Shown piece after piece: positions 1-64,000 of a DNA stretch of 64,000 bases. How positions within the stretch are numbered: the first letter of the stretch is position 1; each line of letters starts with the position of its first letter. The stretch lies in IMG/VR virus record IMGVR_UViG_3300045988_163663; one strand, written 5' to 3'. This DNA is from a virus. The notes beneath the pieces are model-generated. The model did not search any database, was not told the origin of the DNA, and saw only the letters and a list, made by a program, of their open reading frames with translations. The position numbers were made by a program, and so were the translations under genes.

Positions 1-27
1 AACAGAAGAACCGCACGCAAGGAAGCT

Positions 28-324
28 ATGATGAACACCATCTTTCACATCAACGATGCCATGAACAGGGTCAAATTCTCTGACCCTGATGGCGAAGCCA
101 CCTTTCACAAGCTGCTGGATCAGAAGGACTATATTGCACGGCAGATTGCTAAGGCAAACTACACTGAATCCTCGATGAAGAGCGACCATATGGAGCTGGA
201 ACGTATTTTCGCTGATATGGACGAATGCGGTTGTTCTAAATGGGTCAAGTGGGAAGTCGAACGGCTGGCAGCAAGTCGGCGTCGCTGGACTATTGCAACA
301 AGCAAGCAGATCTGGTTGAGCTAA
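28..324 (+). CDS. hypothetical protein
   Basis: ORF 98 aa, TAA stop, early GC-richer block. Confidence 0.45.
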   Translation: MMNTIFHINDAMNRVKFSDPDGEATFHKLLDQKDYIARQIAKANYTESSMKSDHMELERIFADMDECGCSKWVKWEVERLAASRRRWTIATSKQIWLS

Positions 325-359
325 TAGCTCAACCAGAATATCAGAAAGGGGATAACATT

Positions 360-548
360 ATGTACTCTATCTATAATCACACGACTGGCCAGTATGGCAC
401 AATCTACCGTAGCCTGACCGCAGCACGAGCCATGGCACATGCTTACAGTCTATGGGCACGGAACGACAGAGATGTCGTTGATATGCAGACTGGTGAAGTC
501 ATGAGCACATTCGAGAAAGGCAAAGAAACTTACAGAGCCAAGGGTTAA
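360..548 (+). CDS. hypothetical small protein
   Basis: ATG at 360 preceded by GAAAGGGGA; 62 aa; TAA stop. Confidence 0.4.
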   Translation: MYSIYNHTTGQYGTIYRSLTAARAMAHAYSLWARNDRDVVDMQTGEVMSTFEKGKETYRAKG

Positions 549-582
549 AACCCTTGGCTTCCAATAGAAAGGATGGTACACT

Positions 583-882
583 ATGGCAACTGCACGAAAT
601 CCCTATGCTGAGATCCGTTTTCTTGACAAGAACAATGTTCAAACTGATTATTGCAGATGGCAATTATCCACTACATTCAACTGCCCTTGGCAGCCTGCCT
701 TTTACCGCGAACTTGAAGAAAAGCTCTACATCATGCAGGAACTGGAAATCGTAGGGTTCGGCAATCGGTCTGCGGTATTTACTTCTGGTCTGCTGACTAC
801 CTACCATTTCACAAGTTATCAGATGGTGCAGTGCATTGAACATATGGCAGACCACCTGACGTTAGTGGTGAGGGACATTTAA
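583..882 (+). CDS. hypothetical protein
   Basis: ORF 99 aa after AGAAAGGATGG leader. Confidence 0.45.
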   Translation: MATARNPYAEIRFLDKNNVQTDYCRWQLSTTFNCPWQPAFYRELEEKLYIMQELEIVGFGNRSAVFTSGLLTTYHFTSYQMVQCIEHMADHLTLVVRDI

Positions 883-950
883 GTCCCTCTACCGCTTACC
901 AACCGCACAATCGAGCACATGAATTGAATTTTCGGAAAGGAATTTTTGAA

Positions 951-1104
951 ATGAAAAATCTCAAACTGGCGTTGACCCTATCCGGCATTATAATTTTCCT
1001 CTGGGTCAGCATTTCATTTTGCAATGTAGTGGCACATAACAATCCGGCGGAAGGGGCTTATGAATATCCCTCTTGGAACTTTTTTGCGATGATGGAGGAT
1101 TGAA
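951..1104 (+). CDS. small hydrophobic protein (MKN-start family)
   Basis: 50 aa ORF with TM-like segment; TGA overlaps next ATG (GGATTGAAATGA). Confidence 0.35.
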
Positions 1105-1299
1105 ATGAAAAATCAGCATAGCGAAGTCATTAAAATGTTCAATGACCATACTCAGGTAATTATAAAGGAGGCGTTCGACGACCCTATTGACGCCGACTAC
1201 TATGAATACCATTTAGATTTACTTGAGATCCACTACCAGAGATACAGCCGCGGCGAGCTACTGTACGAAGAAAATGCACCGGAGGAGCGTTTGAAATGA
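1105..1299 (+). CDS. hypothetical protein, MKNQH paralog 1
   Basis: Starts MKNQH; same GAAATGAAAAATCA context as 951 and 1296. Confidence 0.45.
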   Translation: MKNQHSEVIKMFNDHTQVIIKEAFDDPIDADYYEYHLDLLEIHYQRYSRGELLYEENAPEERLK

Positions 1300-1541
1300 A
1301 AAATCAACATAGATGGTCTGGTGAATGGACACAGGGGGGAGCCCTTGGAGCACATGACCTCTTTACTCTCAACGGGGAATGGGATGATATTCTCTATATC
1401 CCAGTTGGTGCAGAGGGCTGGGCGGATGGCTCTAATGCTTTCAACCTCTCAACCCAGGAGTTTGAAATCATTCCCCAGCATTGGGAAGTCTTTAAGGTAG
1501 ACCTTGATAGGTCTAGGGCAAATTGGAGTGAAGAGGGGTAA
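1296..1541 (+). CDS. hypothetical protein, MKNQH paralog 2
   Basis: Starts MKNQH; translationally coupled TGAAATGA. Confidence 0.45.
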   Translation: MKNQHRWSGEWTQGGALGAHDLFTLNGEWDDILYIPVGAEGWADGSNAFNLSTQEFEIIPQHWEVFKVDLDRSRANWSEEG

Positions 1542-1574
1542 GACCCTCTTCACCAACAGAAAGGAATTGATAAT

Positions 1575-1886
1575 ATGATTAACATCCGCACAATCAAGAA
1601 GCTGGCTGATGGCGATGGTCTGACCCTTAAGAATGGAAAAATCAAGAGGTACAAGAGTGGCTATCAGGTAGCCACTAATGGCGTCGAGGTCATAAGCCCT
1701 GAAATGGCAATACAGGCGGTTCGAGAGTTCAAAGGCACTTGCGGCGTTTGGGTTGAAAATGGCAGATATTACATTGACATTTCCAAACGAGTTTCCACAA
1801 AACGCGAGGCGGTTGAAATTGGCAAGAAATGTAATCAGCTTTCGATTTACAGATGGCGTGGCAATCCGGCTTACCTTTACATTTAA
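1575..1886 (+). CDS. hypothetical protein
   Basis: ORF 103 aa after AAAGGAATTGATAATATG leader. Confidence 0.45.
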   Translation: MINIRTIKKLADGDGLTLKNGKIKRYKSGYQVATNGVEVISPEMAIQAVREFKGTCGVWVENGRYYIDISKRVSTKREAVEIGKKCNQLSIYRWRGNPAYLYI

Positions 1887-1892
1887 TTCCAT

Positions 1893-1920
1893 ATGGGGCT
1901 GGAAATCAGCCCCATTTTTC
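1893..1920 (+). terminator. rho-independent terminator
   Basis: GGGGCTG-gaaat-CAGCCCC hairpin followed by TTTTT. Confidence 0.6.
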
Positions 1921-2212
1921 TATCTTTTGGAAATGAATATTTATACATTTCAAAATGAATATTCATTTTCTTTAATTCATCATCACTTTAATCAAATGAA
2001 GTTCCTCGCCGGGGCGTGGCGAAATTGCTATATCCACAGCAGGCTCGCCACGCCCCGCATTTTCCATTTAATACCAATTCCGAATATTTCCAGCCAAATT
2101 TTACCATATCTGACATTATGTTCCATTTCCCATATCCTACCAGCTTATGGTATATAATTCCATACCATTTATTTCCAAAATCTTTGTGCATATTGACGAA
2201 TAAAAAAATTTG

Positions 2213-2242
2213 ACTTTCCTATTGACATTTGCCATAGGGTGT
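2213..2242 (+). promoter_or_regulatory. sigma70-like promoter (TTGACA-18-TAATAT)
   Basis: Consensus -35 and -10 hexamers; GTTCCnnnGGAAC hairpin at transcript start. Confidence 0.45.
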
Positions 2243-2298
2243 GCTAATATATAATTGTTCCAAGGGAACAGATAAAAAATGAAATGGAGATACAAAAA

Positions 2299-2460
2299 AT
2301 GACTACTGAAAGAATCGCTGAACTGCTGAACGAATGGATTGATAATGACCATGATTTCAGTGCGGAATCCATCAATGACTTCTGCAACACATATGCCCGC
2401 AACTACGACGAGTATATGGGTCTGTGGTACACAGTCTGCGGTTGCATCGAGGAGGACTAA
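2299..2460 (+). CDS. hypothetical small protein
   Basis: 53 aa ORF (MTTERIAELL...), TAA stop. Confidence 0.35.
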   Translation: MTTERIAELLNEWIDNDHDFSAESINDFCNTYARNYDEYMGLWYTVCGCIEED

Positions 2461-2612
2461 CATCATGTTTGAATTTGAAATGTACAACGTCAACACGGGT
2501 GAAACGGAAACTGCATATGGCTACTCCCTAGCAGACGCTAGGGAGAGAAGCCCAAAGTATGAGAGCCGCGAATGGGTTTGTCTAATGTCTACTTATATTG
2601 ATTAAGGGGGAA

Positions 2613-2807
2613 ATGAAAATGAAAATGTCTGAATTTGCAAACAACATTCTTGATAAGAAAATGCTGATTGAACTTATTAAACACCTTCCTTCTTGTGAAG
2701 CCTGTCCTTTTCAGAAGGCTTGTGAGAAAGCGGTTATTGATAATCCGGATGAATCTTGCGAACAGTTCCTTAACCGTTGGATTGAAGATGATAGGAATGA
2801 GGGCTAA
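2613..2807 (+). CDS. small Cys-rich protein
   Basis: SCEACPF...C...C motif; similar small Cys protein at 6116. Confidence 0.4.
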   Translation: MKMKMSEFANNILDKKMLIELIKHLPSCEACPFQKACEKAVIDNPDESCEQFLNRWIEDDRNEG

Positions 2808-2837
2808 AAAGCCCTCTTCCAAAAGGAGGAAATTAAA

Positions 2838-3161
2838 ATGGATATTACAAAATTGCAAGTCAGTCAGCATATCAAGGAAGACCGGCTAGACAGATATGTT
2901 GAAATTCAAATGAATACCGGACTTGGCGAACCTGTTGCAAAATTCAAATATGAGGACAAATGGCAGATTATTACAAGCACAGGAGTGATTTTGATTACAG
3001 ATAGCCGGATGGAATTTCTAATCACATTATATTATGTCAACATGGACAAAGCAACTGCAATTTTCAGACGAAACGGGCAGATGAAAATGCCGAAAGTGGT
3101 ATATGAAGCAATTCAGAAGAACATGGCAAAAAAGCTAATTAAACATAGAAAGGAAAAATAA
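2838..3161 (+). CDS. hypothetical protein
   Basis: ORF 107 aa with AAGGAGGAAATTAAAATG RBS. Confidence 0.45.
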   Translation: MDITKLQVSQHIKEDRLDRYVEIQMNTGLGEPVAKFKYEDKWQIITSTGVILITDSRMEFLITLYYVNMDKATAIFRRNGQMKMPKVVYEAIQKNMAKKLIKHRKEK

Positions 3162-3163
3162 AA

Positions 3164-3394
3164 ATGAAAATCGAATTTGCACAGAAAAAAGAATTTAGAC
3201 ATTTCGCTTCCTTGGAAGTTGGAACTGTTTTCCGCGACCCAAGGACAGACACAATTCATATGAAAACAGAATGTATTGACAATGAGGGCGATGAAATTAA
3301 CGCAATTGATTTAGCTACCGGAGAATTTGACTGTTTCCCTGATGATGCAAAAGTCTACGCCGTAGAAGCTACACTGAATATTAAGGAGTGGTAA
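3164..3394 (+). CDS. hypothetical protein
   Basis: ORF 76 aa. Confidence 0.4.
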   Translation: MKIEFAQKKEFRHFASLEVGTVFRDPRTDTIHMKTECIDNEGDEINAIDLATGEFDCFPDDAKVYAVEATLNIKEW

Positions 3395-3396
3395 AA

Positions 3397-3606
3397 ATGG
3401 AAGGAGATAAGACGTGGAAATATCTGGTAATTAACTTCTTCCCCACAAAAGACTGGCCGCGTCTGTTTTTTGTAGATGCCTCGTGCCGTTCAGAAGCTGA
3501 ATCCCATATTCAGAAGCACTGTGGAAAAGACTATATGTTAGTCGAAAATGATGAACCTATCGCAAGAGTTCTTGACGCTTCCGAAATTCCGCATTATAAA
3601 TTCTAA
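3397..3606 (+). CDS. hypothetical protein
   Basis: ORF about 69 aa from ATGGAAGGAG. Confidence 0.4.
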   Translation: MEGDKTWKYLVINFFPTKDWPRLFFVDASCRSEAESHIQKHCGKDYMLVENDEPIARVLDASEIPHYKF

Positions 3607-3787
3607 AATCAATTTGAGTTTCCTCCCATATTTTGGGAGGAAATTCTTATTTGAAAATTATAGAAAAAAATAATATAATTTTTTATATAAAAAAAATAAT
3701 TTTTATTTCTGTTTCAATTCTATAATTTTCCAGTCGAAAAATCAAATGCGGAAAATTTTGGCAATCCCATAATTTGGGAATTCATTT

Positions 3788-3817
3788 GAGCCAGCCGCGA
3801 TCCAACGCCGCGGCTGG
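3788..3817 (+). repeat. GC-rich hairpin of early intergenic cassette (copy 1)
   Basis: GAGCCAGCCGCGatccaacgCCGCGGCTGG; same architecture at 5965, 7676, 9968, 11761. Confidence 0.6.
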
Positions 3818-3935
3818 AATTTCGCGAATTAAAGTGCTAACGTAAAAAAGTTTTCCAAATCCTTCCAGCCCAGCCCTTGGAAATTTTTCCCAAAATCTTT
3901 GTGTAATTTGACGAAAGTATTTTCCATTTTATGTC

Positions 3936-3964
3936 TTGACATTTGGCTTGCCCTGTGCTATACT
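3936..3964 (+). promoter_or_regulatory. sigma70-like promoter (TTGACA-17-TATACT)
   Basis: Consensus hexamers upstream of 3998 gene. Confidence 0.45.
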
Positions 3965-3997
3965 ATAAACAATCCAAGAGGAAAGGAACTGATTAAA

Positions 3998-4165
3998 ATG
4001 ACTGACCGCGAAGCCCTCGACCAAATTCTGGAACATCTGAATGGGAACTTGCAATCTATTGTTGCTGATGAATCAACATATGTCGAAATTGAGAACGCCT
4101 GTTTAGGCGAAGACATTATGTTTGAATTTGACAAAAATGGAAATATTTTGTCAATCGGTTCTTGA
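3998..4165 (+). CDS. hypothetical small protein
   Basis: 55 aa ORF MTDREALDQ... Confidence 0.4.
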   Translation: MTDREALDQILEHLNGNLQSIVADESTYVEIENACLGEDIMFEFDKNGNILSIGS

Positions 4166-4179
4166 AAGGAGAATCTGAT

Positions 4180-4563
4180 ATGAAAGTCTATATGGCTGGT
4201 GCGTTCTTCCGTCCTGAAACAAAATCAAGAATTGATTCATATGCGGCTGGTTTCCGGCGGCTTGGGTATGATGTATTTGTGCCACAAGAACATACAGTCC
4301 CGAACGCTTGGGAGATGTCGCAAGAGGATTGGGCAAGGGAAGTTTTCAAAATGGATATTGCCGCCATTCAAGAATGTGACATGGTGTTTGTTGTATATGA
4401 TGGTCTGTATTCTGATTCTGGAACAGCTTGGGAAATCGGATATGCTTATGCTCTTGGGAAAAATATCCAAATGAGTGTAAATAATGGTGTAAAAGATATG
4501 TCTATTATGCCATTTGCAAGTGCTTGGGCTATTGAAAACTATAAAAATATTAAATTAGTTTGA
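4180..4563 (+). CDS. nucleoside 2-deoxyribosyltransferase family protein
   Basis: YMAGAFF...DSGTAWEIGYAYALGK signature of the family. Confidence 0.7.
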   Translation: MKVYMAGAFFRPETKSRIDSYAAGFRRLGYDVFVPQEHTVPNAWEMSQEDWAREVFKMDIAAIQECDMVFVVYDGLYSDSGTAWEIGYAYALGKNIQMSVNNGVKDMSIMPFASAWAIENYKNIKLV

Positions 4564-4634
4564 AAAAAACACTTGACAAATTTGGTTGAACCTGTTATAA
4601 TAAAGATACTCCAAAAGAGAAAGGAAATGATAAA

Positions 4635-5108
4635 ATGATTAAGGAATTATGTTTCGATCTTGATGGAACTCTGGTTGACCTCTATGGTGTGGAAGATTGG
4701 CTTGATAAAATTCGAGCCTATGACCCTACACCCTATCAGACCGCCGAACCGCTGGTTGATATGGCAGAACTTGCTTGTCTGCTCCGTAGCTTGCAGAACT
4801 GCGGTATCAATGTCGCAGTTATCACTTGGCTGTCAAAAGAGCCGAACAAGCAGTATGATGATGAAGTCAGAAAAGCAAAACGAGCTTGGCTGAAAGAATA
4901 TGGTTTTCCATTTGACAGTCTGCGATGTGTAGCTTATGGAACGCCGAAGCATAAGGTTGAAGCCGCAAGACTTGCTGATGATGAAGAAGCCCTGATTTTT
5001 GATGATGATGCAAGAGTCCGCAGGGATTGGGACTTGGGCGGAGCAATCGACCCGACTAAGGTTGACATTCTGGAAGTATTGAAAGAAATTTTGAATGGGC
5101 TGGAATAA
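4635..5108 (+). CDS. HAD-superfamily phosphatase (5'(3')-nucleotidase-like)
   Basis: FDLDGTLVD HAD motif I; K and DD motifs downstream. Confidence 0.6.
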   Translation: MIKELCFDLDGTLVDLYGVEDWLDKIRAYDPTPYQTAEPLVDMAELACLLRSLQNCGINVAVITWLSKEPNKQYDDEVRKAKRAWLKEYGFPFDSLRCVAYGTPKHKVEAARLADDEEALIFDDDARVRRDWDLGGAIDPTKVDILEVLKEILNGLE

Positions 5109-5132
5109 TCCAGCCCATAAGGGGAAAATGAA

Positions 5133-5351
5133 ATGAATGATATTCTTAAAGAGCTTACAGACTTGGCAAACCAGATTGGAAAATTAGCTGGAAAAATTTA
5201 CTGTGAAAAAAAGAATATCTCAAATCCTTATGATTTTACAAACGCACAAGAATTAAGTGATAAACTGTTTGAAATTCATTCTGATTTACAAAATGACTGT
5301 TATACTTTGGCTGTTGCCATTTGGGGAGACGATGAAGATGATGATTCCTAA
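5133..5351 (+). CDS. hypothetical protein
   Basis: ORF 72 aa. Confidence 0.4.
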   Translation: MNDILKELTDLANQIGKLAGKIYCEKKNISNPYDFTNAQELSDKLFEIHSDLQNDCYTLAVAIWGDDEDDDS

Positions 5352-5604
5352 AAAAATTACTGTCAAATATTCAGGCTATGATGAAAAAAGAGTATATTAT
5401 AACAATGAATTAGATTTTCGCACAGAACGTGATGCCGATTCATTTATTTTAGACATGAAAAGACTTATGTTCGGAGTAAAGACCTACACAAAAATTATTA
5501 CTTGGGGAGAAGAATCAAATGAATGACGAACAGCTTGACATTTTGCTTGAAGAAGCAACGGACATTAAAATTTTAATTGCCTTGGGCTGAAAGGATGGAT
5601 AAAA

Positions 5605-5892
5605 ATGGAAACAAAATTTATTTGGGTAGTTCATTTTGAAGAAGCAGATTTCAACGACTTGGACTGTGCATTCGACAGTTTTGAAATGGCGAAAGAAGCA
5701 GTCCAGACAATTTTTGACAAAGTTTCCGCAGTAAATCCTGCTTGGCAGAATCTGATGCTGGATGATGAAGATATCGAAGATGAATGGGCTGTTTTCAGTT
5801 TTGATTATATCGGAGAAGATGCCAAATTCTTGCTGAAACCAAATGTTGGTATTACAGTTTTTCCTTGTCCTCTCAATTCACTTCCTATTTGA
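5605..5892 (+). CDS. hypothetical acidic protein
   Basis: ORF 95 aa. Confidence 0.4.
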   Translation: METKFIWVVHFEEADFNDLDCAFDSFEMAKEAVQTIFDKVSAVNPAWQNLMLDDEDIEDEWAVFSFDYIGEDAKFLLKPNVGITVFPCPLNSLPI

Positions 5893-5964
5893 AAAATTTG
5901 GGAATCCAGATTTTGGATTCCCATTTTCTTACTTGTCTATTGGAATTAAATGGAAATTCTATTT

Positions 5965-5996
5965 GAGCCTGCCGCGAACCAACGCCGCGGCAGGCA
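5965..5996 (+). repeat. GC-rich hairpin of early intergenic cassette (copy 2)
   Basis: GAGCCTGCCGCGaaccaacgCCGCGGCAGGC then ATTTTAGATTTT. Confidence 0.6.
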
Positions 5997-6115
5997 TTTT
6001 AGATTTTCAGCATTTTCACCAATTTTTTACCCCAAATTTTGTGCAAAATGACAGTTGACTTTTTTCCCGATACCTGCTATACTATTGGTACAAGGTTAAG
6101 GGAGGGAATACCTAA

Positions 6116-6289
6116 TGACTTCTGACGAAAAACTTAAATACTGCATTGAGCAATGGGTCGAAACATTTGATGATTGTGCTTGTTGTCCTCTGATGTTCAA
6201 ATGCCGAGATGATGAAGATATCCAAGGCATTGACTGCATTGAATGTGGTGAAAAAATTATTGATTGGTTAAAGGAGAATGAACTATGAA
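6116..6289 (+). CDS. small Cys-rich protein
   Basis: DDCACCPLMFKC...CIECG; 57 aa. Confidence 0.4.
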
Positions 6290-6698
6290 AAATCTGTATT
6301 GGAAACGTACTTACATGAAAATGAATGATGGTCAAGAGCCTATTCTGAACTGGGACCCGCAACTTGTTTATCGCCCCGAACCGCCTGAAAATGAAGTATT
6401 GACAATTAAAAACACAACAGACCTTGCAGTAGCTATTTGCAGTAACTATGTCAATGGTTCTATTAAGCGTGGGACTTTTGACAGAAGAATCAAAAAATTC
6501 CATATCGAGGATATGAGATACTGGAAAGGCGAAGAATACAAGCCCGAAAAAATCAGTTTCCCTGTTTCACGTGAAACAATTTATAAACCAATTGATTATG
6601 ACATGAGTTTCAAGAAGTTGTCGGGAGAATTGTCCGCAGAAGATTTTATCCGCTGGATGAAAGACAATGGAATGAACACTTGCCCGATGATTAAATAA
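6285..6698 (+). CDS. hypothetical protein
   Basis: ORF 137 aa. Confidence 0.45.
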   Translation: MKNLYWKRTYMKMNDGQEPILNWDPQLVYRPEPPENEVLTIKNTTDLAVAICSNYVNGSIKRGTFDRRIKKFHIEDMRYWKGEEYKPEKISFPVSRETIYKPIDYDMSFKKLSGELSAEDFIRWMKDNGMNTCPMIK

Positions 6699-6766
6699 AT
6701 TAGGGGTTGACAAACAACCCCTAATGTGATACAATAACTATACAAATTAAGAAAGGAATTGATACC

Positions 6767-7138
6767 ATGAATTATGGAATTTACTCTGTATTGAAAAAAC
6801 TCACCGAGGGTTCTGAATTATCAAGCTATGACAAGTACGTTCTTGAAAGAGCTTGTCAAAAGCATGAAGAAGAACTTGAACGTCGGCACGCTATTCAGGC
6901 AGAAAAAGCTGAAAAGATTAAGGGTCTAATCCTTTTGGTTTTGAATCATGCAGATAAAGCATTGACTCCGACAGATATGCAGTTTGATATTTACCGAGCA
7001 GTCAACGAAGAAATTCCTTGTCAGGCTATCGCATGGTATGCTATTCAGCTTGCCTATTTTGATAACAAACTTAACTGTACTCACAAAAGAAATAAAACTT
7101 ATTATACCATTAAGAAAGAGAATAAAGCCCTATTGTGA
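6767..7138 (+). CDS. hypothetical protein
   Basis: ORF 123 aa after AAGAAAGGAATTGATACCATG. Confidence 0.45.
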   Translation: MNYGIYSVLKKLTEGSELSSYDKYVLERACQKHEEELERRHAIQAEKAEKIKGLILLVLNHADKALTPTDMQFDIYRAVNEEIPCQAIAWYAIQLAYFDNKLNCTHKRNKTYYTIKKENKALL

Positions 7139-7174
7139 TACAATAGGGCTATCAAAAGAAAGGAATTGATAAAA

Positions 7175-7624
7175 ATGAAAGCAACTGGCATTATTCGCAG
7201 AATTGATGACCTTGGACGTGTTGTTATTCCGAAAGAAATTCGCCGTAGCTTAAAGATTCATGAGGGTGACCCACTTGAAATCTTTATTGAAAATAACGGC
7301 GTTTATTTTCAGAAGTATTCAACACTTGGTTCCCTTGCAGAAGAACCCTTACGAATTGCTATTAAAATGGCATCAAATTCCGGTTTGCGTCCTATTGCAA
7401 TTTATGACGCTGATACAAAATTGCGAGGTATGGAAAACTTTCCGTCCTATGTCTCAAAGACCTGGGAAGATGAAGACGAACCATTTGAATACAATGCCAC
7501 TTACGGCGTTTACCCGATTGACGCAGATGGTGACCGCGTGGGATATGTGGTTTGCGATTCACAAGACATGGGCTGTGAAGTGATGATGATTGCCCGCTAC
7601 CTTGGTACTGTAATTGAGGATTAA
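7175..7624 (+). CDS. AbrB/SpoVT-type DNA-binding protein
   Basis: N-terminal GIIRRIDDLGRVVIPKEIRR swapped-hairpin motif. Confidence 0.65.
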   Translation: MKATGIIRRIDDLGRVVIPKEIRRSLKIHEGDPLEIFIENNGVYFQKYSTLGSLAEEPLRIAIKMASNSGLRPIAIYDADTKLRGMENFPSYVSKTWEDEDEPFEYNATYGVYPIDADGDRVGYVVCDSQDMGCEVMMIARYLGTVIED

Positions 7625-7631
7625 AAAAAAA

Positions 7632-7675
7632 TAACACAAGGGGCTTGATAAAATAAGTCCCTTGTGTTATTTTTT
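7632..7675 (+). terminator. rho-independent terminator
   Basis: AACACAAGGGG...CCCTTGTGTT 10-bp stem followed by TTTTTT. Confidence 0.55.
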
Positions 7676-7706
7676 GAGCCTCGCGGCCACGGTCCAGCCG
7701 CGAGGA
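7676..7706 (+). repeat. GC-rich hairpin of early intergenic cassette (copy 3)
   Basis: GAGCCTCGCGGccacggtccaGCCGCGAGG. Confidence 0.55.
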
Positions 7707-7826
7707 TTTTTAGATTTTTGGCACATTGCACAATTTTTTACTCACAAATTTGGTTATTCTGCCAATAGACAAAAATCCTGAAACCGTGTATAATTAAGAT
7801 ACAAATTAAGAAAGGAATTGATAAAA

Positions 7827-8138
7827 ATGATTATGGACGCCGCTATTGTTAAAGCAATGAATTTGCAGGACTTGAACGACTACATAAATAACAGGAAGCC
7901 GGAAGAATTACAGACCCTAATTGCATTAGCCAAGGAAAGGATTAACCAATTAGACCAAGAGAAAGAAGCAAAGTACATGGCCGCAATCATCAAATCTGTT
8001 CAGGATTATCTGGATAATGTTGGAGATTTGACATTCCATGTTGAGTATGAAGACGAAGATGGCCAGGACGCGGCAACTGACATCACCGTAGACAATCTGA
8101 ATCCGCCTGCTGGTGGCAATGGAATCATTTATATTTAA
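7827..8138 (+). CDS. hypothetical protein
   Basis: ORF about 103 aa. Confidence 0.4.
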   Translation: MIMDAAIVKAMNLQDLNDYINNRKPEELQTLIALAKERINQLDQEKEAKYMAAIIKSVQDYLDNVGDLTFHVEYEDEDGQDAATDITVDNLNPPAGGNGIIYI

Positions 8139-8150
8139 GGAGTGATACAA

Positions 8151-8465
8151 ATGCTTACAAATCCGGGTTTTTATTTTGCTTGGTTAGTTTTAACCATTCT
8201 TCCTTTAATGATCGCCATTGTTGCTCCTGAAACTTGGCATGGTAGAGTTGTTGCTGTTCTGATTGCGATTGCTATTGGTTTTGGCGTTGCAACTCTATTG
8301 TACAAAGAACAAGAAAGCAATCATGACCGCTGGAATAATGGTTATTGTGAATGCGGCGGCGAGTATCAATTTTCAAGTGCTACAAATTGGCGTGGTTCAA
8401 AAAACTATTATTACACTTGTGATAAGTGCGGGCATACAGAAGAATTTTCTTCACTCATGAGATAA
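8151..8465 (+). CDS. membrane protein with C-terminal zinc-ribbon
   Basis: Two TM-like segments then CEC...CDKCGH. Confidence 0.4.
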   Translation: MLTNPGFYFAWLVLTILPLMIAIVAPETWHGRVVAVLIAIAIGFGVATLLYKEQESNHDRWNNGYCECGGEYQFSSATNWRGSKNYYYTCDKCGHTEEFSSLMR

Positions 8466-8748
8466 AAAACGCCGGTTGGGAAAAAAATTATAAAAAAAAA
8501 TTCCCAACCGGCTTGACAAATTAAAAAAAATTTGATATAATAATAGTACCAAAAGGAAAGGAATTGATACTATGATAGCATTGATGAAATACGAATGTGG
8601 ATTAAGATTCACAGGGCTTGTTTTTGAAGATGAAGAAACAGCGGAAAAATACATGAAAGAGCATTGGATAAATCCAAAAGAAGTAAAGTTAGTACCAGCA
8701 ACTGGATATTTCAAAAATGGTGAAATTAAGTGAAAGGAATTGATAATC

Positions 8749-9159
8749 ATGACTGAAATTACAACCTATGAGTGCGACTTCTGTGGGCAGGTGTTCGACG
8801 ATGAAGAAGAATGTATTCATCACGAATGGAAATGCAGATACGAAGATTTATGTAAATCTGAAAATTGCGAACCGCTGAAACTGTTCGACCTTGAAGGTAA
8901 GGAAATCAATGGTTTCGATTATCCTAAATGTGATGAAATTGGAGCGGTGGAAATTCATTCTTATGCCCAAGCACAATTCATCAATGATTATTTTGATGAA
9001 ATGGGCTATGAAGTTCCCATTAAAATTGTCATGGGACTGATTGACTACTATGGCTTGTGGTATTATGACCCTGAATACCACTATGGCGAGTGGCGGTCTT
9101 ATGAAGAAGTTCTTGAAGATATTCAGGAAATTGGCAAGAAATTTAATCAAGGGGCTTGA
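8749..9159 (+). CDS. zinc-ribbon containing protein
   Basis: CDFCGQ...CIHHEWKC motifs. Confidence 0.4.
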   Translation: MTEITTYECDFCGQVFDDEEECIHHEWKCRYEDLCKSENCEPLKLFDLEGKEINGFDYPKCDEIGAVEIHSYAQAQFINDYFDEMGYEVPIKIVMGLIDYYGLWYYDPEYHYGEWRSYEEVLEDIQEIGKKFNQGA

Positions 9160-9214
9160 CAAGCCCCTTGACCTGTGATATAATTGATTTATCAAAAGGA
9201 AAGGAAATGATACA

Positions 9215-9490
9215 ATGAATTATCAGGTTATTTTCATGGACAATGAAGGGACTGTTCAGACGGGTATCTGGAATCAGGACAGAGATGAAATTATCTGCGG
9301 CTGTTGTGGTGCAACAATCGAATCGGGCGATTTTGTCCTGCTTCACATCTATGATGAATGGTTGAACATCACCGATGAAATCTGCGGGGATGACGGAGAA
9401 ATTCTCAATGAGATTGAAGAAAAGGTCGATAGACTAACTACCTCTGAAATTGAAGCAATTCTTGATGGAAAGAAGGATTTCAACGAATGA
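9215..9490 (+). CDS. hypothetical protein
   Basis: ORF 91 aa with CGCCGA motif. Confidence 0.4.
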   Translation: MNYQVIFMDNEGTVQTGIWNQDRDEIICGCCGATIESGDFVLLHIYDEWLNITDEICGDDGEILNEIEEKVDRLTTSEIEAILDGKKDFNE

Positions 9491-9638
9491 AAGGAAAGAG
9501 ATTTAATAAGGGCGGTTATACCGCCCAAGTCATCCAGTGGGATGATACAGACGCCTTGTGGATTTGCCAATACTCTTGGGGCGAATATTTCTATGAAGAT
9601 GATGAATTTATCAGGGAAAATCTGGTGGAGGATTGAAA

Positions 9639-9959
9639 ATGGCTTTTTTTATTAAGGTTATTATGGCTTGGTTTAGAAGAAATGAAATGCCAGTTGTAAT
9701 TTATGGTGCAGATGGTCTTCCCGTTACAAGTTATAATACCACGGTAAAAGATTACTGGTTTCCAAAAAATTTAGGAGAAGCATCAAAAATTGAAAATGGC
9801 TGGTATTGTTATCCATTGAATGCCAATGGTGAATACTGTGGTTGTATTTGCTGGGAATGGTGGGAAGATGATGATGATTTTGAACAGCCAGACATTTATG
9901 ATGTTTTGAACATCTGTAATCTTCTGGAAATTGCTTGCGGTTTGGATGAAAATTCCTAA
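9639..9959 (+). CDS. hypothetical protein
   Basis: ORF about 106 aa. Confidence 0.4.
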   Translation: MAFFIKVIMAWFRRNEMPVVIYGADGLPVTSYNTTVKDYWFPKNLGEASKIENGWYCYPLNANGEYCGCICWEWWEDDDDFEQPDIYDVLNICNLLEIACGLDENS

Positions 9960-9967
9960 AAAAAAAT

Positions 9968-10012
9968 GGGCGGTTCGTTTGAGCCGCCCAATTACCAACG
10001 CAATTGGGCGGC
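9968..10012 (+). repeat. GC-rich hairpin of early intergenic cassette (copy 4)
   Basis: GAGCCGCCCAATTaccaacgcAATTGGGCGGC, then TTGCACAA...TTGTGCAA inverted repeat at 10028-10065. Confidence 0.55.
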
Positions 10013-10278
10013 ATTTTAATTTTTAAGCATTTTGCACAATTTTTTCATGCAAATTTTGTGCAATTTGCCAATAGACAAGAATCCTGAAACATGGTATAAT
10101 TCATAATGTCAAGAGGGAACAGCAACTAAAAGTGCTTGGCATCATTAGCCGGGCTACACAACTTCCGCGGTTCGTGTGTAAAAAAAATAAAATTCCCTCT
10201 TGACAATCCCCACCTGATGTGCTATAATTAAGTCAACAAGTGAAGGAAACACTTAAAAACCAGAAAGGAATTGATACC

Positions 10279-10665
10279 ATGGAAAAGATTAAAGCCCCCA
10301 CCCGCAAGGAAATGTTCACCCGCGTTTCTGATTTCCTCGCAGAACATGAAGCAGATACTGCCCTGATTGATTTTGTCAATCACCAGATTGAGCTTCTGGA
10401 CAGCAAGAAGGAAAACAAGAAGCAGGCCAAAGAGCAGGAAGAAAACGCCGCCTACTCTGATGCAATCTATGAGCAGATGGCATTCGAGCGTAAGTACAGC
10501 GTCGCAGAGCTGATGAAGGAGCTTCCGGCTGTCAGCGATTGGAACGCCAACCATGAAACCGAGCTGTCGGTTCAGAAGCTCGCAAGTCTGTTGAAGCCGC
10601 TTGTCGATGGTGGCAAGGTCATTAAGACCACGGAGAAGCGTCGCGTGTTCTACACCAAGGCGTGA
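10279..10665 (+). CDS. hypothetical protein, paralog family X copy 1
   Basis: C-terminus ...GKVIKTTEKRRVFYTKA shared with 13118 and 41435. Confidence 0.5.
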   Translation: MEKIKAPTRKEMFTRVSDFLAEHEADTALIDFVNHQIELLDSKKENKKQAKEQEENAAYSDAIYEQMAFERKYSVAELMKELPAVSDWNANHETELSVQKLASLLKPLVDGGKVIKTTEKRRVFYTKA

Positions 10666-10714
10666 TAAACCAAGGGGGGGCGGAGAAATCCGCCCCACTA
10701 ATTAAGGAGAGCCT

Positions 10715-11113
10715 ATGAGAGAATTGACTGAAAAGGAATGGGCAAAAGTCGATAATCTTGTTGACAAGCTGGAATGTTCGATTGATGAAGCAGTTGACAT
10801 TCTGGACGCCGACAAAGCTATTGACCGTAATCAAAAGGTTGATTTTGATTTAAGTCCAGAAGAACATAAGCAAGCAATGAAACTTGCTAATGTCAAAGAG
10901 CATACGGTCAAGAAAAGCAATGTGTACCGCCCGCGTAAGCCTAATGAAATTAAAGGTGCGATTATCGCCGGTTTGTCAAAATATTTGGCAGAAATGGCAG
11001 ATTTTGAAGTGTTGGATGAAGAAATCACCAACAAAGAGCGGACGATAATGTTTACAAGTGGCGGCGAACGGTTTGAATTGACCCTTATCCAGAAAAGAAA
11101 GCCGAAAAGTTAA
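10715..11113 (+). CDS. hypothetical protein, paralog family Y copy 1
   Basis: Follows family X gene as in second copy at 13588. Confidence 0.45.
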   Translation: MRELTEKEWAKVDNLVDKLECSIDEAVDILDADKAIDRNQKVDFDLSPEEHKQAMKLANVKEHTVKKSNVYRPRKPNEIKGAIIAGLSKYLAEMADFEVLDEEITNKERTIMFTSGGERFELTLIQKRKPKS

Positions 11114-11169
11114 AGAAAATGGGGATTTTTCCCCATTTTCTTCCAAAAAAATTGAAAAAGGTGATAAAA

Positions 11170-11736
11170 ATGGCAAAAAATCCCACGTATTCTGATTATG
11201 TTTCGTCCAACGATTTTGAGGGTGCAAAGGAAAGATTTGACAATGCAAACAAGCGTTGGAAGTCTCATTGGTTTGAAGCTTGCGAAGAAATCTTCAACGC
11301 TTGCAAGGATTGGGCAAAAAAGTATATTCTGGACAAGGTAAATCAAGCAATCCTTATCATTGGTGAGTTTGTTACCAAGAGACGGCCAAAAGAAGAAGGA
11401 ACAAGTAACACCTACCTAATCAAAATGTTTGATGAAGCAGGCAAATGGGTTTTTACAAAAATTGGTAAGGCTAATATAATTGTAAAGAGGATGCAAGGGC
11501 TTCTTAAACGTGAATACAAAAGAGGCGGCAGGGTAAAGATTTCTAACATTGAAATTGTAAAGTCTTACCAGTTGCCGAATGATGACCTTGCCCAAGTTCT
11601 GGAAAACCTAATGAGAGCCTATTTCAGAAAAACTCGGAAATTTATTCCAAACGATAGGTTCGAGGCGTTTGAACCGACTGCCGAAGATTTACAAGTTTTT
11701 GAAAATAATTACAATTTGGTAATGGCGAACGCATAG
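11170..11736 (+). CDS. hypothetical protein
   Basis: ORF about 188 aa from MAKNPTYSDY. Confidence 0.45.
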   Translation: MAKNPTYSDYVSSNDFEGAKERFDNANKRWKSHWFEACEEIFNACKDWAKKYILDKVNQAILIIGEFVTKRRPKEEGTSNTYLIKMFDEAGKWVFTKIGKANIIVKRMQGLLKREYKRGGRVKISNIEIVKSYQLPNDDLAQVLENLMRAYFRKTRKFIPNDRFEAFEPTAEDLQVFENNYNLVMANA

Positions 11737-11760
11737 GGGCAGAAATGCCCCTTTTTATTT

Positions 11761-11793
11761 TGAGCTGCCCGGCCACGACCTAGCCGGGCAGAA
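11761..11793 (+). repeat. GC-rich hairpin of early intergenic cassette (copy 5)
   Basis: GAGCTGCCCGGccacgacctaGCCGGGCAG. Confidence 0.55.
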
Positions 11794-12031
11794 TTTCCAA
11801 TATTTACCAGTTTTACCAATTTTTTTACCAAAACCCTGCTTCATTTGATTAAAGTATTAAATCCTTAAAGTGCCGCACTTTACCACATTAAAGTGTTAAA
11901 GCGTGCATAAATATTCATTGAAAATGAATAAATATTCTTCTTGACATTTTGGGCAAGGTGTGATAATATATAAGAGCAATGAGGGAGCGATGGCAAACCC
12001 TGATTGACATTATTAAAAGGATGGAAACCCT

Positions 12032-12889
12032 ATGACTAAACTTGATAAGCGTCGAAAGTATTACCTGATTCTGGATTGTGAGACGGCTACCTTGCCGTAT
12101 GCCGCAAAGTTTCCCGCAGATATGAAGAAGAATGTAGCAATCGCCAAGCCGCTGATTTATGATTTGGGATGGCAGATTGTGGATATTCGGGGCAAGGTCT
12201 ACAAGCGTGCGTCCTATCTCATTTCTGAGATTTTCAGTGTTCCCGCCGTTTTCAATACTGCATATTATGCAAGCAAGCGTCCGATTTATCTTGACCGTCT
12301 AAAAGCCGGAGAAATCAAGCTGACGGACTGGAATACGGCTGTCGCAGAACTGATTGAAGATTTGGACGCTGTTGTAGCTGTTGGAGCATATAACAGTATG
12401 TTCGACTTTAAGAAGGCTATTCCATTCACTGACCTGTATGTTTCCAAGCTGTACTCGCCTGATTTCTTTGAATGGGAATCTTATCAGAATGAACGATGTG
12501 AAGCAATCGCCCATGGAAGCAAGCCCCATTTGCAGAAAGAGTTTGAACCTGATATTTTCCGCTTCCATGGCAAGGCGTATCCGCTGTTTGACCTGTGGGG
12601 CTTGTCTTGTGAACATCTGTTGAATAATCCTGACTATAAGCAGATGTGCTATGATAATGAGTGGAGAACGGCAAGCGGCAAATATTATCCGACTAACGCG
12701 GAAAAGGCATTTGCCTATTGTTTCCAGCAGGAAGATTTTGAAGAAGCACATACTGCAATCGAGGACGCAATCATTGAATCCATGCTGTTTGCCCTCATTG
12801 GAGAAAAGACCAAGCACAAGTTTGAGATGGGTATTGAATATTTCCCCTACAAAAAGTTGGGAAGATTTGACAGTGATTGGGAGCTGTAA
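12032..12889 (+). CDS. DEDDh-type 3'-5' exonuclease (DnaQ-like)
   Basis: LILDCETAT (Exo I), YNSMFDF (Exo II), HTAIEDA (Exo III) motifs. Confidence 0.65.
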   Translation: MTKLDKRRKYYLILDCETATLPYAAKFPADMKKNVAIAKPLIYDLGWQIVDIRGKVYKRASYLISEIFSVPAVFNTAYYASKRPIYLDRLKAGEIKLTDWNTAVAELIEDLDAVVAVGAYNSMFDFKKAIPFTDLYVSKLYSPDFFEWESYQNERCEAIAHGSKPHLQKEFEPDIFRFHGKAYPLFDLWGLSCEHLLNNPDYKQMCYDNEWRTASGKYYPTNAEKAFAYCFQQEDFEEAHTAIEDAIIESMLFALIGEKTKHKFEMGIEYFPYKKLGRFDSDWEL

Positions 12890-13022
12890 AAGGCTCCCAT
12901 CCCTCCCAAAATTTTCATAGCTACGGTATTGAAATTGCCATTCTGACAAATACTTCCAGCGTTCTGCGATACTTCATTCAAGTCGAAAAAAAATCGTGGA
13001 AAATTCAAAATAAGGTATTGAC

Positions 13023-13051
13023 AAATCAATAGGTTTGTGATACAATATAAT
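13023..13051 (+). promoter_or_regulatory. sigma70-like promoter (TTGACA-17-TACAAT)
   Basis: Consensus hexamers; GTTCCaagagagGAAC hairpin at +1. Confidence 0.45.
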
Positions 13052-13117
13052 TGTTCCAAGAGAGGAACACAAAACAAATAAGGGTTGCGACCTACCGCTA
13101 GAAAGGAATTGATAATT

Positions 13118-13495
13118 ATGGAAAAGAAGATTACCTATGCTCAGGCTCTGAACACCGTTCTGAACAATGAGAACATCATCCTTGCATCTGATGTGCGGGA
13201 GAAGCTGGAAGCTCTGCTTGCTTCTGTCTCCAAGAAGTCCGGCGAGAGAAAGGAAACTGCACAGCAGGTGGAGAACGCCGAGATGGTGGAGCGGATTTAT
13301 CAGGAGATGGAAGCCAACCGCACCTACTCTATTGCCGAACTGATTAAGGAACTGCCGGTTGTGGCTGACTTCAATGCCAACCATGAGAATGATATGTCCA
13401 CGCAGAGAATGGCGAATCTGCTCAGAACCCTCGTGGAAGATGGCAAGGTTATCAAGACTACTGAAAAGCGGCGTGTCTATTACACCAAGGCATAA
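13118..13495 (+). CDS. hypothetical protein, paralog family X copy 2
   Basis: ...DGKVIKTTEKRRVYYTKA C-terminus. Confidence 0.5.
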   Translation: MEKKITYAQALNTVLNNENIILASDVREKLEALLASVSKKSGERKETAQQVENAEMVERIYQEMEANRTYSIAELIKELPVVADFNANHENDMSTQRMANLLRTLVEDGKVIKTTEKRRVYYTKA

Positions 13496-13587
13496 GTGAA
13501 AAAGAAGTAAGGGGAGTTTTCTCCCCTTACTTCTCCCAGCTAATTCCAGATAGTTCCCAGCAAAGAAAATTCTAATAGGACGGTAAA

Positions 13588-13950
13588 ATGTCAATGACCG
13601 CTGAAAAGTTGGCAAATTCGCTTAAAATTTCCATTGAAGAAGCTAACCAAGTTTTGGAAATGGATAAGCGAATTGATAGGGGCGAAAAGTTGTTTGAGTT
13701 GCCGCCGGAGTTTGAAGCAGGAGCGAAAAAGGCAAGACGTGCTGACCGGAAGAAAGTGGAAAATGTAAAACGGGAACGCAAACCTGATGAAGATAAAAGG
13801 GAGCTAATCCAGTATTTGGAAAGTTCCTTGGAAGATGCCTACCCTGATTTAGATTTGGGTAATATTACCATTACAAATCCAGAACGAGAAATGGAATTTA
13901 TTTACAATGGAATTAAATACCGGTTGACCCTGATGCGTCCAAGGAAATAA
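13588..13950 (+). CDS. hypothetical protein, paralog family Y copy 2
   Basis: Same gene order as 10715. Confidence 0.45.
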   Translation: MSMTAEKLANSLKISIEEANQVLEMDKRIDRGEKLFELPPEFEAGAKKARRADRKKVENVKRERKPDEDKRELIQYLESSLEDAYPDLDLGNITITNPEREMEFIYNGIKYRLTLMRPRK

Positions 13951-14248
13951 TTGGAATGGGATTTTCTCCCATTCCAATTTTTGGAATTATAATTGGAAAA
14001 TTTTTCCAAGGAAAATATTGGAACAGATGGTAATTTCAGCCGGTCGTCACTGGCAGTGATGACCGGAATTCTAGAAAAACTTACCATATGGCAATTTTTT
14101 GCTCAATCTAGCGGCCTCTCATATGCCGCATGTTTTTCCCGAAACTGGTTCGCTTCGCTCACTATATTTGCAATTTTTAAAAAAATATTTTATAATATAT
14201 ATACAGAATAAAGAGTTCTGAAAATCTTTATAAAGAGGTAATATACAT

Positions 14249-14644
14249 ATGTATGATTTTTATGATCGTCTGATGAAGGGTGAATCCGCAGAGGATATTG
14301 CCAAGAGCATCACTGATGAACTGAACAAGGCACAGGCCAAGAGAACAGAAGAGTTGAAGGCTCAGGCTGAAAAGTCCAAGAGAGATCAGACAATGGCCGC
14401 GGATGCAGAGGCTATCTGCACTGGCTTGGCGAAGTTTGCAAAGGATTACTATGGCTATGACATTGAGGTTAAGCCGGAAGACCTGATGAAGGTTTTTGAT
14501 ATGGCTGATAAGATTGGTCGTGCTATTGAAGACCTTGGTAAGACGGTTGAGAAGCCTGCTGAGAAAGTAAAGGCTAAGGTATACAAGGTCAATGGCTCTG
14601 CTGATGAAGTCATTGATAAGTTCCTTGATATGATGGGGTGGTGA
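14249..14644 (+). CDS. hypothetical coiled-coil protein
   Basis: ORF 131 aa, last gene of GC-richer block. Confidence 0.45.
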   Translation: MYDFYDRLMKGESAEDIAKSITDELNKAQAKRTEELKAQAEKSKRDQTMAADAEAICTGLAKFAKDYYGYDIEVKPEDLMKVFDMADKIGRAIEDLGKTVEKPAEKVKAKVYKVNGSADEVIDKFLDMMGW

Positions 14645-14712
14645 GGAAAAGGGCTTATGCCCTTTTCTTTTTAGCCTAAAATGGAAATTTTTGGAAAGTC
14701 AAATTTGACTTT

Positions 14713-14745
14713 TATAAAAAAATATGATATAATATTAAAAAAAGA
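14713..14745 (+). promoter_or_regulatory. AT-rich phage promoter-like motif (first copy of late family)
   Basis: TTTATAAAAAAATATGATATAATATTAAAAAAAG; family recurs over 20 times downstream. Confidence 0.45.
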
Positions 14746-15016
14746 TATAATTGCATTAGGGTAGTGATTATTTGTTGTCGGTCGATATAACAATAATAGG
14801 GGTGCCACTGGTGCAGTAGGGCCACCCTTTTCTCAATTTTTAGTAATTTGACACAATTTAGCTCAATTTTAATACAATTTTTAATGATTTTTTAATATAA
14901 TTATATAATTTTATATACATTTTATTAATGTTTGATTATAATATAATTTAATATACCTTATACTACTCTTATTTTATATTATAAGATAAGTAGACTAATT
15001 ATTATATTAGCCTACT

Positions 15017-15586
15017 TTATTTATATCTAAACGGCTACAATCTACCTGCTATATTTCCAATAGGCTAAGATAAGGTAATTAATGCAAATTCCATAGTCTT
15101 TAAATCAGTAGCCGTTAATGCTTTATCTGCCTTTAATTTACTACCATCAATTAATATTTTAAATTCTATATTATCCTCTGGTTTAATTAACTTATAAAAA
15201 TATAGCTTATAATCTTTATTTCTTATATGGCTTTTATGCTCATTCCATCTCTTATTAAAATCAGTAGTACTACCTATATAAATTAACTATCCATTTTTAT
15301 ATACACCATATACTCCACCATCTTTTATTCCTTTATCTTTCCTTATCTATCTCTATTCTTCTTTTTTAATTTTAGCTATCATAGCATCAAATTCTTTCTA
15401 TGTGCCAAACCATCTATAATAATTCTAATTATAAGTCCAATATGGTTTACTCAATTGTTTCTAATCTTCTAAACATATCTCTTTATAATTATTTGGTACT
15501 ATCATAGCTATACGAGGAATACCATATGCCTATTCTCTATACTCTACAAATTTAGATAATGGTTCAAGAGTTTTATATATATTCAT
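15017..15586 (-). CDS. GIY-YIG homing endonuclease (TAG-containing)
   Basis: Minus strand: GVYGVYKNG(Q=TAG)LIYIGSTTDFNKRWNEH; about 8 in-frame TAG and no TAA/TGA over 570 nt of AT-rich DNA. Confidence 0.55.
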
Positions 15587-15789
15587 TAAGTTCTAATAGT
15601 TCTTTATGTTCTTATGAAATCCATAATTTTTCAATTCATATTTTCCTTTCAATTTTTGATTTCGTTTTTCAATTCATTTCTTAAAATATTTCTTTACACC
15701 CATCAACCCTACACTACCACGGGGAAGACACCCGCCACAAAGGAAGTACCCTAAAGCTTGTATGCGAAGCATACAAACTTTTACAAACA

Positions 15790-16175
15790 ATACTTATTTA
15801 CATTTATATTCTTATTGTGCTTGTATCGCTTGTAAAAATCCATTTTCTTGTAAACATTTAAAATTGCTTGTAAAAATTGCTTGTAAAATAAATAAAAATG
15901 CTTGTAATACAAGGAGTAGATAAAAATGCTTGTAAAATTGCTTGTAAAAATCAAGTCTTTCATTTAAAATTTTACAAGCATTTTACAAGCAAAAATTTTT
16001 TACAAGCAAAATTGCTTGTAAAAATAGATTTTTACAAGAACTTTTACAAGCAAAAATTTCCTATCCTTGTAAAACAAGCTTAAAAATTAAAATCCGCCTT
16101 TTTACAAGCATTTTCGTCTTGTATACAAGATTTTTCATCTTGTAAAACCTTCGCTTTACTTGTATTTTTCTTATG
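15790..16175. repeat. iteron array GCTTGTAAAA / TTTTACAAGC (over 20 copies, both orientations)
   Basis: Direct reading of repeated 10-mer with 1-12 nt spacers; not CRISPR-like. Confidence 0.7.
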
Positions 16176-16601
16176 TTCTTCTTCATTTATCATTTCAGGA
16201 TACATTTCTTTAATCTTTTTTAAACGAGCACTTACTGTCTGTTGAGTAATAGCCCCATGTAATCTATCTGAAATCTATTTCTATGTCATACCCTAATTAT
16301 AATATTCAGCAATTTTATCTAATGATAATTCAGCTACTTGTTTAGCTTTGCCTTCTTCTTTCTTTTTCTTATAAGTCTAATCTGTCTTATTAGTCTATGT
16401 AATAAATGGATTTAATATAATTTTAAACATAGCATCATCACTACTATAATCACCAGTCATAGCTACTTCTAATATAGCCATAGCTAATTCTCCCCCTCTA
16501 ACAGGGTCTAATTCATATAGTTCTTTTGCTGATTTAAATGTATCTTCATAAATAATACCACTATTCTTTAAACAAGGAGTATCTTTAAATTCTTTTATCA
16601 T
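16080..16601 (-). CDS. HTH DNA-binding protein (TAG-containing)
   Basis: Minus strand: ...YYN(Q)GMT(Q)K(Q)ISDRLHGAITQQTVSARLKKIK with TAG at conserved Gln of HTH; 3' end overlaps the iterons. Confidence 0.5.
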
Positions 16602-16779
16602 TATTTTGTACCTCCTTGAAATACGTATCAAGAGCCTACATTAAATCAGGCGTTTCTTCATAAACCCAACAATTTAACCATTCATATTGAGGATTCTACA
16701 TTTCAATAATATATTTAAATCCTAACCCTTGAAGATAAATATGGACTTTTAGTGAATAAATAATCTTTGTATTTGGCAT
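16585..16779 (-). CDS. hypothetical small protein (TAG-containing)
   Basis: Minus strand: MPNTKIIYSLKV..., two in-frame TAG. Confidence 0.3.
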
Positions 16780-16788
16780 TTTGTTATA

Positions 16789-16941
16789 TTACTTCTCCTT
16801 ATCCATATATTCTTTAATGGCTTTTCTAATTAATTGCGAAACACTCATATCATTTTCTTTGCAGAATTCATCAATACGTGCCTTCTCTTCATCCTTAACA
16901 CGAGTTGCAATATTATGATAGCCTTCACGTTTACTTGGCAT
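16789..16941 (-). CDS. ribbon-helix-helix (CopG/Arc-like) protein
   Basis: Minus strand: MPSKREGYHNIATRVKDEEKARIDEFCKENDMSVSQLIRKAIKEYM; GGAGA RBS. Confidence 0.5.
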   Translation of the reverse strand: MPSKREGYHNIATRVKDEEKARIDEFCKENDMSVSQLIRKAIKEYMDKEK

Positions 16942-17156
16942 ATATATTCTCCTTTTCTTTTATTAATCTACTATATATAAAAATTAAATCAATATTCTTA
17001 ACCGCGGTGGCCCAAAAAATTTTAAGTAATTTATAACAAGTTTAATTGATATAAGTTGAAATAAAAATATACCTATTGGTTTTATAAATAGTGGAAAAAT
17101 ATAAAAAAATTTGATAAAATATATATAAGATAAAAGATAAGAAAGGAAAATCTTAA

Positions 17157-17624
17157 ATGCCAAATTATCGTGAACAGAATGGCGAAGTTGGTAGCTACAA
17201 CAACTTAAAAGTCTGGGTCCTTAATGGTAATGAGTTCCAAAAGAAGCTACTCACCAAGGGCGGACTTAATGCTACTACCATTTACTGCCTTAAAGAATAT
17301 GACCCCTATCACAAGCTACTGCCCGACTGCATGTACGCCTATATGATTAACCCTAATGACCGCGACAACCTCTACTGCCTTGGCACTATGGGCAATTATG
17401 GAAAAGTGAATTTCAAGAAAAATATCGCAGCGTGCGAAAAGTTCTCACTCGCCCCTAAGCCTGCTCCTAAAACCACATTTGAAGTAGATACTACTAACTA
17501 TGGCGACGCACCTACTCTTACAACCATTGACGCCATTCTTGCCGATATCCAGAAGTGGAATACAAAGATTGATTATGCCGACTATACTAAAACAGTAGAT
17601 AAATACTTGGAGGCCCTTGCATGA
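17157..17624 (+). CDS. hypothetical protein
   Basis: ORF 155 aa after AT-rich promoter motif at 17095. Confidence 0.45.
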   Translation: MPNYREQNGEVGSYNNLKVWVLNGNEFQKKLLTKGGLNATTIYCLKEYDPYHKLLPDCMYAYMINPNDRDNLYCLGTMGNYGKVNFKKNIAACEKFSLAPKPAPKTTFEVDTTNYGDAPTLTTIDAILADIQKWNTKIDYADYTKTVDKYLEALA

Positions 17625-17818
17625 AAAGATTTATAACATTTACAACAGATGACAATGATACATTTTTCTATGCTGTTAATGATGTTATGAGTGCAAAATT
17701 CCACTATGGTTCAGAACTCTCTATGGACCTTACAACTAAATCTCATGGCATTGAAACATTTGTTTTTGATAATCCAAAAGATTGGGAATATGCAGTTGAG
17801 GTATTTAATGACCTATGA
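17621..17818 (+). CDS. hypothetical protein
   Basis: Overlapping ATGA coupling. Confidence 0.4.
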   Translation: MKRFITFTTDDNDTFFYAVNDVMSAKFHYGSELSMDLTTKSHGIETFVFDNPKDWEYAVEVFNDL

Positions 17819-18108
17819 TTAATCCTTACTTCACATTTACAACAGATAATAAAAACCTCTGCTGCTATAAAACATCAAGTATCATCTACGTTAGTTTCTA
17901 TACTGACCCAAATGAAAAATATAAAATGCAAATCCAAGTCACAGGAGATACTGATGAAACTATAGCTGTTTATTCCTTCCAAGATAAAAAATATTGGGAT
18001 GTTGCCCAAGAAAAATGGATGGACCTTATGCGTGCGGCCCGTAATGAAGCAGCAAATAATACCAGTATGAGATATTATGGTAGTTATGGAGATGTTGACC
18101 CATGGTAA
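17815..18108 (+). CDS. hypothetical protein
   Basis: ORF 97 aa. Confidence 0.4.
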   Translation: MINPYFTFTTDNKNLCCYKTSSIIYVSFYTDPNEKYKMQIQVTGDTDETIAVYSFQDKKYWDVAQEKWMDLMRAARNEAANNTSMRYYGSYGDVDPW

Positions 18109-18362
18109 TTACTATCTATACAGGCCTTCAACGCAAACATCAGGTAAAAAATGACATTCGCTTCGTAAAAGGCAACAATACTACTAATACTATTTATGTT
18201 ACCTTTTGGAGCGGCAGAAAAGCTAAATACAAATGTGATGATAGAATCTATTATATTGCTGCATATGAGAGACTTCGCCGAAACATTCAATATCCGTTTT
18301 AATTGAAAAATAAATAAAAATATTATAAAATATATATATAAAGAATAGAGGAGAAATAAGAA

Positions 18363-18653
18363 ATGGATAAAACCTTATTCGCTAAGCTTACTACTCTTAC
18401 ATCAGAAGCAGAAGTCAATAAAGAGCGTCGGGCAACTGAAAAGGCAGAACAAATCATCGCAAATAATACCCCAGCCATGCTGCAAGCGGCAACAAATGGT
18501 GCTTATGCTTATACCATTGTCATTTCTCCCGATGATACTCCCTCGTCGAACAATTATACCGTTAAGAAACTTCAAGAAATTCTTAATTCTAATAACTTTA
18601 CAACTCAATATTTCCAAGATAATACAATGATTGTTAGGTGGCGTGACGCATGA
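18363..18653 (+). CDS. hypothetical protein
   Basis: ORF 96 aa with GGAGAAATAAGAAATG RBS. Confidence 0.45.
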   Translation: MDKTLFAKLTTLTSEAEVNKERRATEKAEQIIANNTPAMLQAATNGAYAYTIVISPDDTPSSNNYTVKKLQEILNSNNFTTQYFQDNTMIVRWRDA

Positions 18654-18925
18654 ACCTTGATGAATACCTTGATCGTGCAACTGAAATGCGAAACGAGATT
18701 GCCGCATATGATGAGAAGATAGTACGCCTTTTGGACGAAAGAGTTCAATTGGCAAAAAACTTGGTAGAACTTAAAAAAGAACATTCTCGTCCGGCATATA
18801 CACCAATAGTAGAAGAAAAGAAGATAGAATATTTAAGCACTCTAACTTCTTATCCAGATTTGATTAAGATGTTATGGCCTATGATTATGGGTTATAGCCG
18901 CATCCCCTATAACGAAAGGATTTAA
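18650..18925 (+). CDS. hypothetical protein
   Basis: ORF 91 aa. Confidence 0.4.
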   Translation: MNLDEYLDRATEMRNEIAAYDEKIVRLLDERVQLAKNLVELKKEHSRPAYTPIVEEKKIEYLSTLTSYPDLIKMLWPMIMGYSRIPYNERI

Positions 18926-19107
18926 TTATGAAAATGAAAAACAATGTCTCCGGTAAGACTTACACGATCGCACAAATCTTCCGAGACGATAGCGGATATT
19001 TCCGTGTCCTTTACTTTGATCCCGAAGCAAATAGATGGCTAACCGAAAGCCTCAACTTCTTTACTCCAGTAGAAAACTAACTAAAATTAAGAAAGGAATA
19101 GACGTAA

Positions 19108-20517
19108 ATGTATAATGTATATGTTTGTAAAGTAAAAAACATTAGACCTGCGGAGAATGCTAATCGTCTGAATGCCTGTGAAGTATTTGGTATTACTACC
19201 ATTGTTGATAAATCCGTGAATGAAAATGACCTCTACGTCTATTTCCCCACGGATGGTCAAATTAGTGAAGAGTTTGGTAAGGCAAATGACCTCTTCCGCC
19301 GCAAGGATGAGAATGGTAATCCGGCGGGCGGTTTCATTGACCCTGTGAAGCGTAATATTGGTGCAATTCGTCTTCGCGGTAATAAGTCCGAAGGTCTTAT
19401 CCTTCCACTTACTTGCCTTACACCTTTTGGTGACATCAGTAATCTGGCCGAAGGTGATATTGTATCTACCTTCAATGGTCATGTAATCGCCGAGAAGTAT
19501 GTGCCGATGCATAAGCCCAGAGTTTCAGAGTCTACTGCACGCGGCGAACACAACCATAAGTCTGCAAAGAAATGCCGCATTAAGTATCCATTCTTCGCAG
19601 AACATATTGATACTCCCCAGCTTCGTTTTAATATGGATATGTTTAAGCCGGGCGACATTATCTGCTTGACCGAGAAGGTCCATGGTACCAGTTCTCGAAA
19701 CGCATATCAGACTGCAATTGTTGGCGAAAACGGTTTCTTCCTTACCAAGCTTATTGCACATAGCAACTGGCTGCCGAAGAAGTGGCGTATGTCCGCACAG
19801 TCTCACCTTACCCCTAAAACTGAAATGCGTTATCTGATTGGTACTCGCCGCACTGTCCTTACTAACAATAGCACCGGCGGCTTTTATGACAATGATGACT
19901 TCCGTAAGGCTTGGGGCGAGCGTTTCAAGGGTAAGCTTCTGCCTAATGAGGAATGCTTCGGTGAAATTGCAGGCTTCTACAAAGATAATTATGGCGGTGC
20001 AGTTCCTATCATGTCTCGTGGAGATAATACTAAAACAAAAGATAAGCAATTTATTAAGCAGTATGGTAAGACTACCACTTTCTCTTATGGATGTACTGAA
20101 ACTGGTTATTACACTTATGGTGATGGTACTCATGAAGAAAGACCGCTTAACCGCTATTTTGTTTACCGTATGACTTATACTACTCCTGAAGGTGTAGTAA
20201 TTGAATATCCTTGGGACCTTGTTAAGCAGCGTGCAGAACAGATGGGTTTTGAAACTGTGCCTGAACTGGAACGTTTCATCTACACCACTGAAGAGGATTT
20301 CCTCGCACGGATTGCCAAGTATGAGGATATTCCTTCTACGATTGATTCTTCTCATGTAATTGAAGGTGTAGTTATTCGCAAGATGAATGGTACACGTTTC
20401 GACGTTGCAAAAGATAAATCTTATAATTTTAAGGTACTTGAGAATCTAATTAAGGTTGATGCCGAAGTGCCGGACATGGAAGAAATTGAAGAAGAAATGA
20501 CTCTGGAGGATAATTAA
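19108..20517 (+). CDS. RNA ligase (Rnl2-like nucleotidyltransferase)
   Basis: LTEKVHGTSSRN matches T4 Rnl2 motif I KIHGTN; EGVVIRK...KDK resembles motifs IV/V. Confidence 0.55.
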   Translation: MYNVYVCKVKNIRPAENANRLNACEVFGITTIVDKSVNENDLYVYFPTDGQISEEFGKANDLFRRKDENGNPAGGFIDPVKRNIGAIRLRGNKSEGLILPLTCLTPFGDISNLAEGDIVSTFNGHVIAEKYVPMHKPRVSESTARGEHNHKSAKKCRIKYPFFAEHIDTPQLRFNMDMFKPGDIICLTEKVHGTSSRNAYQTAIVGENGFFLTKLIAHSNWLPKKWRMSAQSHLTPKTEMRYLIGTRRTVLTNNSTGGFYDNDDFRKAWGERFKGKLLPNEECFGEIAGFYKDNYGGAVPIMSRGDNTKTKDKQFIKQYGKTTTFSYGCTETGYYTYGDGTHEERPLNRYFVYRMTYTTPEGVVIEYPWDLVKQRAEQMGFETVPELERFIYTTEEDFLARIAKYEDIPSTIDSSHVIEGVVIRKMNGTRFDVAKDKSYNFKVLENLIKVDAEVPDMEEIEEEMTLEDN

Positions 20518-20740
20518 TGATTATTGGAATGATTTGCGTCTTAATTGGTGCAATTGTAGGAATTGTATTAGCGAGGGCTACTGATTAATGGGACTATTTT
20601 TCTTAACCATTTTTATTTGTCTTATCTTTTATGCTCTTGGCAGTTTATATAATGATTAAAATACTTATTTTTGGTTTTATAATCATTGCATTCGTAATGT
20701 ATTTATTTTGTAAAACAAACGATTTATAAGGAGAATTAAT

Positions 20741-21043
20741 ATGAGAAGTAGAAGTGGTAGTGTCGCAGTAATTCTTGTTGTAATTATTCTTGTACTTGGC
20801 CTTTTGGTTCTTACTTTCAGTGGTGCGAATTTCCAACGTACCATCAAGAGTTGGAGAAGTAATTACACGGGCGGCCTTTATCGTATTGTGTCTGTCTATG
20901 ATTACAATGGTAATCTCTTGCGGGAATATGGTCCGGCAATGATTGACATTAGCGAGTCAGAAAATGAAACATTCTTTGATTATAATGGTAATCGTATTGT
21001 AATTCATAACGCTATTGTAATCGTTGAAGAAGTAAATAAATAA
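20741..21043 (+). CDS. membrane protein
   Basis: N-terminal TM helix. Confidence 0.4.
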   Translation: MRSRSGSVAVILVVIILVLGLLVLTFSGANFQRTIKSWRSNYTGGLYRIVSVYDYNGNLLREYGPAMIDISESENETFFDYNGNRIVIHNAIVIVEEVNK

Positions 21044-21047
21044 TCAA

Positions 21048-21108
21048 AGAGCCAGAGCAAATCTGGCTCTTTTATTTTTATAAAAAAATTTGTTAAAATA
21101 TATATATA
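21048..21108 (+). promoter_or_regulatory. terminator hairpin plus late promoter-like motif unit
   Basis: AGAGCCAGAgcaaaTCTGGCTCT + TTTT then TTTTTATAAAAAAATTTGTTAAAATATATATATA; same unit at 23440, 27935, 32525, 39635. Confidence 0.55.
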
Positions 21109-21130
21109 AAAATGAGGGAGAAAATAAATT

Positions 21131-21463
21131 ATGAAGTATGTTGCTTATGATTATTTTGATAATTTCTATCCTGGCATTCTTGGTATTTGCAATACCGAAG
21201 CTGATGTGCAGGAACTGATTCTTGCCGCCGCCGAAGAAGAAGCATATAGGGCATTCCTTGATGATTATTATTATGATGAAACTGGATTTACAGTAGAACC
21301 TGGTGAAAACCCTATGAAAGTTTATCTCAATGATAAAATTCTTGACTGGAAAGAGTATAATAAATTTAGATTTCCATTTGATGATAAAAATATTTCTTTC
21401 TATGGTTGGACTCTTCTTATGGCTAGTGAATATTATAACTATTCTATTGGAGAGGAGTATTAA
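21131..21463 (+). CDS. hypothetical protein, tandem paralog 1 of 4
   Basis: Shared C-N-T-x-AD-x-E-x-IL-x-AEEEA core with next three genes. Confidence 0.45.
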   Translation: MKYVAYDYFDNFYPGILGICNTEADVQELILAAAEEEAYRAFLDDYYYDETGFTVEPGENPMKVYLNDKILDWKEYNKFRFPFDDKNISFYGWTLLMASEYYNYSIGEEY

Positions 21464-21465
21464 AA

Positions 21466-21741
21466 ATGAAATATTTAATTTCTGAAATTGATGATGATGC
21501 TTGTTGTGAAATCCCTCGATATATTTGTAACACTCGAGCAGATGCTGAAGAAGCTATCCTTACATTAACTGAAGAAGATGTATATTATCAAGCAATGTAT
21601 GAAGGTGTAGATAACTTCTTCAATAACAGCTTTGAATTTAGAAAATCAAGACATCCAGAAATGAAATGCCAAACTCATTATGGCACAGCTCTTTGGTTTA
21701 TGAGTGGTCGATTTATTATTGAAGAATTAGGAGAATATTAA
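21466..21741 (+). CDS. hypothetical protein, tandem paralog 2 of 4
   Basis: CNTRADAEEAILTLTEED. Confidence 0.45.
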   Translation: MKYLISEIDDDACCEIPRYICNTRADAEEAILTLTEEDVYYQAMYEGVDNFFNNSFEFRKSRHPEMKCQTHYGTALWFMSGRFIIEELGEY

Positions 21742-21742
21742 T

Positions 21743-22030
21743 ATGAAAATTTATACTGTTATTGAAGCTGACTATGAAACTATCCTTAATGTTTACTCTT
21801 TTAAAACTCGTGGCGATGCAGAAGAATTTATTCTTTCAAGTGCCGAAGAATATGCTCTAAATCTATTTAATAGTGATATTGCATATGCTCCTGTTCCCAG
21901 TGGTGCTTATATTTTGTCTGATTGGAAAGATAGAGCTGCCACTCAACATAAGAGTCTCGAATGCTATGGTCTAAGTGAAGGTTCTATTCTATTCCTCCGT
22001 AAAATTTATGAAAGTGAAGTACCGGATTAA
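21743..22030 (+). CDS. hypothetical protein, tandem paralog 3 of 4
   Basis: KTRGDAEEFILSSAEE. Confidence 0.45.
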   Translation: MKIYTVIEADYETILNVYSFKTRGDAEEFILSSAEEYALNLFNSDIAYAPVPSGAYILSDWKDRAATQHKSLECYGLSEGSILFLRKIYESEVPD

Positions 22031-22305
22031 TGAAATACGTCGTTTGGAATAGTTGCAATGATGATTTAATTTGCTGTGATAACCGAGCTTCTGCCGAAGA
22101 ACTTGTTCTATCTATCGCCGAGGAAGAAGCATTTATCGAATATAATTATGGCATTAACAAACTTGATGATGCCGATACTCTTGAAGAATATACAGATACA
22201 TTACGTGATTGGTGGAAGAAATATCAATGTAGTAATGAATGCATTGCTCTTTTCTTTGGCGGAATTAATTACTACATTAGAGCTATTCCAAGTTTGGAGG
22301 ATTAA
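22030..22305 (+). CDS. hypothetical protein, tandem paralog 4 of 4
   Basis: DNRASAEELVLSIAEEEA. Confidence 0.45.
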   Translation: MKYVVWNSCNDDLICCDNRASAEELVLSIAEEEAFIEYNYGINKLDDADTLEEYTDTLRDWWKKYQCSNECIALFFGGINYYIRAIPSLED

Positions 22306-22307
22306 AT

Positions 22308-22538
22308 ATGTATTTTAGATATAAAGTAAACTGGAATTTTGATGACAAGTCAAAAGATGAGACAGGACTTGTGTATTCTGATAATGACGTTGATGAAGGA
22401 TATACTGATGCTATGGAAAAAATTTGTCAATATTTTGATAGCATCAATAAGGTAGAGCTTGAAGCATTCGCCCCTGATGATTGCCTTGAAGTAAGTGCCG
22501 AAGCACTTGATGCAATTCAGGAGAATGTGCTGTGGTAA
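22308..22538 (+). CDS. hypothetical acidic protein
   Basis: ORF 76 aa. Confidence 0.4.
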   Translation: MYFRYKVNWNFDDKSKDETGLVYSDNDVDEGYTDAMEKICQYFDSINKVELEAFAPDDCLEVSAEALDAIQENVLW

Positions 22539-22747
22539 ATTTGCGTCGATGCGGCAGATGCGGCTATCGTGTTCAAGGCCAATGCCGCATCGTCTCTGGC
22601 TTACGTGTCGATGATGAAGACCCAGGCTGCAAATTCTTCTGCTCTAACCCGCCGCATTGTACCAGGTGCGGCACTATCCTTCAAAATAATCAAGTCCTTA
22701 TTGTGGATGACAAAATCTATTGTAAAAATTGTGGGAGTAATATATGA
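22532..22747 (+). CDS. zinc-ribbon protein
   Basis: CGRCG...C, CTRCG, CKNCG. Confidence 0.45.
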   Translation: MVNLRRCGRCGYRVQGQCRIVSGLRVDDEDPGCKFFCSNPPHCTRCGTILQNNQVLIVDDKIYCKNCGSNI

Positions 22748-22946
22748 TTTATAAAATTAAAGCTGAAGGATATCCATATCCTATTCATGTTAATACTGCT
22801 GTTATTCCTATTATGTATATCATTAAAATTGAAAAAAATTTGTACGAATTAACAATGGTTGAATCTTTATCAAAAAGGTATAAACTTACTATTAATGCTC
22901 TCGAAAACCGCGATTTTATTGAATTTATGGGAGGAAAAGTAGAAAA

Positions 22947-23444
22947 ATGATTTTTTTCTTGATCGCCATAGCTATCACTATTGTTTATAGTATTCAGCAG
23001 TATATTAAATATTATAATTTTTCAAAAATTTGGAAGTGGTTTAAGTCCGAATTTCTATGGGCAGCCGTTTGTACTTGTATGGTCGCTATCGCTATCAGTG
23101 GACTATTAGCTGTTATTTATTGTGATAGTCCCAGTGGCAAAGAACATTCAGTAACTAAAATAGAAAATTATCATGAACTTAAGCCTATGTCAGAAGGTAC
23201 TTATATCCAATGGGGTAGCGACAATTCCGCAATTGTTCTTTTAGATAATGGTTATTATCAGACATATAAGCTTGATAATAGTTCAGTATTTATTAAGACC
23301 TGTGCCGATGGCGAAGTACCTAATGTAAAAACAATTAATTATACAAAATATAATGATTATCGTCAATGGCTCTGTCTCTGGAATGCCCTTAGTAATGAAA
23401 CATTTATTACACTTCCTCCTGGAGTTTATAAACCTATTACATAA
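22947..23444 (+). CDS. membrane protein
   Basis: Two TM-like segments. Confidence 0.4.
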   Translation: MIFFLIAIAITIVYSIQQYIKYYNFSKIWKWFKSEFLWAAVCTCMVAIAISGLLAVIYCDSPSGKEHSVTKIENYHELKPMSEGTYIQWGSDNSAIVLLDNGYYQTYKLDNSSVFIKTCADGEVPNVKTINYTKYNDYRQWLCLWNALSNETFITLPPGVYKPIT

Positions 23445-23549
23445 GCCGATTGGTTAACGCCATTCGGCTTCTTTTATTTTTATAAAAAAATATTGTAAAA
23501 TATATATAAAGAAATGAGAAATAAAAAAATTAACAAGGAGGCATATATC

Positions 23550-23903
23550 ATGAGTGTTGAATATGAAGCGTTTGTCGGTCGTGGTTTTATGTTTGGTGAA
23601 GACGGAACTCCTACTTTCAGAGAATATTGCGAACGAGTAAAGATTGACCCGAATGAAGCATTTGAAATTCTTCAAGAAGATGACCTTGTAATTTCTGATT
23701 GCTATGGCTATGATTGGCTGGATCATATCTTTTTTGGTTATCGTCTTTTTAGTATTGACCTTGATTCATCATTCAATTATAATCGTCTTAACCATTTTGA
23801 AATTGATGTAAATAAAGAACATGAAATGGAAAAAAAGTTTAATGAAGTATTTGGTGAATATCCGCCAATTTTTAGTAGCTATATTGTAGAGAGGGCATAT
23901 TAA
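23550..23903 (+). CDS. hypothetical protein
   Basis: ATG with AAGGAGG RBS. Confidence 0.45.
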   Translation: MSVEYEAFVGRGFMFGEDGTPTFREYCERVKIDPNEAFEILQEDDLVISDCYGYDWLDHIFFGYRLFSIDLDSSFNYNRLNHFEIDVNKEHEMEKKFNEVFGEYPPIFSSYIVERAY

Positions 23904-24235
23904 TGGATGGCTTAATTATTATTAATCATTTGCCGCTTGATGAAGGCAATTATGATTTTATGGATACATATAATTTTATTGCCTTAACGCCTCAGCTTAC
24001 TTGGCAAGAAACATTCCAAGAGATTGAAGAAGTGCGGCGGACGGTTGTGGAGGATGTAGCAGATGACCTTATCTATTATATCCAGAAGCAAATCTATGAA
24101 ACAAGTCTTGAAGCGGCAGAACAGTGGTTCCTATACGAAACGTCTTGCCTGCTTGGGCAAGGTAAATTGGCATTTATGTCTTATGTAGACAAATTTATTG
24201 AATTTATTTATGTGGAGGGTGTGAAACAATGGTAA
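23903..24235 (+). CDS. hypothetical protein
   Basis: ORF 110 aa. Confidence 0.4.
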   Translation: MDGLIIINHLPLDEGNYDFMDTYNFIALTPQLTWQETFQEIEEVRRTVVEDVADDLIYYIQKQIYETSLEAAEQWFLYETSCLLGQGKLAFMSYVDKFIEFIYVEGVKQW

Positions 24236-24564
24236 TAACTGACGAGGATAAATTGATTATTGAAGGGGTAATTGGTCCCAAAGATAGTGCGAGTAGAGTT
24301 ATTTATAAGGCATTGAAATCTATTCCTGATAGTGCTATGATGGTACAGGCAAATCTGACTAATACTCATAGTATTTGGATTGTACGTGAAGGTATGGTAC
24401 AAACAATTAAAATTGCACTTGATAGATGCAGCTGTCATAAGGATATTGATTATACTGTTATTGATAATCCGCCTTATTACGATGCAATTTTTGTTGTAAT
24501 TAAAGACCCAGTAGATTATTCTAAGGGTATGTATCAGTATAGAATTAAGGAGTGGAAAAAGTAA
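24229..24564 (+). CDS. hypothetical protein
   Basis: ORF 111 aa. Confidence 0.4.
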   Translation: MVITDEDKLIIEGVIGPKDSASRVIYKALKSIPDSAMMVQANLTNTHSIWIVREGMVQTIKIALDRCSCHKDIDYTVIDNPPYYDAIFVVIKDPVDYSKGMYQYRIKEWKK

Positions 24565-24905
24565 TGGATAAGAATTGTAAATATTGGAATAGTTCTCATA
24601 GCTCCAACAGTAAGAACAATCTGAAACGTAAGATTATTCATCGTATCAAGAAGATGAATAAGAATTTGCACGATGATCCTCTGTGGCAGGGCAGATTTGA
24701 AATCCGTTGTGACGATATTTTTCATGCAACTTATGAAGATGGCAGCGGCAATTATGCCATTGTATATCTAACTATTTGGGATAAAGAAAAGAAACTACTT
24801 GGCAGTAAAAGATTTGATGACCTTGATTTTACTATGTTCAATGGGTATCATTTCTGGGAATGGGTAAATCAATTCGTTTGTGATTGCAATATGGAGGATA
24901 AATAA
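24552..24905 (+). CDS. hypothetical protein
   Basis: ORF 117 aa. Confidence 0.4.
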   Translation: MEKVMDKNCKYWNSSHSSNSKNNLKRKIIHRIKKMNKNLHDDPLWQGRFEIRCDDIFHATYEDGSGNYAIVYLTIWDKEKKLLGSKRFDDLDFTMFNGYHFWEWVNQFVCDCNMEDK

Positions 24906-25367
24906 ATGACTATTGTGGCTTTTGTTATTGGCATTATTCTTATTATTGTTGGTGTCATGCTTAATTTAAGATATGGCTCTTATGAAGAAAAAGGCGTAGG
25001 CTGGGTAGTAGTTGGCGGCATCCTTGCATTTTTTGCAGCTGTTGGCATTATCGTTTGTGCTCTATCAATTAGTAAAGTGCCTGAATACAATAAGAAAATT
25101 GAAGTATATGAAACTGAAATGCAAACCATCCAAGTGACAATTAATGATGTAGTCGCTAATTATCTTGACCACGAAAAAGATACATATGCTGCATTGACTC
25201 CTGAAAATGCTATTATCTTCGCATCTATTTATCCTGAATTGTCCAGTAGTGAATTAGTTAAACGGCAGTTGGAAATTTACAATAATTATCTAGTGAGCAT
25301 TAAGAATTGTAAACTTGCCCTTGCAGAAGTATCTACGGCAAAGTGGTGGTTGTATTTTGGTCATTAA
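24906..25367 (+). CDS. membrane protein
   Basis: Two TM helices at N-terminus. Confidence 0.4.
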   Translation: MTIVAFVIGIILIIVGVMLNLRYGSYEEKGVGWVVVGGILAFFAAVGIIVCALSISKVPEYNKKIEVYETEMQTIQVTINDVVANYLDHEKDTYAALTPENAIIFASIYPELSSSELVKRQLEIYNNYLVSIKNCKLALAEVSTAKWWLYFGH

Positions 25368-25558
25368 ATTAATGTTGGCAATTATCCATTCTACAATAGA
25401 CCCGCTATGGTTTCTCATTCCGGGTCTAATTCTATTAGGAGTAGCTATTTATTTACGTTTACATTTAGAAGATTAAATTTTATATAGAACTATTTTCTAA
25501 ATATATTATACAAAAAAATTTTAATTATGTCAAACCATTTTGGGCAAAGGAGGACAAT

Positions 25559-25999
25559 ATGTCATAGGACTATTTATATGAATTTTGGTCGCCAGAAGGC
25601 GATTATAAGAAAGTGTGTGCAACACCTGCCGAAGCACGAAGATATGATATCACTGGCAGCATGTTAATGGATGTAGCTTGTGATTGCTATGAGAAACATT
25701 CAGATAAGTATCGCGATGTAGCTGATGTATTGAGTCAGTGTTATTATACTAAAACTTTAATTACAGATGAAGCTTGTTATAAAAAGGATAAAGATTGTTT
25801 TAGACTTACAGGTTATACTCCTTATGGAGAATATAGCACTTGGCTTATTGCTAATGGTTCTAATAGTGTAGAGCAATTTGAGCATTGGATGAAAGAAGAA
25901 CTAACAGCTGATTGGTGGCCGGAGCATCGTGATGAATACGATGATAAGGAAGATTTCTATAACGCTTGTTATTGTGTAATAGAAAAAATTGAAAAATAA
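25559..25999 (+). CDS. hypothetical Cys-containing protein (TAG at codon 3)
   Basis: ATG at 25559 with AAGGAGG RBS; in-frame TAG then same frame as listed ORF 25613. Confidence 0.45.
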
Positions 26000-26045
26000 A
26001 AAATAATATTATATAATATTTATATAATAAAGGAGGAAATATTAT

Positions 26046-27203
26046 ATGAGTTATTTATTTACCAGTGAAAGCGTTTTTGCCGGTCATCCTGATAAGGTTT
26101 GTGATTAGGTAAGTGATGCTATTCTGGATTATGTCCTCCAGCTTGATCCTGATGCACGAGTAGCTTGTGAATGTACTATTAGCCCAGGCATCTTCCATAT
26201 TATGGGAGAGATCACAGCTAAAACAGAACAATCTATTCCTTATCAGGAAATTGCAAGAGAGACTTTAAGATTTATTGGTTATGACAATGATGAAGCAGGA
26301 TTTAACTGCGACACTTGTTCATATATTATTAATGTAGTAAATCAATCCCCTGACATCGCTGCGGGTGTTGATAGGGATGGTGCTGGCGACCAAGGCATGA
26401 TGTTTGGTTATGCAACCAATGAAACAGAAAATTATATGCCTATCGCTCAGCAACTTGCTAACAATATCTCGGTCATTATGTTTAGTAAGTATAAAAATGA
26501 TTTGCTACCTTGGGCATTACCTGACGGCAAATGCCAGATAACTGTCCAATACGATGATGATGGCAACTTTGAAGGGGTAGATACAATTGTCGTATCGGCC
26601 CAACACAAAGACAAGTATAGTATTAAGGAAATAACGCCCGATATTACGAACATTTGTAATATTGCCCTTCAAGGTTATGCCATTAAAAAAGATTGTAAAT
26701 TTTATATTAACCCAACAGGTAAGTTTGTGAAGGGCGGTCCCCAGGCTGATACTGGATTAACAGGACGTAAAATCGTTGTAGATACATATGGTGGCTACGC
26801 TCCGCATGGTGGTGGAGCATTCAGTGGCAAAGACCCCAGTAAGGTAGACCGTAGTGGTGCATATATGGCACGTTATGTAGCTAAAAATCTTGTAGCTTCT
26901 GGCGTTTGCGATAAGTGCATGATTCAAGTTGCTTATATCATTGGGCAGACAGAACCTGCATCTATTGATATTAATTGTTTTGGCACAGAGAAGAAACCTA
27001 TTGCTGAAATTCTTGATGCAGTTAATCAGACATTTGATTTTGCACCACGCAGTATTATTCATAAATTTGATTTAAAGCATACTCGTTATCTGCCCTATGC
27101 TTGCTTCGGTCATTTTGGTCGCATTGAATGCAATAGCCCTTGGGAACAGCTCGATAAAGTAGAAGAATTAAAAACAATTTTTGATTTTAAAAAGGAGAAC
27201 TAA
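26046..27203 (+). CDS. metK: S-adenosylmethionine synthetase
   Basis: FTSESV..GHPDKVCD(TAG)VSDAILD aligns to MetK HPDKIADQISDAVLD; GDQGMMFGYATNET and GGGAFSGKDPSKVDRS motifs. Confidence 0.8.
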
Positions 27204-27292
27204 TATGGACCCCGTAATTATTCTGGTTATTGCTATTGTTGTCATTGGCGGATTGTATTTTTATAACTATAAGAAAGGAACCAAGTATTAAT

Positions 27293-27526
27293 ATGATTTA
27301 TTGCCTCGTTCCAAAAGATGAACTAAAAGATTTGCTCTATGATAGTTTGCGGCTTCAGGCGTTAGACTGTGGCGGCGTTGACAATTGGGATTGGTACGGT
27401 GCATCTATTAGAGATTTTATTGATGCGGCCAAAGCAGATTATAATGTTCCAGAAGATGATGATGATTTCGACATTAGCGATATGGCTGATGTAGATGTTG
27501 AAGGTTATAGAACAGTGGAGGAATAA
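27293..27526 (+). CDS. hypothetical acidic protein
   Basis: ORF 77 aa. Confidence 0.4.
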   Translation: MIYCLVPKDELKDLLYDSLRLQALDCGGVDNWDWYGASIRDFIDAAKADYNVPEDDDDFDISDMADVDVEGYRTVEE

Positions 27527-27528
27527 TT

Positions 27529-27939
27529 ATGTTATTGTATCTTCTTGCTATTGTTATTTGCGTAGTTTGTTTTATCATTGGAAAAATTTTAAGTGATAAT
27601 TTTAGTGATTGGAGTGTTCTTCCATTCACCGTAGGTTTTATGACGGCTCTTGTGGTATTTATTAGTACCATTGTTTTCATTAGTCAGGGAGTCAGAGAAC
27701 CTATTGAGCACGCAAATATTGAAGCCGAACGTGATGTTATTGTTTATCAGGTAGAGCATCATGATAGTTTTCTTGAAACTTCAAGAGTCGGCGTGAATGA
27801 ATTGTATTATACTCAAGTAAAAGAGTTCAATGAAAAAGTGCGTATTCATCAGTTTTATAGGAGTAATCCTTGGACAAGCTGGTATGAGCAGCCATTTTGG
27901 TCAGAAATTGAATTGATTGATTATACAGAGGAGTCTTGA
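27529..27939 (+). CDS. membrane protein
   Basis: Two TM segments. Confidence 0.4.
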   Translation: MLLYLLAIVICVVCFIIGKILSDNFSDWSVLPFTVGFMTALVVFISTIVFISQGVREPIEHANIEAERDVIVYQVEHHDSFLETSRVGVNELYYTQVKEFNEKVRIHQFYRSNPWTSWYEQPFWSEIELIDYTEES

Positions 27940-28032
27940 TAAGAGACTCCTCTTTTATTTTTATAAAAAAATATTATAAAATATATATATAAAGAAATGA
28001 GAGATATAAAGAATTTTAAAGGAGACGATACT

Positions 28033-28191
28033 ATGGACAAGATTAGAAATGAAGAAGTTGTCAATGCTTATAATAAGGTCGTTGATCTCTGTGTAAGTAA
28101 TTATGAGTATATTGACAATGATGAAGCAGAAGAAATTGACATGGCTCTTGATATTCTTTATAAGCAGCTTTTTGAGGAGGGTGACAGATAA
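28033..28191 (+). CDS. hypothetical small protein
   Basis: ATG after AAAGGAGACGATACT. Confidence 0.4.
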   Translation: MDKIRNEEVVNAYNKVVDLCVSNYEYIDNDEAEEIDMALDILYKQLFEEGDR

Positions 28192-28901
28192 TGGCTCTTG
28201 TTGCTAAATCTTATCAGGATTTGGAAATTGTCCGTGATACTTATATTGAAAATGGTAAACGTTATTGTGATGTGCGGACCAAGGATGGCAAGGTCAAGCG
28301 TGTTAAATCGTATACCACAGCAGAGTATGACCGCTATTATCCTCCTGTGAAAGTTATTAAACCTGGCAATCGTAAGCATATTCTTGGTTTTGATAATGGC
28401 TATATTACTCTATTTAAGGGTAATACCTATGAGAATCTTGAATGGTTTGAACGCTCTAATGCTCGTTTCCACACTATGTTTAAGTGGTATGTTGTTTCTA
28501 CAGAAGAAGTTCCTGCCGATGTACCTGACGGCATTACGCCAGTGCAGCTGCCTTGGGAGCTTGTAGGTAATGACGACGGCACTCTGAAAGATACAGTAGT
28601 TATTAATAAGGTAGTTGAAAACCTTATTTATGATGAAGGCAATAGCCGCTATCAGGGTGAAGTTGGGGACAAGATTGAGCGTGATGTAAAAGTAATTAAA
28701 AACATTGAAGCAGAAAATTATTATGGTGTTAACCATATTATGACATTCATTGATGCCAATGAGAATCTGTACTGTTGGAGTACAGCAGCCAAGAATTGGG
28801 AAATTGGTAAAGAACTTACCATTAAGGGAACTATTAAGTCTCTTGGAACTTACCAGAAGCAGAAAATTACTTATTTGACGAGGTGTAGTGAAGTTGGATA
28901 A
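28191..28901 (+). CDS. hypothetical protein
   Basis: ORF 236 aa. Confidence 0.45.
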   Translation: MALVAKSYQDLEIVRDTYIENGKRYCDVRTKDGKVKRVKSYTTAEYDRYYPPVKVIKPGNRKHILGFDNGYITLFKGNTYENLEWFERSNARFHTMFKWYVVSTEEVPADVPDGITPVQLPWELVGNDDGTLKDTVVINKVVENLIYDEGNSRYQGEVGDKIERDVKVIKNIEAENYYGVNHIMTFIDANENLYCWSTAAKNWEIGKELTIKGTIKSLGTYQKQKITYLTRCSEVG

Positions 28902-29169
28902 TTGGATGGACGTATTTGATGCATATGCTGAAGAAGTTTATCAGCATATGATTGTTGAAAAGCATTCTAATGCTCTTAAATATGGTAAGATTGCTATTGA
29001 TTTACAGAGTGAAGAGAATGGAAACTATTATCGTTTGCGTATAATCCTTTGGGATGATATAGTTTATGCAGATTGGATGCGTAATGGAATAGTTATTTTT
29101 TGTGAGCCGATTTCTGACAAGAAAAGTTATAATGAAAGGATTGAAATGAGTAATTGGAATTTGACATGA
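28888..29169 (+). CDS. hypothetical protein
   Basis: ORF 93 aa. Confidence 0.4.
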   Translation: MKLDNWMDVFDAYAEEVYQHMIVEKHSNALKYGKIAIDLQSEENGNYYRLRIILWDDIVYADWMRNGIVIFCEPISDKKSYNERIEMSNWNLT

Positions 29170-29582
29170 GCAAGGTAATGTCTGGTCCAGGCAATCCTTT
29201 TGTATTTAATCAGATGGATTTTTTAATGGGTCGTATTAAGAAAGAAGACACATTAAATAAATACCATATGCTTCTTAAATCAGGCAGAGTTATTCTTGAA
29301 GACTATTGGTGTTGGCATGGTCATGAATGGTATAAAGCATTAGTTAAATGTCTTAATGATTTTTATATTGTAATTATATCAGAAATAGATGTAATTAGTA
29401 TAGAAAGAATAGAAAATCCAACAGTAGATTCTATCTATATGGAATATATATTGGCAAGCAGAATGAGAGGAGATGAAGTTGATGGCGACTCTATATATGA
29501 TGTGCGGCTTGAGTGCAAATGGAAAGACTACATTCGCGAAATCCTTCGCAAAGATGAATCACATCCGGTATGTAAACCCTGA
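29154..29582 (+). CDS. hypothetical protein
   Basis: ORF 142 aa; 3' end overlaps kinase gene by about 110 nt in another frame. Confidence 0.35.
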   Translation: MEFDMSKVMSGPGNPFVFNQMDFLMGRIKKEDTLNKYHMLLKSGRVILEDYWCWHGHEWYKALVKCLNDFYIVIISEIDVISIERIENPTVDSIYMEYILASRMRGDEVDGDSIYDVRLECKWKDYIREILRKDESHPVCKP

Positions 29583-30018
29583 TGAATTGTATGCTGTCTT
29601 TAATGGTGATGAATGCAACCGTAGTCATAAGTTCGAAGTTTGGCAGACATTGTATCAGATTGTACATTGTGCAGAACTGGACAATGCAGATATTATCATT
29701 GATACTAACTGTTTGACTCTTGGACAGAGAGAAGAAATCAGAAGCCGTTTCCCCCATTTCGATAACTATCAGCTTATGGTTATTATTGCTAGCGTAGAAA
29801 ATTCAAAGGAATGGAACTCCCAGAGACATAGAGTAGTGCCGCAGCAGGAGCTTGAACGGCAGGCACGTATTGTAGACTGGCCTAATTTGACTGACCATTA
29901 TAATGGTTGGAATAATATTAGATATTATTATAATGATGGCTCTCTGTTTACTAAATATCGTGAAATTTATGATGGTGAAGACCATGACTTGCGGCAGGAG
30001 AAGGAGGATAATAAGTAA
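29473..30018 (+). CDS. P-loop polynucleotide kinase-like protein
   Basis: GLSANGKTTFAK Walker A and IIDTNCLTLGQRE resembling T4 Pnk ISDTNLNPERR. Confidence 0.55.
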   Translation: MKLMATLYMMCGLSANGKTTFAKSFAKMNHIRYVNPDELYAVFNGDECNRSHKFEVWQTLYQIVHCAELDNADIIIDTNCLTLGQREEIRSRFPHFDNYQLMVIIASVENSKEWNSQRHRVVPQQELERQARIVDWPNLTDHYNGWNNIRYYYNDGSLFTKYREIYDGEDHDLRQEKEDNK

Positions 30019-30617
30019 TGTTTTTAATTGTTTTAGGTATTTTTATTGTATTTGCTATTATCTGTTTTACAGTATTTAGTTATTTCAAAGACTGGGAAAA
30101 TTATAAGGGTTTTAAAGAAGGAGCTATTAAATGGCATGAAAAAACTGTTGAGCTTACCTTCGATGAAGTAATGAAATACTCTGCTATTAAACCTGATAAA
30201 TGGTGTGTTACTGGTAATAGCATTTCTTATAAGACTGGTAAGCGTACTCGTAATGGTGGCGAAAATAATTTTTATGTGTATTTTAGTTCTTATAAGGAAT
30301 ATCGTAAATTTATCCAATGGTGGGAAAATAAAAAGATTAAAGCAAAACAAGAAGACGAATTGCTTAAAGGTCTTGAATTCTGCGATCTTATGAAAAAAGA
30401 TTGTCAAGCCCTTAAAGAAGAAAGCCAAGAGGCAATTCGTAAGGCGGCGATTAATAGTGCCAAGCTTATTAAGCAAACGGTTGAAAATGATGCTGAACTT
30501 AAACATATTTATAAGTGTGTAGTTAATGAAGATGGCACTGTTGAACTTGTTAAATATGATTATACTGCAACTGCACAATTGAGTAAACAGCCGGAAGGTT
30601 CTATTACTTGTTCATAA
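30018..30617 (+). CDS. membrane-anchored hypothetical protein
   Basis: N-terminal TM helix; ORF 199 aa. Confidence 0.4.
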   Translation: MFLIVLGIFIVFAIICFTVFSYFKDWENYKGFKEGAIKWHEKTVELTFDEVMKYSAIKPDKWCVTGNSISYKTGKRTRNGGENNFYVYFSSYKEYRKFIQWWENKKIKAKQEDELLKGLEFCDLMKKDCQALKEESQEAIRKAAINSAKLIKQTVENDAELKHIYKCVVNEDGTVELVKYDYTATAQLSKQPEGSITCS

Positions 30618-30677
30618 ATTTGAAAAAAATAAAAAAATATTATATAATATTTATATAAAAGATAAGGAGTAATTAAT

Positions 30678-30902
30678 ATGTTTGGTTTTGATGATAGCTA
30701 TTTTTTGTTCATGAATGAAGCAGAGGGTACTGGAATGGTAAACACTCGTACTGGATGTATTAATACTCTGGTACGTAAGATGCAAGAAAGTCCTCGATGG
30801 TATGTTGAGGAAAATTTTAATATTATGTGTGAAGAGTGCGGGATTGAGGATATTACACCTGCCGAAGAAGATATGGTATGGGAGATGTATAGCCGAGGAT
30901 GA
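30678..30902 (+). CDS. hypothetical protein
   Basis: ORF 74 aa. Confidence 0.4.
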   Translation: MFGFDDSYFLFMNEAEGTGMVNTRTGCINTLVRKMQESPRWYVEENFNIMCEECGIEDITPAEEDMVWEMYSRG

Positions 30903-32479
30903 AAGTTTATTTAAAAGACATATGGCCGATGGACAAGAAAAGAACTTATAGTCCAGTTTATGATGCTAAGGTTTATGATAAAGAAGCTTGGGAAAAACTA
31001 TTAGAAGATTTTAACGAGAATGTTAAAGTAGGAACTTATAGCAAATTACCTTATGCTGATTGGAGAGTTCTTCATCTGATGGATGGAGATTACAAGGTAG
31101 TCTGGTTTGAAATTGATAATGTATATCTGGCTCCTACGGTAGCTCATATTCAGGAATTTAAATATTTAAAAGATTCAGATAATTTTAGAATGGTAGGTAC
31201 TGATAAGAAGTATGATACTTCTGAGGCTTATTCATTTGGTGCATATTTGGCTGATATGCTATTCTATGATTATTTTGATTGTATGGAAACTACTGGAAAG
31301 ACAGATGATTATAGATTATTTGGCTTGAATAATTTAGGAGCATATGGTTCAGAGGATAGTATCGGTTGGCGTGCTATTAATTGGGCACTTAATCCCGCGG
31401 TGGAGGGTACAACTGGTCAAGTGATTTTTAGTGATGTAAAAAAAGATATAAAGAAACTCAATTGCGAGTTTAATAAAACTACTGAAATTATTAATAATTG
31501 TTATAATAAAATTAACGAAAATACTGAATGGCTTAATAAAGTATATGAAGATGTAGATAGAGTAAAAAATACCGCATTTTCTGATACGGCAACTATTAAT
31601 GTTAGCCCTATTGATCCAGCTAAACTGGATACTAAAGATGCAACAGCTTCTACTGCTTCTGTTAGTATAGATTGGGGATATCGTCCAACCGCTTCTACAG
31701 CTAGTTCTATTATTGGTGGAGGCGTTGCGGAAAATACTATTAAAATTGGCAATGATGGTTCATATGCAACAACTATTTCAATTGATAGTGGTTTAACTAG
31801 CCGTCTTGATACAATGGAAGAAAGAATTAATAAACTTGAAACAAACAATGATGATGTGAAAGGTAAAGGAAATAATATGAAGATGTTTAATTTTGATTTT
31901 GGTCCGATTAAGGATAATGATGCTGTCCGTATGTCGCCGTATGGTCTGGCTGTTAAGAATGTTAATGGCACTTATCAGGCATATGATAAGAAGAACGGCG
32001 AAATTATGGATGTTGATATTTTCAACTTTAAAGCTGATAATATGTTCTTCAAGATGCCTGTTGGTATTGACGCTATTGAAGCTGGCGATGTAATTATTTT
32101 CAACAGACGTCCGTGCTTTGTCTTTGGTTTCTCTGAGCAGGGTGATGTAATTGCAATTGATATTGCAATGGGTGAGAAGAAGACTATTATGCCGACACGT
32201 AGTCCTTTCGGTTTTAATTTCATTACGAAGGTTGTGTCTCTGGCTGATGGCATGCTTGGCGGTACTCCTTCTGCTGAAAATCCCTTCGGTAATATGTGGA
32301 TGTTTGCAATGATGGATGATAAGTCCTCTATGAAAGATATGCTGCCGATGATGATGCTGATGAATGGCAATGCCGGCGGCACAATGGACCCGATGATGCT
32401 GTACTTCATGATGAAGGACGGCAAGGGTGATGATGAAAGTATGCTTCCTCTTCTTCTTATGATGAATATGAAGAAGTAA
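30899..32479 (+). CDS. hypothetical protein with Met-rich C-terminal tail
   Basis: 526 aa; last ~70 aa MLPMMMLMNGNAGGTMDPMMLYFMMKDGKGDDESMLPLLLMMNMKK. Confidence 0.5.
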   Translation: MKVYLKDIWPMDKKRTYSPVYDAKVYDKEAWEKLLEDFNENVKVGTYSKLPYADWRVLHLMDGDYKVVWFEIDNVYLAPTVAHIQEFKYLKDSDNFRMVGTDKKYDTSEAYSFGAYLADMLFYDYFDCMETTGKTDDYRLFGLNNLGAYGSEDSIGWRAINWALNPAVEGTTGQVIFSDVKKDIKKLNCEFNKTTEIINNCYNKINENTEWLNKVYEDVDRVKNTAFSDTATINVSPIDPAKLDTKDATASTASVSIDWGYRPTASTASSIIGGGVAENTIKIGNDGSYATTISIDSGLTSRLDTMEERINKLETNNDDVKGKGNNMKMFNFDFGPIKDNDAVRMSPYGLAVKNVNGTYQAYDKKNGEIMDVDIFNFKADNMFFKMPVGIDAIEAGDVIIFNRRPCFVFGFSEQGDVIAIDIAMGEKKTIMPTRSPFGFNFITKVVSLADGMLGGTPSAENPFGNMWMFAMMDDKSSMKDMLPMMMLMNGNAGGTMDPMMLYFMMKDGKGDDESMLPLLLMMNMKK

Positions 32480-32625
32480 GGTTAGTATAGATATTTCTAA
32501 ATATTTGCCAGTTTAGAAAATCACTTCCTTTACGAAATAGACCTCGGTTATCCGGGGTCTATTTTATTTTTATAAAAAAATATAATAAAATATATATATA
32601 AATTAAAAGGAAAAGGTGAATTAAA

Positions 32626-34290
32626 ATGACAGATTTGAGGACTCTTATTCCAGAAGAAGAAAAGAACCTGCTGCACGATTATATTAAAGAGTACCTTCAT
32701 TCTGATAATTACTGTACAGTAGATGAAATTAATCATCTTCTGCGGTTTTGGGCTGTCGAAAAGCCCGACCTGTATAAGCTGTTGGGCAACAACCTGATGG
32801 TTAAAGACCATATTGCTTATCAGGCATCTGAAGAGGATTTGATGGATAAGTTCAGTGAAATGTATGAAGAAATTTATAATAATCCTGAATTAGCAAACGT
32901 TAAAAAATTCATTGACTCTTACGAGCAGATTACTAATATTTATTATTCTTGGATGGATGCCACTCTTGATAAGGATGAACGTGTTAATTGTTGTAGCATG
33001 ATTGAGCATTGCCTTGATAGTGAATCTCTCGTAGCCAATAAAAATGTGTATATGTTTGATTGGGGTCGCAAATCTGTTACTATTCGCCGTGGTCCGCATG
33101 CAGATACTTCAAAGCCGCTTGAACTGAAGAGTGATATGAAGTTGATGCGAATGATGGCTAAAATTGTCGATTGGTTTGAGCTGGACAAAGAAGCATTTGA
33201 ACAGTTCCGTATTCTTCATTCGCGTGTTTTGAATGATCGTATGATTAATGCTAATATTACATTGTCTATTCATCCGCTTGACTATCTTACTATGAGTGAC
33301 AATGCTTGTGATTGGGAGAGCTGTATGAACTGGTATCAGGGTGGCGATTATCGTCTTGGTACTGTTGAAATGATGAACTCCCCTGTTATCCTTGAAGCAT
33401 ATGTTGAGTCTGAGCATCCTTATTGTCCTATTGATCGTGATAATAGAACTTGGAGCAATAAGCGTTGGCGGTGTCTTTATATTGTTAATAAGGATATTAT
33501 CACTGAAATCAAACAGTATCCTTATAATAACATTTATCTGCGTGACTATGTGCTGAATAAGATTAAGCAGTTGGCTGAACAGAATATGGGCTGGCATTAT
33601 GATGATAAAATGTATGAGGTTTGGCAGAACCAGAATAATGATACTGATTTTGGTCAGGTTTATATCCGCATGAGGACCGGAGCTATGTATAATGATTATT
33701 ATGATAATCATTATGCTTATATCAATCCAGAAGTCAAAGAAGTAGAAGTTTGTTATTCTGGTGTAGCTGAATGTATGTGTTGCGGCAAAGGCTACGAAGC
33801 TGACCCGAGTGGAAATGTAGATGCATTTGTAGAATGTGATAAAGTCGTATGTGCAACCTGCGAAGGCAAAGTCCAGTGCGATGATTGCGGTGCTTGGATT
33901 GATAGTGAAGATGCTTGGTTTTGTAGTGAAGATGGTGCAACTTATTGTAGTTGGTGTGCAGAGGGCCGCACCCAGGTTTGTAGCTGCTGCGGAGAAACTA
34001 AATGGCTTGATTATGATTTCAAGAAGCAGGCTCTTCCATATATGTTTGAAGTAAAAACTCCTAATGGTAAGCATCGTCGAGATATTGGAAATCCGATTGA
34101 TGTCTGTGATGATTGCTATGAAGATTATTGTTTCGATGATGTACCAAAGGAACCAGACTTGTGGGGAGATTTTCAATATATTGATGTTGACAAGGTAGAT
34201 AAGAAGGTATGGGAGCCATTTCTGTCCCTTGAAAGAATTGCTGATGCCAAGGTGCGGCTAAAGGCAACTTACCCTGATGATTATGTTTAG
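32626..34290 (+). CDS. large HPLDY/SCMNW-family protein with C-terminal zinc-ribbons (paralog A)
   Basis: LSIHPLDYLTMSDNACDWESCMNWYQGGDYRLGTVEMMNSP core shared with 39720 and 43959; CMCCG..C..C repeats. Confidence 0.55.
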   Translation: MTDLRTLIPEEEKNLLHDYIKEYLHSDNYCTVDEINHLLRFWAVEKPDLYKLLGNNLMVKDHIAYQASEEDLMDKFSEMYEEIYNNPELANVKKFIDSYEQITNIYYSWMDATLDKDERVNCCSMIEHCLDSESLVANKNVYMFDWGRKSVTIRRGPHADTSKPLELKSDMKLMRMMAKIVDWFELDKEAFEQFRILHSRVLNDRMINANITLSIHPLDYLTMSDNACDWESCMNWYQGGDYRLGTVEMMNSPVILEAYVESEHPYCPIDRDNRTWSNKRWRCLYIVNKDIITEIKQYPYNNIYLRDYVLNKIKQLAEQNMGWHYDDKMYEVWQNQNNDTDFGQVYIRMRTGAMYNDYYDNHYAYINPEVKEVEVCYSGVAECMCCGKGYEADPSGNVDAFVECDKVVCATCEGKVQCDDCGAWIDSEDAWFCSEDGATYCSWCAEGRTQVCSCCGETKWLDYDFKKQALPYMFEVKTPNGKHRRDIGNPIDVCDDCYEDYCFDDVPKEPDLWGDFQYIDVDKVDKKVWEPFLSLERIADAKVRLKATYPDDYV

Positions 34291-34369
34291 TTTAAATTCT
34301 TGCCAAAATTGAATACTCGAAAATTTATAAAAAATTTGATATAATATATATAGAAAGGATGGGAGAGAT

Positions 34370-34813
34370 ATGGAACGCATTTATAAATTGACTTATGGTT
34401 CTGACTATGAAGAACAGAAACTTGGTTATCTTACAGAAGATAAGCTGAATGATTATCTTGAAGAGTTGTTTCATTCAACTCTGATGAAAGATAGTATTCA
34501 TAGTCATTTTGAAACTCTCCGAGCAGAAAAGATTAGATATGCAACCAAGCGTTATAATGCTATTCAGGATATGAATAAATATCTTCCCATCCTTCAGGAA
34601 GGCAAAGCAAGTCCTGAATATAGGAATGCCAAGAAAGAATATAAGAAATATGAACGCATTATCATTGATTGTAAATGGCAAATGAAGAAAGCGGATATGC
34701 TGCTTGAGGAATGCAAGAAATGGACGGCAGTTGATTGGCTTCATTGGGCTGATTATAATTGGGAGCCGATTGAACTTAATGTAATCAGACAAGTTAATGA
34801 GGAGGATTGCTAA
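34370..34813 (+). CDS. hypothetical protein, tandem paralog 1
   Basis: DWLHWADYNWEPI shared with next gene. Confidence 0.45.
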   Translation: MERIYKLTYGSDYEEQKLGYLTEDKLNDYLEELFHSTLMKDSIHSHFETLRAEKIRYATKRYNAIQDMNKYLPILQEGKASPEYRNAKKEYKKYERIIIDCKWQMKKADMLLEECKKWTAVDWLHWADYNWEPIELNVIRQVNEEDC

Positions 34814-35271
34814 TGACAATTTATAAGGTAAGCCGCGGCAATGCTTGGGATGAATATGACATTGCTTATCTTACAGAAGATAAGTTGGAAGAATATCTCA
34901 ATGCTGTTTACAATAGCTCTTGGATGGAACAGCATAAGCATAATCATCTTGATGGTATCAATGAGACAGAGAAAGATTACAAAGAAAGTTTTGATAGATA
35001 TATTCAAAGCTGTAATTTCTATCTTCATGCTCCAAAACATGGACAGTTAAGTAAAGAAGCTTCTAAAAATAATTTCAATCAGTGTGAACGAAAAATTATA
35101 GAAACACGCAATAGACTTCAGCAAATCCAAGAGATTAAAGAAGAAGTAGTCAATTGGAGCAAGGAAGATTGGCTGCATCACGCACATTATAATTGGGAAC
35201 CTATCCGAATTAATGATATGGAAAATCTTGAAAGACCTGATGATGACAGAACAAGTGAGGATTGGATGTAA
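34807..35271 (+). CDS. hypothetical protein, tandem paralog 2
   Basis: DWLHHAHYNWEPI. Confidence 0.45.
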   Translation: MLMTIYKVSRGNAWDEYDIAYLTEDKLEEYLNAVYNSSWMEQHKHNHLDGINETEKDYKESFDRYIQSCNFYLHAPKHGQLSKEASKNNFNQCERKIIETRNRLQQIQEIKEEVVNWSKEDWLHHAHYNWEPIRINDMENLERPDDDRTSEDWM

Positions 35272-35504
35272 TGGAAAAGAAAAAGATTGTAATTAAAGTT
35301 TTGAGTGAGTGCGGTACTCTGACCGCAAAACAGATTTCTGCATTTGCTAAACGTAAGTATGATTTTGACATTACACCACAGGGTGCCTCGGGTGTAATGC
35401 GTGGTCTCATTGGTCAAGGCTTGGCTGGTAGTTCTAAGGATGAAAATAACCATACAAGATATTGGCTTAATACTTGCTCTTGGAAGGATATGTCAGATGT
35501 TTAA
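35262..35504 (+). CDS. small putative DNA-binding protein
   Basis: ORF 80 aa. Confidence 0.35.
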   Translation: MDVMEKKKIVIKVLSECGTLTAKQISAFAKRKYDFDITPQGASGVMRGLIGQGLAGSSKDENNHTRYWLNTCSWKDMSDV

Positions 35505-35727
35505 AAAATGTATTGTAACTATTCTATTAGTTGTAACTGTTGGATTACTTCTTATTTCGTCTTGGAAATATACTTCTAATAAAATTCGTATTTTTCCTAA
35601 TACCTTTGGTTCTCAGGGTGTTGAAATTCAGAAACGTGATGGTTATAAAATTAATACAATGCATCCTTATGAAATGATTGAAACAGAAGATGGATATGAT
35701 TTAATTATTCATTTTATTAAGGAGTAA
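35497..35727 (+). CDS. small membrane protein
   Basis: MFKKCIVTILLVVTVGLLLIS TM helix. Confidence 0.4.
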   Translation: MFKKCIVTILLVVTVGLLLISSWKYTSNKIRIFPNTFGSQGVEIQKRDGYKINTMHPYEMIETEDGYDLIIHFIKE

Positions 35728-35728
35728 T

Positions 35729-35899
35729 ATGGCTGAATGTAAATATTTTAGTTATGAAGATACGACTCCTTGGCACGGTGATGTGTTTGATCATCCTGAT
35801 TATAAGTATTATTGTTTAAAGAATGAAAAGAAAAAAGAAATTTTTTCTTGGACTTGTTCAAAATGCCCTTATTATAAGGAGAAGAAAAATGATTCATAA
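35729..35899 (+). CDS. small zinc-ribbon protein
   Basis: MAECKY...CLKN...CSKCPYY. Confidence 0.35.
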   Translation: MAECKYFSYEDTTPWHGDVFDHPDYKYYCLKNEKKKEIFSWTCSKCPYYKEKKNDS

Positions 35900-36161
35900 A
35901 ATGATTGCATGCTCAGAAGAATGTCTCCGCTTGGCCTGTTGTAATGTTTGTAAATATGTTATTCTAGATTATTTTTTTGAGAAAGATAAAGATGGAAATA
36001 TGCAGATTGTAAATGGTGGACCATATGGTTGTTCTCTCCATAAAGATAGTGACCATCAAATGATTGCTGAAAGTTATGGCTATTGTCCAGATTTCCATTG
36101 CAGAAATGCTACTGAGGAAAATGAATACAAATGGGTTGTAAAGGAGACTATTGATGACTGA
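35889..36161 (+). CDS. Cys-rich hypothetical protein
   Basis: CSEECLRLACCNVC... Confidence 0.4.
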   Translation: MIHKMIACSEECLRLACCNVCKYVILDYFFEKDKDGNMQIVNGGPYGCSLHKDSDHQMIAESYGYCPDFHCRNATEENEYKWVVKETIDD

Positions 36162-36402
36162 ATATAAATGTAAAGTATATCTGGTTCCGCCGCAGATAGG
36201 TTGGCATGGATTTAGTCTAGTTGCTGCCCTTGATGCTGAATATGCTAATCAAATTATTCGGAAAGCCGCTGGAGAGAGTAGATATTATTGGGGCTATTCA
36301 CACGTGCGAGAGTATGATGCTATTGATAATGTTTATTCTGATACTATTGGATTTGTATATGAAGGGATTTTTGAAGACGATGAATATAGCAGAATTGATT
36401 AA
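36151..36402 (+). CDS. hypothetical protein
   Basis: ORF 83 aa. Confidence 0.4.
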   Translation: MMTEYKCKVYLVPPQIGWHGFSLVAALDAEYANQIIRKAAGESRYYWGYSHVREYDAIDNVYSDTIGFVYEGIFEDDEYSRID

Positions 36403-36619
36403 ACTGGTTGAAAAAACTGATTGGAATAAATATCAGAAAGAAGATATTCTTGATTCGGTTAAAGAGCATCCTGAACTTCTGGATATGACACCTGTTCAGC
36501 TTCGTACCAGAGCCAGAGATTTGGATTGGGATGCTGATGGATATATGAATAAGGTTAATAGCCTTGAAAATGAAGCGGCTTTGACCAGAGATTTAATTGA
36601 AATTATGTATGGAGAGTGA
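36380..36619 (+). CDS. hypothetical protein
   Basis: MNIAELIKLVEK...; internal start of longer listed ORF. Confidence 0.35.
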   Translation: MNIAELIKLVEKTDWNKYQKEDILDSVKEHPELLDMTPVQLRTRARDLDWDADGYMNKVNSLENEAALTRDLIEIMYGE

Positions 36620-37431
36620 TAATTATGAATTACCATTCAGATAAATGGGTTATGGATAAGGTAGAAACTCATTTAGAAGCAGCTAATATTAGAAGCGAAA
36701 ATTGGGTTAGTTTAATGGCTTATGGTAGCCAGAATTATGGTCTTGATACTCAAAATTCTGATGTAGATACCCGCCTTATTGTTCTTCCTTCATTTGAAGA
36801 TATTGTATTGAATAAGAAGCCGGTATCTTATACCAAGATTCTTTCTAATGATGAACACATTGATTTTAAAGATATTCGTTTGTTCATTGATTGTTTGAAG
36901 AAACAGAATATGGCTTATCTTGAATGTATCTTCACGCCTTATAAAATGGCATCAAGTACGTATTGGAATGAGTGGCAGGCACTGCTTAATGAGCGTGAAG
37001 CTATTGCACGCTATAATCCTTACAAGGCAGTTAAGACAATGAAGGGTATTGCTATGGAAAAATACCATGCAATGGAACATAGATATCCTACTAAGGCCCA
37101 TCTGATTGATACATATGGTTATGATAGCAAGCAGCTTATGCATCTGCTTCGTATTGAAAGATACCTTGGACGTTATATTGATGGTGTTAAATATGCAGAT
37201 TGTCTTCAAGCCCCAATGGGTGATTATCTTCTTGATGTAAAAAATTATCATTATAATCTTGAAACTGCACGAATTGTAGCCAATACTGCTATTAGTAATA
37301 TTACAAGAGTAGCTGATGATTATTGTTCTAAGACCAAGGATGAAGGTAATGAAGAGCTTGAAGATTTTATGAATAAGATTGTTTATCTTATTATGAAAAA
37401 AAGAATTGTAAAGGAAATGTTAAATGTCTGA
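36616..37431 (+). CDS. Pol-beta superfamily nucleotidyltransferase
   Basis: YGSQNYGLDTQNSDVDTRLIV = GS-x9-D-x-D NTase signature. Confidence 0.5.
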   Translation: MIIMNYHSDKWVMDKVETHLEAANIRSENWVSLMAYGSQNYGLDTQNSDVDTRLIVLPSFEDIVLNKKPVSYTKILSNDEHIDFKDIRLFIDCLKKQNMAYLECIFTPYKMASSTYWNEWQALLNEREAIARYNPYKAVKTMKGIAMEKYHAMEHRYPTKAHLIDTYGYDSKQLMHLLRIERYLGRYIDGVKYADCLQAPMGDYLLDVKNYHYNLETARIVANTAISNITRVADDYCSKTKDEGNEELEDFMNKIVYLIMKKRIVKEMLNV

Positions 37432-37615
37432 AGATAATATGACTATTGAAATTGATAGTCGAGATATTGAAGAAATTGAAAATAATTTTGATGATCTTGG
37501 TAAATGGCTGACTGAACATTTTACCAGATTTGGTGCTCAAGCTGTTGTGCTTAGTGCAGTTATAGAAAAAGTAGAAGAATTAAAGGAAGAGTTGGCTAAA
37601 GAAGAAAATACGTAA
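37424..37615 (+). CDS. hypothetical acidic protein
   Basis: ORF 63 aa. Confidence 0.35.
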   Translation: MSEDNMTIEIDSRDIEEIENNFDDLGKWLTEHFTRFGAQAVVLSAVIEKVEELKEELAKEENT

Positions 37616-37628
37616 GGAGGGAACTTCA

Positions 37629-38408
37629 ATGTTCAAGGACTGGGTTGTCCGAGGCGATTGTCATGGCGATTTCACATGGCTTAACGCAAGAATGTTTAGA
37701 ATTTTAAATCCAAAAGACTACGCAATTATTATCCTTGGTGACGTAGGTTTCAATAGTGGCAATACATTCCGGGATGATATGAAGAAAAAGTATGCAAGCC
37801 AGTTTGGATATTCTATCTATTGCGTGCGTGGTAACCATGAGGTACGTCCTGAGAATGTTGAAGGTATGGAACGCATTTGGGATAGTAATGTCCAAGCTAA
37901 CGTATGGTATGAGCCGGCCTACCCTTTGATTAAATATTTTGATAATTATGGGGTTTATTATCTTAAAACAGAAGATAGAGAATATCGCACGTTGGTCATC
38001 TGCGGGGCTTACTCTGTTGATAAATATTACCGTCTTAAAAATAATCTGCTCTGGTGGGAAGATGAGCAGTTGACTGATGCAGAGAAGTCAGAAGTAGAGA
38101 GACTTATTCGGCAGACTAACAAGCATTTTGACCTTGTGCTCTCGCACACTTGCCCTTATTCTCTTAGGCCAGTTGATAAATTTCTTTCAGTAGTAGACCA
38201 ATCTACTGTAGATACATCTATGGAAGAGTGGCTTGAAACTATTAAGAATATGATTACATATGATGTATGGCTTAGTGGGCATTATCATGTTGACCGATTT
38301 ATCAATAAGCATAATATTCTCTATTTTAATTGCATTGACTCATTAGAGGATATTTTTCTCTGGCATGATAAAATGGATGATACTGTAAATAACATTGACC
38401 GCATCTAA
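37629..38408 (+). CDS. calcineurin-like metallophosphoesterase
   Basis: GDCHGD, ILGDVGFN, VRGNHE motifs. Confidence 0.65.
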   Translation: MFKDWVVRGDCHGDFTWLNARMFRILNPKDYAIIILGDVGFNSGNTFRDDMKKKYASQFGYSIYCVRGNHEVRPENVEGMERIWDSNVQANVWYEPAYPLIKYFDNYGVYYLKTEDREYRTLVICGAYSVDKYYRLKNNLLWWEDEQLTDAEKSEVERLIRQTNKHFDLVLSHTCPYSLRPVDKFLSVVDQSTVDTSMEEWLETIKNMITYDVWLSGHYHVDRFINKHNILYFNCIDSLEDIFLWHDKMDDTVNNIDRI

Positions 38409-38501
38409 ACGGTCAATTCTTTTTAGCTATTAAATTTGACTTTTCATATAAAATATAGTATTATTTACTAGCTATTTATTTTATATTAAAGGAGAATTAA
38501 T

Positions 38502-39089
38502 ATGCGAAAATTCTTAAATGTCATTCTTGTAATCGCTATGGTTGCTTTAATGATGATGCCAGTAAATGCTTTTAACGTAATAAGTTATAGTGTTGATGGC
38601 GGAAGCAGGTCAGAAATCGAATACGGTCCTACAGAATATTGTAATTGCGGAATCGACCATACTAATAAACCCTTTGAATGGTGGACTGATATTACATCTA
38701 CTGATAGCCCTCAATGGGATTTAATTCATAATTATTTAACTGTTTAGGAAAACGGCACATTAGCTACTGATGATGGCTATACTGCTTGTGCTCTTGGAAG
38801 GTATTTCGGTAAGATTGGTTCAAAATGGATTTTTATTTGTGAAGATGGTTCAGAAATTAAGGTAGTTAAAGCTGATGAAAAGCAAGACCGCCATACAAAA
38901 AACTGGGATTTAATTCACGGTATTATTTGTGATGAATTAATTGAGCTTGTTGTAGATAGTAAGATTAGTCAAACTTGCCCAACTGGCAATTTCAAAGACC
39001 TTGAAGGCTTTGAAGGTAACATAATTGGGTGGAAAGAAGTCCTTAATAATGAATTACCCGATTTGTTAAAAGGAATAATTTATAAATAA
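38502..39089 (+). CDS. secreted hypothetical protein (TAG-containing)
   Basis: Signal peptide MRKFLNVILVIAMVALMMMPVNA; in-frame TAG at 38745 joins two ORF segments. Confidence 0.45.
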
Positions 39090-39115
39090 AATAATATTAA
39101 ATGAGGTAATATAAA

Positions 39116-39616
39116 ATGAGCGTAGTTGCCGCGAAGGTATATGATAATAATATTCAAATGTCTGCAGATAGTATTTTAACTAATGGATGGGAAAAAGACC
39201 CCAATACTAACTTTACTAAAATTATTTCTTTAAATGATATGATTGTTGGTAGTGTTGGTAATGCAGATGAATGTAGCCTTATGTGGCTATATATGGAAAA
39301 TCATCAGCCGCTTAATGCTACAGAGAGAGAAATTCTTAATTATTTTGCTGAATTTGGTAAATGGAAAGGCGATATTGCTAATACTCGTGATATTAAGAAT
39401 AGTTATTTAATGGCTTTTGAAGGTCATCTTTTCCAGATTTGTGGATATTTGGTTAGAGAAATTAAAGATTATTATGCCATCGGTGCTGGTGCTCCTTATG
39501 CTTTGACAGCACTTCATCTTGGACATGATTCAGAAGAAGCTGTTAAAGTTTCTTGTGCTATGTGTTGCTTCGTTTGTGAACCTATTGTGACATATAATCA
39601 GAAAAAAGATAATTAA
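39116..39616 (+). CDS. HslV/proteasome-like Ntn peptidase
   Basis: AIGAGAPYALTALHLG aligns with HslV AIGSGGPYAQAAARAL. Confidence 0.5.
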   Translation: MSVVAAKVYDNNIQMSADSILTNGWEKDPNTNFTKIISLNDMIVGSVGNADECSLMWLYMENHQPLNATEREILNYFAEFGKWKGDIANTRDIKNSYLMAFEGHLFQICGYLVREIKDYYAIGAGAPYALTALHLGHDSEEAVKVSCAMCCFVCEPIVTYNQKKDN

Positions 39617-39719
39617 ACATAGATAAAAAGGGATAAAGATTTGATTCTTTATCCCTTTTTTATTTTTATAAAAAAATATTATAAAATATTTATAGAAAAA
39701 ATAAAGGGAGTAAATAATC

Positions 39720-41363
39720 ATGACACCTTATGAAGCATTGACTGCACAAGATAAGGAATATATTACTGAATATATTGAAACATGGGGTGGCGTTAATTCC
39801 CCAATTAAACTCAAAGCATCTCTTGATTATATCCTTCGAGAATGGAATAAGAGTAAACAAACTCTATTTAATATTTTTGGCGAAAAGTTAATGTTGGAGA
39901 AGGAAATCCAGGTTGAAGATGGAGATAACAAAAAAGTAAGAGAAGTTAATGAGTATCTTTATAGCACTAATCCTGGTATCAATTTTATTACAAATCTTCG
40001 TAGATTATTTGAATCTGATACTACTTATTTTGAAAATACTTATGCAACAAGGCATGCAATATATAATTTAATTCAAGCTTATCAACTTTTTACTAATAGA
40101 GTTGTTAAAGGATTTACTTATCACAATAAAGATGGTAAAATAGTTAAAGTTCCAGAAGGAGCTAAGGTAATGAAAGTTCTTCAGAAAATGGCTAAAGAAT
40201 TTGATTTACCTGATTTTGAAATTTTTCGCAATCATATTTCACGTATTACTGAAGTACGTAAATCTAAAATTAAATTTACTTTGTCTATTCATCCCTTGGA
40301 TTATATGACTATGAGCGATAATGCAAATTGTTGGGAAAGTTGCATGAACTGGACTCAAGGACCGGGAAGTTATCGTGCTGGTACTATTGAAATGATGAAT
40401 AGTCCATTAGTTGTTGTAGCATATATTACTACTAAACCTTATTATCCAGCAAATACTTCTATTGAATGGACTTCCAAAAGTTGGAGAGAATTGATTATTG
40501 TTCATCCAAAAGCTATTTGTTCTGTAAAATCTTATCCTTATTACAATATTGCATTTGATAAAGCTCTTGTAAATTGGCTTGCTAATTTGGTTGAAGAAAA
40601 AACCGAATAGCGTTATAATAGAAAAAAGCCACAAGAAAGTTTAGATAGCTGTTCTTATATCGAAGCTTGGCAAGATAAAGAAGATAAGGATAATCGTTTC
40701 CTGTTGGATTTTGAAACAAATGAAATGTATAATGATTTTGGTAATACAGAAAATTATGGAATTTTTTCAATTAATCCACCAGACAATAAATATCGTACAT
40801 TCGCAATTAATTATTCTGGTTTAATGACTTGTATGTGTTGCGGCGAAAATGGTTATTGGTCTGATGACACTGAAATGGTAGTTTGTGAAGACTGTGATCC
40901 ACCTACTTATTGTTATTGTTGTGGCGAACGAGTTAATACAAATGATGCAATTGAAGTAGATGGTGAATGGGTTTGCGAAGATTGTTATAATGATTTACAT
41001 AGATGTTTATGCTGTGAGGATGCTCATTTTGATGAAGATTTCACTACTGTATTTGTTGGACATATTGACAATCAAACTATTAATATTGATTATGATGAGC
41101 ATTATATTTGTAATGAATGTCTTGCCAATAAAGAATATTTAAAGTATCTAGGAGATACTGATATTAGAGCTGAAACAATTCGATTGGATGGCGGTCCTTA
41201 TTATGGTAGGGTGGCTCTCTTAATTGAAGAAGATGATTTAAATGTAGAGGCTAAAAAGATAATTTCTAATGATCCTTATTCTACTATAATTACTGATTAT
41301 ACTTATGCTATTCGTCGTTATCCTGAGCGTTTTTATAGTTACAATAAGTCAATTGCGATTTAA
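39720..41363 (+). CDS. large HPLDY/SCMNW-family protein with zinc-ribbons (paralog B, TAG-containing)
   Basis: FTLSIHPLDYMTMSDNANCWESCMNWTQG; TAG at 40608 is in frame with downstream ORF 40704. Confidence 0.55.
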
Positions 41364-41434
41364 TTGAAATTTTTAAAATAAAATAATATAATATATACAT
41401 AAAATAAAGGAAAAATAAAAGGAGTTATTAAATT

Positions 41435-41830
41435 ATGGAAAAGAAGTTTACAAAGCGTGAGCTGTATGATGCTCTGATTGGCAAGCTGTGTGGTGAAGAG
41501 GTCGAAGTTGATGCACAGACTCTGGTTGATTTCTGTCAGACAGAGATTGATCGTATTGATCAGCGTAATGCCAAGGACCGTGAGAAGCGTGAAGCTAAGA
41601 AGGCTGAGCCTGATGTTGCACGTGAGAAGGTATTTGCCGCAGTTGATGAGCAGTTCCGCACTGCTGATGTAATTCACGATACCATTGATGATGAAGAGAT
41701 TACCCTTGGTAAGGTTCGTCATCGTCTGGCCGGTCTTGTCCGCGATGGTCTGGTGAAGAAGCAGGAGATGAAGGTCCCCGGTGGCGAGGGTGAAAAGACG
41801 CGGCACGCCATGTGCTACGCAAAGGCTTAA
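41435..41830 (+). CDS. hypothetical protein, paralog family X copy 3
   Basis: GC-richer island; architecture similar to 10279 and 13118. Confidence 0.45.
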   Translation: MEKKFTKRELYDALIGKLCGEEVEVDAQTLVDFCQTEIDRIDQRNAKDREKREAKKAEPDVAREKVFAAVDEQFRTADVIHDTIDDEEITLGKVRHRLAGLVRDGLVKKQEMKVPGGEGEKTRHAMCYAKA

Positions 41831-41997
41831 TAAATGAAGGGTCGGGAAACCGGCCTTTTTGTTTTGCCCTTTTAGGGTGCTGCTCCGGCCAAGGTCAAGC
41901 GTCTATACCGAACATCCAAATTGAAAAGCGTTTTAAGAATTTTTTTGACTAAATGCTAATAATATGGTAAAATAATATAAAAAAGGAGTAGATAAAA

Positions 41998-42825
41998 ATG
42001 AAAGTTTGTTTAAGACATAATCAAGAAGAACAATATCTCCAAAAGGCAGATTAGGTTGAGGTTAAATGGGCATATATTGACCAACTTCTTGATTTAGTAG
42101 AAAAATATCCTGATAAAGATTTTGTCATAGATGCTCCAAAAGGCAAACCAATGGATTGGAAAAGTATAGCCACTTGTAAGGCCGGCCTACATTAGGGTCA
42201 TACCTTTTATATCCGGCTACATGATTTAAATCCATTGCTTACATTACGCTGGATGGAGAAATACGATTTTAAATTTTTTTATAGTGAACCAGCAAAAACA
42301 TATTATGAGCTGTATAATCTAAAAAAATTAGGTGTATCATATGCTTATATTGATGCTCCTATTTTCTTTGATTTAAATGAAGTAAAAAAAATAGATATTC
42401 CATTAAGACTTGTGCCAAATCGGGCATATATTCAAGGGCATATTCCACAAATGAGTGGGTTACATGGCACTTGGGTTCGTCCGGAAAAACTTGATATTTA
42501 TGAACCATATTTTGATGTTTGTGAATTTGAAAATGATGGACCTACGCAAGAAAGAGCCTTCTACCGCATTTATTTTGAAGATAAGTCTTGGCCAAATGAC
42601 ATGAATTCATTAATTTTTGGACTTAATACTAATATTGATGATAGATTGGTGTATGAAGGTCTTGATGAAATGCGTCTTAATTGTAAACAAGTATGTGAAA
42701 CACCTAAGCCCTATTGTCAAATGTGTGATAAAGTATTATATTTTGAACGGGCCGGACGTCAATGGGCCAAGGAGTATATTGTCGAGCATGAGGGAGAAGA
42801 CCAGGAACGGATAAGCCCTAATTGA
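41998..42825 (+). CDS. hypothetical protein (TAG-containing)
   Basis: ATG 41998 with GGAG RBS; two in-frame TAG then in frame with listed ORF 42235. Confidence 0.4.
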
Positions 42826-42879
42826 TTATTTAATAAAATTATTATATAATATTTATATAATAATAGAAGGGAATAAGAA

Positions 42880-43878
42880 ATGGGTAAAAAAGTTTTAGTT
42901 CCTGATTTTACTGAAAATTGTAGAGGGCTTTTGGAAGGGCTATTTAAGATTAGTGAAGTAGGTCTTTTGAAAGCTCTTGGTGATTTTGTATCTAATAAAT
43001 ATTCTAATGTAGAAATTACAGAAGATTATGTATATGCTGAAGGTAATATTCCTGTTATGCTTATTGCACATGTAGATACTGTATTTAGACAGCCAATTCG
43101 TCAATTTACTTATAATGAGAAAAGAGCAGTTTATAAAGGCAAGGAAGGTCTTGGAGCAGACGATAGAGCAGGTGTTTTTGCGATTATTCAGATTTTACGC
43201 AAAAAGTATAGACCTTATGTTCTTTTTACAACAGATGAAGAAATGGGCGGCTATGGGGCACATGTATTTGTTGAAGCACATCCAGTAGCTCCAAATATTA
43301 AGTACATGATTGAGCTTGATAGAGCTGGTGAAAGAGATTGTGTCTTTTACGAGTGTGAAAATTTTACATTTGTAGATTATGTTGAAAGTTTTGGTTTTAG
43401 GCAAGCATTAGGCTCATTCACAGATATTAGTATTATTATGCCTGAATGGGAAATTGCCGGAGTAAATTTATCAGTTGGCTATCATCATGAACATACTCAA
43501 AATGAAGATTTACATATTAGAACATTGTATAATACAATTAATAAAGTATGTAAAATGCTCGATGATATTGAAAATGCAGATAAATATAAGTTTATTCCCA
43601 GTAAAGAATACCTTCAGTGGATTACATTAACTAATAAATATCATATGCCTTATGATTTTGATGATGATAAACTTCTTAATTGTAGTTTTTGTAATCAGTT
43701 GTATTATGAGTGGGAAGATTTCCCTCTTGATATTGATGGAGTAAAGGTTCATGTATGTCCTGAATGCTTGGCTCTTGACCCTAATATTCATCAATGTGAA
43801 AAATGTTATAATTTATTTTATTCAAATAATATGAAAGAAAGAGTATGTAATAAATGTCGAGTCCCTGTTGTAATTTAA
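42880..43878 (+). CDS. M42/M28-like metallopeptidase with C-terminal zinc-ribbons
   Basis: IAHVDTVF, GADDRAGV, TTDEEMGG metal-binding motifs; C-terminal CSFCN...CPEC...CEKC...CNKC. Confidence 0.5.
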   Translation: MGKKVLVPDFTENCRGLLEGLFKISEVGLLKALGDFVSNKYSNVEITEDYVYAEGNIPVMLIAHVDTVFRQPIRQFTYNEKRAVYKGKEGLGADDRAGVFAIIQILRKKYRPYVLFTTDEEMGGYGAHVFVEAHPVAPNIKYMIELDRAGERDCVFYECENFTFVDYVESFGFRQALGSFTDISIIMPEWEIAGVNLSVGYHHEHTQNEDLHIRTLYNTINKVCKMLDDIENADKYKFIPSKEYLQWITLTNKYHMPYDFDDDKLLNCSFCNQLYYEWEDFPLDIDGVKVHVCPECLALDPNIHQCEKCYNLFYSNNMKERVCNKCRVPVVI

Positions 43879-43958
43879 ATGAAATTAAAGAACAAGTAAA
43901 GAAGGTTATTGCCTATTCATAGGGGCTGGATATTAACCTTTTAAATATTGATAAATTA

Positions 43959-45280
43959 ATGAGCGATTGGGAAGAAAATAAATGTAAATTTTATAGTAGA
44001 CTTCCCGGCAATAAATTAATTTATCAAAGTCATACGCCTATTACAATGTCTATTTCAGAAGATGATAAAAAGGCTGAATTAGATTGTTTTATTGATAATA
44101 TTCGTTGGCGTTATAACTTATTTGAGTTAAAAAATTTTGTTGAAAATAATAGAGAAAATTTTTATAATAATATTTTAAGCGAAGATTATCCAATGGATAA
44201 TGGAACTATTATTCCAAAAGGAATGAAAATAATTAAAGCATTTAAATATTTTGTAGAAGATAAAGAAACTCTTACTGAAATACAAGATAAGGCAAGTATG
44301 CTTATTCAAAATACAAAAATTAATGGATATTTTTGTATGTCAGTTCATCCATTGGATTATCTTAGCCTAAGTGAAAACACACATAATTGGCGGTCATGCC
44401 ATGCACTTGATGGAGAATATCGTGCTGGTAATTTATCTTATATGACTGATAATTGTACAATTATATGTTATATTAAGAGCGAACATGACGCAGTTCTGCC
44501 CAGATTTCCAGATGATGTGCCGTGGGCAGATAAGAAGTGGCGTATGCTTCTTCATGTATCTAATGATGATACTATGATTATTTCAGGTCGTCACTATCCT
44601 TATGAAAGTAAAGGCTTACAAGATTTTGCACTTGAATTGTATGAAACATTTTTTGGGCAAGGATATAGTTTTACTGATTGGTGTCATGAAAAATATAATA
44701 CATTTACAGTAAATGATAAGATTATTTCTAATGATTGTCGTTTATTGCCTACTGGATATATTATGGCCCCAGATATTAAGATTATTATTGATCCAAAAAA
44801 TCCTTTACATTATAATGATCCTCTTCATTCTACTGTATATGATTATTGGTTTAGTATTGCTTATAGTGAACCTTATTGGCATGAAGAAGGCATTCCGCAA
44901 GATAAATTAATTCTTCCAAGAACTCGTACTACTACTAAAGTTAATATAGGACATGATGTAAAATGTTGTATTTGTGGTAAAAATGATTGTGTTTTAACAG
45001 ATACAATGCTTTGTATTGATTGCGAACTTAAATATGGTACAGAAGAAACAGAAGATTTTACTTTCTGTAGAGAATGTGGTAGACGTATCTATATTCCTGA
45101 AGCAATATCATTAGATGATGATGATGGTTATGTATGTCGCAATTGCGGAGACAATTATTAGATATGTGATAATTGTAATATGTATTATGATAAAAAAGAT
45201 TTAATTTATGATGAAGAAAACAATGCTTACTATTGTGAAGCTTGTTATGATGAAATTTTATTTGATAGGGAGAATGAATA
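43959..45280 (+). CDS. HPLDY-family protein with zinc-ribbons (paralog C)
   Basis: FCMSVHPLDYLSLSENTHNWRSCHALDGEYRAGNL; TAG at 45159 read through to TAA 45278. Confidence 0.5.
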
Positions 45281-45589
45281 ATGGCAAAAGGTAGTATTGC
45301 TAAAGATGCTGTTGTAGAAAAAATTGCAGAAGCATTTGGTGAAGATTTCCTTGGATCTTATGATAAAAAGTATTATGTGCGAGCTAAAGAAAATGGACAA
45401 TATATTCAGATTGCAATTAGTCTAACTTGTCCAAAAACGCCTGTTGAATCTTTTGGTTCTATGGATTTTGGTAATAATGAACTTAATTTTGAAGATGGAG
45501 CAACAATTCAGCCTGCGAAAAAGGCTACAGAAATTAGTCCAGAAGAAGAAGAAAATTTAAAAGCTTTAATTGAAAAGCTTGGTTTGTAA
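45281..45589 (+). CDS. hypothetical protein
   Basis: ORF 102 aa followed by hairpin terminator AGAGAAAGTCAAattGACTTTCTCT. Confidence 0.45.
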   Translation: MAKGSIAKDAVVEKIAEAFGEDFLGSYDKKYYVRAKENGQYIQIAISLTCPKTPVESFGSMDFGNNELNFEDGATIQPAKKATEISPEEEENLKALIEKLGL

Positions 45590-45696
45590 GAGAAAGTCAA
45601 ATTGACTTTCTCTTATTTTTATGTTATAATTATTTATATAGGGCATATTATATTAATTAAATAATTAAATTTCTTATATAAGAAAGGAATAAAAAT

Positions 45697-45978
45697 ATGA
45701 AGAAGATTATAATTCCTCAAGAAGAAGTAAATTATCTTTAGAAATTAAATTATGAAATTGAAGCTAGAAAAAATTTATGTCAATTTTTAATTAGACAAAA
45801 TATTAGAAATAAAGCTTTTGATGATTATCATAATGAGTATATAGAATTATTTGCTGAATATGAATTAGCTAAATTAGAATTAGAAAATAATTATATTAAA
45901 CCAGTAATTGGAAATCAAACTTGTAATTGGAATTTAGATTTTTAGACAAACGAGGTAAATATTGATGTTATTTCCTAA
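45697..45978 (+). CDS. small protein upstream of radical SAM gene (TAG-containing)
   Basis: 93 codons with 2 in-frame TAG; overlaps rSAM start by 14 nt. Confidence 0.4.
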
Positions 45979-47305
45979 GATAGTTAATATTCCTGAAGAA
46001 TTTTCTGATTTTATAAGTCGTTTATATTCTAATGATTGCTTAAATTCTTAGGCTGTATTTACATTAACTTTTTAGGTTACAGATGATTGTTGTCTAAATT
46101 GTGTTTATTGTTATCAAGGACATAAAGGAAAACATAAATTATCCTTTAATACAGCTAAATAGATGATTGATTAGATACTAACAAGAGACAGTAAAGTTAT
46201 TAATTATATTGACTCTTATAAAATACCAGGAGTAGTAATAGAATTTATAGGTGGAGAGCCATTTTTAGAAATTGAATTAATTGATTAGATTACTGATTAT
46301 TTTATTAATAAAATGATTGAATTGCGGCATCCTTGGGCCACTAAATATAAAATTTCAATTAGTTCTAATGGTATTTTATATTTTGAACCAAAAGTACAAG
46401 AGTATATTAAAAAAAATAATGAAAATTTAAGTTTATCAATTTCTATTGATGGAAATAAAAAATTACATGATGCTTGTAGAGTTTTCCCTGATGGTAGTGG
46501 TAGTTATGATAAAGCATTGTCCGCCGCATTACATTATAGCCATAATTATAACAAATGGATCGGGAGTAAAATGACTATCTCTCCATTTAATATAGATTAT
46601 TTATATGACGCTGTTTTAGAAATGATAAACAATGGTTATAGTCAAATCAATCTAAATTGTGTGTATGAAAAAGGTTGGGAACTTAACCATGCCACTACAT
46701 TATATTATTAGTTAAAAAAAATTGCTGATTATTTATTAAATAATGATTTGTGGGATAAAGTTTATTTATCTATTTTTTATATTAATGATGGAAGTAAAAA
46801 TTTATCTAATGATAATTGGTGCGGCGGGAATGGTCGTATGTTAGCCTTAAATTGGAAAGGTAAATATTATCCCTGTTTACGTTATATGGAAGATAGCATA
46901 AGTAATCAGCCAGAATATTATATTGGAGATATTTATTAGGGAATAGGCCAAGATAATTTAACCATCAATAGATTAAAAGATTTATCTGAAATAACAGTTA
47001 TTAGTCAATCTCCTCAAAAATGTTTAGATTGTGAAATTTCTGGAGGATGCTCTTGGTGTACAGCTTATAATTATCAAGAAACAGGTAATGTTAATAAAAG
47101 AGTTACTTATATTTGTGATATGCATTATGCTACAGTTCTAGCTTCTTTATATTATTTAAATTCTATTTTAAAAAAAATAAACTCGAATAAACGATTTAAA
47201 TTTAATGGAGATATGGAAAAAGCATTAAAAATTATCTCTTAGGATGAATATAATATAATAAAGGAGGCAATGACAAATGAAAATAGGCACGACAATAACT
47301 TCTGA
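45965..47305 (+). CDS. radical SAM / SPASM-domain peptide maturase (TAG-containing)
   Basis: DDCCLNCVYCYQ (CxxxCxxC), GGEPFLE, C-terminal CGGNG...C...CLDCEISGGCSWC SPASM-type Cys; 6 in-frame TAG; TGA at 47303. Confidence 0.65.
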
Positions 47306-47927
47306 TAGATTCAATGAATTAAAGAAAAAAATAAAGGCTGAATGTTTACGTCGTAAATATATAGGTAGTGTAAGTTCATATGGAGGGACTTCTTATGATT
47401 ATACTACTTAGCCTAATAATGGAAAAGTTATTTCAAAAGAACATATAACAAAACTGGTAGAACCTATGGCGGCAATAAATATTGAAAATCAGAATGAAAA
47501 TATAAATGTTATTAAAGATGATGATTTAAGTACATTAGAGGCAAAAATTACAGCTTATCAAGCTATGGGATTAACTGATTCGAATACTGGATGTTCAGCT
47601 TATTGCACTGGATTATGTTCTACTAGTTGTAGTGAAAGTTGTGGAGTACAATGTCAGGGAACTTGTTTAGGCAGTTGTAAGAATACTTGCCAAGGAGGCT
47701 GCCAAAACACTTGCAGAGGCGGATGTCGAAGCAGTTGTAGTGGCAGTTGTGATGGATGCAGTGGTTCTTGCTCAGGTGGATGCCAGACTGGGTGTAGCGG
47801 ATGCAGCGGTAGCTGTACAAGACATTGTGCTAACGATTGTACTGGATTGTGTGGAGGAAGTTGTTCTGGATTATGCACAAGTTGTACTGGCACATGTAGT
47901 GGAACTGGTAGGAATGAACCATTATAA
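47277..47927 (+). CDS. Cys-rich C-x3-C repeat protein (SCIFF/ranthipeptide-like)
   Basis: AAGGAGG RBS 8 nt upstream; about 30 Cys in CSAYCTGLCSTSCSESCGVQCQGTCLGSC... repeats; one in-frame TAG at 47409; alternative start 47466. Confidence 0.6.
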
Positions 47928-47973
47928 TTTAAAAACATTTATTGAAAATATATATAATTGTAAAATATATTAT

Positions 47974-48615
47974 ATGTATCTTATACAAAATAATATTTTA
48001 TTTTGTATAAGTGATTATAAAAATATAAACTTTCAAAAATATGATATGGATATTTAGATTTTATCTATTTATGAATATTTATTTCAAAAGTATATTTTAC
48101 ATAAAGATATATTAAAACAATATAAAGGTATAGAATTATATAAAATTATGGAAATTCAAGATAAAATTTTTATTAATAGATATAAATTATTATTGTAGAT
48201 TATTAATAATAATTATAATTTTGATAATTAGTTAATATACACTGATTTTAATAATTTTAATTTTGAACAAAATATTAGTTATATAAATTATTGTTTAAAA
48301 TTACTATTTAATAATTTTAAAAAAATAGATAAACAATTTTGGAAAATTTTAGATTAGATTTATTTTTTAATTAATGGTAAAACTAATTTATTTTTATTGT
48401 TGGGAAATTTTTATTTGAATAAAAGTAATTTATAGCAATTTACTGAAGAAATAAAAAAAATTCCTGGAATTAAAGAATAGCTCTCTTTTAGTTATACAGC
48501 TTTAAATTTAGCTATTGAAATTGATAAAGTTGCAGAAAATAAAAATTATCTTAATGAATTAATTGAAATTATTGATAATCATTCACAAGAAAAAATTTAT
48601 AAATTTGATATTTAA
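47974..48615 (+). CDS. AT-rich hypothetical protein (8 in-frame TAG)
   Basis: No TAA/TGA for 213 codons in roughly 20 percent GC sequence; only TAG interrupts. Confidence 0.45.
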
Positions 48616-48689
48616 TAAAAATTAATATATAATATATATACAAAATAAAGAAAATAAAGACTTTAACAGCAAAGAAATGGACAGTAAAT

Positions 48690-48733
48690 CCGTCGCGAAT
48701 GCTACGCAGGTTCGAATCCTGCCCTCCCCACCA
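48690..48733 (+). ncRNA. tRNA 3'-half-like element (T-arm, acceptor 3' strand, CCA) without upstream 5' half
   Basis: GCAGG-TTCGAAT-CCTGC CCTCCCC A CCA; GGCGGAGG 6 nt downstream; own upstream promoter motif. Confidence 0.35.
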
Positions 48734-48884
48734 CTATATGGCGGAGGTAGGGAAGCGGTTAAACCCAGCGGAACCAAACCAAATAAGTCTTGTTTGAATA
48801 AAATAATTATTTGATTTTTAATAAAAAATATTATATAATATTTATATGAAAAGAGAAAGGCTTTTACAGCAACTTAAACTTTTT

Positions 48885-48959
48885 TCCGTGGTCGAATAAC
48901 TGGATAATTCATCAGAGTTAATTCTGAAAATAAGGATTCAAATTCCTTCCTTGGAGCCA
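48885..48959 (+). tRNA. noncanonical tRNA (6-nt anticodon loop GTTAAT)
   Basis: Acceptor TCCGTGG/CCTTGGA (1 mismatch), D arm GAAT..ATTC, anticodon stem TCAGA/TCTGA, T arm AAGGA-TTCAAAT-TCCTT, GCCA end. Confidence 0.4.
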
Positions 48960-49050
48960 AGTATAAAAAGTCTTGGGTAAATTTCTTAATTTGAAAAAAT
49001 TAAAAAAATATAATATAATATATAAGTAATCAATAAGAAATTAAATAAAT

Positions 49051-49199
49051 GCTCTCGTAGCTCAATTGGTCAGAGCCGGCGACTTATCCAAAATTAGTTT
49101 AAATGGTAAAATAGTTTATGCGCAAGAAAGATGTAAGTTCAAATCTAACATTTTGGGCCAAATCGCCAGATGTGGGTTCAAATCCCGACGGGAGCACCA
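49051..49199 (+). tRNA. tRNA with about 80-nt insertion in anticodon loop
   Basis: GCTCTCG-TA-GCTCaattggtcaGAGC, anticodon stem GGCGA(49078)...TCGCC(49163), T arm and acceptor CGGGAGC-A-CCA. Confidence 0.5.
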
Positions 49200-49225
49200 T
49201 ATTCCAATAGAAAGGAATTAAAATA

Positions 49226-49465
49226 ATGAAGTTGACAAATATTAAGCAGGTTGAAGATTTTATTTCAGCAGTTAATCGTGCTCATAGTAATGTATGGCTG
49301 GTTAGTCCGCAGGGCGATAGATACAATATGAAATCTGCACTTTCACAGTATATTGCACTTGGTGCATTACTTGGTCAGCATGGCGATGAACTGGAACTTT
49401 TTTGTGATAGTAAGCAAGATGAAGGTTTATTTATTGAATTTTTTGTTCGTCATTCTGAAGTTTAA
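49226..49465 (+). CDS. hypothetical protein
   Basis: ORF 79 aa with GAAAGGAATTAAAATAATG leader. Confidence 0.45.
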   Translation: MKLTNIKQVEDFISAVNRAHSNVWLVSPQGDRYNMKSALSQYIALGALLGQHGDELELFCDSKQDEGLFIEFFVRHSEV

Positions 49466-49520
49466 TAAATTTGATTTTTAATAAAAATATTATTATATTA
49501 TATAGAGAGTGAGGGAAAGA

Positions 49521-50480
49521 ATGACTATTATTGAATTATTTGCGGGAATTGGGACATAGATTTCAGCTTTGGTTAAAATTGATCCAAATATTAGATCAAT
49601 AGGTATTAGCGAAATTGATGAACGACCATTGAAAGCATATAAAGTTTTGAATGGTGAATATAATAATTTTGGTGATATCACAAAAATTGATATTTTACCC
49701 TATGCAGATATTTGGACTTATTCTTTCCCTTGTACTGATTTATCTATTGCAGGGAAGCAAGAAGGTTTTCAAGGAAAAAATTCTTCATTAATTTATGAGG
49801 TATATCGTCTCTTGCTTTCTTCTCCAAAGCCAAAAATTCTTTTAATGGAAAATGTGGCCAATATTTGTAATAATACTTTTATGCCAAAATTTCAAGAGTG
49901 GATTAATAGTTTAGCTGAATTAGGTTATGTATCTAGCTGGAAGAAAATAAAAGCTTATGAATATGGCGGAGCAACTATTAGAGATCGTGTATTCATGGTT
50001 TCAGTAATTTCTCCTTTAAAAAAGTTTATTTTCCCTTTAGCTGAAAATGTTAAAACTACTTTAAAAGATTTTTTAGAGCCAATTAACGAAGAATATTTCA
50101 TTGATAGTTATGATGGCCCAAGTGATATTACTACACCATATTATAATGGAGCTAAAAAACTCTGTGATTATAAAAATGGTGGTCAAGGAAATCGAATTTA
50201 TTCTATATTTGGGCAAGGAGTTACATTAACTGCTTCTGGTGGAGGAAAAGCCGGATCAAGCGGTGGTTTGTATCTTCGTAATAATAGTATTTATAAACTT
50301 ACTCCAATTGAGATTTGTAAAATAATGGGTTGGACTAAAGCAGAAGCAGAAAAGATTTGTTCTGTTTTAACCCCTAGAGAAGTGGGTTTTTGCTTGGGCA
50401 ATGCCATTGATAGAAATGTGTTAATTCATATTTTTAAAGGGATAAAGGAACAATATTATGATGAATTGGGAGAAAAGTGA
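49521..50480 (+). CDS. DNA (cytosine-5)-methyltransferase (TAG-containing)
   Basis: ELFAGIGT(Q) motif I, FPCTDLS motif IV, ENV motif VI, RDRVF motif VIII, GNAI motif X; TAG at 49557. Confidence 0.7.
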
Positions 50481-51084
50481 AAAGAAAGCATTTGAATGGT
50501 TTAAAAATAACTATGATAATGATGCGATTTATCAAGGACGTAATGATTCTACTATTTCAGATATTTATTCTCCTTTATATAATTGCTATATTGAAGTAAA
50601 AGATATTACTAATGGTGCTCGATGCGGGCAATTTACTAAAAGTACCATCAGTAATAACCCATATGCTGAAGCTATTTATTTGGGTAAAAATGATGAAGAA
50701 ACTTGTATAAATTTTGTAAAAGAGCATTATAGAGCTAAACGAGTAGGAGCTTTTATCATTATTAATAATAATAATATTTCTCTTGTGGCTTTTGATGATT
50801 TTTTTAATAATTATACTTTTGAAATTCAAAAACCTTATTGCAAAAGAAGCGGTACTTCATCGGCTCCAATTAAAGATAAAGAAACTCTTTTAAAATTTAA
50901 TACAGCATTTTATCAAGAAAATAATAAAGTTTTTTGTTTTGATCAAAATTTATTTGGTACTTATTGTTCAGTATTTAATCCTTTTGATTATTTTATCAGT
51001 AAAACAACTGGTGAATTAAGAAAAAGAAGTAATACTAATAATATGACTTGGCATATTGTAATTAAAGAAAAATTGAAAAATTAA
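50458..51084 (+). CDS. hypothetical protein, possible PD-(D/E)xK nuclease partner of the methyltransferase
   Basis: ATGATG overlaps MTase stop; SDIYSPLYNCYIEVKD resembles D...(E)xK. Confidence 0.35.
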   Translation: MMNWEKSEKKAFEWFKNNYDNDAIYQGRNDSTISDIYSPLYNCYIEVKDITNGARCGQFTKSTISNNPYAEAIYLGKNDEETCINFVKEHYRAKRVGAFIIINNNNISLVAFDDFFNNYTFEIQKPYCKRSGTSSAPIKDKETLLKFNTAFYQENNKVFCFDQNLFGTYCSVFNPFDYFISKTTGELRKRSNTNNMTWHIVIKEKLKN

Positions 51085-51141
51085 AAAAAATATTATAAAA
51101 TATATATACAAAATAAATGAGAAATAAATTCTCATTTGTAT

Positions 51142-51218
51142 GGGACAGTAGCTTACGAGGTCGGAGCATTGGTCTGAAAAACCAAAGGATGGAGGCTCGA
51201 TACCTCCCTGTCCCACCA
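51142..51218 (+). tRNA. tRNA-Phe (GAA)
   Basis: GGGACAG/CTGTCCC acceptor, anticodon loop CTGAAAA, CCA encoded. Confidence 0.65.
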
Positions 51219-51500
51219 ATTGGTCTTACACATGGGGTTTCCGATTTGAACTAGGCAGATTAGTCACCTGCCGTTGGCAATAGACCAATTAAAAATAAAC
51301 TGAGGCAAAGGGAAATCGGGTAGTTATGATGAACTTCATAATGAAATCCTCTTGTAATCAAGCTAATTGGGAGAGAGGTAGCACGGGAACGGGGAGAAGC
51401 GTGCTATAAAAGGTGAAATACTTCTTTCCACCATAAGCCGGTGTAGCCGAATGGCATAGGCGAATGGAATTGAACTGAAAATTTTTTGGTTCAATTCCAT
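51219..51500 (+). ncRNA. structured RNA candidate
   Basis: TTGGTCT...AGACCAA, GGCAG-9-CTGCC, TAGCACG-14-CGTGCTA, GGAATTGAAC-13-GTTCAATTCC; no ORF. Confidence 0.3.
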
Positions 51501-51548
51501 TAATGAATAATTTTTAATTTCTAATATATTATGAAAGGAGAGATTGTT

Positions 51549-52016
51549 ATGGCTCGTTCAGATATTTTAGAAAAAGAAAAAGAAATTCGTTAGTGGATAA
51601 ACGAAGAAAAATCTAAACGTTATATATGTGAATAGTTGCATTGTAAACCTGAAACTTTAAATTCTTATTTGGAGAAAATGAATATTGAATATAAGGGATA
51701 GCCTTATAAAAAAGGATAGAATAAAAATCCTCGATGTTATAAGCCAGCTATTTATTATATTGATAATCATAAGTATATTAGCTCTTCTGTTTTAAGACAA
51801 AAATTAGTAAAAGATGGATTGAAAAAAGACAAATGTGAAATTTGTGGTATTTCTATGTGGCAAGGAATTAAATTACCTTTAGAATTACATCATAAAAATG
51901 GAAACCATTTTGATAATGATTTAAATAATCTACAAATTTTATGTCCTAATTGTCATTCAATTCAAAATGGAAATAGTGGAGCAAATATCGGTAAATACGC
52001 GGGATTGCTGGAATAG
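51549..52016 (+). CDS. HNH homing endonuclease (TAG-containing)
   Basis: CEICG...HHKNGNHFDNDLNNLQILCPNCH; 5 in-frame TAG upstream. Confidence 0.55.
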
Positions 52017-52083
52017 GTAGACAACTCATCTTTAGACGGTGAGGCCGACAGGTGTGAGGGTCCGAGTCCCTCATCCCGCACCA
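51999..52083 (+). tRNA. tRNA-Leu (TAG anticodon), type II
   Basis: GCGGGAT/ATCCCGC, anticodon loop TTTAGAC, long variable arm, CCA. Confidence 0.6.
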
Positions 52084-52373
52084 ATCATATTCAAAAGAAA
52101 AATTATTGTTGTGATTGTGGAAAAGAGATATGTTTAAAAGCTATTAGATGTAAATCTTGTGCATCTAAATTTAGACAAAATTCTAAATCTCCAGATAGAG
52201 AAATTTTAAAAGAATTAATTAGAACTACACCATTTGTAACTATAGGGAAAATGTATGAAGTTTCTGATAATGCTGTCAGAAAATGGTGTAAAAATTATGA
52301 TTTACCTTATTAGTCATTAAAAATTAAAAAAATTTCTGATGAAGATTGGAAAAATATTTAATATATAAGGTGT

Positions 52374-52401
52374 GAAGGTTCGAATCCTTTCACCGGTACC
52401 A
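52374..52401 (+). ncRNA. tRNA 3'-half-like element
   Basis: GAAGG-TTCGAAT-CCTTT CACCGGT A CCA; no 5' half found. Confidence 0.3.
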
Positions 52402-52469
52402 ACAGTGAAGTAGTAGCTATACTCATTATAATCAAGGCTCGGTGGTTGGTGGCTCCATCGTTATGTAAA

Positions 52470-52546
52470 TAAGCCATATGTATATTACTTCTTGGTGTAA
52501 TGGAAGCATACTGCCTGAAAGAGGCGGAGGTATTGGTTCGATCCCG
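52470..52546 (+). tRNA. tRNA-like gene, unresolved
   Basis: T arm ATTGG-TTCGATC-CCGAT at 52522; anticodon-like CTGCC-TGAAAGA-GGCGG; acceptor pairing imperfect. Confidence 0.3.
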
Positions 52547-52894
52547 ATAGAAGGAGTAATTAAAGCTAGGAAATGATAATCGCCTAAATAAATAAAGGAT
52601 TATTATTAAAGATTATTTAGATTAAGGAAGCGGTTAAAGTTATTACTTACTTGATTATAAAATAACATGACCGCAAGACGAGTGTTTGAAGCTTGTCTAT
52701 AAACAAATTCTTCATATGTTGTCTTTTATACTTACTCTTTGGCTGTTTCTTGACATATAAGTAAAAGCGGAAAGGGAGTTAAAGGTTCAGCTAAAAAACC
52801 GGTTTGTTTTTTGATAAGATTTTAAAAATTAGGTGGCAAAATCTTATTTGAGTGACGCTGCTCAAGAGGGTCCGGAACCTCTAAAATGCGATAT

Positions 52895-53027
52895 GCGCCA
52901 GTGGCCAAGTGGTATGGCACCTGCCTTTGTGGAATTGATGTAAGTAGCATTTTAATGTATTGGTTCAAATCCAATATTCCGCACCATAAGCAGGGCAACG
53001 CGGGTTCGATCCCCGCCTGGCGCACCA
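52895..53027 (+). tRNA. tRNA-Gln-like (UUG) with about 58-nt insertion in anticodon loop
   Basis: GCGCCAG...CTGGCGC-A-CCA; D arm GCCAAGTGGTATGGC as in tRNA-Gln; CCTGC(52920)+CTTTG ... AA+GCAGG(52990) gives loop CTTTGAA after removing insert. Confidence 0.5.
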
Positions 53028-53233
53028 TTTGAGTTAAAAAGTATAAATCTTATAAACTCCCTGTAAAATCAGGCGGACAGATGGACCGATAGTACCATTA
53101 TTGTGGAAGTCAGGCAGGTCCATTTTACTGGGCTTACTGTAAAAGCCAGTTTAATACACCCTCCATACCCAATGAGGAATTTTTATAAAGGTCTATTTAA
53201 TTTTTCTTGGTAGTTTAGTTAAATAGACTGTAT

Positions 53234-53310
53234 GCGGGATTAGCTCAGTTGGTTAGAGCGTTTGGTTTACACCCAAGAGGTCATTGGTTCGAATCCAATA
53301 TCCTGCACCA
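53234..53310 (+). tRNA. tRNA-Val (TAC)
   Basis: Canonical cloverleaf, loop TTTACAC, G3:U70, CCA. Confidence 0.65.
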
Positions 53311-53376
53311 ATAAATTTGAAAATTTAAAAAAAATATTATATAATATATATATAATAATAAAGGAGATATTTGAAA

Positions 53377-53543
53377 TGGCAACTACTAAGAAACCTGCAA
53401 TTAAAATGGACAGCACAGAGTTGAACGAGTATCTTCTGTTCCGCCGTCGTAGATCAATTGTGCCTGCCAAGAAAGGTAAGGGCATGGAATATGATAGAGC
53501 GAAGGAAAAAGAAAAATCTGAAAAAATGATTTCTGATGAATAA
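53377..53543 (+). CDS. small basic protein
   Basis: AAAGGAGAT RBS; MATTKKPAIK... Confidence 0.4.
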
Positions 53544-53547
53544 ATAT

Positions 53548-53620
53548 GCTCCCATCGACAAGTGGTCTAAGTCACCAGCCTTTCACGCTGGAGTCGCCGG
53601 TTCAAATCCGGCTGGGAGTA
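53548..53620 (+). tRNA. tRNA-Glu (TTC)
   Basis: GCTCCCA/TGGGAGT, loop CTTTCAC, T arm GCCGG-TTCAAAT-CCGGC; no CCA. Confidence 0.55.
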
Positions 53621-53704
53621 GAGATACAAATTCTACAACCTTCACGCGGTGTATCTTGTTTTAACTAATGTAGAATAAAGTAAATAAAAAGGAGCTGTTT
53701 AATT

Positions 53705-54328
53705 ATGGCATACATTTATTAGATTATTAATGATATAAATTAGAAAATTTATGTTGGTAAAACTGAATTTTCTATTGAAAAACGTTTTAAAGAACATTGT
53801 AAAGATGCTTTTAGAGAGCGCAATGAAAAACGTCCATTATATTCAGCAATGCGAAAATATGGAGTAGAACATTTTCATATTGAACTAATTGAAGAAACTG
53901 ATGATGCTAATAATCGAGAAACTTATTGGATTGAAAAATTAGGTTCTTTTAAATGGGGATATAATGCTACAATAGGCGGAGATGGTAAAAAGTATCTTGA
54001 TTATGATTTAATTATTGCTTCTTATCAAGAAATTAAAAATATTGAAGAAACTGCTCGTAAATTAGGAATTTCTTCTGATAGTGTAGAAAGAATTCTTAAA
54101 GAAAAAAAAGAAAAAATTTATTCTCAACAAGAAGTTAATTTAGTTAAATCAGGTAAAAAAGTTGCTCAATGTGATAAAAAAACTGGAAAAATTTTAAATA
54201 TATTTCCATCTATTGGAAGTGCAGGTAGAGCTATTAATAAACCTGATATTACTCATATAAGCGCTGTATGTTTAGGTAAAAGACAAAGTGCTTATGGTTA
54301 TAAATGGAAATTTATTGAAAATAATTAA
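53705..54328 (+). CDS. GIY-YIG homing endonuclease (TAG-containing)
   Basis: MAYIY(TAG)IINDIN(TAG)KIYVGKT aligns with I-TevI GIYQIKN...KVYVGS, putting TAG at Gln. Confidence 0.6.
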
Positions 54329-54342
54329 AATTATTCTTATAT

Positions 54343-54419
54343 GGTGCTATAGTTCAGTTGGCTAGAATGTCGGACTGTCTCTCCGAAGGTCAGGGGTTCG
54401 AGTCCCCTTAGCATCGCCA
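54343..54419 (+). tRNA. tRNA-Asp (GTC)
   Basis: Loop CTGTCTC, T arm AGGGG-TTCGAGT-CCCCT, GCCA end. Confidence 0.65.
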
Positions 54420-54511
54420 TTCGTTTTCTCGATATAAGCGATTTTGTTACATAGAACTTGATAGAGCGTTCTATTAATCTGGTTAGATTAAGTTTTATAA
54501 CTATCATATTT

Positions 54512-54587
54512 GGGGCACGGGACTGCATGGAGTGGTCGTCTCCCTTGCAAGGAGAAAAGCAGATGAGTTCGATTCTCATGTGTTCCA
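54512..54587 (+). tRNA. tRNA-Ala (TGC)
   Basis: G3:U70, loop CTTGCAA, T arm ATGAG-TTCGATT-CTCAT; no CCA. Confidence 0.55.
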
Positions 54588-54726
54588 GTCATCTAAGATC
54601 CACAACCGCCACGAGGTAGATGATGGGTAATGCTAATAGTGGACAAAAATAAAAATCGGGCAAAGTTAATTAAACTCCTCAAAAATTTTGCTAAATATAA
54701 TAGAAGGAAAAAAGGAGTTGAATTAA

Positions 54727-55359
54727 ATGCCTAGAAAATTAACTCAAGAAGAATTTGAACAAAGAGTTTATAAATGTGTAGGGGATAAATATTTTGTTAT
54801 AAGTGAATATAAAGGAAAATCTAAACCAATAGATTTAAAATGCAATATTCATGATATTGTTTTTCAAGCATCCGCAGAATGTTTTATGCGAGGTCCAAAA
54901 GAAGTAAGATGCTCTTGCCCTAAATGTTCAGAAGAAAAGAAAAATGAAAAATTTTCTGCAAATAGAACTGAATTAGAATGTGCTTATTGTGGAAAGAAAT
55001 TTATTCGTCCAAATTCTAAATTGAATAATTCAAAAAGTGGAATATATTTTTGCTGTAGAGAACATAAAGATTTAGCTCAACGGATAGAGTTTGGTTTGAA
55101 AGAAATTCAACCAAATCATTATGGAAATAATATTGAAAGTATATATACTTATCGTAAAAATGCTTTTAAATATTATCCTCATAAATGTGCTATCTGTGGT
55201 TGGGATGAAGATAAAGATATTTTAGAAGTTCATCATATTAATGAAAATAGAGAACACAATGAATTAGAGAATTTAATCATATTATGTCCTATTTGTCATA
55301 AAAAATTAACTTCTCATAAATATAAATTAATTAATAGGGAAAAAATTATTTCTTATTAA
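54727..55359 (+). CDS. HNH homing endonuclease
   Basis: CAICGWDEDKDILEVHHINENREHNELENLIILCPICH. Confidence 0.6.
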   Translation: MPRKLTQEEFEQRVYKCVGDKYFVISEYKGKSKPIDLKCNIHDIVFQASAECFMRGPKEVRCSCPKCSEEKKNEKFSANRTELECAYCGKKFIRPNSKLNNSKSGIYFCCREHKDLAQRIEFGLKEIQPNHYGNNIESIYTYRKNAFKYYPHKCAICGWDEDKDILEVHHINENREHNELENLIILCPICHKKLTSHKYKLINREKIISY

Positions 55360-55382
55360 TTTATGAAAAATTTATAATATTT

Positions 55383-55425
55383 GGAGCTTGAGGCAAAGCG
55401 AGTTCGACTCTCGCAAGTTCCACCA
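55383..55425 (+). ncRNA. 43-nt tRNA-like minihelix (acceptor stem + T arm only)
   Basis: GGAGCTT-gaggcaaa-GCGAG-TTCGACT-CTCGC-AAGTTCC-A-CCA. Confidence 0.3.
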
Positions 55426-55477
55426 TTAAGTGTGATATATTCCAAACACGTAGGGTGGTAAGCACACGGGTTTTCTA

Positions 55478-55553
55478 GAAGCCTTCCCTATGAATATGGA
55501 TGCATAGCTCAGTTGGTAGAGCAATTGACTGTTAATCAATGGGTCGGAGGATC
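55478..55553 (+). tRNA. tRNA-Asn (GTT)
   Basis: GGATGCA-TA-GCTCAGTTGGTAGAGC, loop CTGTTAA, GCCA end; unusual T loop ATCATAC. Confidence 0.6.
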
Positions 55554-55677
55554 ATACCCTTCTGCATCCGCCACCGCACTCGCGGAAAACATACAACTCA
55601 ACTGGTGCATAGAACTTGATGGAGCGTTCTATTAGTCTGATGCCTGCATTAGATTAAGTTTTATAACCATCATATTT

Positions 55678-55751
55678 GGGGACATAGTTTATGGTAGGAA
55701 AACGTTGAATTTAATTCAAAGTCGAGGGTGCGATTCCCTCTGGCTCCACCA
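55678..55751 (+). tRNA. tRNA with anticodon loop ATTTAAT (UUA), shortened 15-nt anticodon arm
   Basis: GGGGACA-TA-GTTT..AAAC, TTGA-ATTTAAT-TCAA, T arm GAGGG-TGCGATT-CCCTC, TGGCTCC-A-CCA; one acceptor mismatch. Confidence 0.35.
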
Positions 55752-55885
55752 TTTATGAAAGACAATACAGCAATTATAAATTTGCTTTGGGAGCCGTGTG
55801 TTGTAGGTTCGAGTCCTACTGTCTGGTTGAAGATCGGATATAGCGTAATTGGTAGCGCAACGTATAAAAATTGTCTTGTTAATAT

Positions 55886-55961
55886 TGCGGGATCGTCAAG
55901 TGGTTAAGACACCAGCCTCATAAACTGGTTATCGTGGGTTCGAATCCCACTCCCGCAACCA
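55886..55961 (+). tRNA. tRNA-Met (CAT)
   Basis: TGCGGGA/TCCCGCA, loop CTCATAA, T arm GTGGG-TTCGAAT-CCCAC, CCA. Confidence 0.55.
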
Positions 55962-56085
55962 TATGAAAAGCCCACACAGCAATTTTTAATAAGGTTAAAT
56001 AAGAAATTCTGCAAAAATTTTTTAGAGTTGGTTCAAATCCAGCAAATGATTTTAGGGCTTTGTTAAAATTGTTAAGGAGAAAATA

Positions 56086-56271
56086 ATGAAGTTCAATCCA
56101 GGAGATAAGGTCTGGTGTAAGAAGTATGGCAAGGGTAAGTGCCGCAAGACTGATGATAAGGACAATTTCATGACTTATCTTTTCAGATTTTATGATGGTA
56201 CTCTGATTTGGATGCCAAAACGTCAGGCTGAACATTTTGTAAGAGTTCGTTCCACCGAGGCCACGGTGTGA
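56086..56271 (+). CDS. small basic protein
   Basis: ORF 61 aa, AAGGAGAAAATAATG RBS, TGA stop. Confidence 0.4.
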   Translation: MKFNPGDKVWCKKYGKGKCRKTDDKDNFMTYLFRFYDGTLIWMPKRQAEHFVRVRSTEATV

Positions 56272-56430
56272 ATATAAAGTCCGGTTATAGGAAATCCTGT
56301 CATTAGGCGGCAGGCTACCGGTAATCCTTTCTTATATATTTAAATATGTAAGGAACAAAAACTATACAATAGATAGAGTTTTTACGCCTTGGCGCAATGC
56401 TTGTTTTTTACTATCTATTTTTTTATATTC

Positions 56431-56517
56431 GGAGTCGTGGGATAATGGTATTCCAATGGATTGCTAATCCATCCTACCTCTTGGGTAGTCCGCGTTCGAG
56501 TCGCGGCGATTCCGCCA
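56431..56517 (+). tRNA. tRNA-Ser (GCT), type II
   Basis: GGAGTCG/CGATTCC, loop TTGCTAA, 17-nt variable arm, GCCA. Confidence 0.6.
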
Positions 56518-56523
56518 TTATAT

Positions 56524-56611
56524 GTAGGAGTGCCAGAGTGGTCGATTGGGTTAGTCTCCAAAACTAATTGTAGCTGCACATCCAGGGTTCGAATCCCTTG
56601 CTCCTATGCCA
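56524..56611 (+). tRNA. type II tRNA with apparent CCA anticodon (Trp-reading?)
   Basis: GTAGGAG/CTCCTAT-G-CCA; anticodon stem TTAGT/ACTAA, loop CTCCAAA; 14-nt variable arm. Confidence 0.4.
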
Positions 56612-57014
56612 TACGTATTAAGACTCATTTTCAGCAAACTTTTGCCTGTAAAGGCTCTACAATACTTATTTATTACTAATAGATGAAAAAGTATAATAAA
56701 GAAAATAAAGTATATTTTGAAAAGTTTTTTCTTTTTAGCTAGTTTAGTAAACTAAATTTCGCATTTTTTCTTCTGGCTTTTCAATGAGTCTTGTTTATTA
56801 AAATAATTGGTATCGCTAAGCTTTATGGTAATTGTGGTGTATTTAAATCATAGATAGTTAAGGGTCTATAGCCAATTATGGTATGCGGAATTAACTTGCC
56901 CGGCGGTAAGCCTTGTCTTGAAAACAAGTGGTCCTGTGACAGGGATGGGGATCGACACCTCAGTTCCGCGCCACTCGTTTCAAATTCGTTCATTGCATTT
57001 CATCCTTTCTATAA

Positions 57015-57053
57015 AGATGGACTGATTAGATTAATCAGTCCATCTTTTTTTTT
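57015..57053 (+). terminator. rho-independent terminator
   Basis: AGATGGACTGATTagaTTAATCAGTCCATCT + T9. Confidence 0.6.
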
Positions 57054-57336
57054 ATATATTTTAAAGACAGTAGGTTATAAGTTGCTCTGGCCGGCTTGGA
57101 CCATTAAAACCAAATGCTTAAATTAAAATTCCATTTAAGAAATTTTCGGTCCAACAGGTATAGAGCAATATAAAATAATTTTAAATATGAAAGGAGAAGG
57201 ACAATATGAAAATGTTTATTCTTTCATATAAGGGCGGCAAAGATGGCGGCGATATTGACAAAGAAGATACTTCCAAGTCAACAGGCGGCTGGGATGGCGG
57301 CTCTATAGATGATGATTAAAGAAAGGAGAACACAAG

Positions 57337-58410
57337 ATGGCTGAAATTATTAAGTTAAGACGCGGTAAATCAACCAGTTGGTCTAAAAAGAATATAATTC
57401 TTGCAGCTGGTGAAATCGGCGTAGAGCTTGATACACATTAGATTAAAGTCGGCGATGGTTCAACCCCTTGGAATGAACTATCTTATGTAGGCGGAACTAA
57501 AGTTGTTAATGTTCAAGAATACACTGACAATCCAGCAGTTGTAGATGGCGTGCCTTATCAATCTATTGATGTAGCATTTATGAAGGCTCCAGCTGGAAGT
57601 ACAATTCGTCTTAATGCTAACTTTGATAACAGTGTTTCTATTGATAAAGAATTAACTATTGAATTAAATGGTAATGATATTATCAATAATGAAAAAACTC
57701 CAATAGATATCAAAGTAGGCGGCGATTTAACTATCAAGGGCCAAGGCACTATTGAATGCAATAAAAATAATAATGCCGCAGTTTTTAATAATGGTAATAT
57801 TACTATTAATAATGGTAAATTACAACGTACTACTGACGTATCAGGTAATGGCTATTATACTGCCGTTAATCATGGCACTATGATAATCAATGGCGGCATG
57901 TTTATGAGCGGCGGTGAATTTTCCAGTATGATTGAAAATGGATACTGGGATTATAATGCCGGTAATACTACAAACGGCTATGTTCAAGGTCAAAATGCTG
58001 AAATGCCTACATTAACTATTAATGATGGTACATTCGCTGGCGGCTTATATGCTATAAAAAATGATGATAATGCTGTTTTAAATATTAATGGCGGCACATT
58101 CTATAATACTATTCTTGCTAATGGTAAGTCATTGACTATCACTGATGGATATTTTGAAAATAGTAAACCAAGTCAAGGTGAATATAATTTATATCTTCGT
58201 AAATTAAGTGAAGATATAAATCCTCAAAATACATATATCAGTGGCGGCACATTTATTACTGCACAAGATAGCAATTTCAAAGTTGAAGGCGAACCGCATA
58301 TTGAAATTAGCGGTGGCCGTTTTAATAGAGAATTAGATCCTTCTTATCTAGCTCCTGGCTATAGACAAGTACTTGTCAATGGCTTCTATACTGTCTAGAA
58401 GGAGGAATAA
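57337..58410 (+). CDS. tail-fibre-like protein with shared N-terminal module (TAG-containing)
   Basis: MAEIIKLRRGKSTSW...GEIGVELDTH(TAG)IKVGDGSTPW; beta-helix-like GG repeats; TAG at 57439 and 58396. Confidence 0.5.
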
Positions 58411-58413
58411 TCT

Positions 58414-58929
58414 ATGGCTGATATCATCAAGTTCAAAAGAGGTCGATCAACTACATGGCGCGAAAAGAACTTATTACTTAAGGATGGCGAGCCTGGATTT
58501 GAATTAGATACTCATAAACTGAAAATTGGTGATGGTAAAACCTTATGGAATGATTTACCATATATCGGTGGCGAAAGTGGTACAATTGATCTTCCTGATA
58601 ATGTAATGGAATTTTTAGGCACAGTTGATACACTTCCAGCTACTGCTGAAGATGGAGAAATGTGTATTTATGATGGCAAATTATATATTTATGATGGTAA
58701 ATGGACAACTACAGAAACTTCTTCTTCAGCACAAAATTCTTTCAATTCTTTAGTAGATGCAATTAACTATATTACTTAGCATAATTGTGTTGGTCAAATT
58801 GTATCTATCTTTTAGAATAATAAATGGTTGCCTTATATTGTAGATGTAAATAATAATCTTGTACCTATTCAATATGGAGAAGATCATTATGATATTCTTA
58901 ATGGCGGCAACGCAAATACTCTTAATTAA
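58414..58929 (+). CDS. tail-fibre-module protein (TAG-containing)
   Basis: MADIIKFKRGRSTTW...ELDTHKLKIGDGKTLW; two in-frame TAG near 3' end. Confidence 0.45.
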
Positions 58930-58951
58930 TTTTATAGGAGGAAAATAATTT

Positions 58952-60169
58952 ATGGCTGAAAATATTCTTAATACTCGCATTCAAGTATTAAATGACACGG
59001 CTGAAGCTCTTAAAGCAAAAGGTAGTGCAGTCCCAAAAGCTGGTGAAATTGTTTACGAGAACGATACTCGTAAAATGAAAATCGGTGATGGTACTACTAC
59101 TCTTGAAAACTTAAAATATTTTGGTGGCGAAGCCGCTCAAAATTTTGAAGCTACTCCAAAAGGTGAGGAAACTGATGTTCAGGCTATTACTCGTGTTGTA
59201 GCTTCTGCAGAACTTCATAATGGCGATACTGCTATTGTAAAGCGTGTTATTACTGGCGATAAGACTTCTTATACTGCTTACGTATATGACGGTGAATGGA
59301 AAGCTATGGATGGCAATTATCGTGCTGATAATGTTTATTTTGATGATGACATTACCTATACTGTTGCTATTGGCACTTTAGCTGAGCCATCTGGTTCTGC
59401 TAAATTTGCAGCTAAAGGTAAGAGCGTTGAACAGGTCCTTTCTACCTTAATGGCCAAGGAAGCTAATCCTTCTAAGTCTGATCCTGCTGTTAGTTTCAGC
59501 TCTACTAGCGGACTTGGTACATTTGAAATTGGCACGAAGAAGAATTTAACATATACAGCAGCTCTATCTGCTGGTAGCTATACTTATGGTCCAGCTACTG
59601 GTATTACGGCTCAGAGTTGGAGTGTAAAATGCACTGGTGTTGAAGATGTCCTTGATACTGCTACTGGTTCTTTCGATAATGTTGTTGCTGAAGCAACAGC
59701 TAAAAAAATTACTGCAACCGCAACTTATGGCGACGGCACTATTCCTAAGACCAATCTAGGTAATTCTTATCCTGCTAGCCAGATTAAGGCAGGCTCAGCA
59801 TCTAAAGATAGCAATGTCCTTTAGGGTGTCCGTCATATGTTCTATGGTCCTATGACTACTGATGCAGCTCTTGATAGTACTACTATTCGTGGATTAAAAC
59901 ATGAAGCTGCTAGTAAAAAGCCTATTACTACATTTGGTGCAGGTGCTGGAGCAAAGAAAGTTGTTATTGCTTGTCCTGCTGGATATAATGTAACTAAGGT
60001 TCTTATGCCTAGTGCTATGAATGCTGATGCTACTGCTAACTTTGTAAAGCAAGCTGGTACTGTTAATGTTGAGGGTGCTGAAGGATATACTGCAGTTCCT
60101 TATACTGTTTGGGTATATTAGCCCGCCTCAATTGATAGTACTGAAACTTATGCTGTTACAATTGGTTAA
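58952..60169 (+). CDS. tail-fibre-module protein (TAG-containing)
   Basis: MAENILNTRIQVLND...KMKIGDGTTTLENLKYFGG; TAG at 59822 in frame with ORF 59837; ends TAA 60167. Confidence 0.5.
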
Positions 60170-60193
60170 TTTATAAAGGAGGAATAATATAAT

Positions 60194-62884
60194 ATGGCTA
60201 CTATTTTAAAAGATGCTGCCTATATGGCTCTTCCTATGAATATCAAGCGTGGTAATCCTATCCCTCTTGATACTACTGCTGTATGGTACGATAAAACTGA
60301 ACTAAATAAGTATGCAGCTTCTGGTGCTACTGCATATGTTGGTCAGATTCTAACATTATGCGCCGATAATAAGTGCGAAGCTTATATGATTTCTAATGAA
60401 GCTGGTACATTAATTAAACTAGCTTCTACAACCGCTTCTGGTGACCTTGCTGGCGATGTTGCTACTCTACAAGGTCAAGTTACAAATCTTATTTCTAAGG
60501 TTGGTAAAGCAGCTGATGGTGAAGTAGCAGCTACTGGTCTATATAAAGAAATTGCTGATGTTCTAGCTATTGCTAATGGCAAGGTTACTTCTGTTAAGGC
60601 AGCTGATAAGTCCATTATGGTTGGTGGCAATGCTACTGAGCCTACTGTTAAGGTAGCTATTGCATCTGGTGAGGATAATGCTCTTTCACTTGCAGCTGAT
60701 GGTCTGAAGGTTGTTATTCCTGAAGTGACCGTGCCTGAATATAGCATGAAGAAGCTGGATGTCGCTACTGAGGGCATGTCCGCATCTTATCAGCTAACTA
60801 AGGATGGCACAGCTATTGGTGCAGTTATCGACATTCCAAAAGACATGGTTGTTAAGTCTGGTTCTGTTCAGACATTTGCAGCTGGTGAAGTACCCGCTGG
60901 TGTTACTGAGGCTGGTACATATATTGTATTAGTTCTAGCTAATACTACTAATGATAAATTATATATTAGAGTCAATGATTTAATTGAATATGTCACCTCT
61001 GGCTCTGCTGCAGATGATATGGTATTCATCAATATTGATCCTAAGACTCATAAGGTAACAGCAAAAATTACTGACGGTAGCATCACTGAAGCTAAACTAG
61101 CAAAAGCTGTTACTGATAAGCTCGCTTTAGCTTCTTCTGCTATTCAGAAGGTCGAATCTGGTACTGCTAATGGCACTATTGCCGTTGATGGTACTGATAT
61201 TGCTGTCACTGGACTAAGGAGTGCTGCATATACCGATTCCACTGCTTATGATACTGCTGGTACTGCTGCTGGTATAAAGACAGCTCTTGAAGGTGCTGAT
61301 GCTGATAAGGCTGATGCTCTTACCATTAAGGGTGCTAAGAAATATGCTGAGGAAAAAGCAACTGCAGCTCAGAGTGCTGCTGAAACAACTGCAAAGGGCT
61401 ATGTTGATGGCCTAAATCTTGCTGATAAAGCTGTTACCAAACAGCTCGTTTCTGCCGTTACGCAGACTAATGGTCAAATTGCAGTTATTCGCCGTGAACT
61501 AGTTGCTGATGATATTCCCACTCTTGGTATTTCTAAAATTGATGGTCTTCAGGGTGCTCTTGGCGCTAAGTAGGATACCGTCGTATTTGATGGTGAATAT
61601 TCAGCAAGTAATAAAGCTGCTACAGTAAGCACTGTTAATACTGCTGTTGATAATTTACGTCATACTGTTGATGGTAAAGGTAAAGATATTGATACCCAAG
61701 ATAGTCAAACTATCCATGGTGCAAAAATTTATGCTGATGAAGTCAGTAAGGCTACTCTTGGTTAGGCTAAAACTTATGCTGATAGCTTAGTCGGTGATAG
61801 TTCTGCTATTGCTGGTCGTGTAACTACTCTTGAAGGCAAAGTTGATGTAGCAAAGGTTAGTACTGCTATCTCTACTGCTAAGAATGAGGCTATTGAGGCC
61901 GCAGCAACAGATGCCGCATCTAAAGATACTGCTTTAAAGACTGAGATCCTTGGGGACGGATATACTGGTACTGTAAAGGAAGCTTATGACCTTGCTAATA
62001 AGAAAACTACTATGACTGAGGTTGAAGCTAAGGGCTATGCTGTTAAGACTGAAGTTGATGCAGCTGTTGCTGATGCAAAACAAGCTGGTACTGATGCTCA
62101 GACTTCTGTTGATACATTAAGCGGTAAAGTTGGTACTATTCCAGTAGGTGCTAAAGCTACTACTGTTATTGGTTATGTAGATGAAAAAATTGCGGCTATT
62201 CCTTCACAGGTTAATTATACCGTTACTGCTGATGTTAGTAGTCCTACTGGCATTGCTAAGCGTTATGTTCTTAACCAGAATGGCAGTGAGATTGTAACTA
62301 TTGATATTCCTAAAGATATGGTAGTTAGCTCTGGTACTGTTGAGACTAAGGCTGATGCTGGTGTATGGGGTGTTGCAGGTACTTATCTAGTCCTCACTCT
62401 AGCTAATGCAACCTCTGATAAGGTATACATTAATGTTGGCGACCTTATTGAATATGTAACTAGCGGCTCTTAGGCTGGTGATATGGTTGAAATCAAGATT
62501 GATGCCGACCATAAGGTCACTGCCGTTATCAATGATGGTACGATTACAAAGGCAAAGCTAGCTTAGGCTGTACAAGATAGCCTAGATAAAGCTGATACAG
62601 CACTATAGGCTGCCGATCTTGCACCGTATGCAAAGACTGCTGATATTAAAGCTGGCTATGTTGCAAAAGAAGAGGGCAAACAGCTAATGACCGCTGCTGA
62701 AAGCACTAAATTGGCCGGTATTGCTGCTAATGCACAGGTCAACGTGATTGAAGTCGTTAAGGTTGGCGGCACTGCTCTTGAAATTGCTGATAAAGCTGTT
62801 AATATTGAAGCAATCAGTACTGATCTATTAACTCAAGGTGCTAAAACTCTTATTCTCAATGGTGGCACCGCTGCTTCTCTTTGA
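60194..62884 (+). CDS. large structural/tail fibre protein with internal about 100-aa repeat (5 in-frame TAG)
   Basis: 2691 nt = 897 codons in one frame; repeat IDIPKDMVV.SG.V...GTY.VL.LAN.T.DK.YI.V.DLIEYVTSGS at about 60830 and 62290. Confidence 0.55.
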
Positions 62885-62949
62885 TATATATATACTAGGG
62901 AGAGAGAAATCTCTCCCTTCCAATAGTAAAAGAGAAAGGGGAATAAAGA

Positions 62950-63291
62950 ATGGCTCAAAAAGAATTTAATACACGAATTAAATTAAAGTATGATACTTTA
63001 GATAAATGGTTAAAGAATACATCAGTTGTACTGCTTAAAGGCGAAATTGGCTTATGCTATGTGCCAGCGATTACATCTGGTACAACGACCACAGCTCCTA
63101 CTGTATTATTTAAAGTTGGTGATGGTACAACCACATGGGAAAAACTACCTTGGGGTGCAGGGCTTGGAGCAGATGTCCCGGCATGGGCTAAGGCACCTGC
63201 AAAGCCATTTTATACCCTTGATGAAATAGGTGCTAATCCTGATACCAACTATGTAATTTTCGATTGCGGTTCTTCAACTGTAAATATATAA
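62950..63291 (+). CDS. tail-fibre-module protein
   Basis: MAQKEFNTRIKLKYDTLDKW...GEIGLCYVP...FKVGDGTTTWEKLPW. Confidence 0.45.
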   Translation: MAQKEFNTRIKLKYDTLDKWLKNTSVVLLKGEIGLCYVPAITSGTTTTAPTVLFKVGDGTTTWEKLPWGAGLGADVPAWAKAPAKPFYTLDEIGANPDTNYVIFDCGSSTVNI

Positions 63292-63296
63292 TAATA

Positions 63297-63328
63297 AAGA
63301 CTCCAAAATGGAGTCTTTATTTTTTTTA
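63297..63328 (+). terminator. rho-independent terminator
   Basis: AAAGACTCCAaaaTGGAGTCTTT + T8. Confidence 0.6.
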
Positions 63329-63408
63329 TCTGGACTAATTTAAATAATTTAATATTTTTATTTTTTATATAATTTTAGAATAAGAAACATTGAAAGGAGG
63401 AACTTTCA

Positions 63409-64000
63409 TTGGCAGATAAACAATTAAAATCTTTGAAAATGCCAGGCTTAGAAGATCGATACCTTGTTAAACTAACTGTTAATGAATTATAGGATTTATT
63501 AACTCATATAGAATTCAATGGTGGGATAGCTTATCAAAATGATTTATTTAGTGGCAATTATAAAGATTTAAATAACGCTCCAAAGACTGAAGAAATTGTA
63601 TTTAGAAATGAATTAAAAAGTGAACTAGCTAAATTAGAATATGTAACATTAGATGATTTAAAAAATCATACTAAAATGTTAGAAGCAAAATTTAATGGTA
63701 ATGAAGAAAATGATTTAAGTGAAACCTGGATTATTCATAAAGCCCCATCTTTCTATTTTAAAAGTAATATTGAATTTGTTTCTAATGGAATAACTTATTC
63801 TTCTATAGAATATAAAAAAAATACTTAGCCCAAGAAAGATGGTATTATTCTTGAAGATATGTTATATTATGATACCACTTGTGTTGGTCATAATCCTCAA
63901 GATAATTCTACTATTAATTACAAAGAAATATCTTGGGAAAATTAGGCTTATAATACAATTACATTTACCAAAGAAAAGCCAACAGGTGATTTATTAAGAT
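63409..64000 (+). CDS. hypothetical structural protein, partial, TAG-containing
   Basis: GAAAGGAGG RBS then TTG start (MADKQLKSLK...); at least 4 in-frame TAG; runs off window. Confidence 0.35.

Follow-up and report, generated by a model that had tools for sequence, protein, structure and literature searches.

Does a tRNA gene that is broken within its anticodon loop by a second, tRNA-like structure still give rise to a functional tRNA and, if so, to which one and by what route? The question is raised by positions 52895-53027 of a 64,000-nucleotide stretch of viral DNA, the whole of which is referred to here as the window. To our knowledge, bacterial-type tRNA genes are interrupted only by self-splicing group I introns. 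The window is phage-like and AT-rich (35% GC), with nearly all genes on the + strand, and the locus lies in a tRNA array (49.0-56.6 kb) interspersed with a GIY-YIG/NUMOD1 endonuclease gene (53705-54328), an HNH endonuclease gene (54727-55359), a second, weaker HNH match (51531-52361) and a C5 methyltransferase gene. A megablast search with the 9-kb tRNA array returned no match among GenBank phages, and no relatives were recovered in a search anchored on the protein encoded at 50458-51084; the related phage contigs on which much of the following rests were retrieved with the tail-fibre-like protein encoded at 57337-58410 as anchor.

Architecture of the interrupted gene and its insert

The initial annotation described at this position a single tRNA gene whose anticodon loop is split by an element that has an acceptor stem, T arm and CCA of its own, a description that the present analysis bears out. 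Positions 52895-53027 comprise a complete tRNA with a 58-nt insert in its anticodon loop, and the outer parts are as the annotation gave them. The outer acceptor stem is formed by GCGCCAG (52895-52901) and CTGGCGC (53017-53023), followed by A-CCA, the D arm GCCAAGTGGTATGGC occupies 52904-52918, the T arm 53000-53016, and the anticodon stem, CCTGC (52920-52924) paired with GCAGG (52990-52994), encloses 65 nt. The 5' exon (52895-52928, + strand) of what is identified below as a tRNA-Lys(UUU) gene holds the acceptor 5' strand, the D arm, the anticodon-stem 5' strand and loop nucleotides 32-35 (CUUU). The 3' exon (52987-53027, + strand) runs from loop nucleotides 36-38 (UAA) through the anticodon-stem 3' strand, the variable loop, the T arm, the acceptor 3' strand and discriminator A73 to the CCA. 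Between them, on the same strand, the insert occupies 52929-52986; its earlier estimated length of about 58 nt was correct, and the limits then proposed (52930-52987) have to be moved 1 nt to the left. In its intron mode ARAGORN also reports a single 133-nt tRNA with a 58-nt insert, the Met-CAU register that it chooses being heuristic and contradicted by the uninterrupted allele described below, and in its default mode it misses the gene. Both the MFE and the centroid fold of the full-length sequence contain the outer cloverleaf with an inner three-way junction nested within it (z = -2.2), and the same nested arrangement occurs in eight independent contigs from several assemblies. In an alignment of five distinct sequences 98.9% of the proposed pairs are formed, compared with 38-49% in slid controls. 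The tRNA-in-tRNA arrangement is not a chance resemblance.

The insert, GTGGAAT ... ATTGG-TTCAAAT-CCAAT-ATTCCGC-A-CCA, spans exactly the distance from its own acceptor base +1 to its own terminal CCA. It consists of a 7-bp acceptor stem (52929-52935 with 52976-52982), a D-like hairpin (52937-52951), a T arm with a UUCAAAU loop (52959-52975), a discriminator A (52983) and CCA (52984-52986). The covariance-model check that had been proposed for it gives a positive result, with the insert alone scoring 33.0 bits against the Rfam tRNA model (gathering threshold 29; E 4.5e-6; model positions 1-71). In that alignment the small hairpin takes the place of the D arm, and the anticodon arm alone is deleted, 1 nt replacing 15. 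The insert is, to judge from this alignment, a tRNA stripped of its anticodon arm, and a role as a decoding tRNA was rejected because that arm and its 7-nt loop are missing. A permissive Rfam scan of the insert found the tRNA match only, with no ribozyme and no intron among the hits. Nor do the MFE and centroid folds contain a bulge-helix-bulge, a motif in which 4 bp of helix lie between two bulges of 3 nt where exon and intron meet; the inner stem is flanked in both by three unpaired nucleotides on the 5' side and six on the 3' side.

Sequence variation among the copies indicates how the insert has been maintained. Across the five distinct sequences the inner acceptor stem is 100% paired, with compensatory changes at three of its seven pairs and none broken; G-C has become A-U at two positions, and A-U has become G-C by way of a G·U intermediate seen in the related contig L001. 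The T stem has undergone one U-A to U·G change, and the D-like hairpin is invariant across the alignment, so is uninformative on covariation. Because G and U pair in RNA whereas the corresponding bases of an inverted repeat in DNA would be mismatched, and because the insert always has the same orientation, these data argue for selection acting on the insert as RNA rather than as a DNA inverted repeat. As to its origin, the insert matches the 3' end of the tRNA-Val next to it at 89-93% identity over its last 28 nt, and the T arms of the insert and of the tRNA-Phe(AAA) of the array are the same; its source was probably the set of tRNAs that the phage itself encodes. Free-standing copies of this insert, or of the second insert considered below, were absent from the window and from the related contigs examined.

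It could be argued from the resemblance to tRNA-Val that the locus represents two adjacent degenerate tRNA pseudogenes, as the initial annotation had allowed, or a tRNA 3'-half duplication of the att-site type left by an integrating element. The first Rfam match at the locus (52895-52983, a weak 30.7 bits) might be read in the same way, being a hybrid of the 5' half of the outer tRNA and the T arm of the insert. Within the insert, however, the 3' acceptor strand has the insert's own 5' strand as its partner and not the outer one, the inner stem covaries, the nesting is kept in all eight contigs and no target-site duplication is present at the insert. Furthermore, comparison with an intact gene shows a clean 58-nt indel, which rules out adjacent pseudogenes. 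Taken as a whole, this explanation is exceedingly improbable.

Identity of the outer tRNA and the question of TAG recoding

When the window sequence is considered alone, splice registers giving CAU, UAU, UUU or UUG all produce a plausible CU-NNN-AA anticodon loop. The register is set by comparison with relatives, of which L001 and L005 contain the interrupted gene and L003 has, at the same position of the array, an uninterrupted tRNA-Lys(UUU) (5086-5160 of that contig; Rfam 77 bits) with the 7-nt anticodon loop CUUUUAA and anticodon UUU. This allele is identical to the L005 exons save for one D-loop base, and the two contigs, which are colinear and 93-95% identical over approximately 690 nt upstream and 240 nt downstream, are distinguished here by one exact 58-nt indel. 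Since the insert begins with G, ends with A and is flanked by T on both sides, its register is unique. The empty site is CUUU|UAA, with the insert falling between U35 and U36, and on the strength of this empty allele the outer gene is identified as tRNA-Lys(UUU). The acceptor end can be compared with those of the two isotypes. In bacteria A73 is an identity element for Lys, whereas tRNA-Gln typically has a weak 1-72 pair (U1-A72 or A1-U72) and G73. In the outer gene the pair is G1-C72 and the discriminator is A73 (the A at 53024), A73 being present in all three tRNA bodies that host the insert, whereas the genuine tRNA-Gln(UUG) of the relative L012 (8460-8534) has A1-U72 and G73. Isotyping in which the joined exons were compared by BLAST with annotated phage tRNAs gave a mixture of Gly, Gln, Lys and Asn and was discarded in favour of the empty allele because the outcome is biased by the loop that is chosen.

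The initial annotation had instead joined CTTTG to AA, giving a CUUUGAA loop, and proposed an interrupted gene of tRNA-Gln(UUG) lineage that might be the source, or a relative, of a suppressor reading TAG as Gln. The D arm GCCAAGTGGTATGGC is indeed of the Gln/Glu type, and TAG recoding is plausible in this genome. To make such a join, however, the RNA would have to be cut 1 nt within the inner acceptor stem on one side and 1 nt beyond the inner CCA on the other, and the Gln assignment is contradicted both by the CUUUUAA loop of the uninterrupted allele and by the G1-C72 pair and A73. In a third host body, that of the metagenomic contigs L018 and L021, the same anticodon loop is combined with a D arm of the classic Lys type. 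Relatives have a normal tRNA-Gln(UUG) and an uninterrupted tRNA(CUA) as genes of their own, and no register of either interrupted gene, at 52895-53027 or at 49051-49199, yields a CUA anticodon. A Gln lineage for the locus is thus scarcely credible, and the earlier lead requires correction: 52895-53027 is not the source of the TAG-to-Gln suppressor.

The premise that TAG is recoded fares better than the suppressor proposal built upon it. Many short ORFs merge into long ones if in-frame TAG is taken as sense, examples being an ORF of 898 amino acids with five in-frame TAG codons (60188-62884) and one with eight (45959-47305, also given as 45965-47305) that encodes a radical-SAM protein, and recoding in the window genome is therefore plausible. 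In-frame TAG codons are clustered in some ORFs, structural or tail-fibre-like and radical SAM (45959-48615 and 57316-62884), and absent from others. No tRNA(CUA) was found within the window; that of L012 (9032-9106) has discriminator G73 and lies beside the normal tRNA-Gln(UUG).

Several other features of the array and its surroundings were recorded. A tRNA at 55678-55751, found by Rfam (48.5 bits) and missed by ARAGORN, has the anticodon arm TTGAA-TTTAA-TTCAA, and hence either a 5-nt loop or, with the last pair open, the 7-nt loop AUUUAAU with anticodon UUA, which on that reading would decode the stop codon UAA. This tRNA is invariant in L001, L003, L005 and L016, and in L004 and L014 a fusion links its 5' portion with the 3' end of tRNA-Met; the 'tRNA-Lys with intron' that ARAGORN reports in relaxed mode at 55678-55827 is spurious, the real gene being 55678-55751. 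A tRNA-Phe with the unusual anticodon AAA (52485-52557; Rfam only 33.7 bits) is kept in relatives and lies beside a normal tRNA-Phe(GAA) (51142-51218). At 55795-55865 there is a weak YrlA (Y-RNA-like) match (29 bits, E 0.005), near which an orphan T arm, GTAGGTTCGAGTCCTAC, is followed by an apparent tRNA 5' half, TCGGATA-TA-GCGTAATTGGTAGCGC; they could be fragments of tRNA genes or a permuted piece of one. A sub-threshold match to an F. prausnitzii HDV-like ribozyme (54588-54655; 24.5 bits, E 0.34) is probably due to chance, although its start at the last base of tRNA-Ala, and so at a tRNA 3' end, is suggestive. In L012 a strong RAGATH-33 RNA match (6133-6245; 137.9 bits, gathering threshold 120.4) lies inside the tRNA array, about 320 nt upstream of that contig's interrupted Ile-like gene, and RAGATH-33 has no match within the window. 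Elsewhere in the window, three paralogous ORFs of 475-572 amino acids (32626-34344, 39720-41363 and 43854-45281) have in common an HPLDY...SCMNW...G.YR.G...EMMNSP core and Cys-rich C-terminal repeats, and none of them has a Pfam match.

Distribution of the insert and a second interrupted gene

The insert, which contains no ORF, occupies one and the same position in three tRNA-Lys(UUU) bodies. Exon identity among these is 69-73%, against 86-97% for the inserts, although the use of a 21-nt core of the insert to find several of the copies exaggerates this contrast in part. Outside this core 29-35 of 37 positions are still identical, and L005 was recovered through the protein anchor. Matches to the core in two further metagenomic contigs (L015 and L019) lie inside unrelated ORFs and were dismissed as chance. 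The window and L018 are 93% identical in the upstream flank, 76% in exon 1, 97% in the insert, 68% in exon 2 and 92.5% in the downstream flank; L018 and L021, by comparison, are 72% identical upstream, 97% in exon 1, 98% in the insert, 95% in exon 2 and 59% downstream. The constancy of the insert while exons and flanks are reshuffled, together with the empty allele, leads us to infer that it behaves as a mobile or selfish intron. No homing endonuclease correlating with the insert was found among the window and related contigs: the HNH ORF that adjoins the interrupted gene in L005 also adjoins the empty allele in L003, and GIY-YIG homologues co-occur with both states. It was also observed that, between the window and L018, the tRNA-Lys exons (68-76%) are more diverged than both the flanks (approximately 93%) and the insert (97%). 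This suggests replacement or fast diversifying evolution of the tRNA-Lys(UUU) exons, perhaps under pressure from anticodon nucleases.

A gene of the same design lies at 49051-49199 (+ strand), where a tRNA-Ile(UAU)-like gene is interrupted by a 73-nt tRNA-like insert (49088-49160). The latter, CCAAAAT ... ATTTTGG-G-CCA, lies between CUUAU and AA. The outer gene scores 42.7 bits with Rfam, with a 76-nt loop insert, and its body resembles phage tRNA-Ile/Met(CAU); the insert alone scores 35.5 bits against the Rfam tRNA model and has a canonical D arm, with loop AAAUGGUA, and a degenerate anticodon region. This second insert follows a similar pattern to the first, being present in seven genomes, within two different outer bodies, with copies that are 91-96% identical. 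No uninterrupted allele was found among the relatives, and the UAU (Ile) register is inferred. The types that ARAGORN assigns to 49051-49199, Trp(CCA) or SeC(UCA), were rejected as heuristic registers, and its default run misses the gene. Covariation within the second insert is ambiguous, since RNAalifold prefers two hairpins and the sole covarying column fits two partners. A 9-mer common to both inserts, GATGTAAGT, lies in non-homologous arms and was treated as coincidence. The points of insertion into the anticodon loop differ, being 35/36 in the Lys gene and 36/37 in the Ile-like gene, and the base at -1 is U in both.

A possible route of excision and its relation to known systems

The Lys insert keeps a 12-bp acceptor/T-stem stack, a T loop and a 3' RCCA, with U at -1. 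Minihelices made of an acceptor stem and a T arm are substrates of bacterial RNase P, which makes use of the 3' RCCA, prefers U(-1) and leaves 3'-OH and 5'-P ends. The explanation that we favour, tentatively and at somewhat short of an even chance, is that the locus encodes a phage tRNA-Lys(UUU) from which the insert is excised by tRNA end-processing enzymes, a phage ligase then rejoining the exons. In this scheme ordinary end-processing enzymes would read the inner acceptor/T-arm minihelix. RNase P would cut 5' of the inner G+1 (52928/52929), leaving exon 1 with a 3'-OH, and an endonuclease of the RNase Z/BN type would cut just past the inner CCA (52986/52987), giving exon 2 a 5'-phosphate. 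The acceptor, D and anticodon stems of the outer tRNA would keep the exons in place until a phage ATP-dependent RNA ligase closed the nick, with its 3'-OH and 5'-P ends, in the anticodon loop. This would yield a functional tRNA-Lys(UUU) reading AAA codons, with the predicted spliced junction GGCACCTGCCTTTTAAGCAGGGCAAC, the junctions of the unspliced precursor being CCTTTGTGGAAT and GCACCATAAGCAGG, and the element would thereby exploit host tRNA processing together with the phage RNA-repair kit. As the two genes are interrupted at different loop positions, cuts measured from the inner fold would be the simplest rule. The weakest step of the scheme is the 3' cut. RNase Z/BN cuts just after CCA in some bacteria; in many others, CCA inhibits RNase Z, and precursors that encode CCA are finished by 3' exonucleases, enzymes unable to generate a 5' end for exon 2.

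It could equally be proposed that the insert is an unspliced, selfish, tRNA-derived insertion, which has left the tRNA-Lys gene dead or yielding only a small tRNA-like RNA and tRNA halves, these being released by RNase P and 3' processing with no subsequent ligation, so that the phage would rely on the host tRNA-Lys. The mobility of the insert, evident from its presence/absence polymorphism and mosaic pattern, the uncertainty of the 3' cleavage and the frequent dispensability of phage tRNA genes all agree with this proposal, which we nevertheless consider unlikely. The outer helices are paired in every insert-bearing copy (eight copies, three backgrounds), and such changes as occur in the exons lie in loops or are compensated, many being compensatory, so that no copy contains a disruptive change. 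The interrupted gene is, moreover, the sole Lys(UUU) gene at each locus, and AAA, with 51 occurrences per 1000 codons, is a top codon, among the commonest of the phage. The recurrence of the same design at 49051-49199, the constant orientation and the exact tRNA-like ends likewise point to a role in the transcript. These observations are suggestive of an outer tRNA-Lys gene that is still in use, although the intact exon structure could also reflect recent insertions into live genes.

The splicing model draws upon a ligase, and the window encodes a candidate. The ORF at 19108-20517 (+ strand), with an N-terminal OB fold and an adenylyltransferase domain, matches PF09414 (30.9 bits, cut-off 27), the OB domain PF21189 and PHROG 968 'RNA ligase' (E 1.9e-53), and contains a KVHG motif (KxxG); its match to TIGR02306 is below the equivalog cut-off, and it has no sequence relative among solved structures. 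These features place it among DraRnl/Rnl5-like ATP-dependent RNA ligases, with predicted activity as the sealing enzyme. Candidates for the healing of RNA ends are a P-loop kinase (AAA_33 or polynucleotide-kinase-like; 29473-30018, + strand) and a calcineurin-like metallophosphoesterase (37629-38408, + strand; PF00149 51.3 bits; PHROG 1649), the latter a possible 2',3'-phosphate end-healing enzyme. A Pol-beta nucleotidyltransferase of the RlaP family (36625-37431, + strand; PF10127 31.4 bits, cut-off 23) belongs to a family linked to RNA-ligase-associated RNA repair (PMC12776372). The repair genes are dispersed, and genes for a SAM synthetase (26046-27203) and the radical-SAM protein (45965-47305) lie nearby. 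It should be emphasized, however, that the presence of the kit alone does not tie it to the insert. Many phages have an RNA ligase and a polynucleotide kinase with which to counter anticodon nucleases.

That the window contains a full heal-and-seal set, which 3'-OH/5'-P ends would not need, raises the alternative that the insert is a true intron removed by another route. The cuts might be made by a phage endonuclease, by a small self-cleaving activity, or by RNase P with another nuclease, and cyclic-phosphate/5'-OH ends would be healed by the kinase and the phosphoesterase before ligation. The array is rich in nucleases (GIY-YIG and HNH), which is in keeping with this alternative. In contrast, the ends of the insert coincide with tRNA +1 and CCA in both genes despite the differing loop positions, the insert has no Rfam ribozyme match, and 58 nt is far below the size of a group I intron. 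A route of this kind thus seems quite improbable.

No known class of tRNA intron looks like the insert. Group I introns, such as those of cyanobacterial tRNA-Leu(UAA) and Azoarcus tRNA-Ile, similarly interrupt the anticodon loop of bacterial-type tRNA genes, occur sporadically among close relatives, are more conserved than their exons and have homing-endonuclease genes nearby. They contain, however, a conserved P3-P8 catalytic core and are usually more than 200 nt long (at least approximately 200 nt), whereas the inserts are 58-73 nt, have no group I fold and score as tRNA, with ends set by the tRNA-like fold; self-splicing is implausible. The archaeal and eukaryal introns that are removed by Sen/EndA and RtcB/Trl1 are also short and lie in or near the anticodon loop and, as in the proposed model, are cut by a structure-reading protein or RNP before an RNA ligase acts. 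They differ in having a bulge-helix-bulge and a canonical position of 37/38 (rather than 35/36 and 36/37), and their cyclic-phosphate/5'-OH ends contrast with the 3'-OH/5'-P ends predicted here; no EndA is known from the bacterial/phage setting of the insert. Mitochondrial tRNA punctuation, plant mitochondrial t-elements and MALAT1 mascRNA resemble the insert as embedded tRNA-like folds, with cuts by RNase P and RNase Z of the kind proposed here. In those systems the flanks are never rejoined, whereas the flanks of the insert are tRNA halves that need ligation. The repair of PrrC-cleaved tRNA-Lys(UUU) by T4 Pnkp/Rnl1 involves the same tRNA species and a break in the anticodon loop, and in the proposed model a phage ATP-dependent RNA ligase would likewise do the sealing, through the chemistry of Rnl1 and with accessory healing enzymes. 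The T4 break, however, is inflicted by the host between nucleotides 33 and 34, whereas that proposed here would be programmed at 35/36, and the window ligase is DraRnl-like rather than Rnl1. The split tRNAs of Nanoarchaeum and the permuted tRNAs of Cyanidioschyzon are likewise non-colinear or interrupted in gene architecture, and the engineered 'tRNA scaffold' places foreign RNA in the anticodon arm of tRNA-Lys or tRNA-Met; none of these has a CCA-bearing tRNA-like module inside a natural bacterial-type anticodon loop. In full-text literature searches no account was met of a tRNA whose anticodon loop holds a tRNA-like insert, the papers on 'interrupted tRNA' concerning group I introns or interrupted tRNA synthetases and not such tRNA genes.

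It is conceivable, if still doubtful, that tRNA introns comprise a third class to which the two inserts belong, for which 'tRNA-like intron' would be a fitting name. With neither a catalytic core nor a bulge-helix-bulge, such an intron would owe its exact excision by RNase P and a 3' tRNA endonuclease to its mimicry of a tRNA that lacks the anticodon arm, would leave a nick for the phage repair ligase to seal, and would be mobile among phage tRNA-Lys(UUU) and tRNA-Ile(UAU) alleles. Such an element may also spread at the RNA level, if the ligase inserts a mature mini-tRNA into an anticodon loop broken by a nuclease, and this reverse reaction would account for insert ends that coincide with the ends of a mature tRNA. 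ARAGORN misses both of these genes by default and otherwise types them as Met and Trp; if the class is confirmed, standard tRNA finders would be seen to overlook or mislabel its members, with a resulting bias in inventories of phage tRNAs and of suppressors in recoded phages. The ends of the insert at tRNA +1 and CCA imply a logic in which the universal end-processing enzymes would act as the splicing endonucleases and a repair ligase as the splicing ligase. If this is true, the module would offer a compact, enzyme-defined means of RNA excision and ligation for engineering. It would also constitute a new intron class and give phage RNA ligases a natural role beyond the repair of damage by anticodon nucleases and, since the tRNA-Lys(UUU) exons diverge faster than their flanks, it would link the element to the arms race over tRNA-Lys(UUU).

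Follow-up and report, generated by a model that had tools for sequence, protein, structure and literature searches.

The gene at 55678-55751 of a 64,000-nucleotide stretch of viral DNA (IMG/VR record IMGVR_UViG_3300045988_163663, the whole stretch being called "the window" throughout) encodes a real phage tRNA, which is conserved among related phages, carries an alanine-type acceptor end and presents an anticodon loop that can be read as UUA. It appears to be under purifying selection and does not have the build of a standard suppressor. The reading that we favour, tentatively and from sequence comparison, is that of a probably alanine-accepting, ochre-type accessory or otherwise non-standard tRNA, and not of the essential decoder of TAG as glutamine. 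The window belongs to a phage that has reassigned TAG to glutamine, and its tRNA array is devoid of a CUA tRNA, yielding instead two conserved tRNAs with U-U-A in the loop that ARAGORN misses by default. Which of these, if either, decodes TAG, and what would an alanine-type UUA tRNA be doing amid TAA stop codons?

Structure and conservation of the tRNA at 55678-55751

The sequence-only reading of this DNA had described a cloverleaf with a 15-nt anticodon arm whose sole 7-nt loop reading is A-U-UUA-A-U, and the description agrees with the sequence and with the ARAGORN drawing. Against RF00005, positions 55678-55748 score 48.5 bits (E = 4.6e-8 in an 11.5-kb search; the gathering score is 29 bits), as compared with 60-72 bits for the neighbouring tRNAs of the array. 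At its default settings ARAGORN reports 12 tRNAs in 51142-56611 and misses this gene as well as a second one at 48885; that reading had advised scoring with the program, which calls both candidates once its threshold is relaxed, the gene at 55678-55751 as tRNA-Stop(tta).

Written element by element, the 5′ half reads GGGGACA UA GUUU AUGGUAGGA AAAC G UUGAA UUUAA UUCAA A, and the 3′ half GUC GAGGG UGCGAUU CCCUC UGGCUCC A CCA (Table 1). The acceptor stem is made of G1-C72, G2-C71, G3.U70, G4-C69, A5xG68, C6-G67 and A7-U66, then A73 and a CCA that is encoded in the gene, as it also is in the 48885 gene. In the anticodon arm, the 15 nt found between G (55704) and A (55720) are two short of the normal length. 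According to the covariance model, five base pairs enclose a loop of 5 nt, whereas ARAGORN has a G.A pair and four base pairs closing the 7-nt loop. A32 and U38 are indeed able to pair, leaving the 5-nt loop UUUAA, and free-energy folding goes as far as six base pairs and a UUA triloop, with z-scores of about -0.2 that give no support either way. The molecule thus departs from the canonical 5-bp stem and 7-nt loop, on account of its short arm, and from the canonical U54-U55-C56, position 55 being a G. If the A32-U38 pair is open, the whole ochre-type set is present: U33, U34-U35-A36, a purine at position 37 and a 7-nt loop. An ARAGORN intron model, tRNA-Lys(ttt) at 55678-55827 with a 69-nt intron, was rejected: it entails two G.G mismatches in the acceptor stem and shows no covariation in the relative L003.

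Table 1. Positions of the two U-U-A-loop tRNA genes, their parts and associated features in the window
Feature	Position	Strand	Remark
RNA ligase, PF09414 with PHA02142 OB-fold	19108-20517		ORF match
AAA_33 P-loop kinase-like domain	29473-30018		ORF match
RlaP, RNA-repair-pathway Pol-beta nucleotidyltransferase	36625-37431		ORF match
Calcineurin-like phosphoesterase (metallophosphoesterase)	37629-38408		ORF match
Sigma-70-type promoter match TTGATT-17-TATAAT	48811-48839	+	Consensus scan 10/12; consensus match only
Second tRNA gene, encoded CCA, non-canonical	48885-48959	+	Rfam, ARAGORN relaxed
tRNA gene, encoded CCA, non-canonical	55678-55751	+	Rfam RF00005, ARAGORN relaxed
Acceptor strands	55678-55684 and 55741-55747	+	G3.U70, A5xG68
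D-arm	55687-55703	+	
Anticodon arm	55704-55720	+	
7-nt loop reading A32-U33-U34-U35-A36-A37-U38	55709-55715	+	Anticodon UUA at 55711-55713
T-arm	55724-55740	+	Loop UGCGAUU, G55
A73	55748	+	

Relatives were gathered by protein and pattern searches and comprise contigs of 105-188 kb plus several metagenome contigs; no close relative was found among GenBank phages, and the pattern of the 55678 tRNA is absent from the bacterial genome collection searched. Both tRNAs recur in independent assemblies of related phages. In the most diverged relatives, L003 and L019, the 55678 tRNA is identical at 72 of 74 positions (97%), while the same comparison gives 58% identity for tRNA-Asn, 84% for the upstream spacer and 40-62% for the downstream RNA, making the tRNA the most conserved segment of its neighbourhood. 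Among 17 copies, the only substitutions are G26A, G57A in the T-loop and C71U, which keeps a G.U pair, and all of these changes preserve the structure. The anticodon arm is the same in every copy, save for the change of G26 to A, and the alanine-type pattern G3:U70, A73 and G1-C72/G2-C71 is kept in all 17. Taken at the level of sequence, this pattern of conservation indicates selection and not decay.

That the gene is instead a tRNA pseudogene, decaying in the wake of an array turnover driven by homing endonucleases, is therefore very unlikely in our view. Such turnover has left tRNA 3′ remnants next to HNH genes (a tRNA-Ala at 55397-55428 and a tRNA with anticodon UAG at 52373-52403), the gene is deleted in one relative and its Rfam score lies below those of its neighbours, yet a decaying sequence would hardly stay 97% identical, with structure-preserving changes, between lineages that have diverged both in its flanks and in the tRNAs next to it.

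The homing-endonuclease genes themselves, of the HNH/GIY-YIG kind, are scattered among the tRNAs at 51531-52361, 53705-54328 and 54727-55359, and several contain in-frame TAG. Both HNH genes are followed by their tRNA remnant, made of a T-arm, an acceptor strand and ACCA, and the corresponding tRNA alleles are found intact in relatives, which suggests cassette replacement. A tRNA-Leu(UAG) at 51999-52083 lies inside an HNH reading frame.

The relative that has lost the gene is IMGVR_UViG_3300029858_000001 (157 kb), where a deletion joins the 5′ two-thirds of the 55678 tRNA to the 3′ end of tRNA-Met. The T-arm and acceptor strand are removed together with the downstream RNA and most of tRNA-Met, so that the acceptor and T stems are broken, and pattern searches of this contig give no intact second copy. 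Its structural ORFs nonetheless contain 2-8 in-frame TAGs each, and it keeps a tRNA of the 48885 type (L022). In this contig, a single one, in-frame TAG is hence used where the 55678 tRNA is missing, and this is the strongest argument that the tRNA is not the essential TAG decoder; the loss could be an assembly artefact, or could be compensated elsewhere in that genome.

Genetic code and the search for a CUA tRNA

When TAA and TGA are taken as the only stops, 85 ORFs can be counted in the window, 31 of which contain in-frame TAG (81 codons in total). In the MetK-like ORF at 26046-27203, a TAG occupies the invariant Gln of the CDQ.SD motif. Across orthologues on related contigs, 27 TAG sites could be aligned, at which 18 non-TAG codon types were counted, 9 of them CAG/CAA and 4 AAA/AAG; glutamine codons being the most frequent alternates, the earlier claim that TAG is recoded stands. 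So does the claim that TAA still terminates genes: the ORFs end with TAA in 59 of 85 cases and with TGA in the other 26, and no in-frame TAA was found in the window. The best same-frame pair for TAA readthrough, at 58408, turned out to be an ordinary gene boundary with a Shine-Dalgarno site (AAGGAGG, TAA, ATG), conserved in relatives, and the long TGA-containing frames of the first 20 kb, considered as a sign of TGA recoding, are runs of separate short ORFs ended by TGA. The code of the phage is TAG for glutamine, with TAA and TGA as stops.

An anticodon UUA that reads UAA, and UAG by wobble, is textbook behaviour for an ochre suppressor, and the wobble argument of the sequence-only reading is in line with it. 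Because TAG is sense here and TAA is stop, the code predicts a decoder with C34, or else something that uncouples UAA from UAG.

A CUA tRNA was sought in the window with ARAGORN (default, relaxed and intron settings), with Rfam and by scanning for unassigned T-arms, and none was found, leaving the 55678 and 48885 tRNAs as the window's only stop-anticodon candidates, as had been stated before. Their loops, AUUUAAU and GUUAAU, lack the anticodon CUA of an amber suppressor. The homologous arrays of all relatives yielded no CUA tRNA either. The suggestion that one might be sited in the remainder of the genome could be followed in relatives over the 10 kb that flank the window on its left and about 28 kb on its right, with none detected; in the larger related genomes, roughly 80 kb lies beyond the stretches covered. 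The stretch on the right includes a second tRNA array, some 18-20 kb beyond the window end, again without a CUA tRNA. It contains Thr, Pro, Gln(UUG) and Tyr tRNAs and a ROOL RNA in L110; in L116/L117, it contains Thr, Pro, Gln(UUG) and the ROOL RNA, then an odd tRNA, an intron-containing class II tRNA and Gly. The odd tRNA (L116, 4892-4969) has an 8-nt loop, UUUUAUUA, with U-U-A after U33. The ROOL RNAs (L110, 20773-21366; L116, 3316-3901) score 320-323 bits with Rfam, and in the class II tRNA of L116 the anticodon loop is interrupted by some 330 nt of inserted sequence.

Several further candidates were discarded. The extra T-arms at 55398 and 52374 belong to 3′ remnants left where HNH cassettes have displaced tRNA genes, and the one at 48706 to a Y-RNA-like RNA; an apparent intron-bearing tRNA-Gln of L008 proved to be a false positive, as it falls within a coding gene. 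Nested and intron-containing tRNAs were also considered as hidden CUA suppressors, and they are not: removing the inserts (49088-49160 and 52929-52986) restores exact 7-nt loops, CUUAUAA (UAU, Ile-type) and CUUUUAA (UUU, Lys).

These nested genes are an observation in their own right. In two tRNA genes, at 49051-49199 and 52895-53027, the anticodon loop is interrupted by an insert that is itself tRNA-shaped, complete with a 7-bp acceptor stem, a T-arm, a discriminator base and a CCA. Nested tRNAs are present in L003 as well (4013-4145 and 1008-1156), with compensatory changes in the outer and inner stems, and an uninterrupted tRNA-Lys(UUU) in L001 (5086-5160), L017 and L020 equals the interrupted outer tRNA of L003 at every aligned position. 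No description of tRNA-shaped inserts in phage tRNAs was found in the literature. The inserts could be intron-like elements, excised through the action of RNase P together with a ligase, or mobile insertions, and they may be more novel than the UUA tRNA itself.

Acceptor identity and decoding by the two tRNAs

Alanyl-tRNA synthetase (AlaRS) recognises G3:U70 and ignores the anticodon (PMC10543346). The 55678 tRNA has the G3:U70, A73 and G1-C72/G2-C71 of an AlaRS substrate and shares them with the tRNA-Ala(UGC) alleles of the phage family, while the weak 1-72 pair and the G73 of the phage tRNA-Gln, and with them a glutamine-type body, are missing. An A at position 32, and its pairing with U38, are among the exceptions that characterise tRNA-Ala(GGC) and tRNA-Pro (PMC5041475). 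In this phage G3.U70 is not exclusive to alanine, for tRNA-Val(UAC) at 53234-53310 has this pair, ordinarily confined to tRNA-Ala, together with A73, as does its counterpart in L024, the L003 allele having C3-G70. Overall similarity was of no use in assigning an isotype, the best values (at most 73% identity) being to Phe and Asn phage tRNAs.

Since AlaRS is blind to the anticodon, the acceptor end of the 55678 tRNA (G1-C72, G2-C71, G3.U70, G4-C69, A73, CCA) would be recognised by the enzyme, and the likeliest product would be an alanine-charged tRNA presenting UUA. Such a molecule would be an ochre-type reader, taking UAA, and UAG by wobble. Its decoding is expected to be weak, given that the anticodon helix lacks one base pair and that position 55 of the T-loop is a G. 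It would have an accessory or otherwise non-standard role, reading weakly and in ochre fashion at the very most, if it decodes at all. One point speaks against this picture: the conservation is stronger than expected for a marginal accessory tRNA. The proposal that the 55678 tRNA reads TAG has nevertheless fared poorly, in view of its alanine and not glutamine identity, of the C34 that the code predicts and of its loss in a relative that uses TAG; the reservation made at the same time, namely that the suppressor lies elsewhere or that these tRNAs are non-standard, fits the evidence better.

The second tRNA had been described as having a 6-nt loop, GUUAAU, and this is borne out: positions 48885-48956 reach 38.3 bits with the Rfam tRNA model when the small region is searched alone (against the same gathering score of 29), and relaxed ARAGORN returns tRNA-?(ta), with the stem UCAGA/UCUGA. 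The loop, at 48917-48922, takes the place of the canonical 7-nt loop. The tRNA has U1-A72, G73 and a 4-nt variable loop, and is kept in L001, L015, L016, L022, L023 and L024. The tRNA-Gln(UUG) of the phage family, which is encoded in the second array and thus outside the window, has a weak 1-72 pair and G73, so that U1-A72 and G73 give the 48885 tRNA a glutamine-type body; its D-arm, 4-nt variable loop and T-arm are similar to those of the tRNA-Gln(UUG) of L116. Because U1-A72 and G73 are also possible in bacterial tRNA-Asn, we call it "Gln-like", the more glutamine-like of the two candidates on sequence features. A promoter match (Table 1) lies 45 nt upstream, in a region conserved in relatives. 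If any tRNA of the window reads TAG, that at 48885 is a better candidate than that at 55678.

Could the tRNAs with U-U-A loops, one or both, nonetheless be the TAG decoders, through U34.G wobble? UAA would then have to be spared, either kept as a stop by both release factors or disfavoured by a modification or an odd loop biasing U34 towards G. The failure to find a CUA tRNA in the window and, in relatives, in the 10 kb and roughly 28 kb on either side of it speaks for such a scheme, as do the conservation and encoded CCA of both tRNAs, the glutamine-like build and own consensus promoter match of the second, and the U-U-A after U33 in the 8-nt loop of the third odd tRNA, which comes from a diverged lineage. 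In the survey of Borges et al., a TAG suppressor was detectable in no more than about 40% of the TAG-recoded phages, and the authors suspected that non-canonical tRNAs escape the standard finders. We still judge these tRNAs unlikely to be the decoders: U34 reads UAA at least as well as UAG, and TAA ends most ORFs and never occurs in frame; the identity elements of the 55678 tRNA are those of alanine, not glutamine, and the gene is deleted in a TAG-recoding relative; no precedent was found in the literature for decoding with a 6-nt anticodon loop; and a CUA tRNA could be sited in the unsampled portion of the larger related genomes. Quite improbable, to our minds, is the more sweeping proposition that TAG is decoded as glutamine in this phage family with no CUA tRNA whatsoever, by the odd-loop tRNAs at 48885 and 55678 and the 8-nt-loop tRNA, with odd geometry, modification or release-factor balance letting UAG be read and UAA terminate. 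Recoding of this kind, if true, would go some way towards accounting for the TAG-recoded phages, a majority, that have yielded no suppressor tRNA.

Neighbouring RNAs, repair genes and known systems

Directly 3′ of the 55678 tRNA lies a structured RNA (55759-55877), and another (48657-48791) comes before the 48885 tRNA. The two have in common the motif AAAGAC..ACAGCAA and closing stems, AAGACAAU/AUUGUCUU and AAGACUU/AAGUCUU, as well as a permuted tRNA-like core consisting of a T-arm, a closed acceptor-like hairpin and a D-arm, with compensatory changes between relatives. The Rfam family YrlA (Y RNA-like) gives partial matches, of 29 bits here and of 46 bits for a 73%-identical homologue in Enterococcus phages (EA1, L021, 4007-4120), just upstream of a 510-aa vWA/DUF2828/DUF7788 protein.

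A set of genes that look like a heal-and-seal RNA repair system, judging from their ORF matches, is encoded elsewhere in the window: the ligase, the AAA_33 protein, RlaP and the phosphoesterase of Table 1. These could serve in tRNA repair or in the processing of the nested tRNAs.

Both observations have a bearing on whether the 55678 RNA decodes at all. It might be tRNA-shaped and non-decoding, acting as a decoy for anticodon nucleases or other tRNA-targeting defences, or as a processing handle, RNase P and 3′-end cleavage setting the 5′ end of the Y-RNA-like RNA that follows. The structural oddities could mean just this: the arm is 2 nt short and can close to a 5-nt or 3-nt loop, the near-universal U55 is replaced by G55 and the acceptor stem has a mismatch. 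The structured RNA, moreover, is always found directly 3′ of the tRNA and is lost together with it in the deletion variant, and the repair-like set suggests a conflict centred on tRNA cleavage. We find this somewhat unlikely: U33, A37, G3.U70, A73 and CCA, all of them charging or decoding features, are preserved, and the proposal is purely inferential.

The array has other peculiarities. Weak HDV-ribozyme matches at 54588-54655 (24.5 bits) and 53621-53675 (19.4 bits), below the gathering score of 44, begin at the first base past the discriminator of tRNA-Ala(UGC) and tRNA-Glu(UUC), whose genes have no encoded CCA; theta ribozymes in recoded gut phages occur in the same tRNA-adjacent context (PMC10879173). 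A conserved tRNA at 52485-52557 (Rfam 33.7 bits), also without encoded CCA, has the loop UGAAAGA, with G33 and not U33 and the nominal anticodon AAA. Directly after tRNA-Ser(GCU) comes an 88-nt tRNA with anticodon CCA (56524-56611), conserved in all relatives. Its acceptor stem comprises 8 bp, its anticodon stem 6 bp and its T-stem 4 bp; the variable arm is long and the discriminator is G73. This tRNA reaches 38.8 bits with Rfam tRNA-Sec (gathering score 47) and may be serine-type or "allo-tRNA"-like, reading the Trp codon, in which case it would be a second anticodon-swapped tRNA of a class served by an anticodon-blind synthetase.

Among known systems, the tRNA(CUA) of code-15 phages (crAss-like, Lak, Phassvirus and others) is similar to the 55678 tRNA in being an array gene with a stop anticodon, in a genome whose structural genes contain in-frame TAG, that would need a host synthetase. 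It differs in that the 55678 tRNA has UUA, an alanine-like acceptor and a short arm, and is dispensable in one TAG-recoding relative. Published Phassvirus genomes have 2-3 tRNA-Sup-CTA genes (PMC10607447), none of which is seen in the window of this phage.

With the classical ochre suppressors of the E. coli supB, supC, supG and supL class, the tRNA shares UUA, U33 and A37. Those suppressors differ from canonical Gln, Tyr or Lys tRNAs by one base in the anticodon, and the tRNA departs from them by its alanine-type acceptor, its short anticodon helix and its G55. Some phages have genes annotated as tRNA-Sup-TTA, a Klebsiella phage being one example (PMC8386662).

The tRNA-like domain of tmRNA has the same alanine-type acceptor end, ...CUCCACCA, and the permuted Rfam tmRNA model matches the 55678 gene weakly, from the T-arm through the 3′ end to GGAGCC further downstream. 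The 55678 tRNA, unlike tmRNA, forms a complete cloverleaf, D-arm and anticodon arm included, and has no tag reading frame. ARAGORN finds no tmRNA, and the Rfam matches, at 17-24 bits, are below the gathering score of 47; a two-piece or permuted tmRNA in which the T-arm, 3′ end and CCA would pair with the downstream GGAGCCG was rejected, as it scores 23.7 bits and its complementarity is not kept in L003 and L019.

Finally, tRNA-Ala shares G1-C72, G2-C71, G3.U70, G4-C69 and A73 with the 55678 tRNA, and the A32/U38 context is like that of tRNA-Ala(GGC); the anticodon, on the other hand, is not NGC, and identity to the phage tRNA-Ala(UGC) is at most 66%. Mistranslating tRNA-Ala variants can be charged with alanine whatever their anticodon, since AlaRS ignores it (PMC10543346). 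If the 55678 tRNA is charged in the same way, it would represent a naturally occurring, virus-borne tRNA-Ala with a swapped anticodon.
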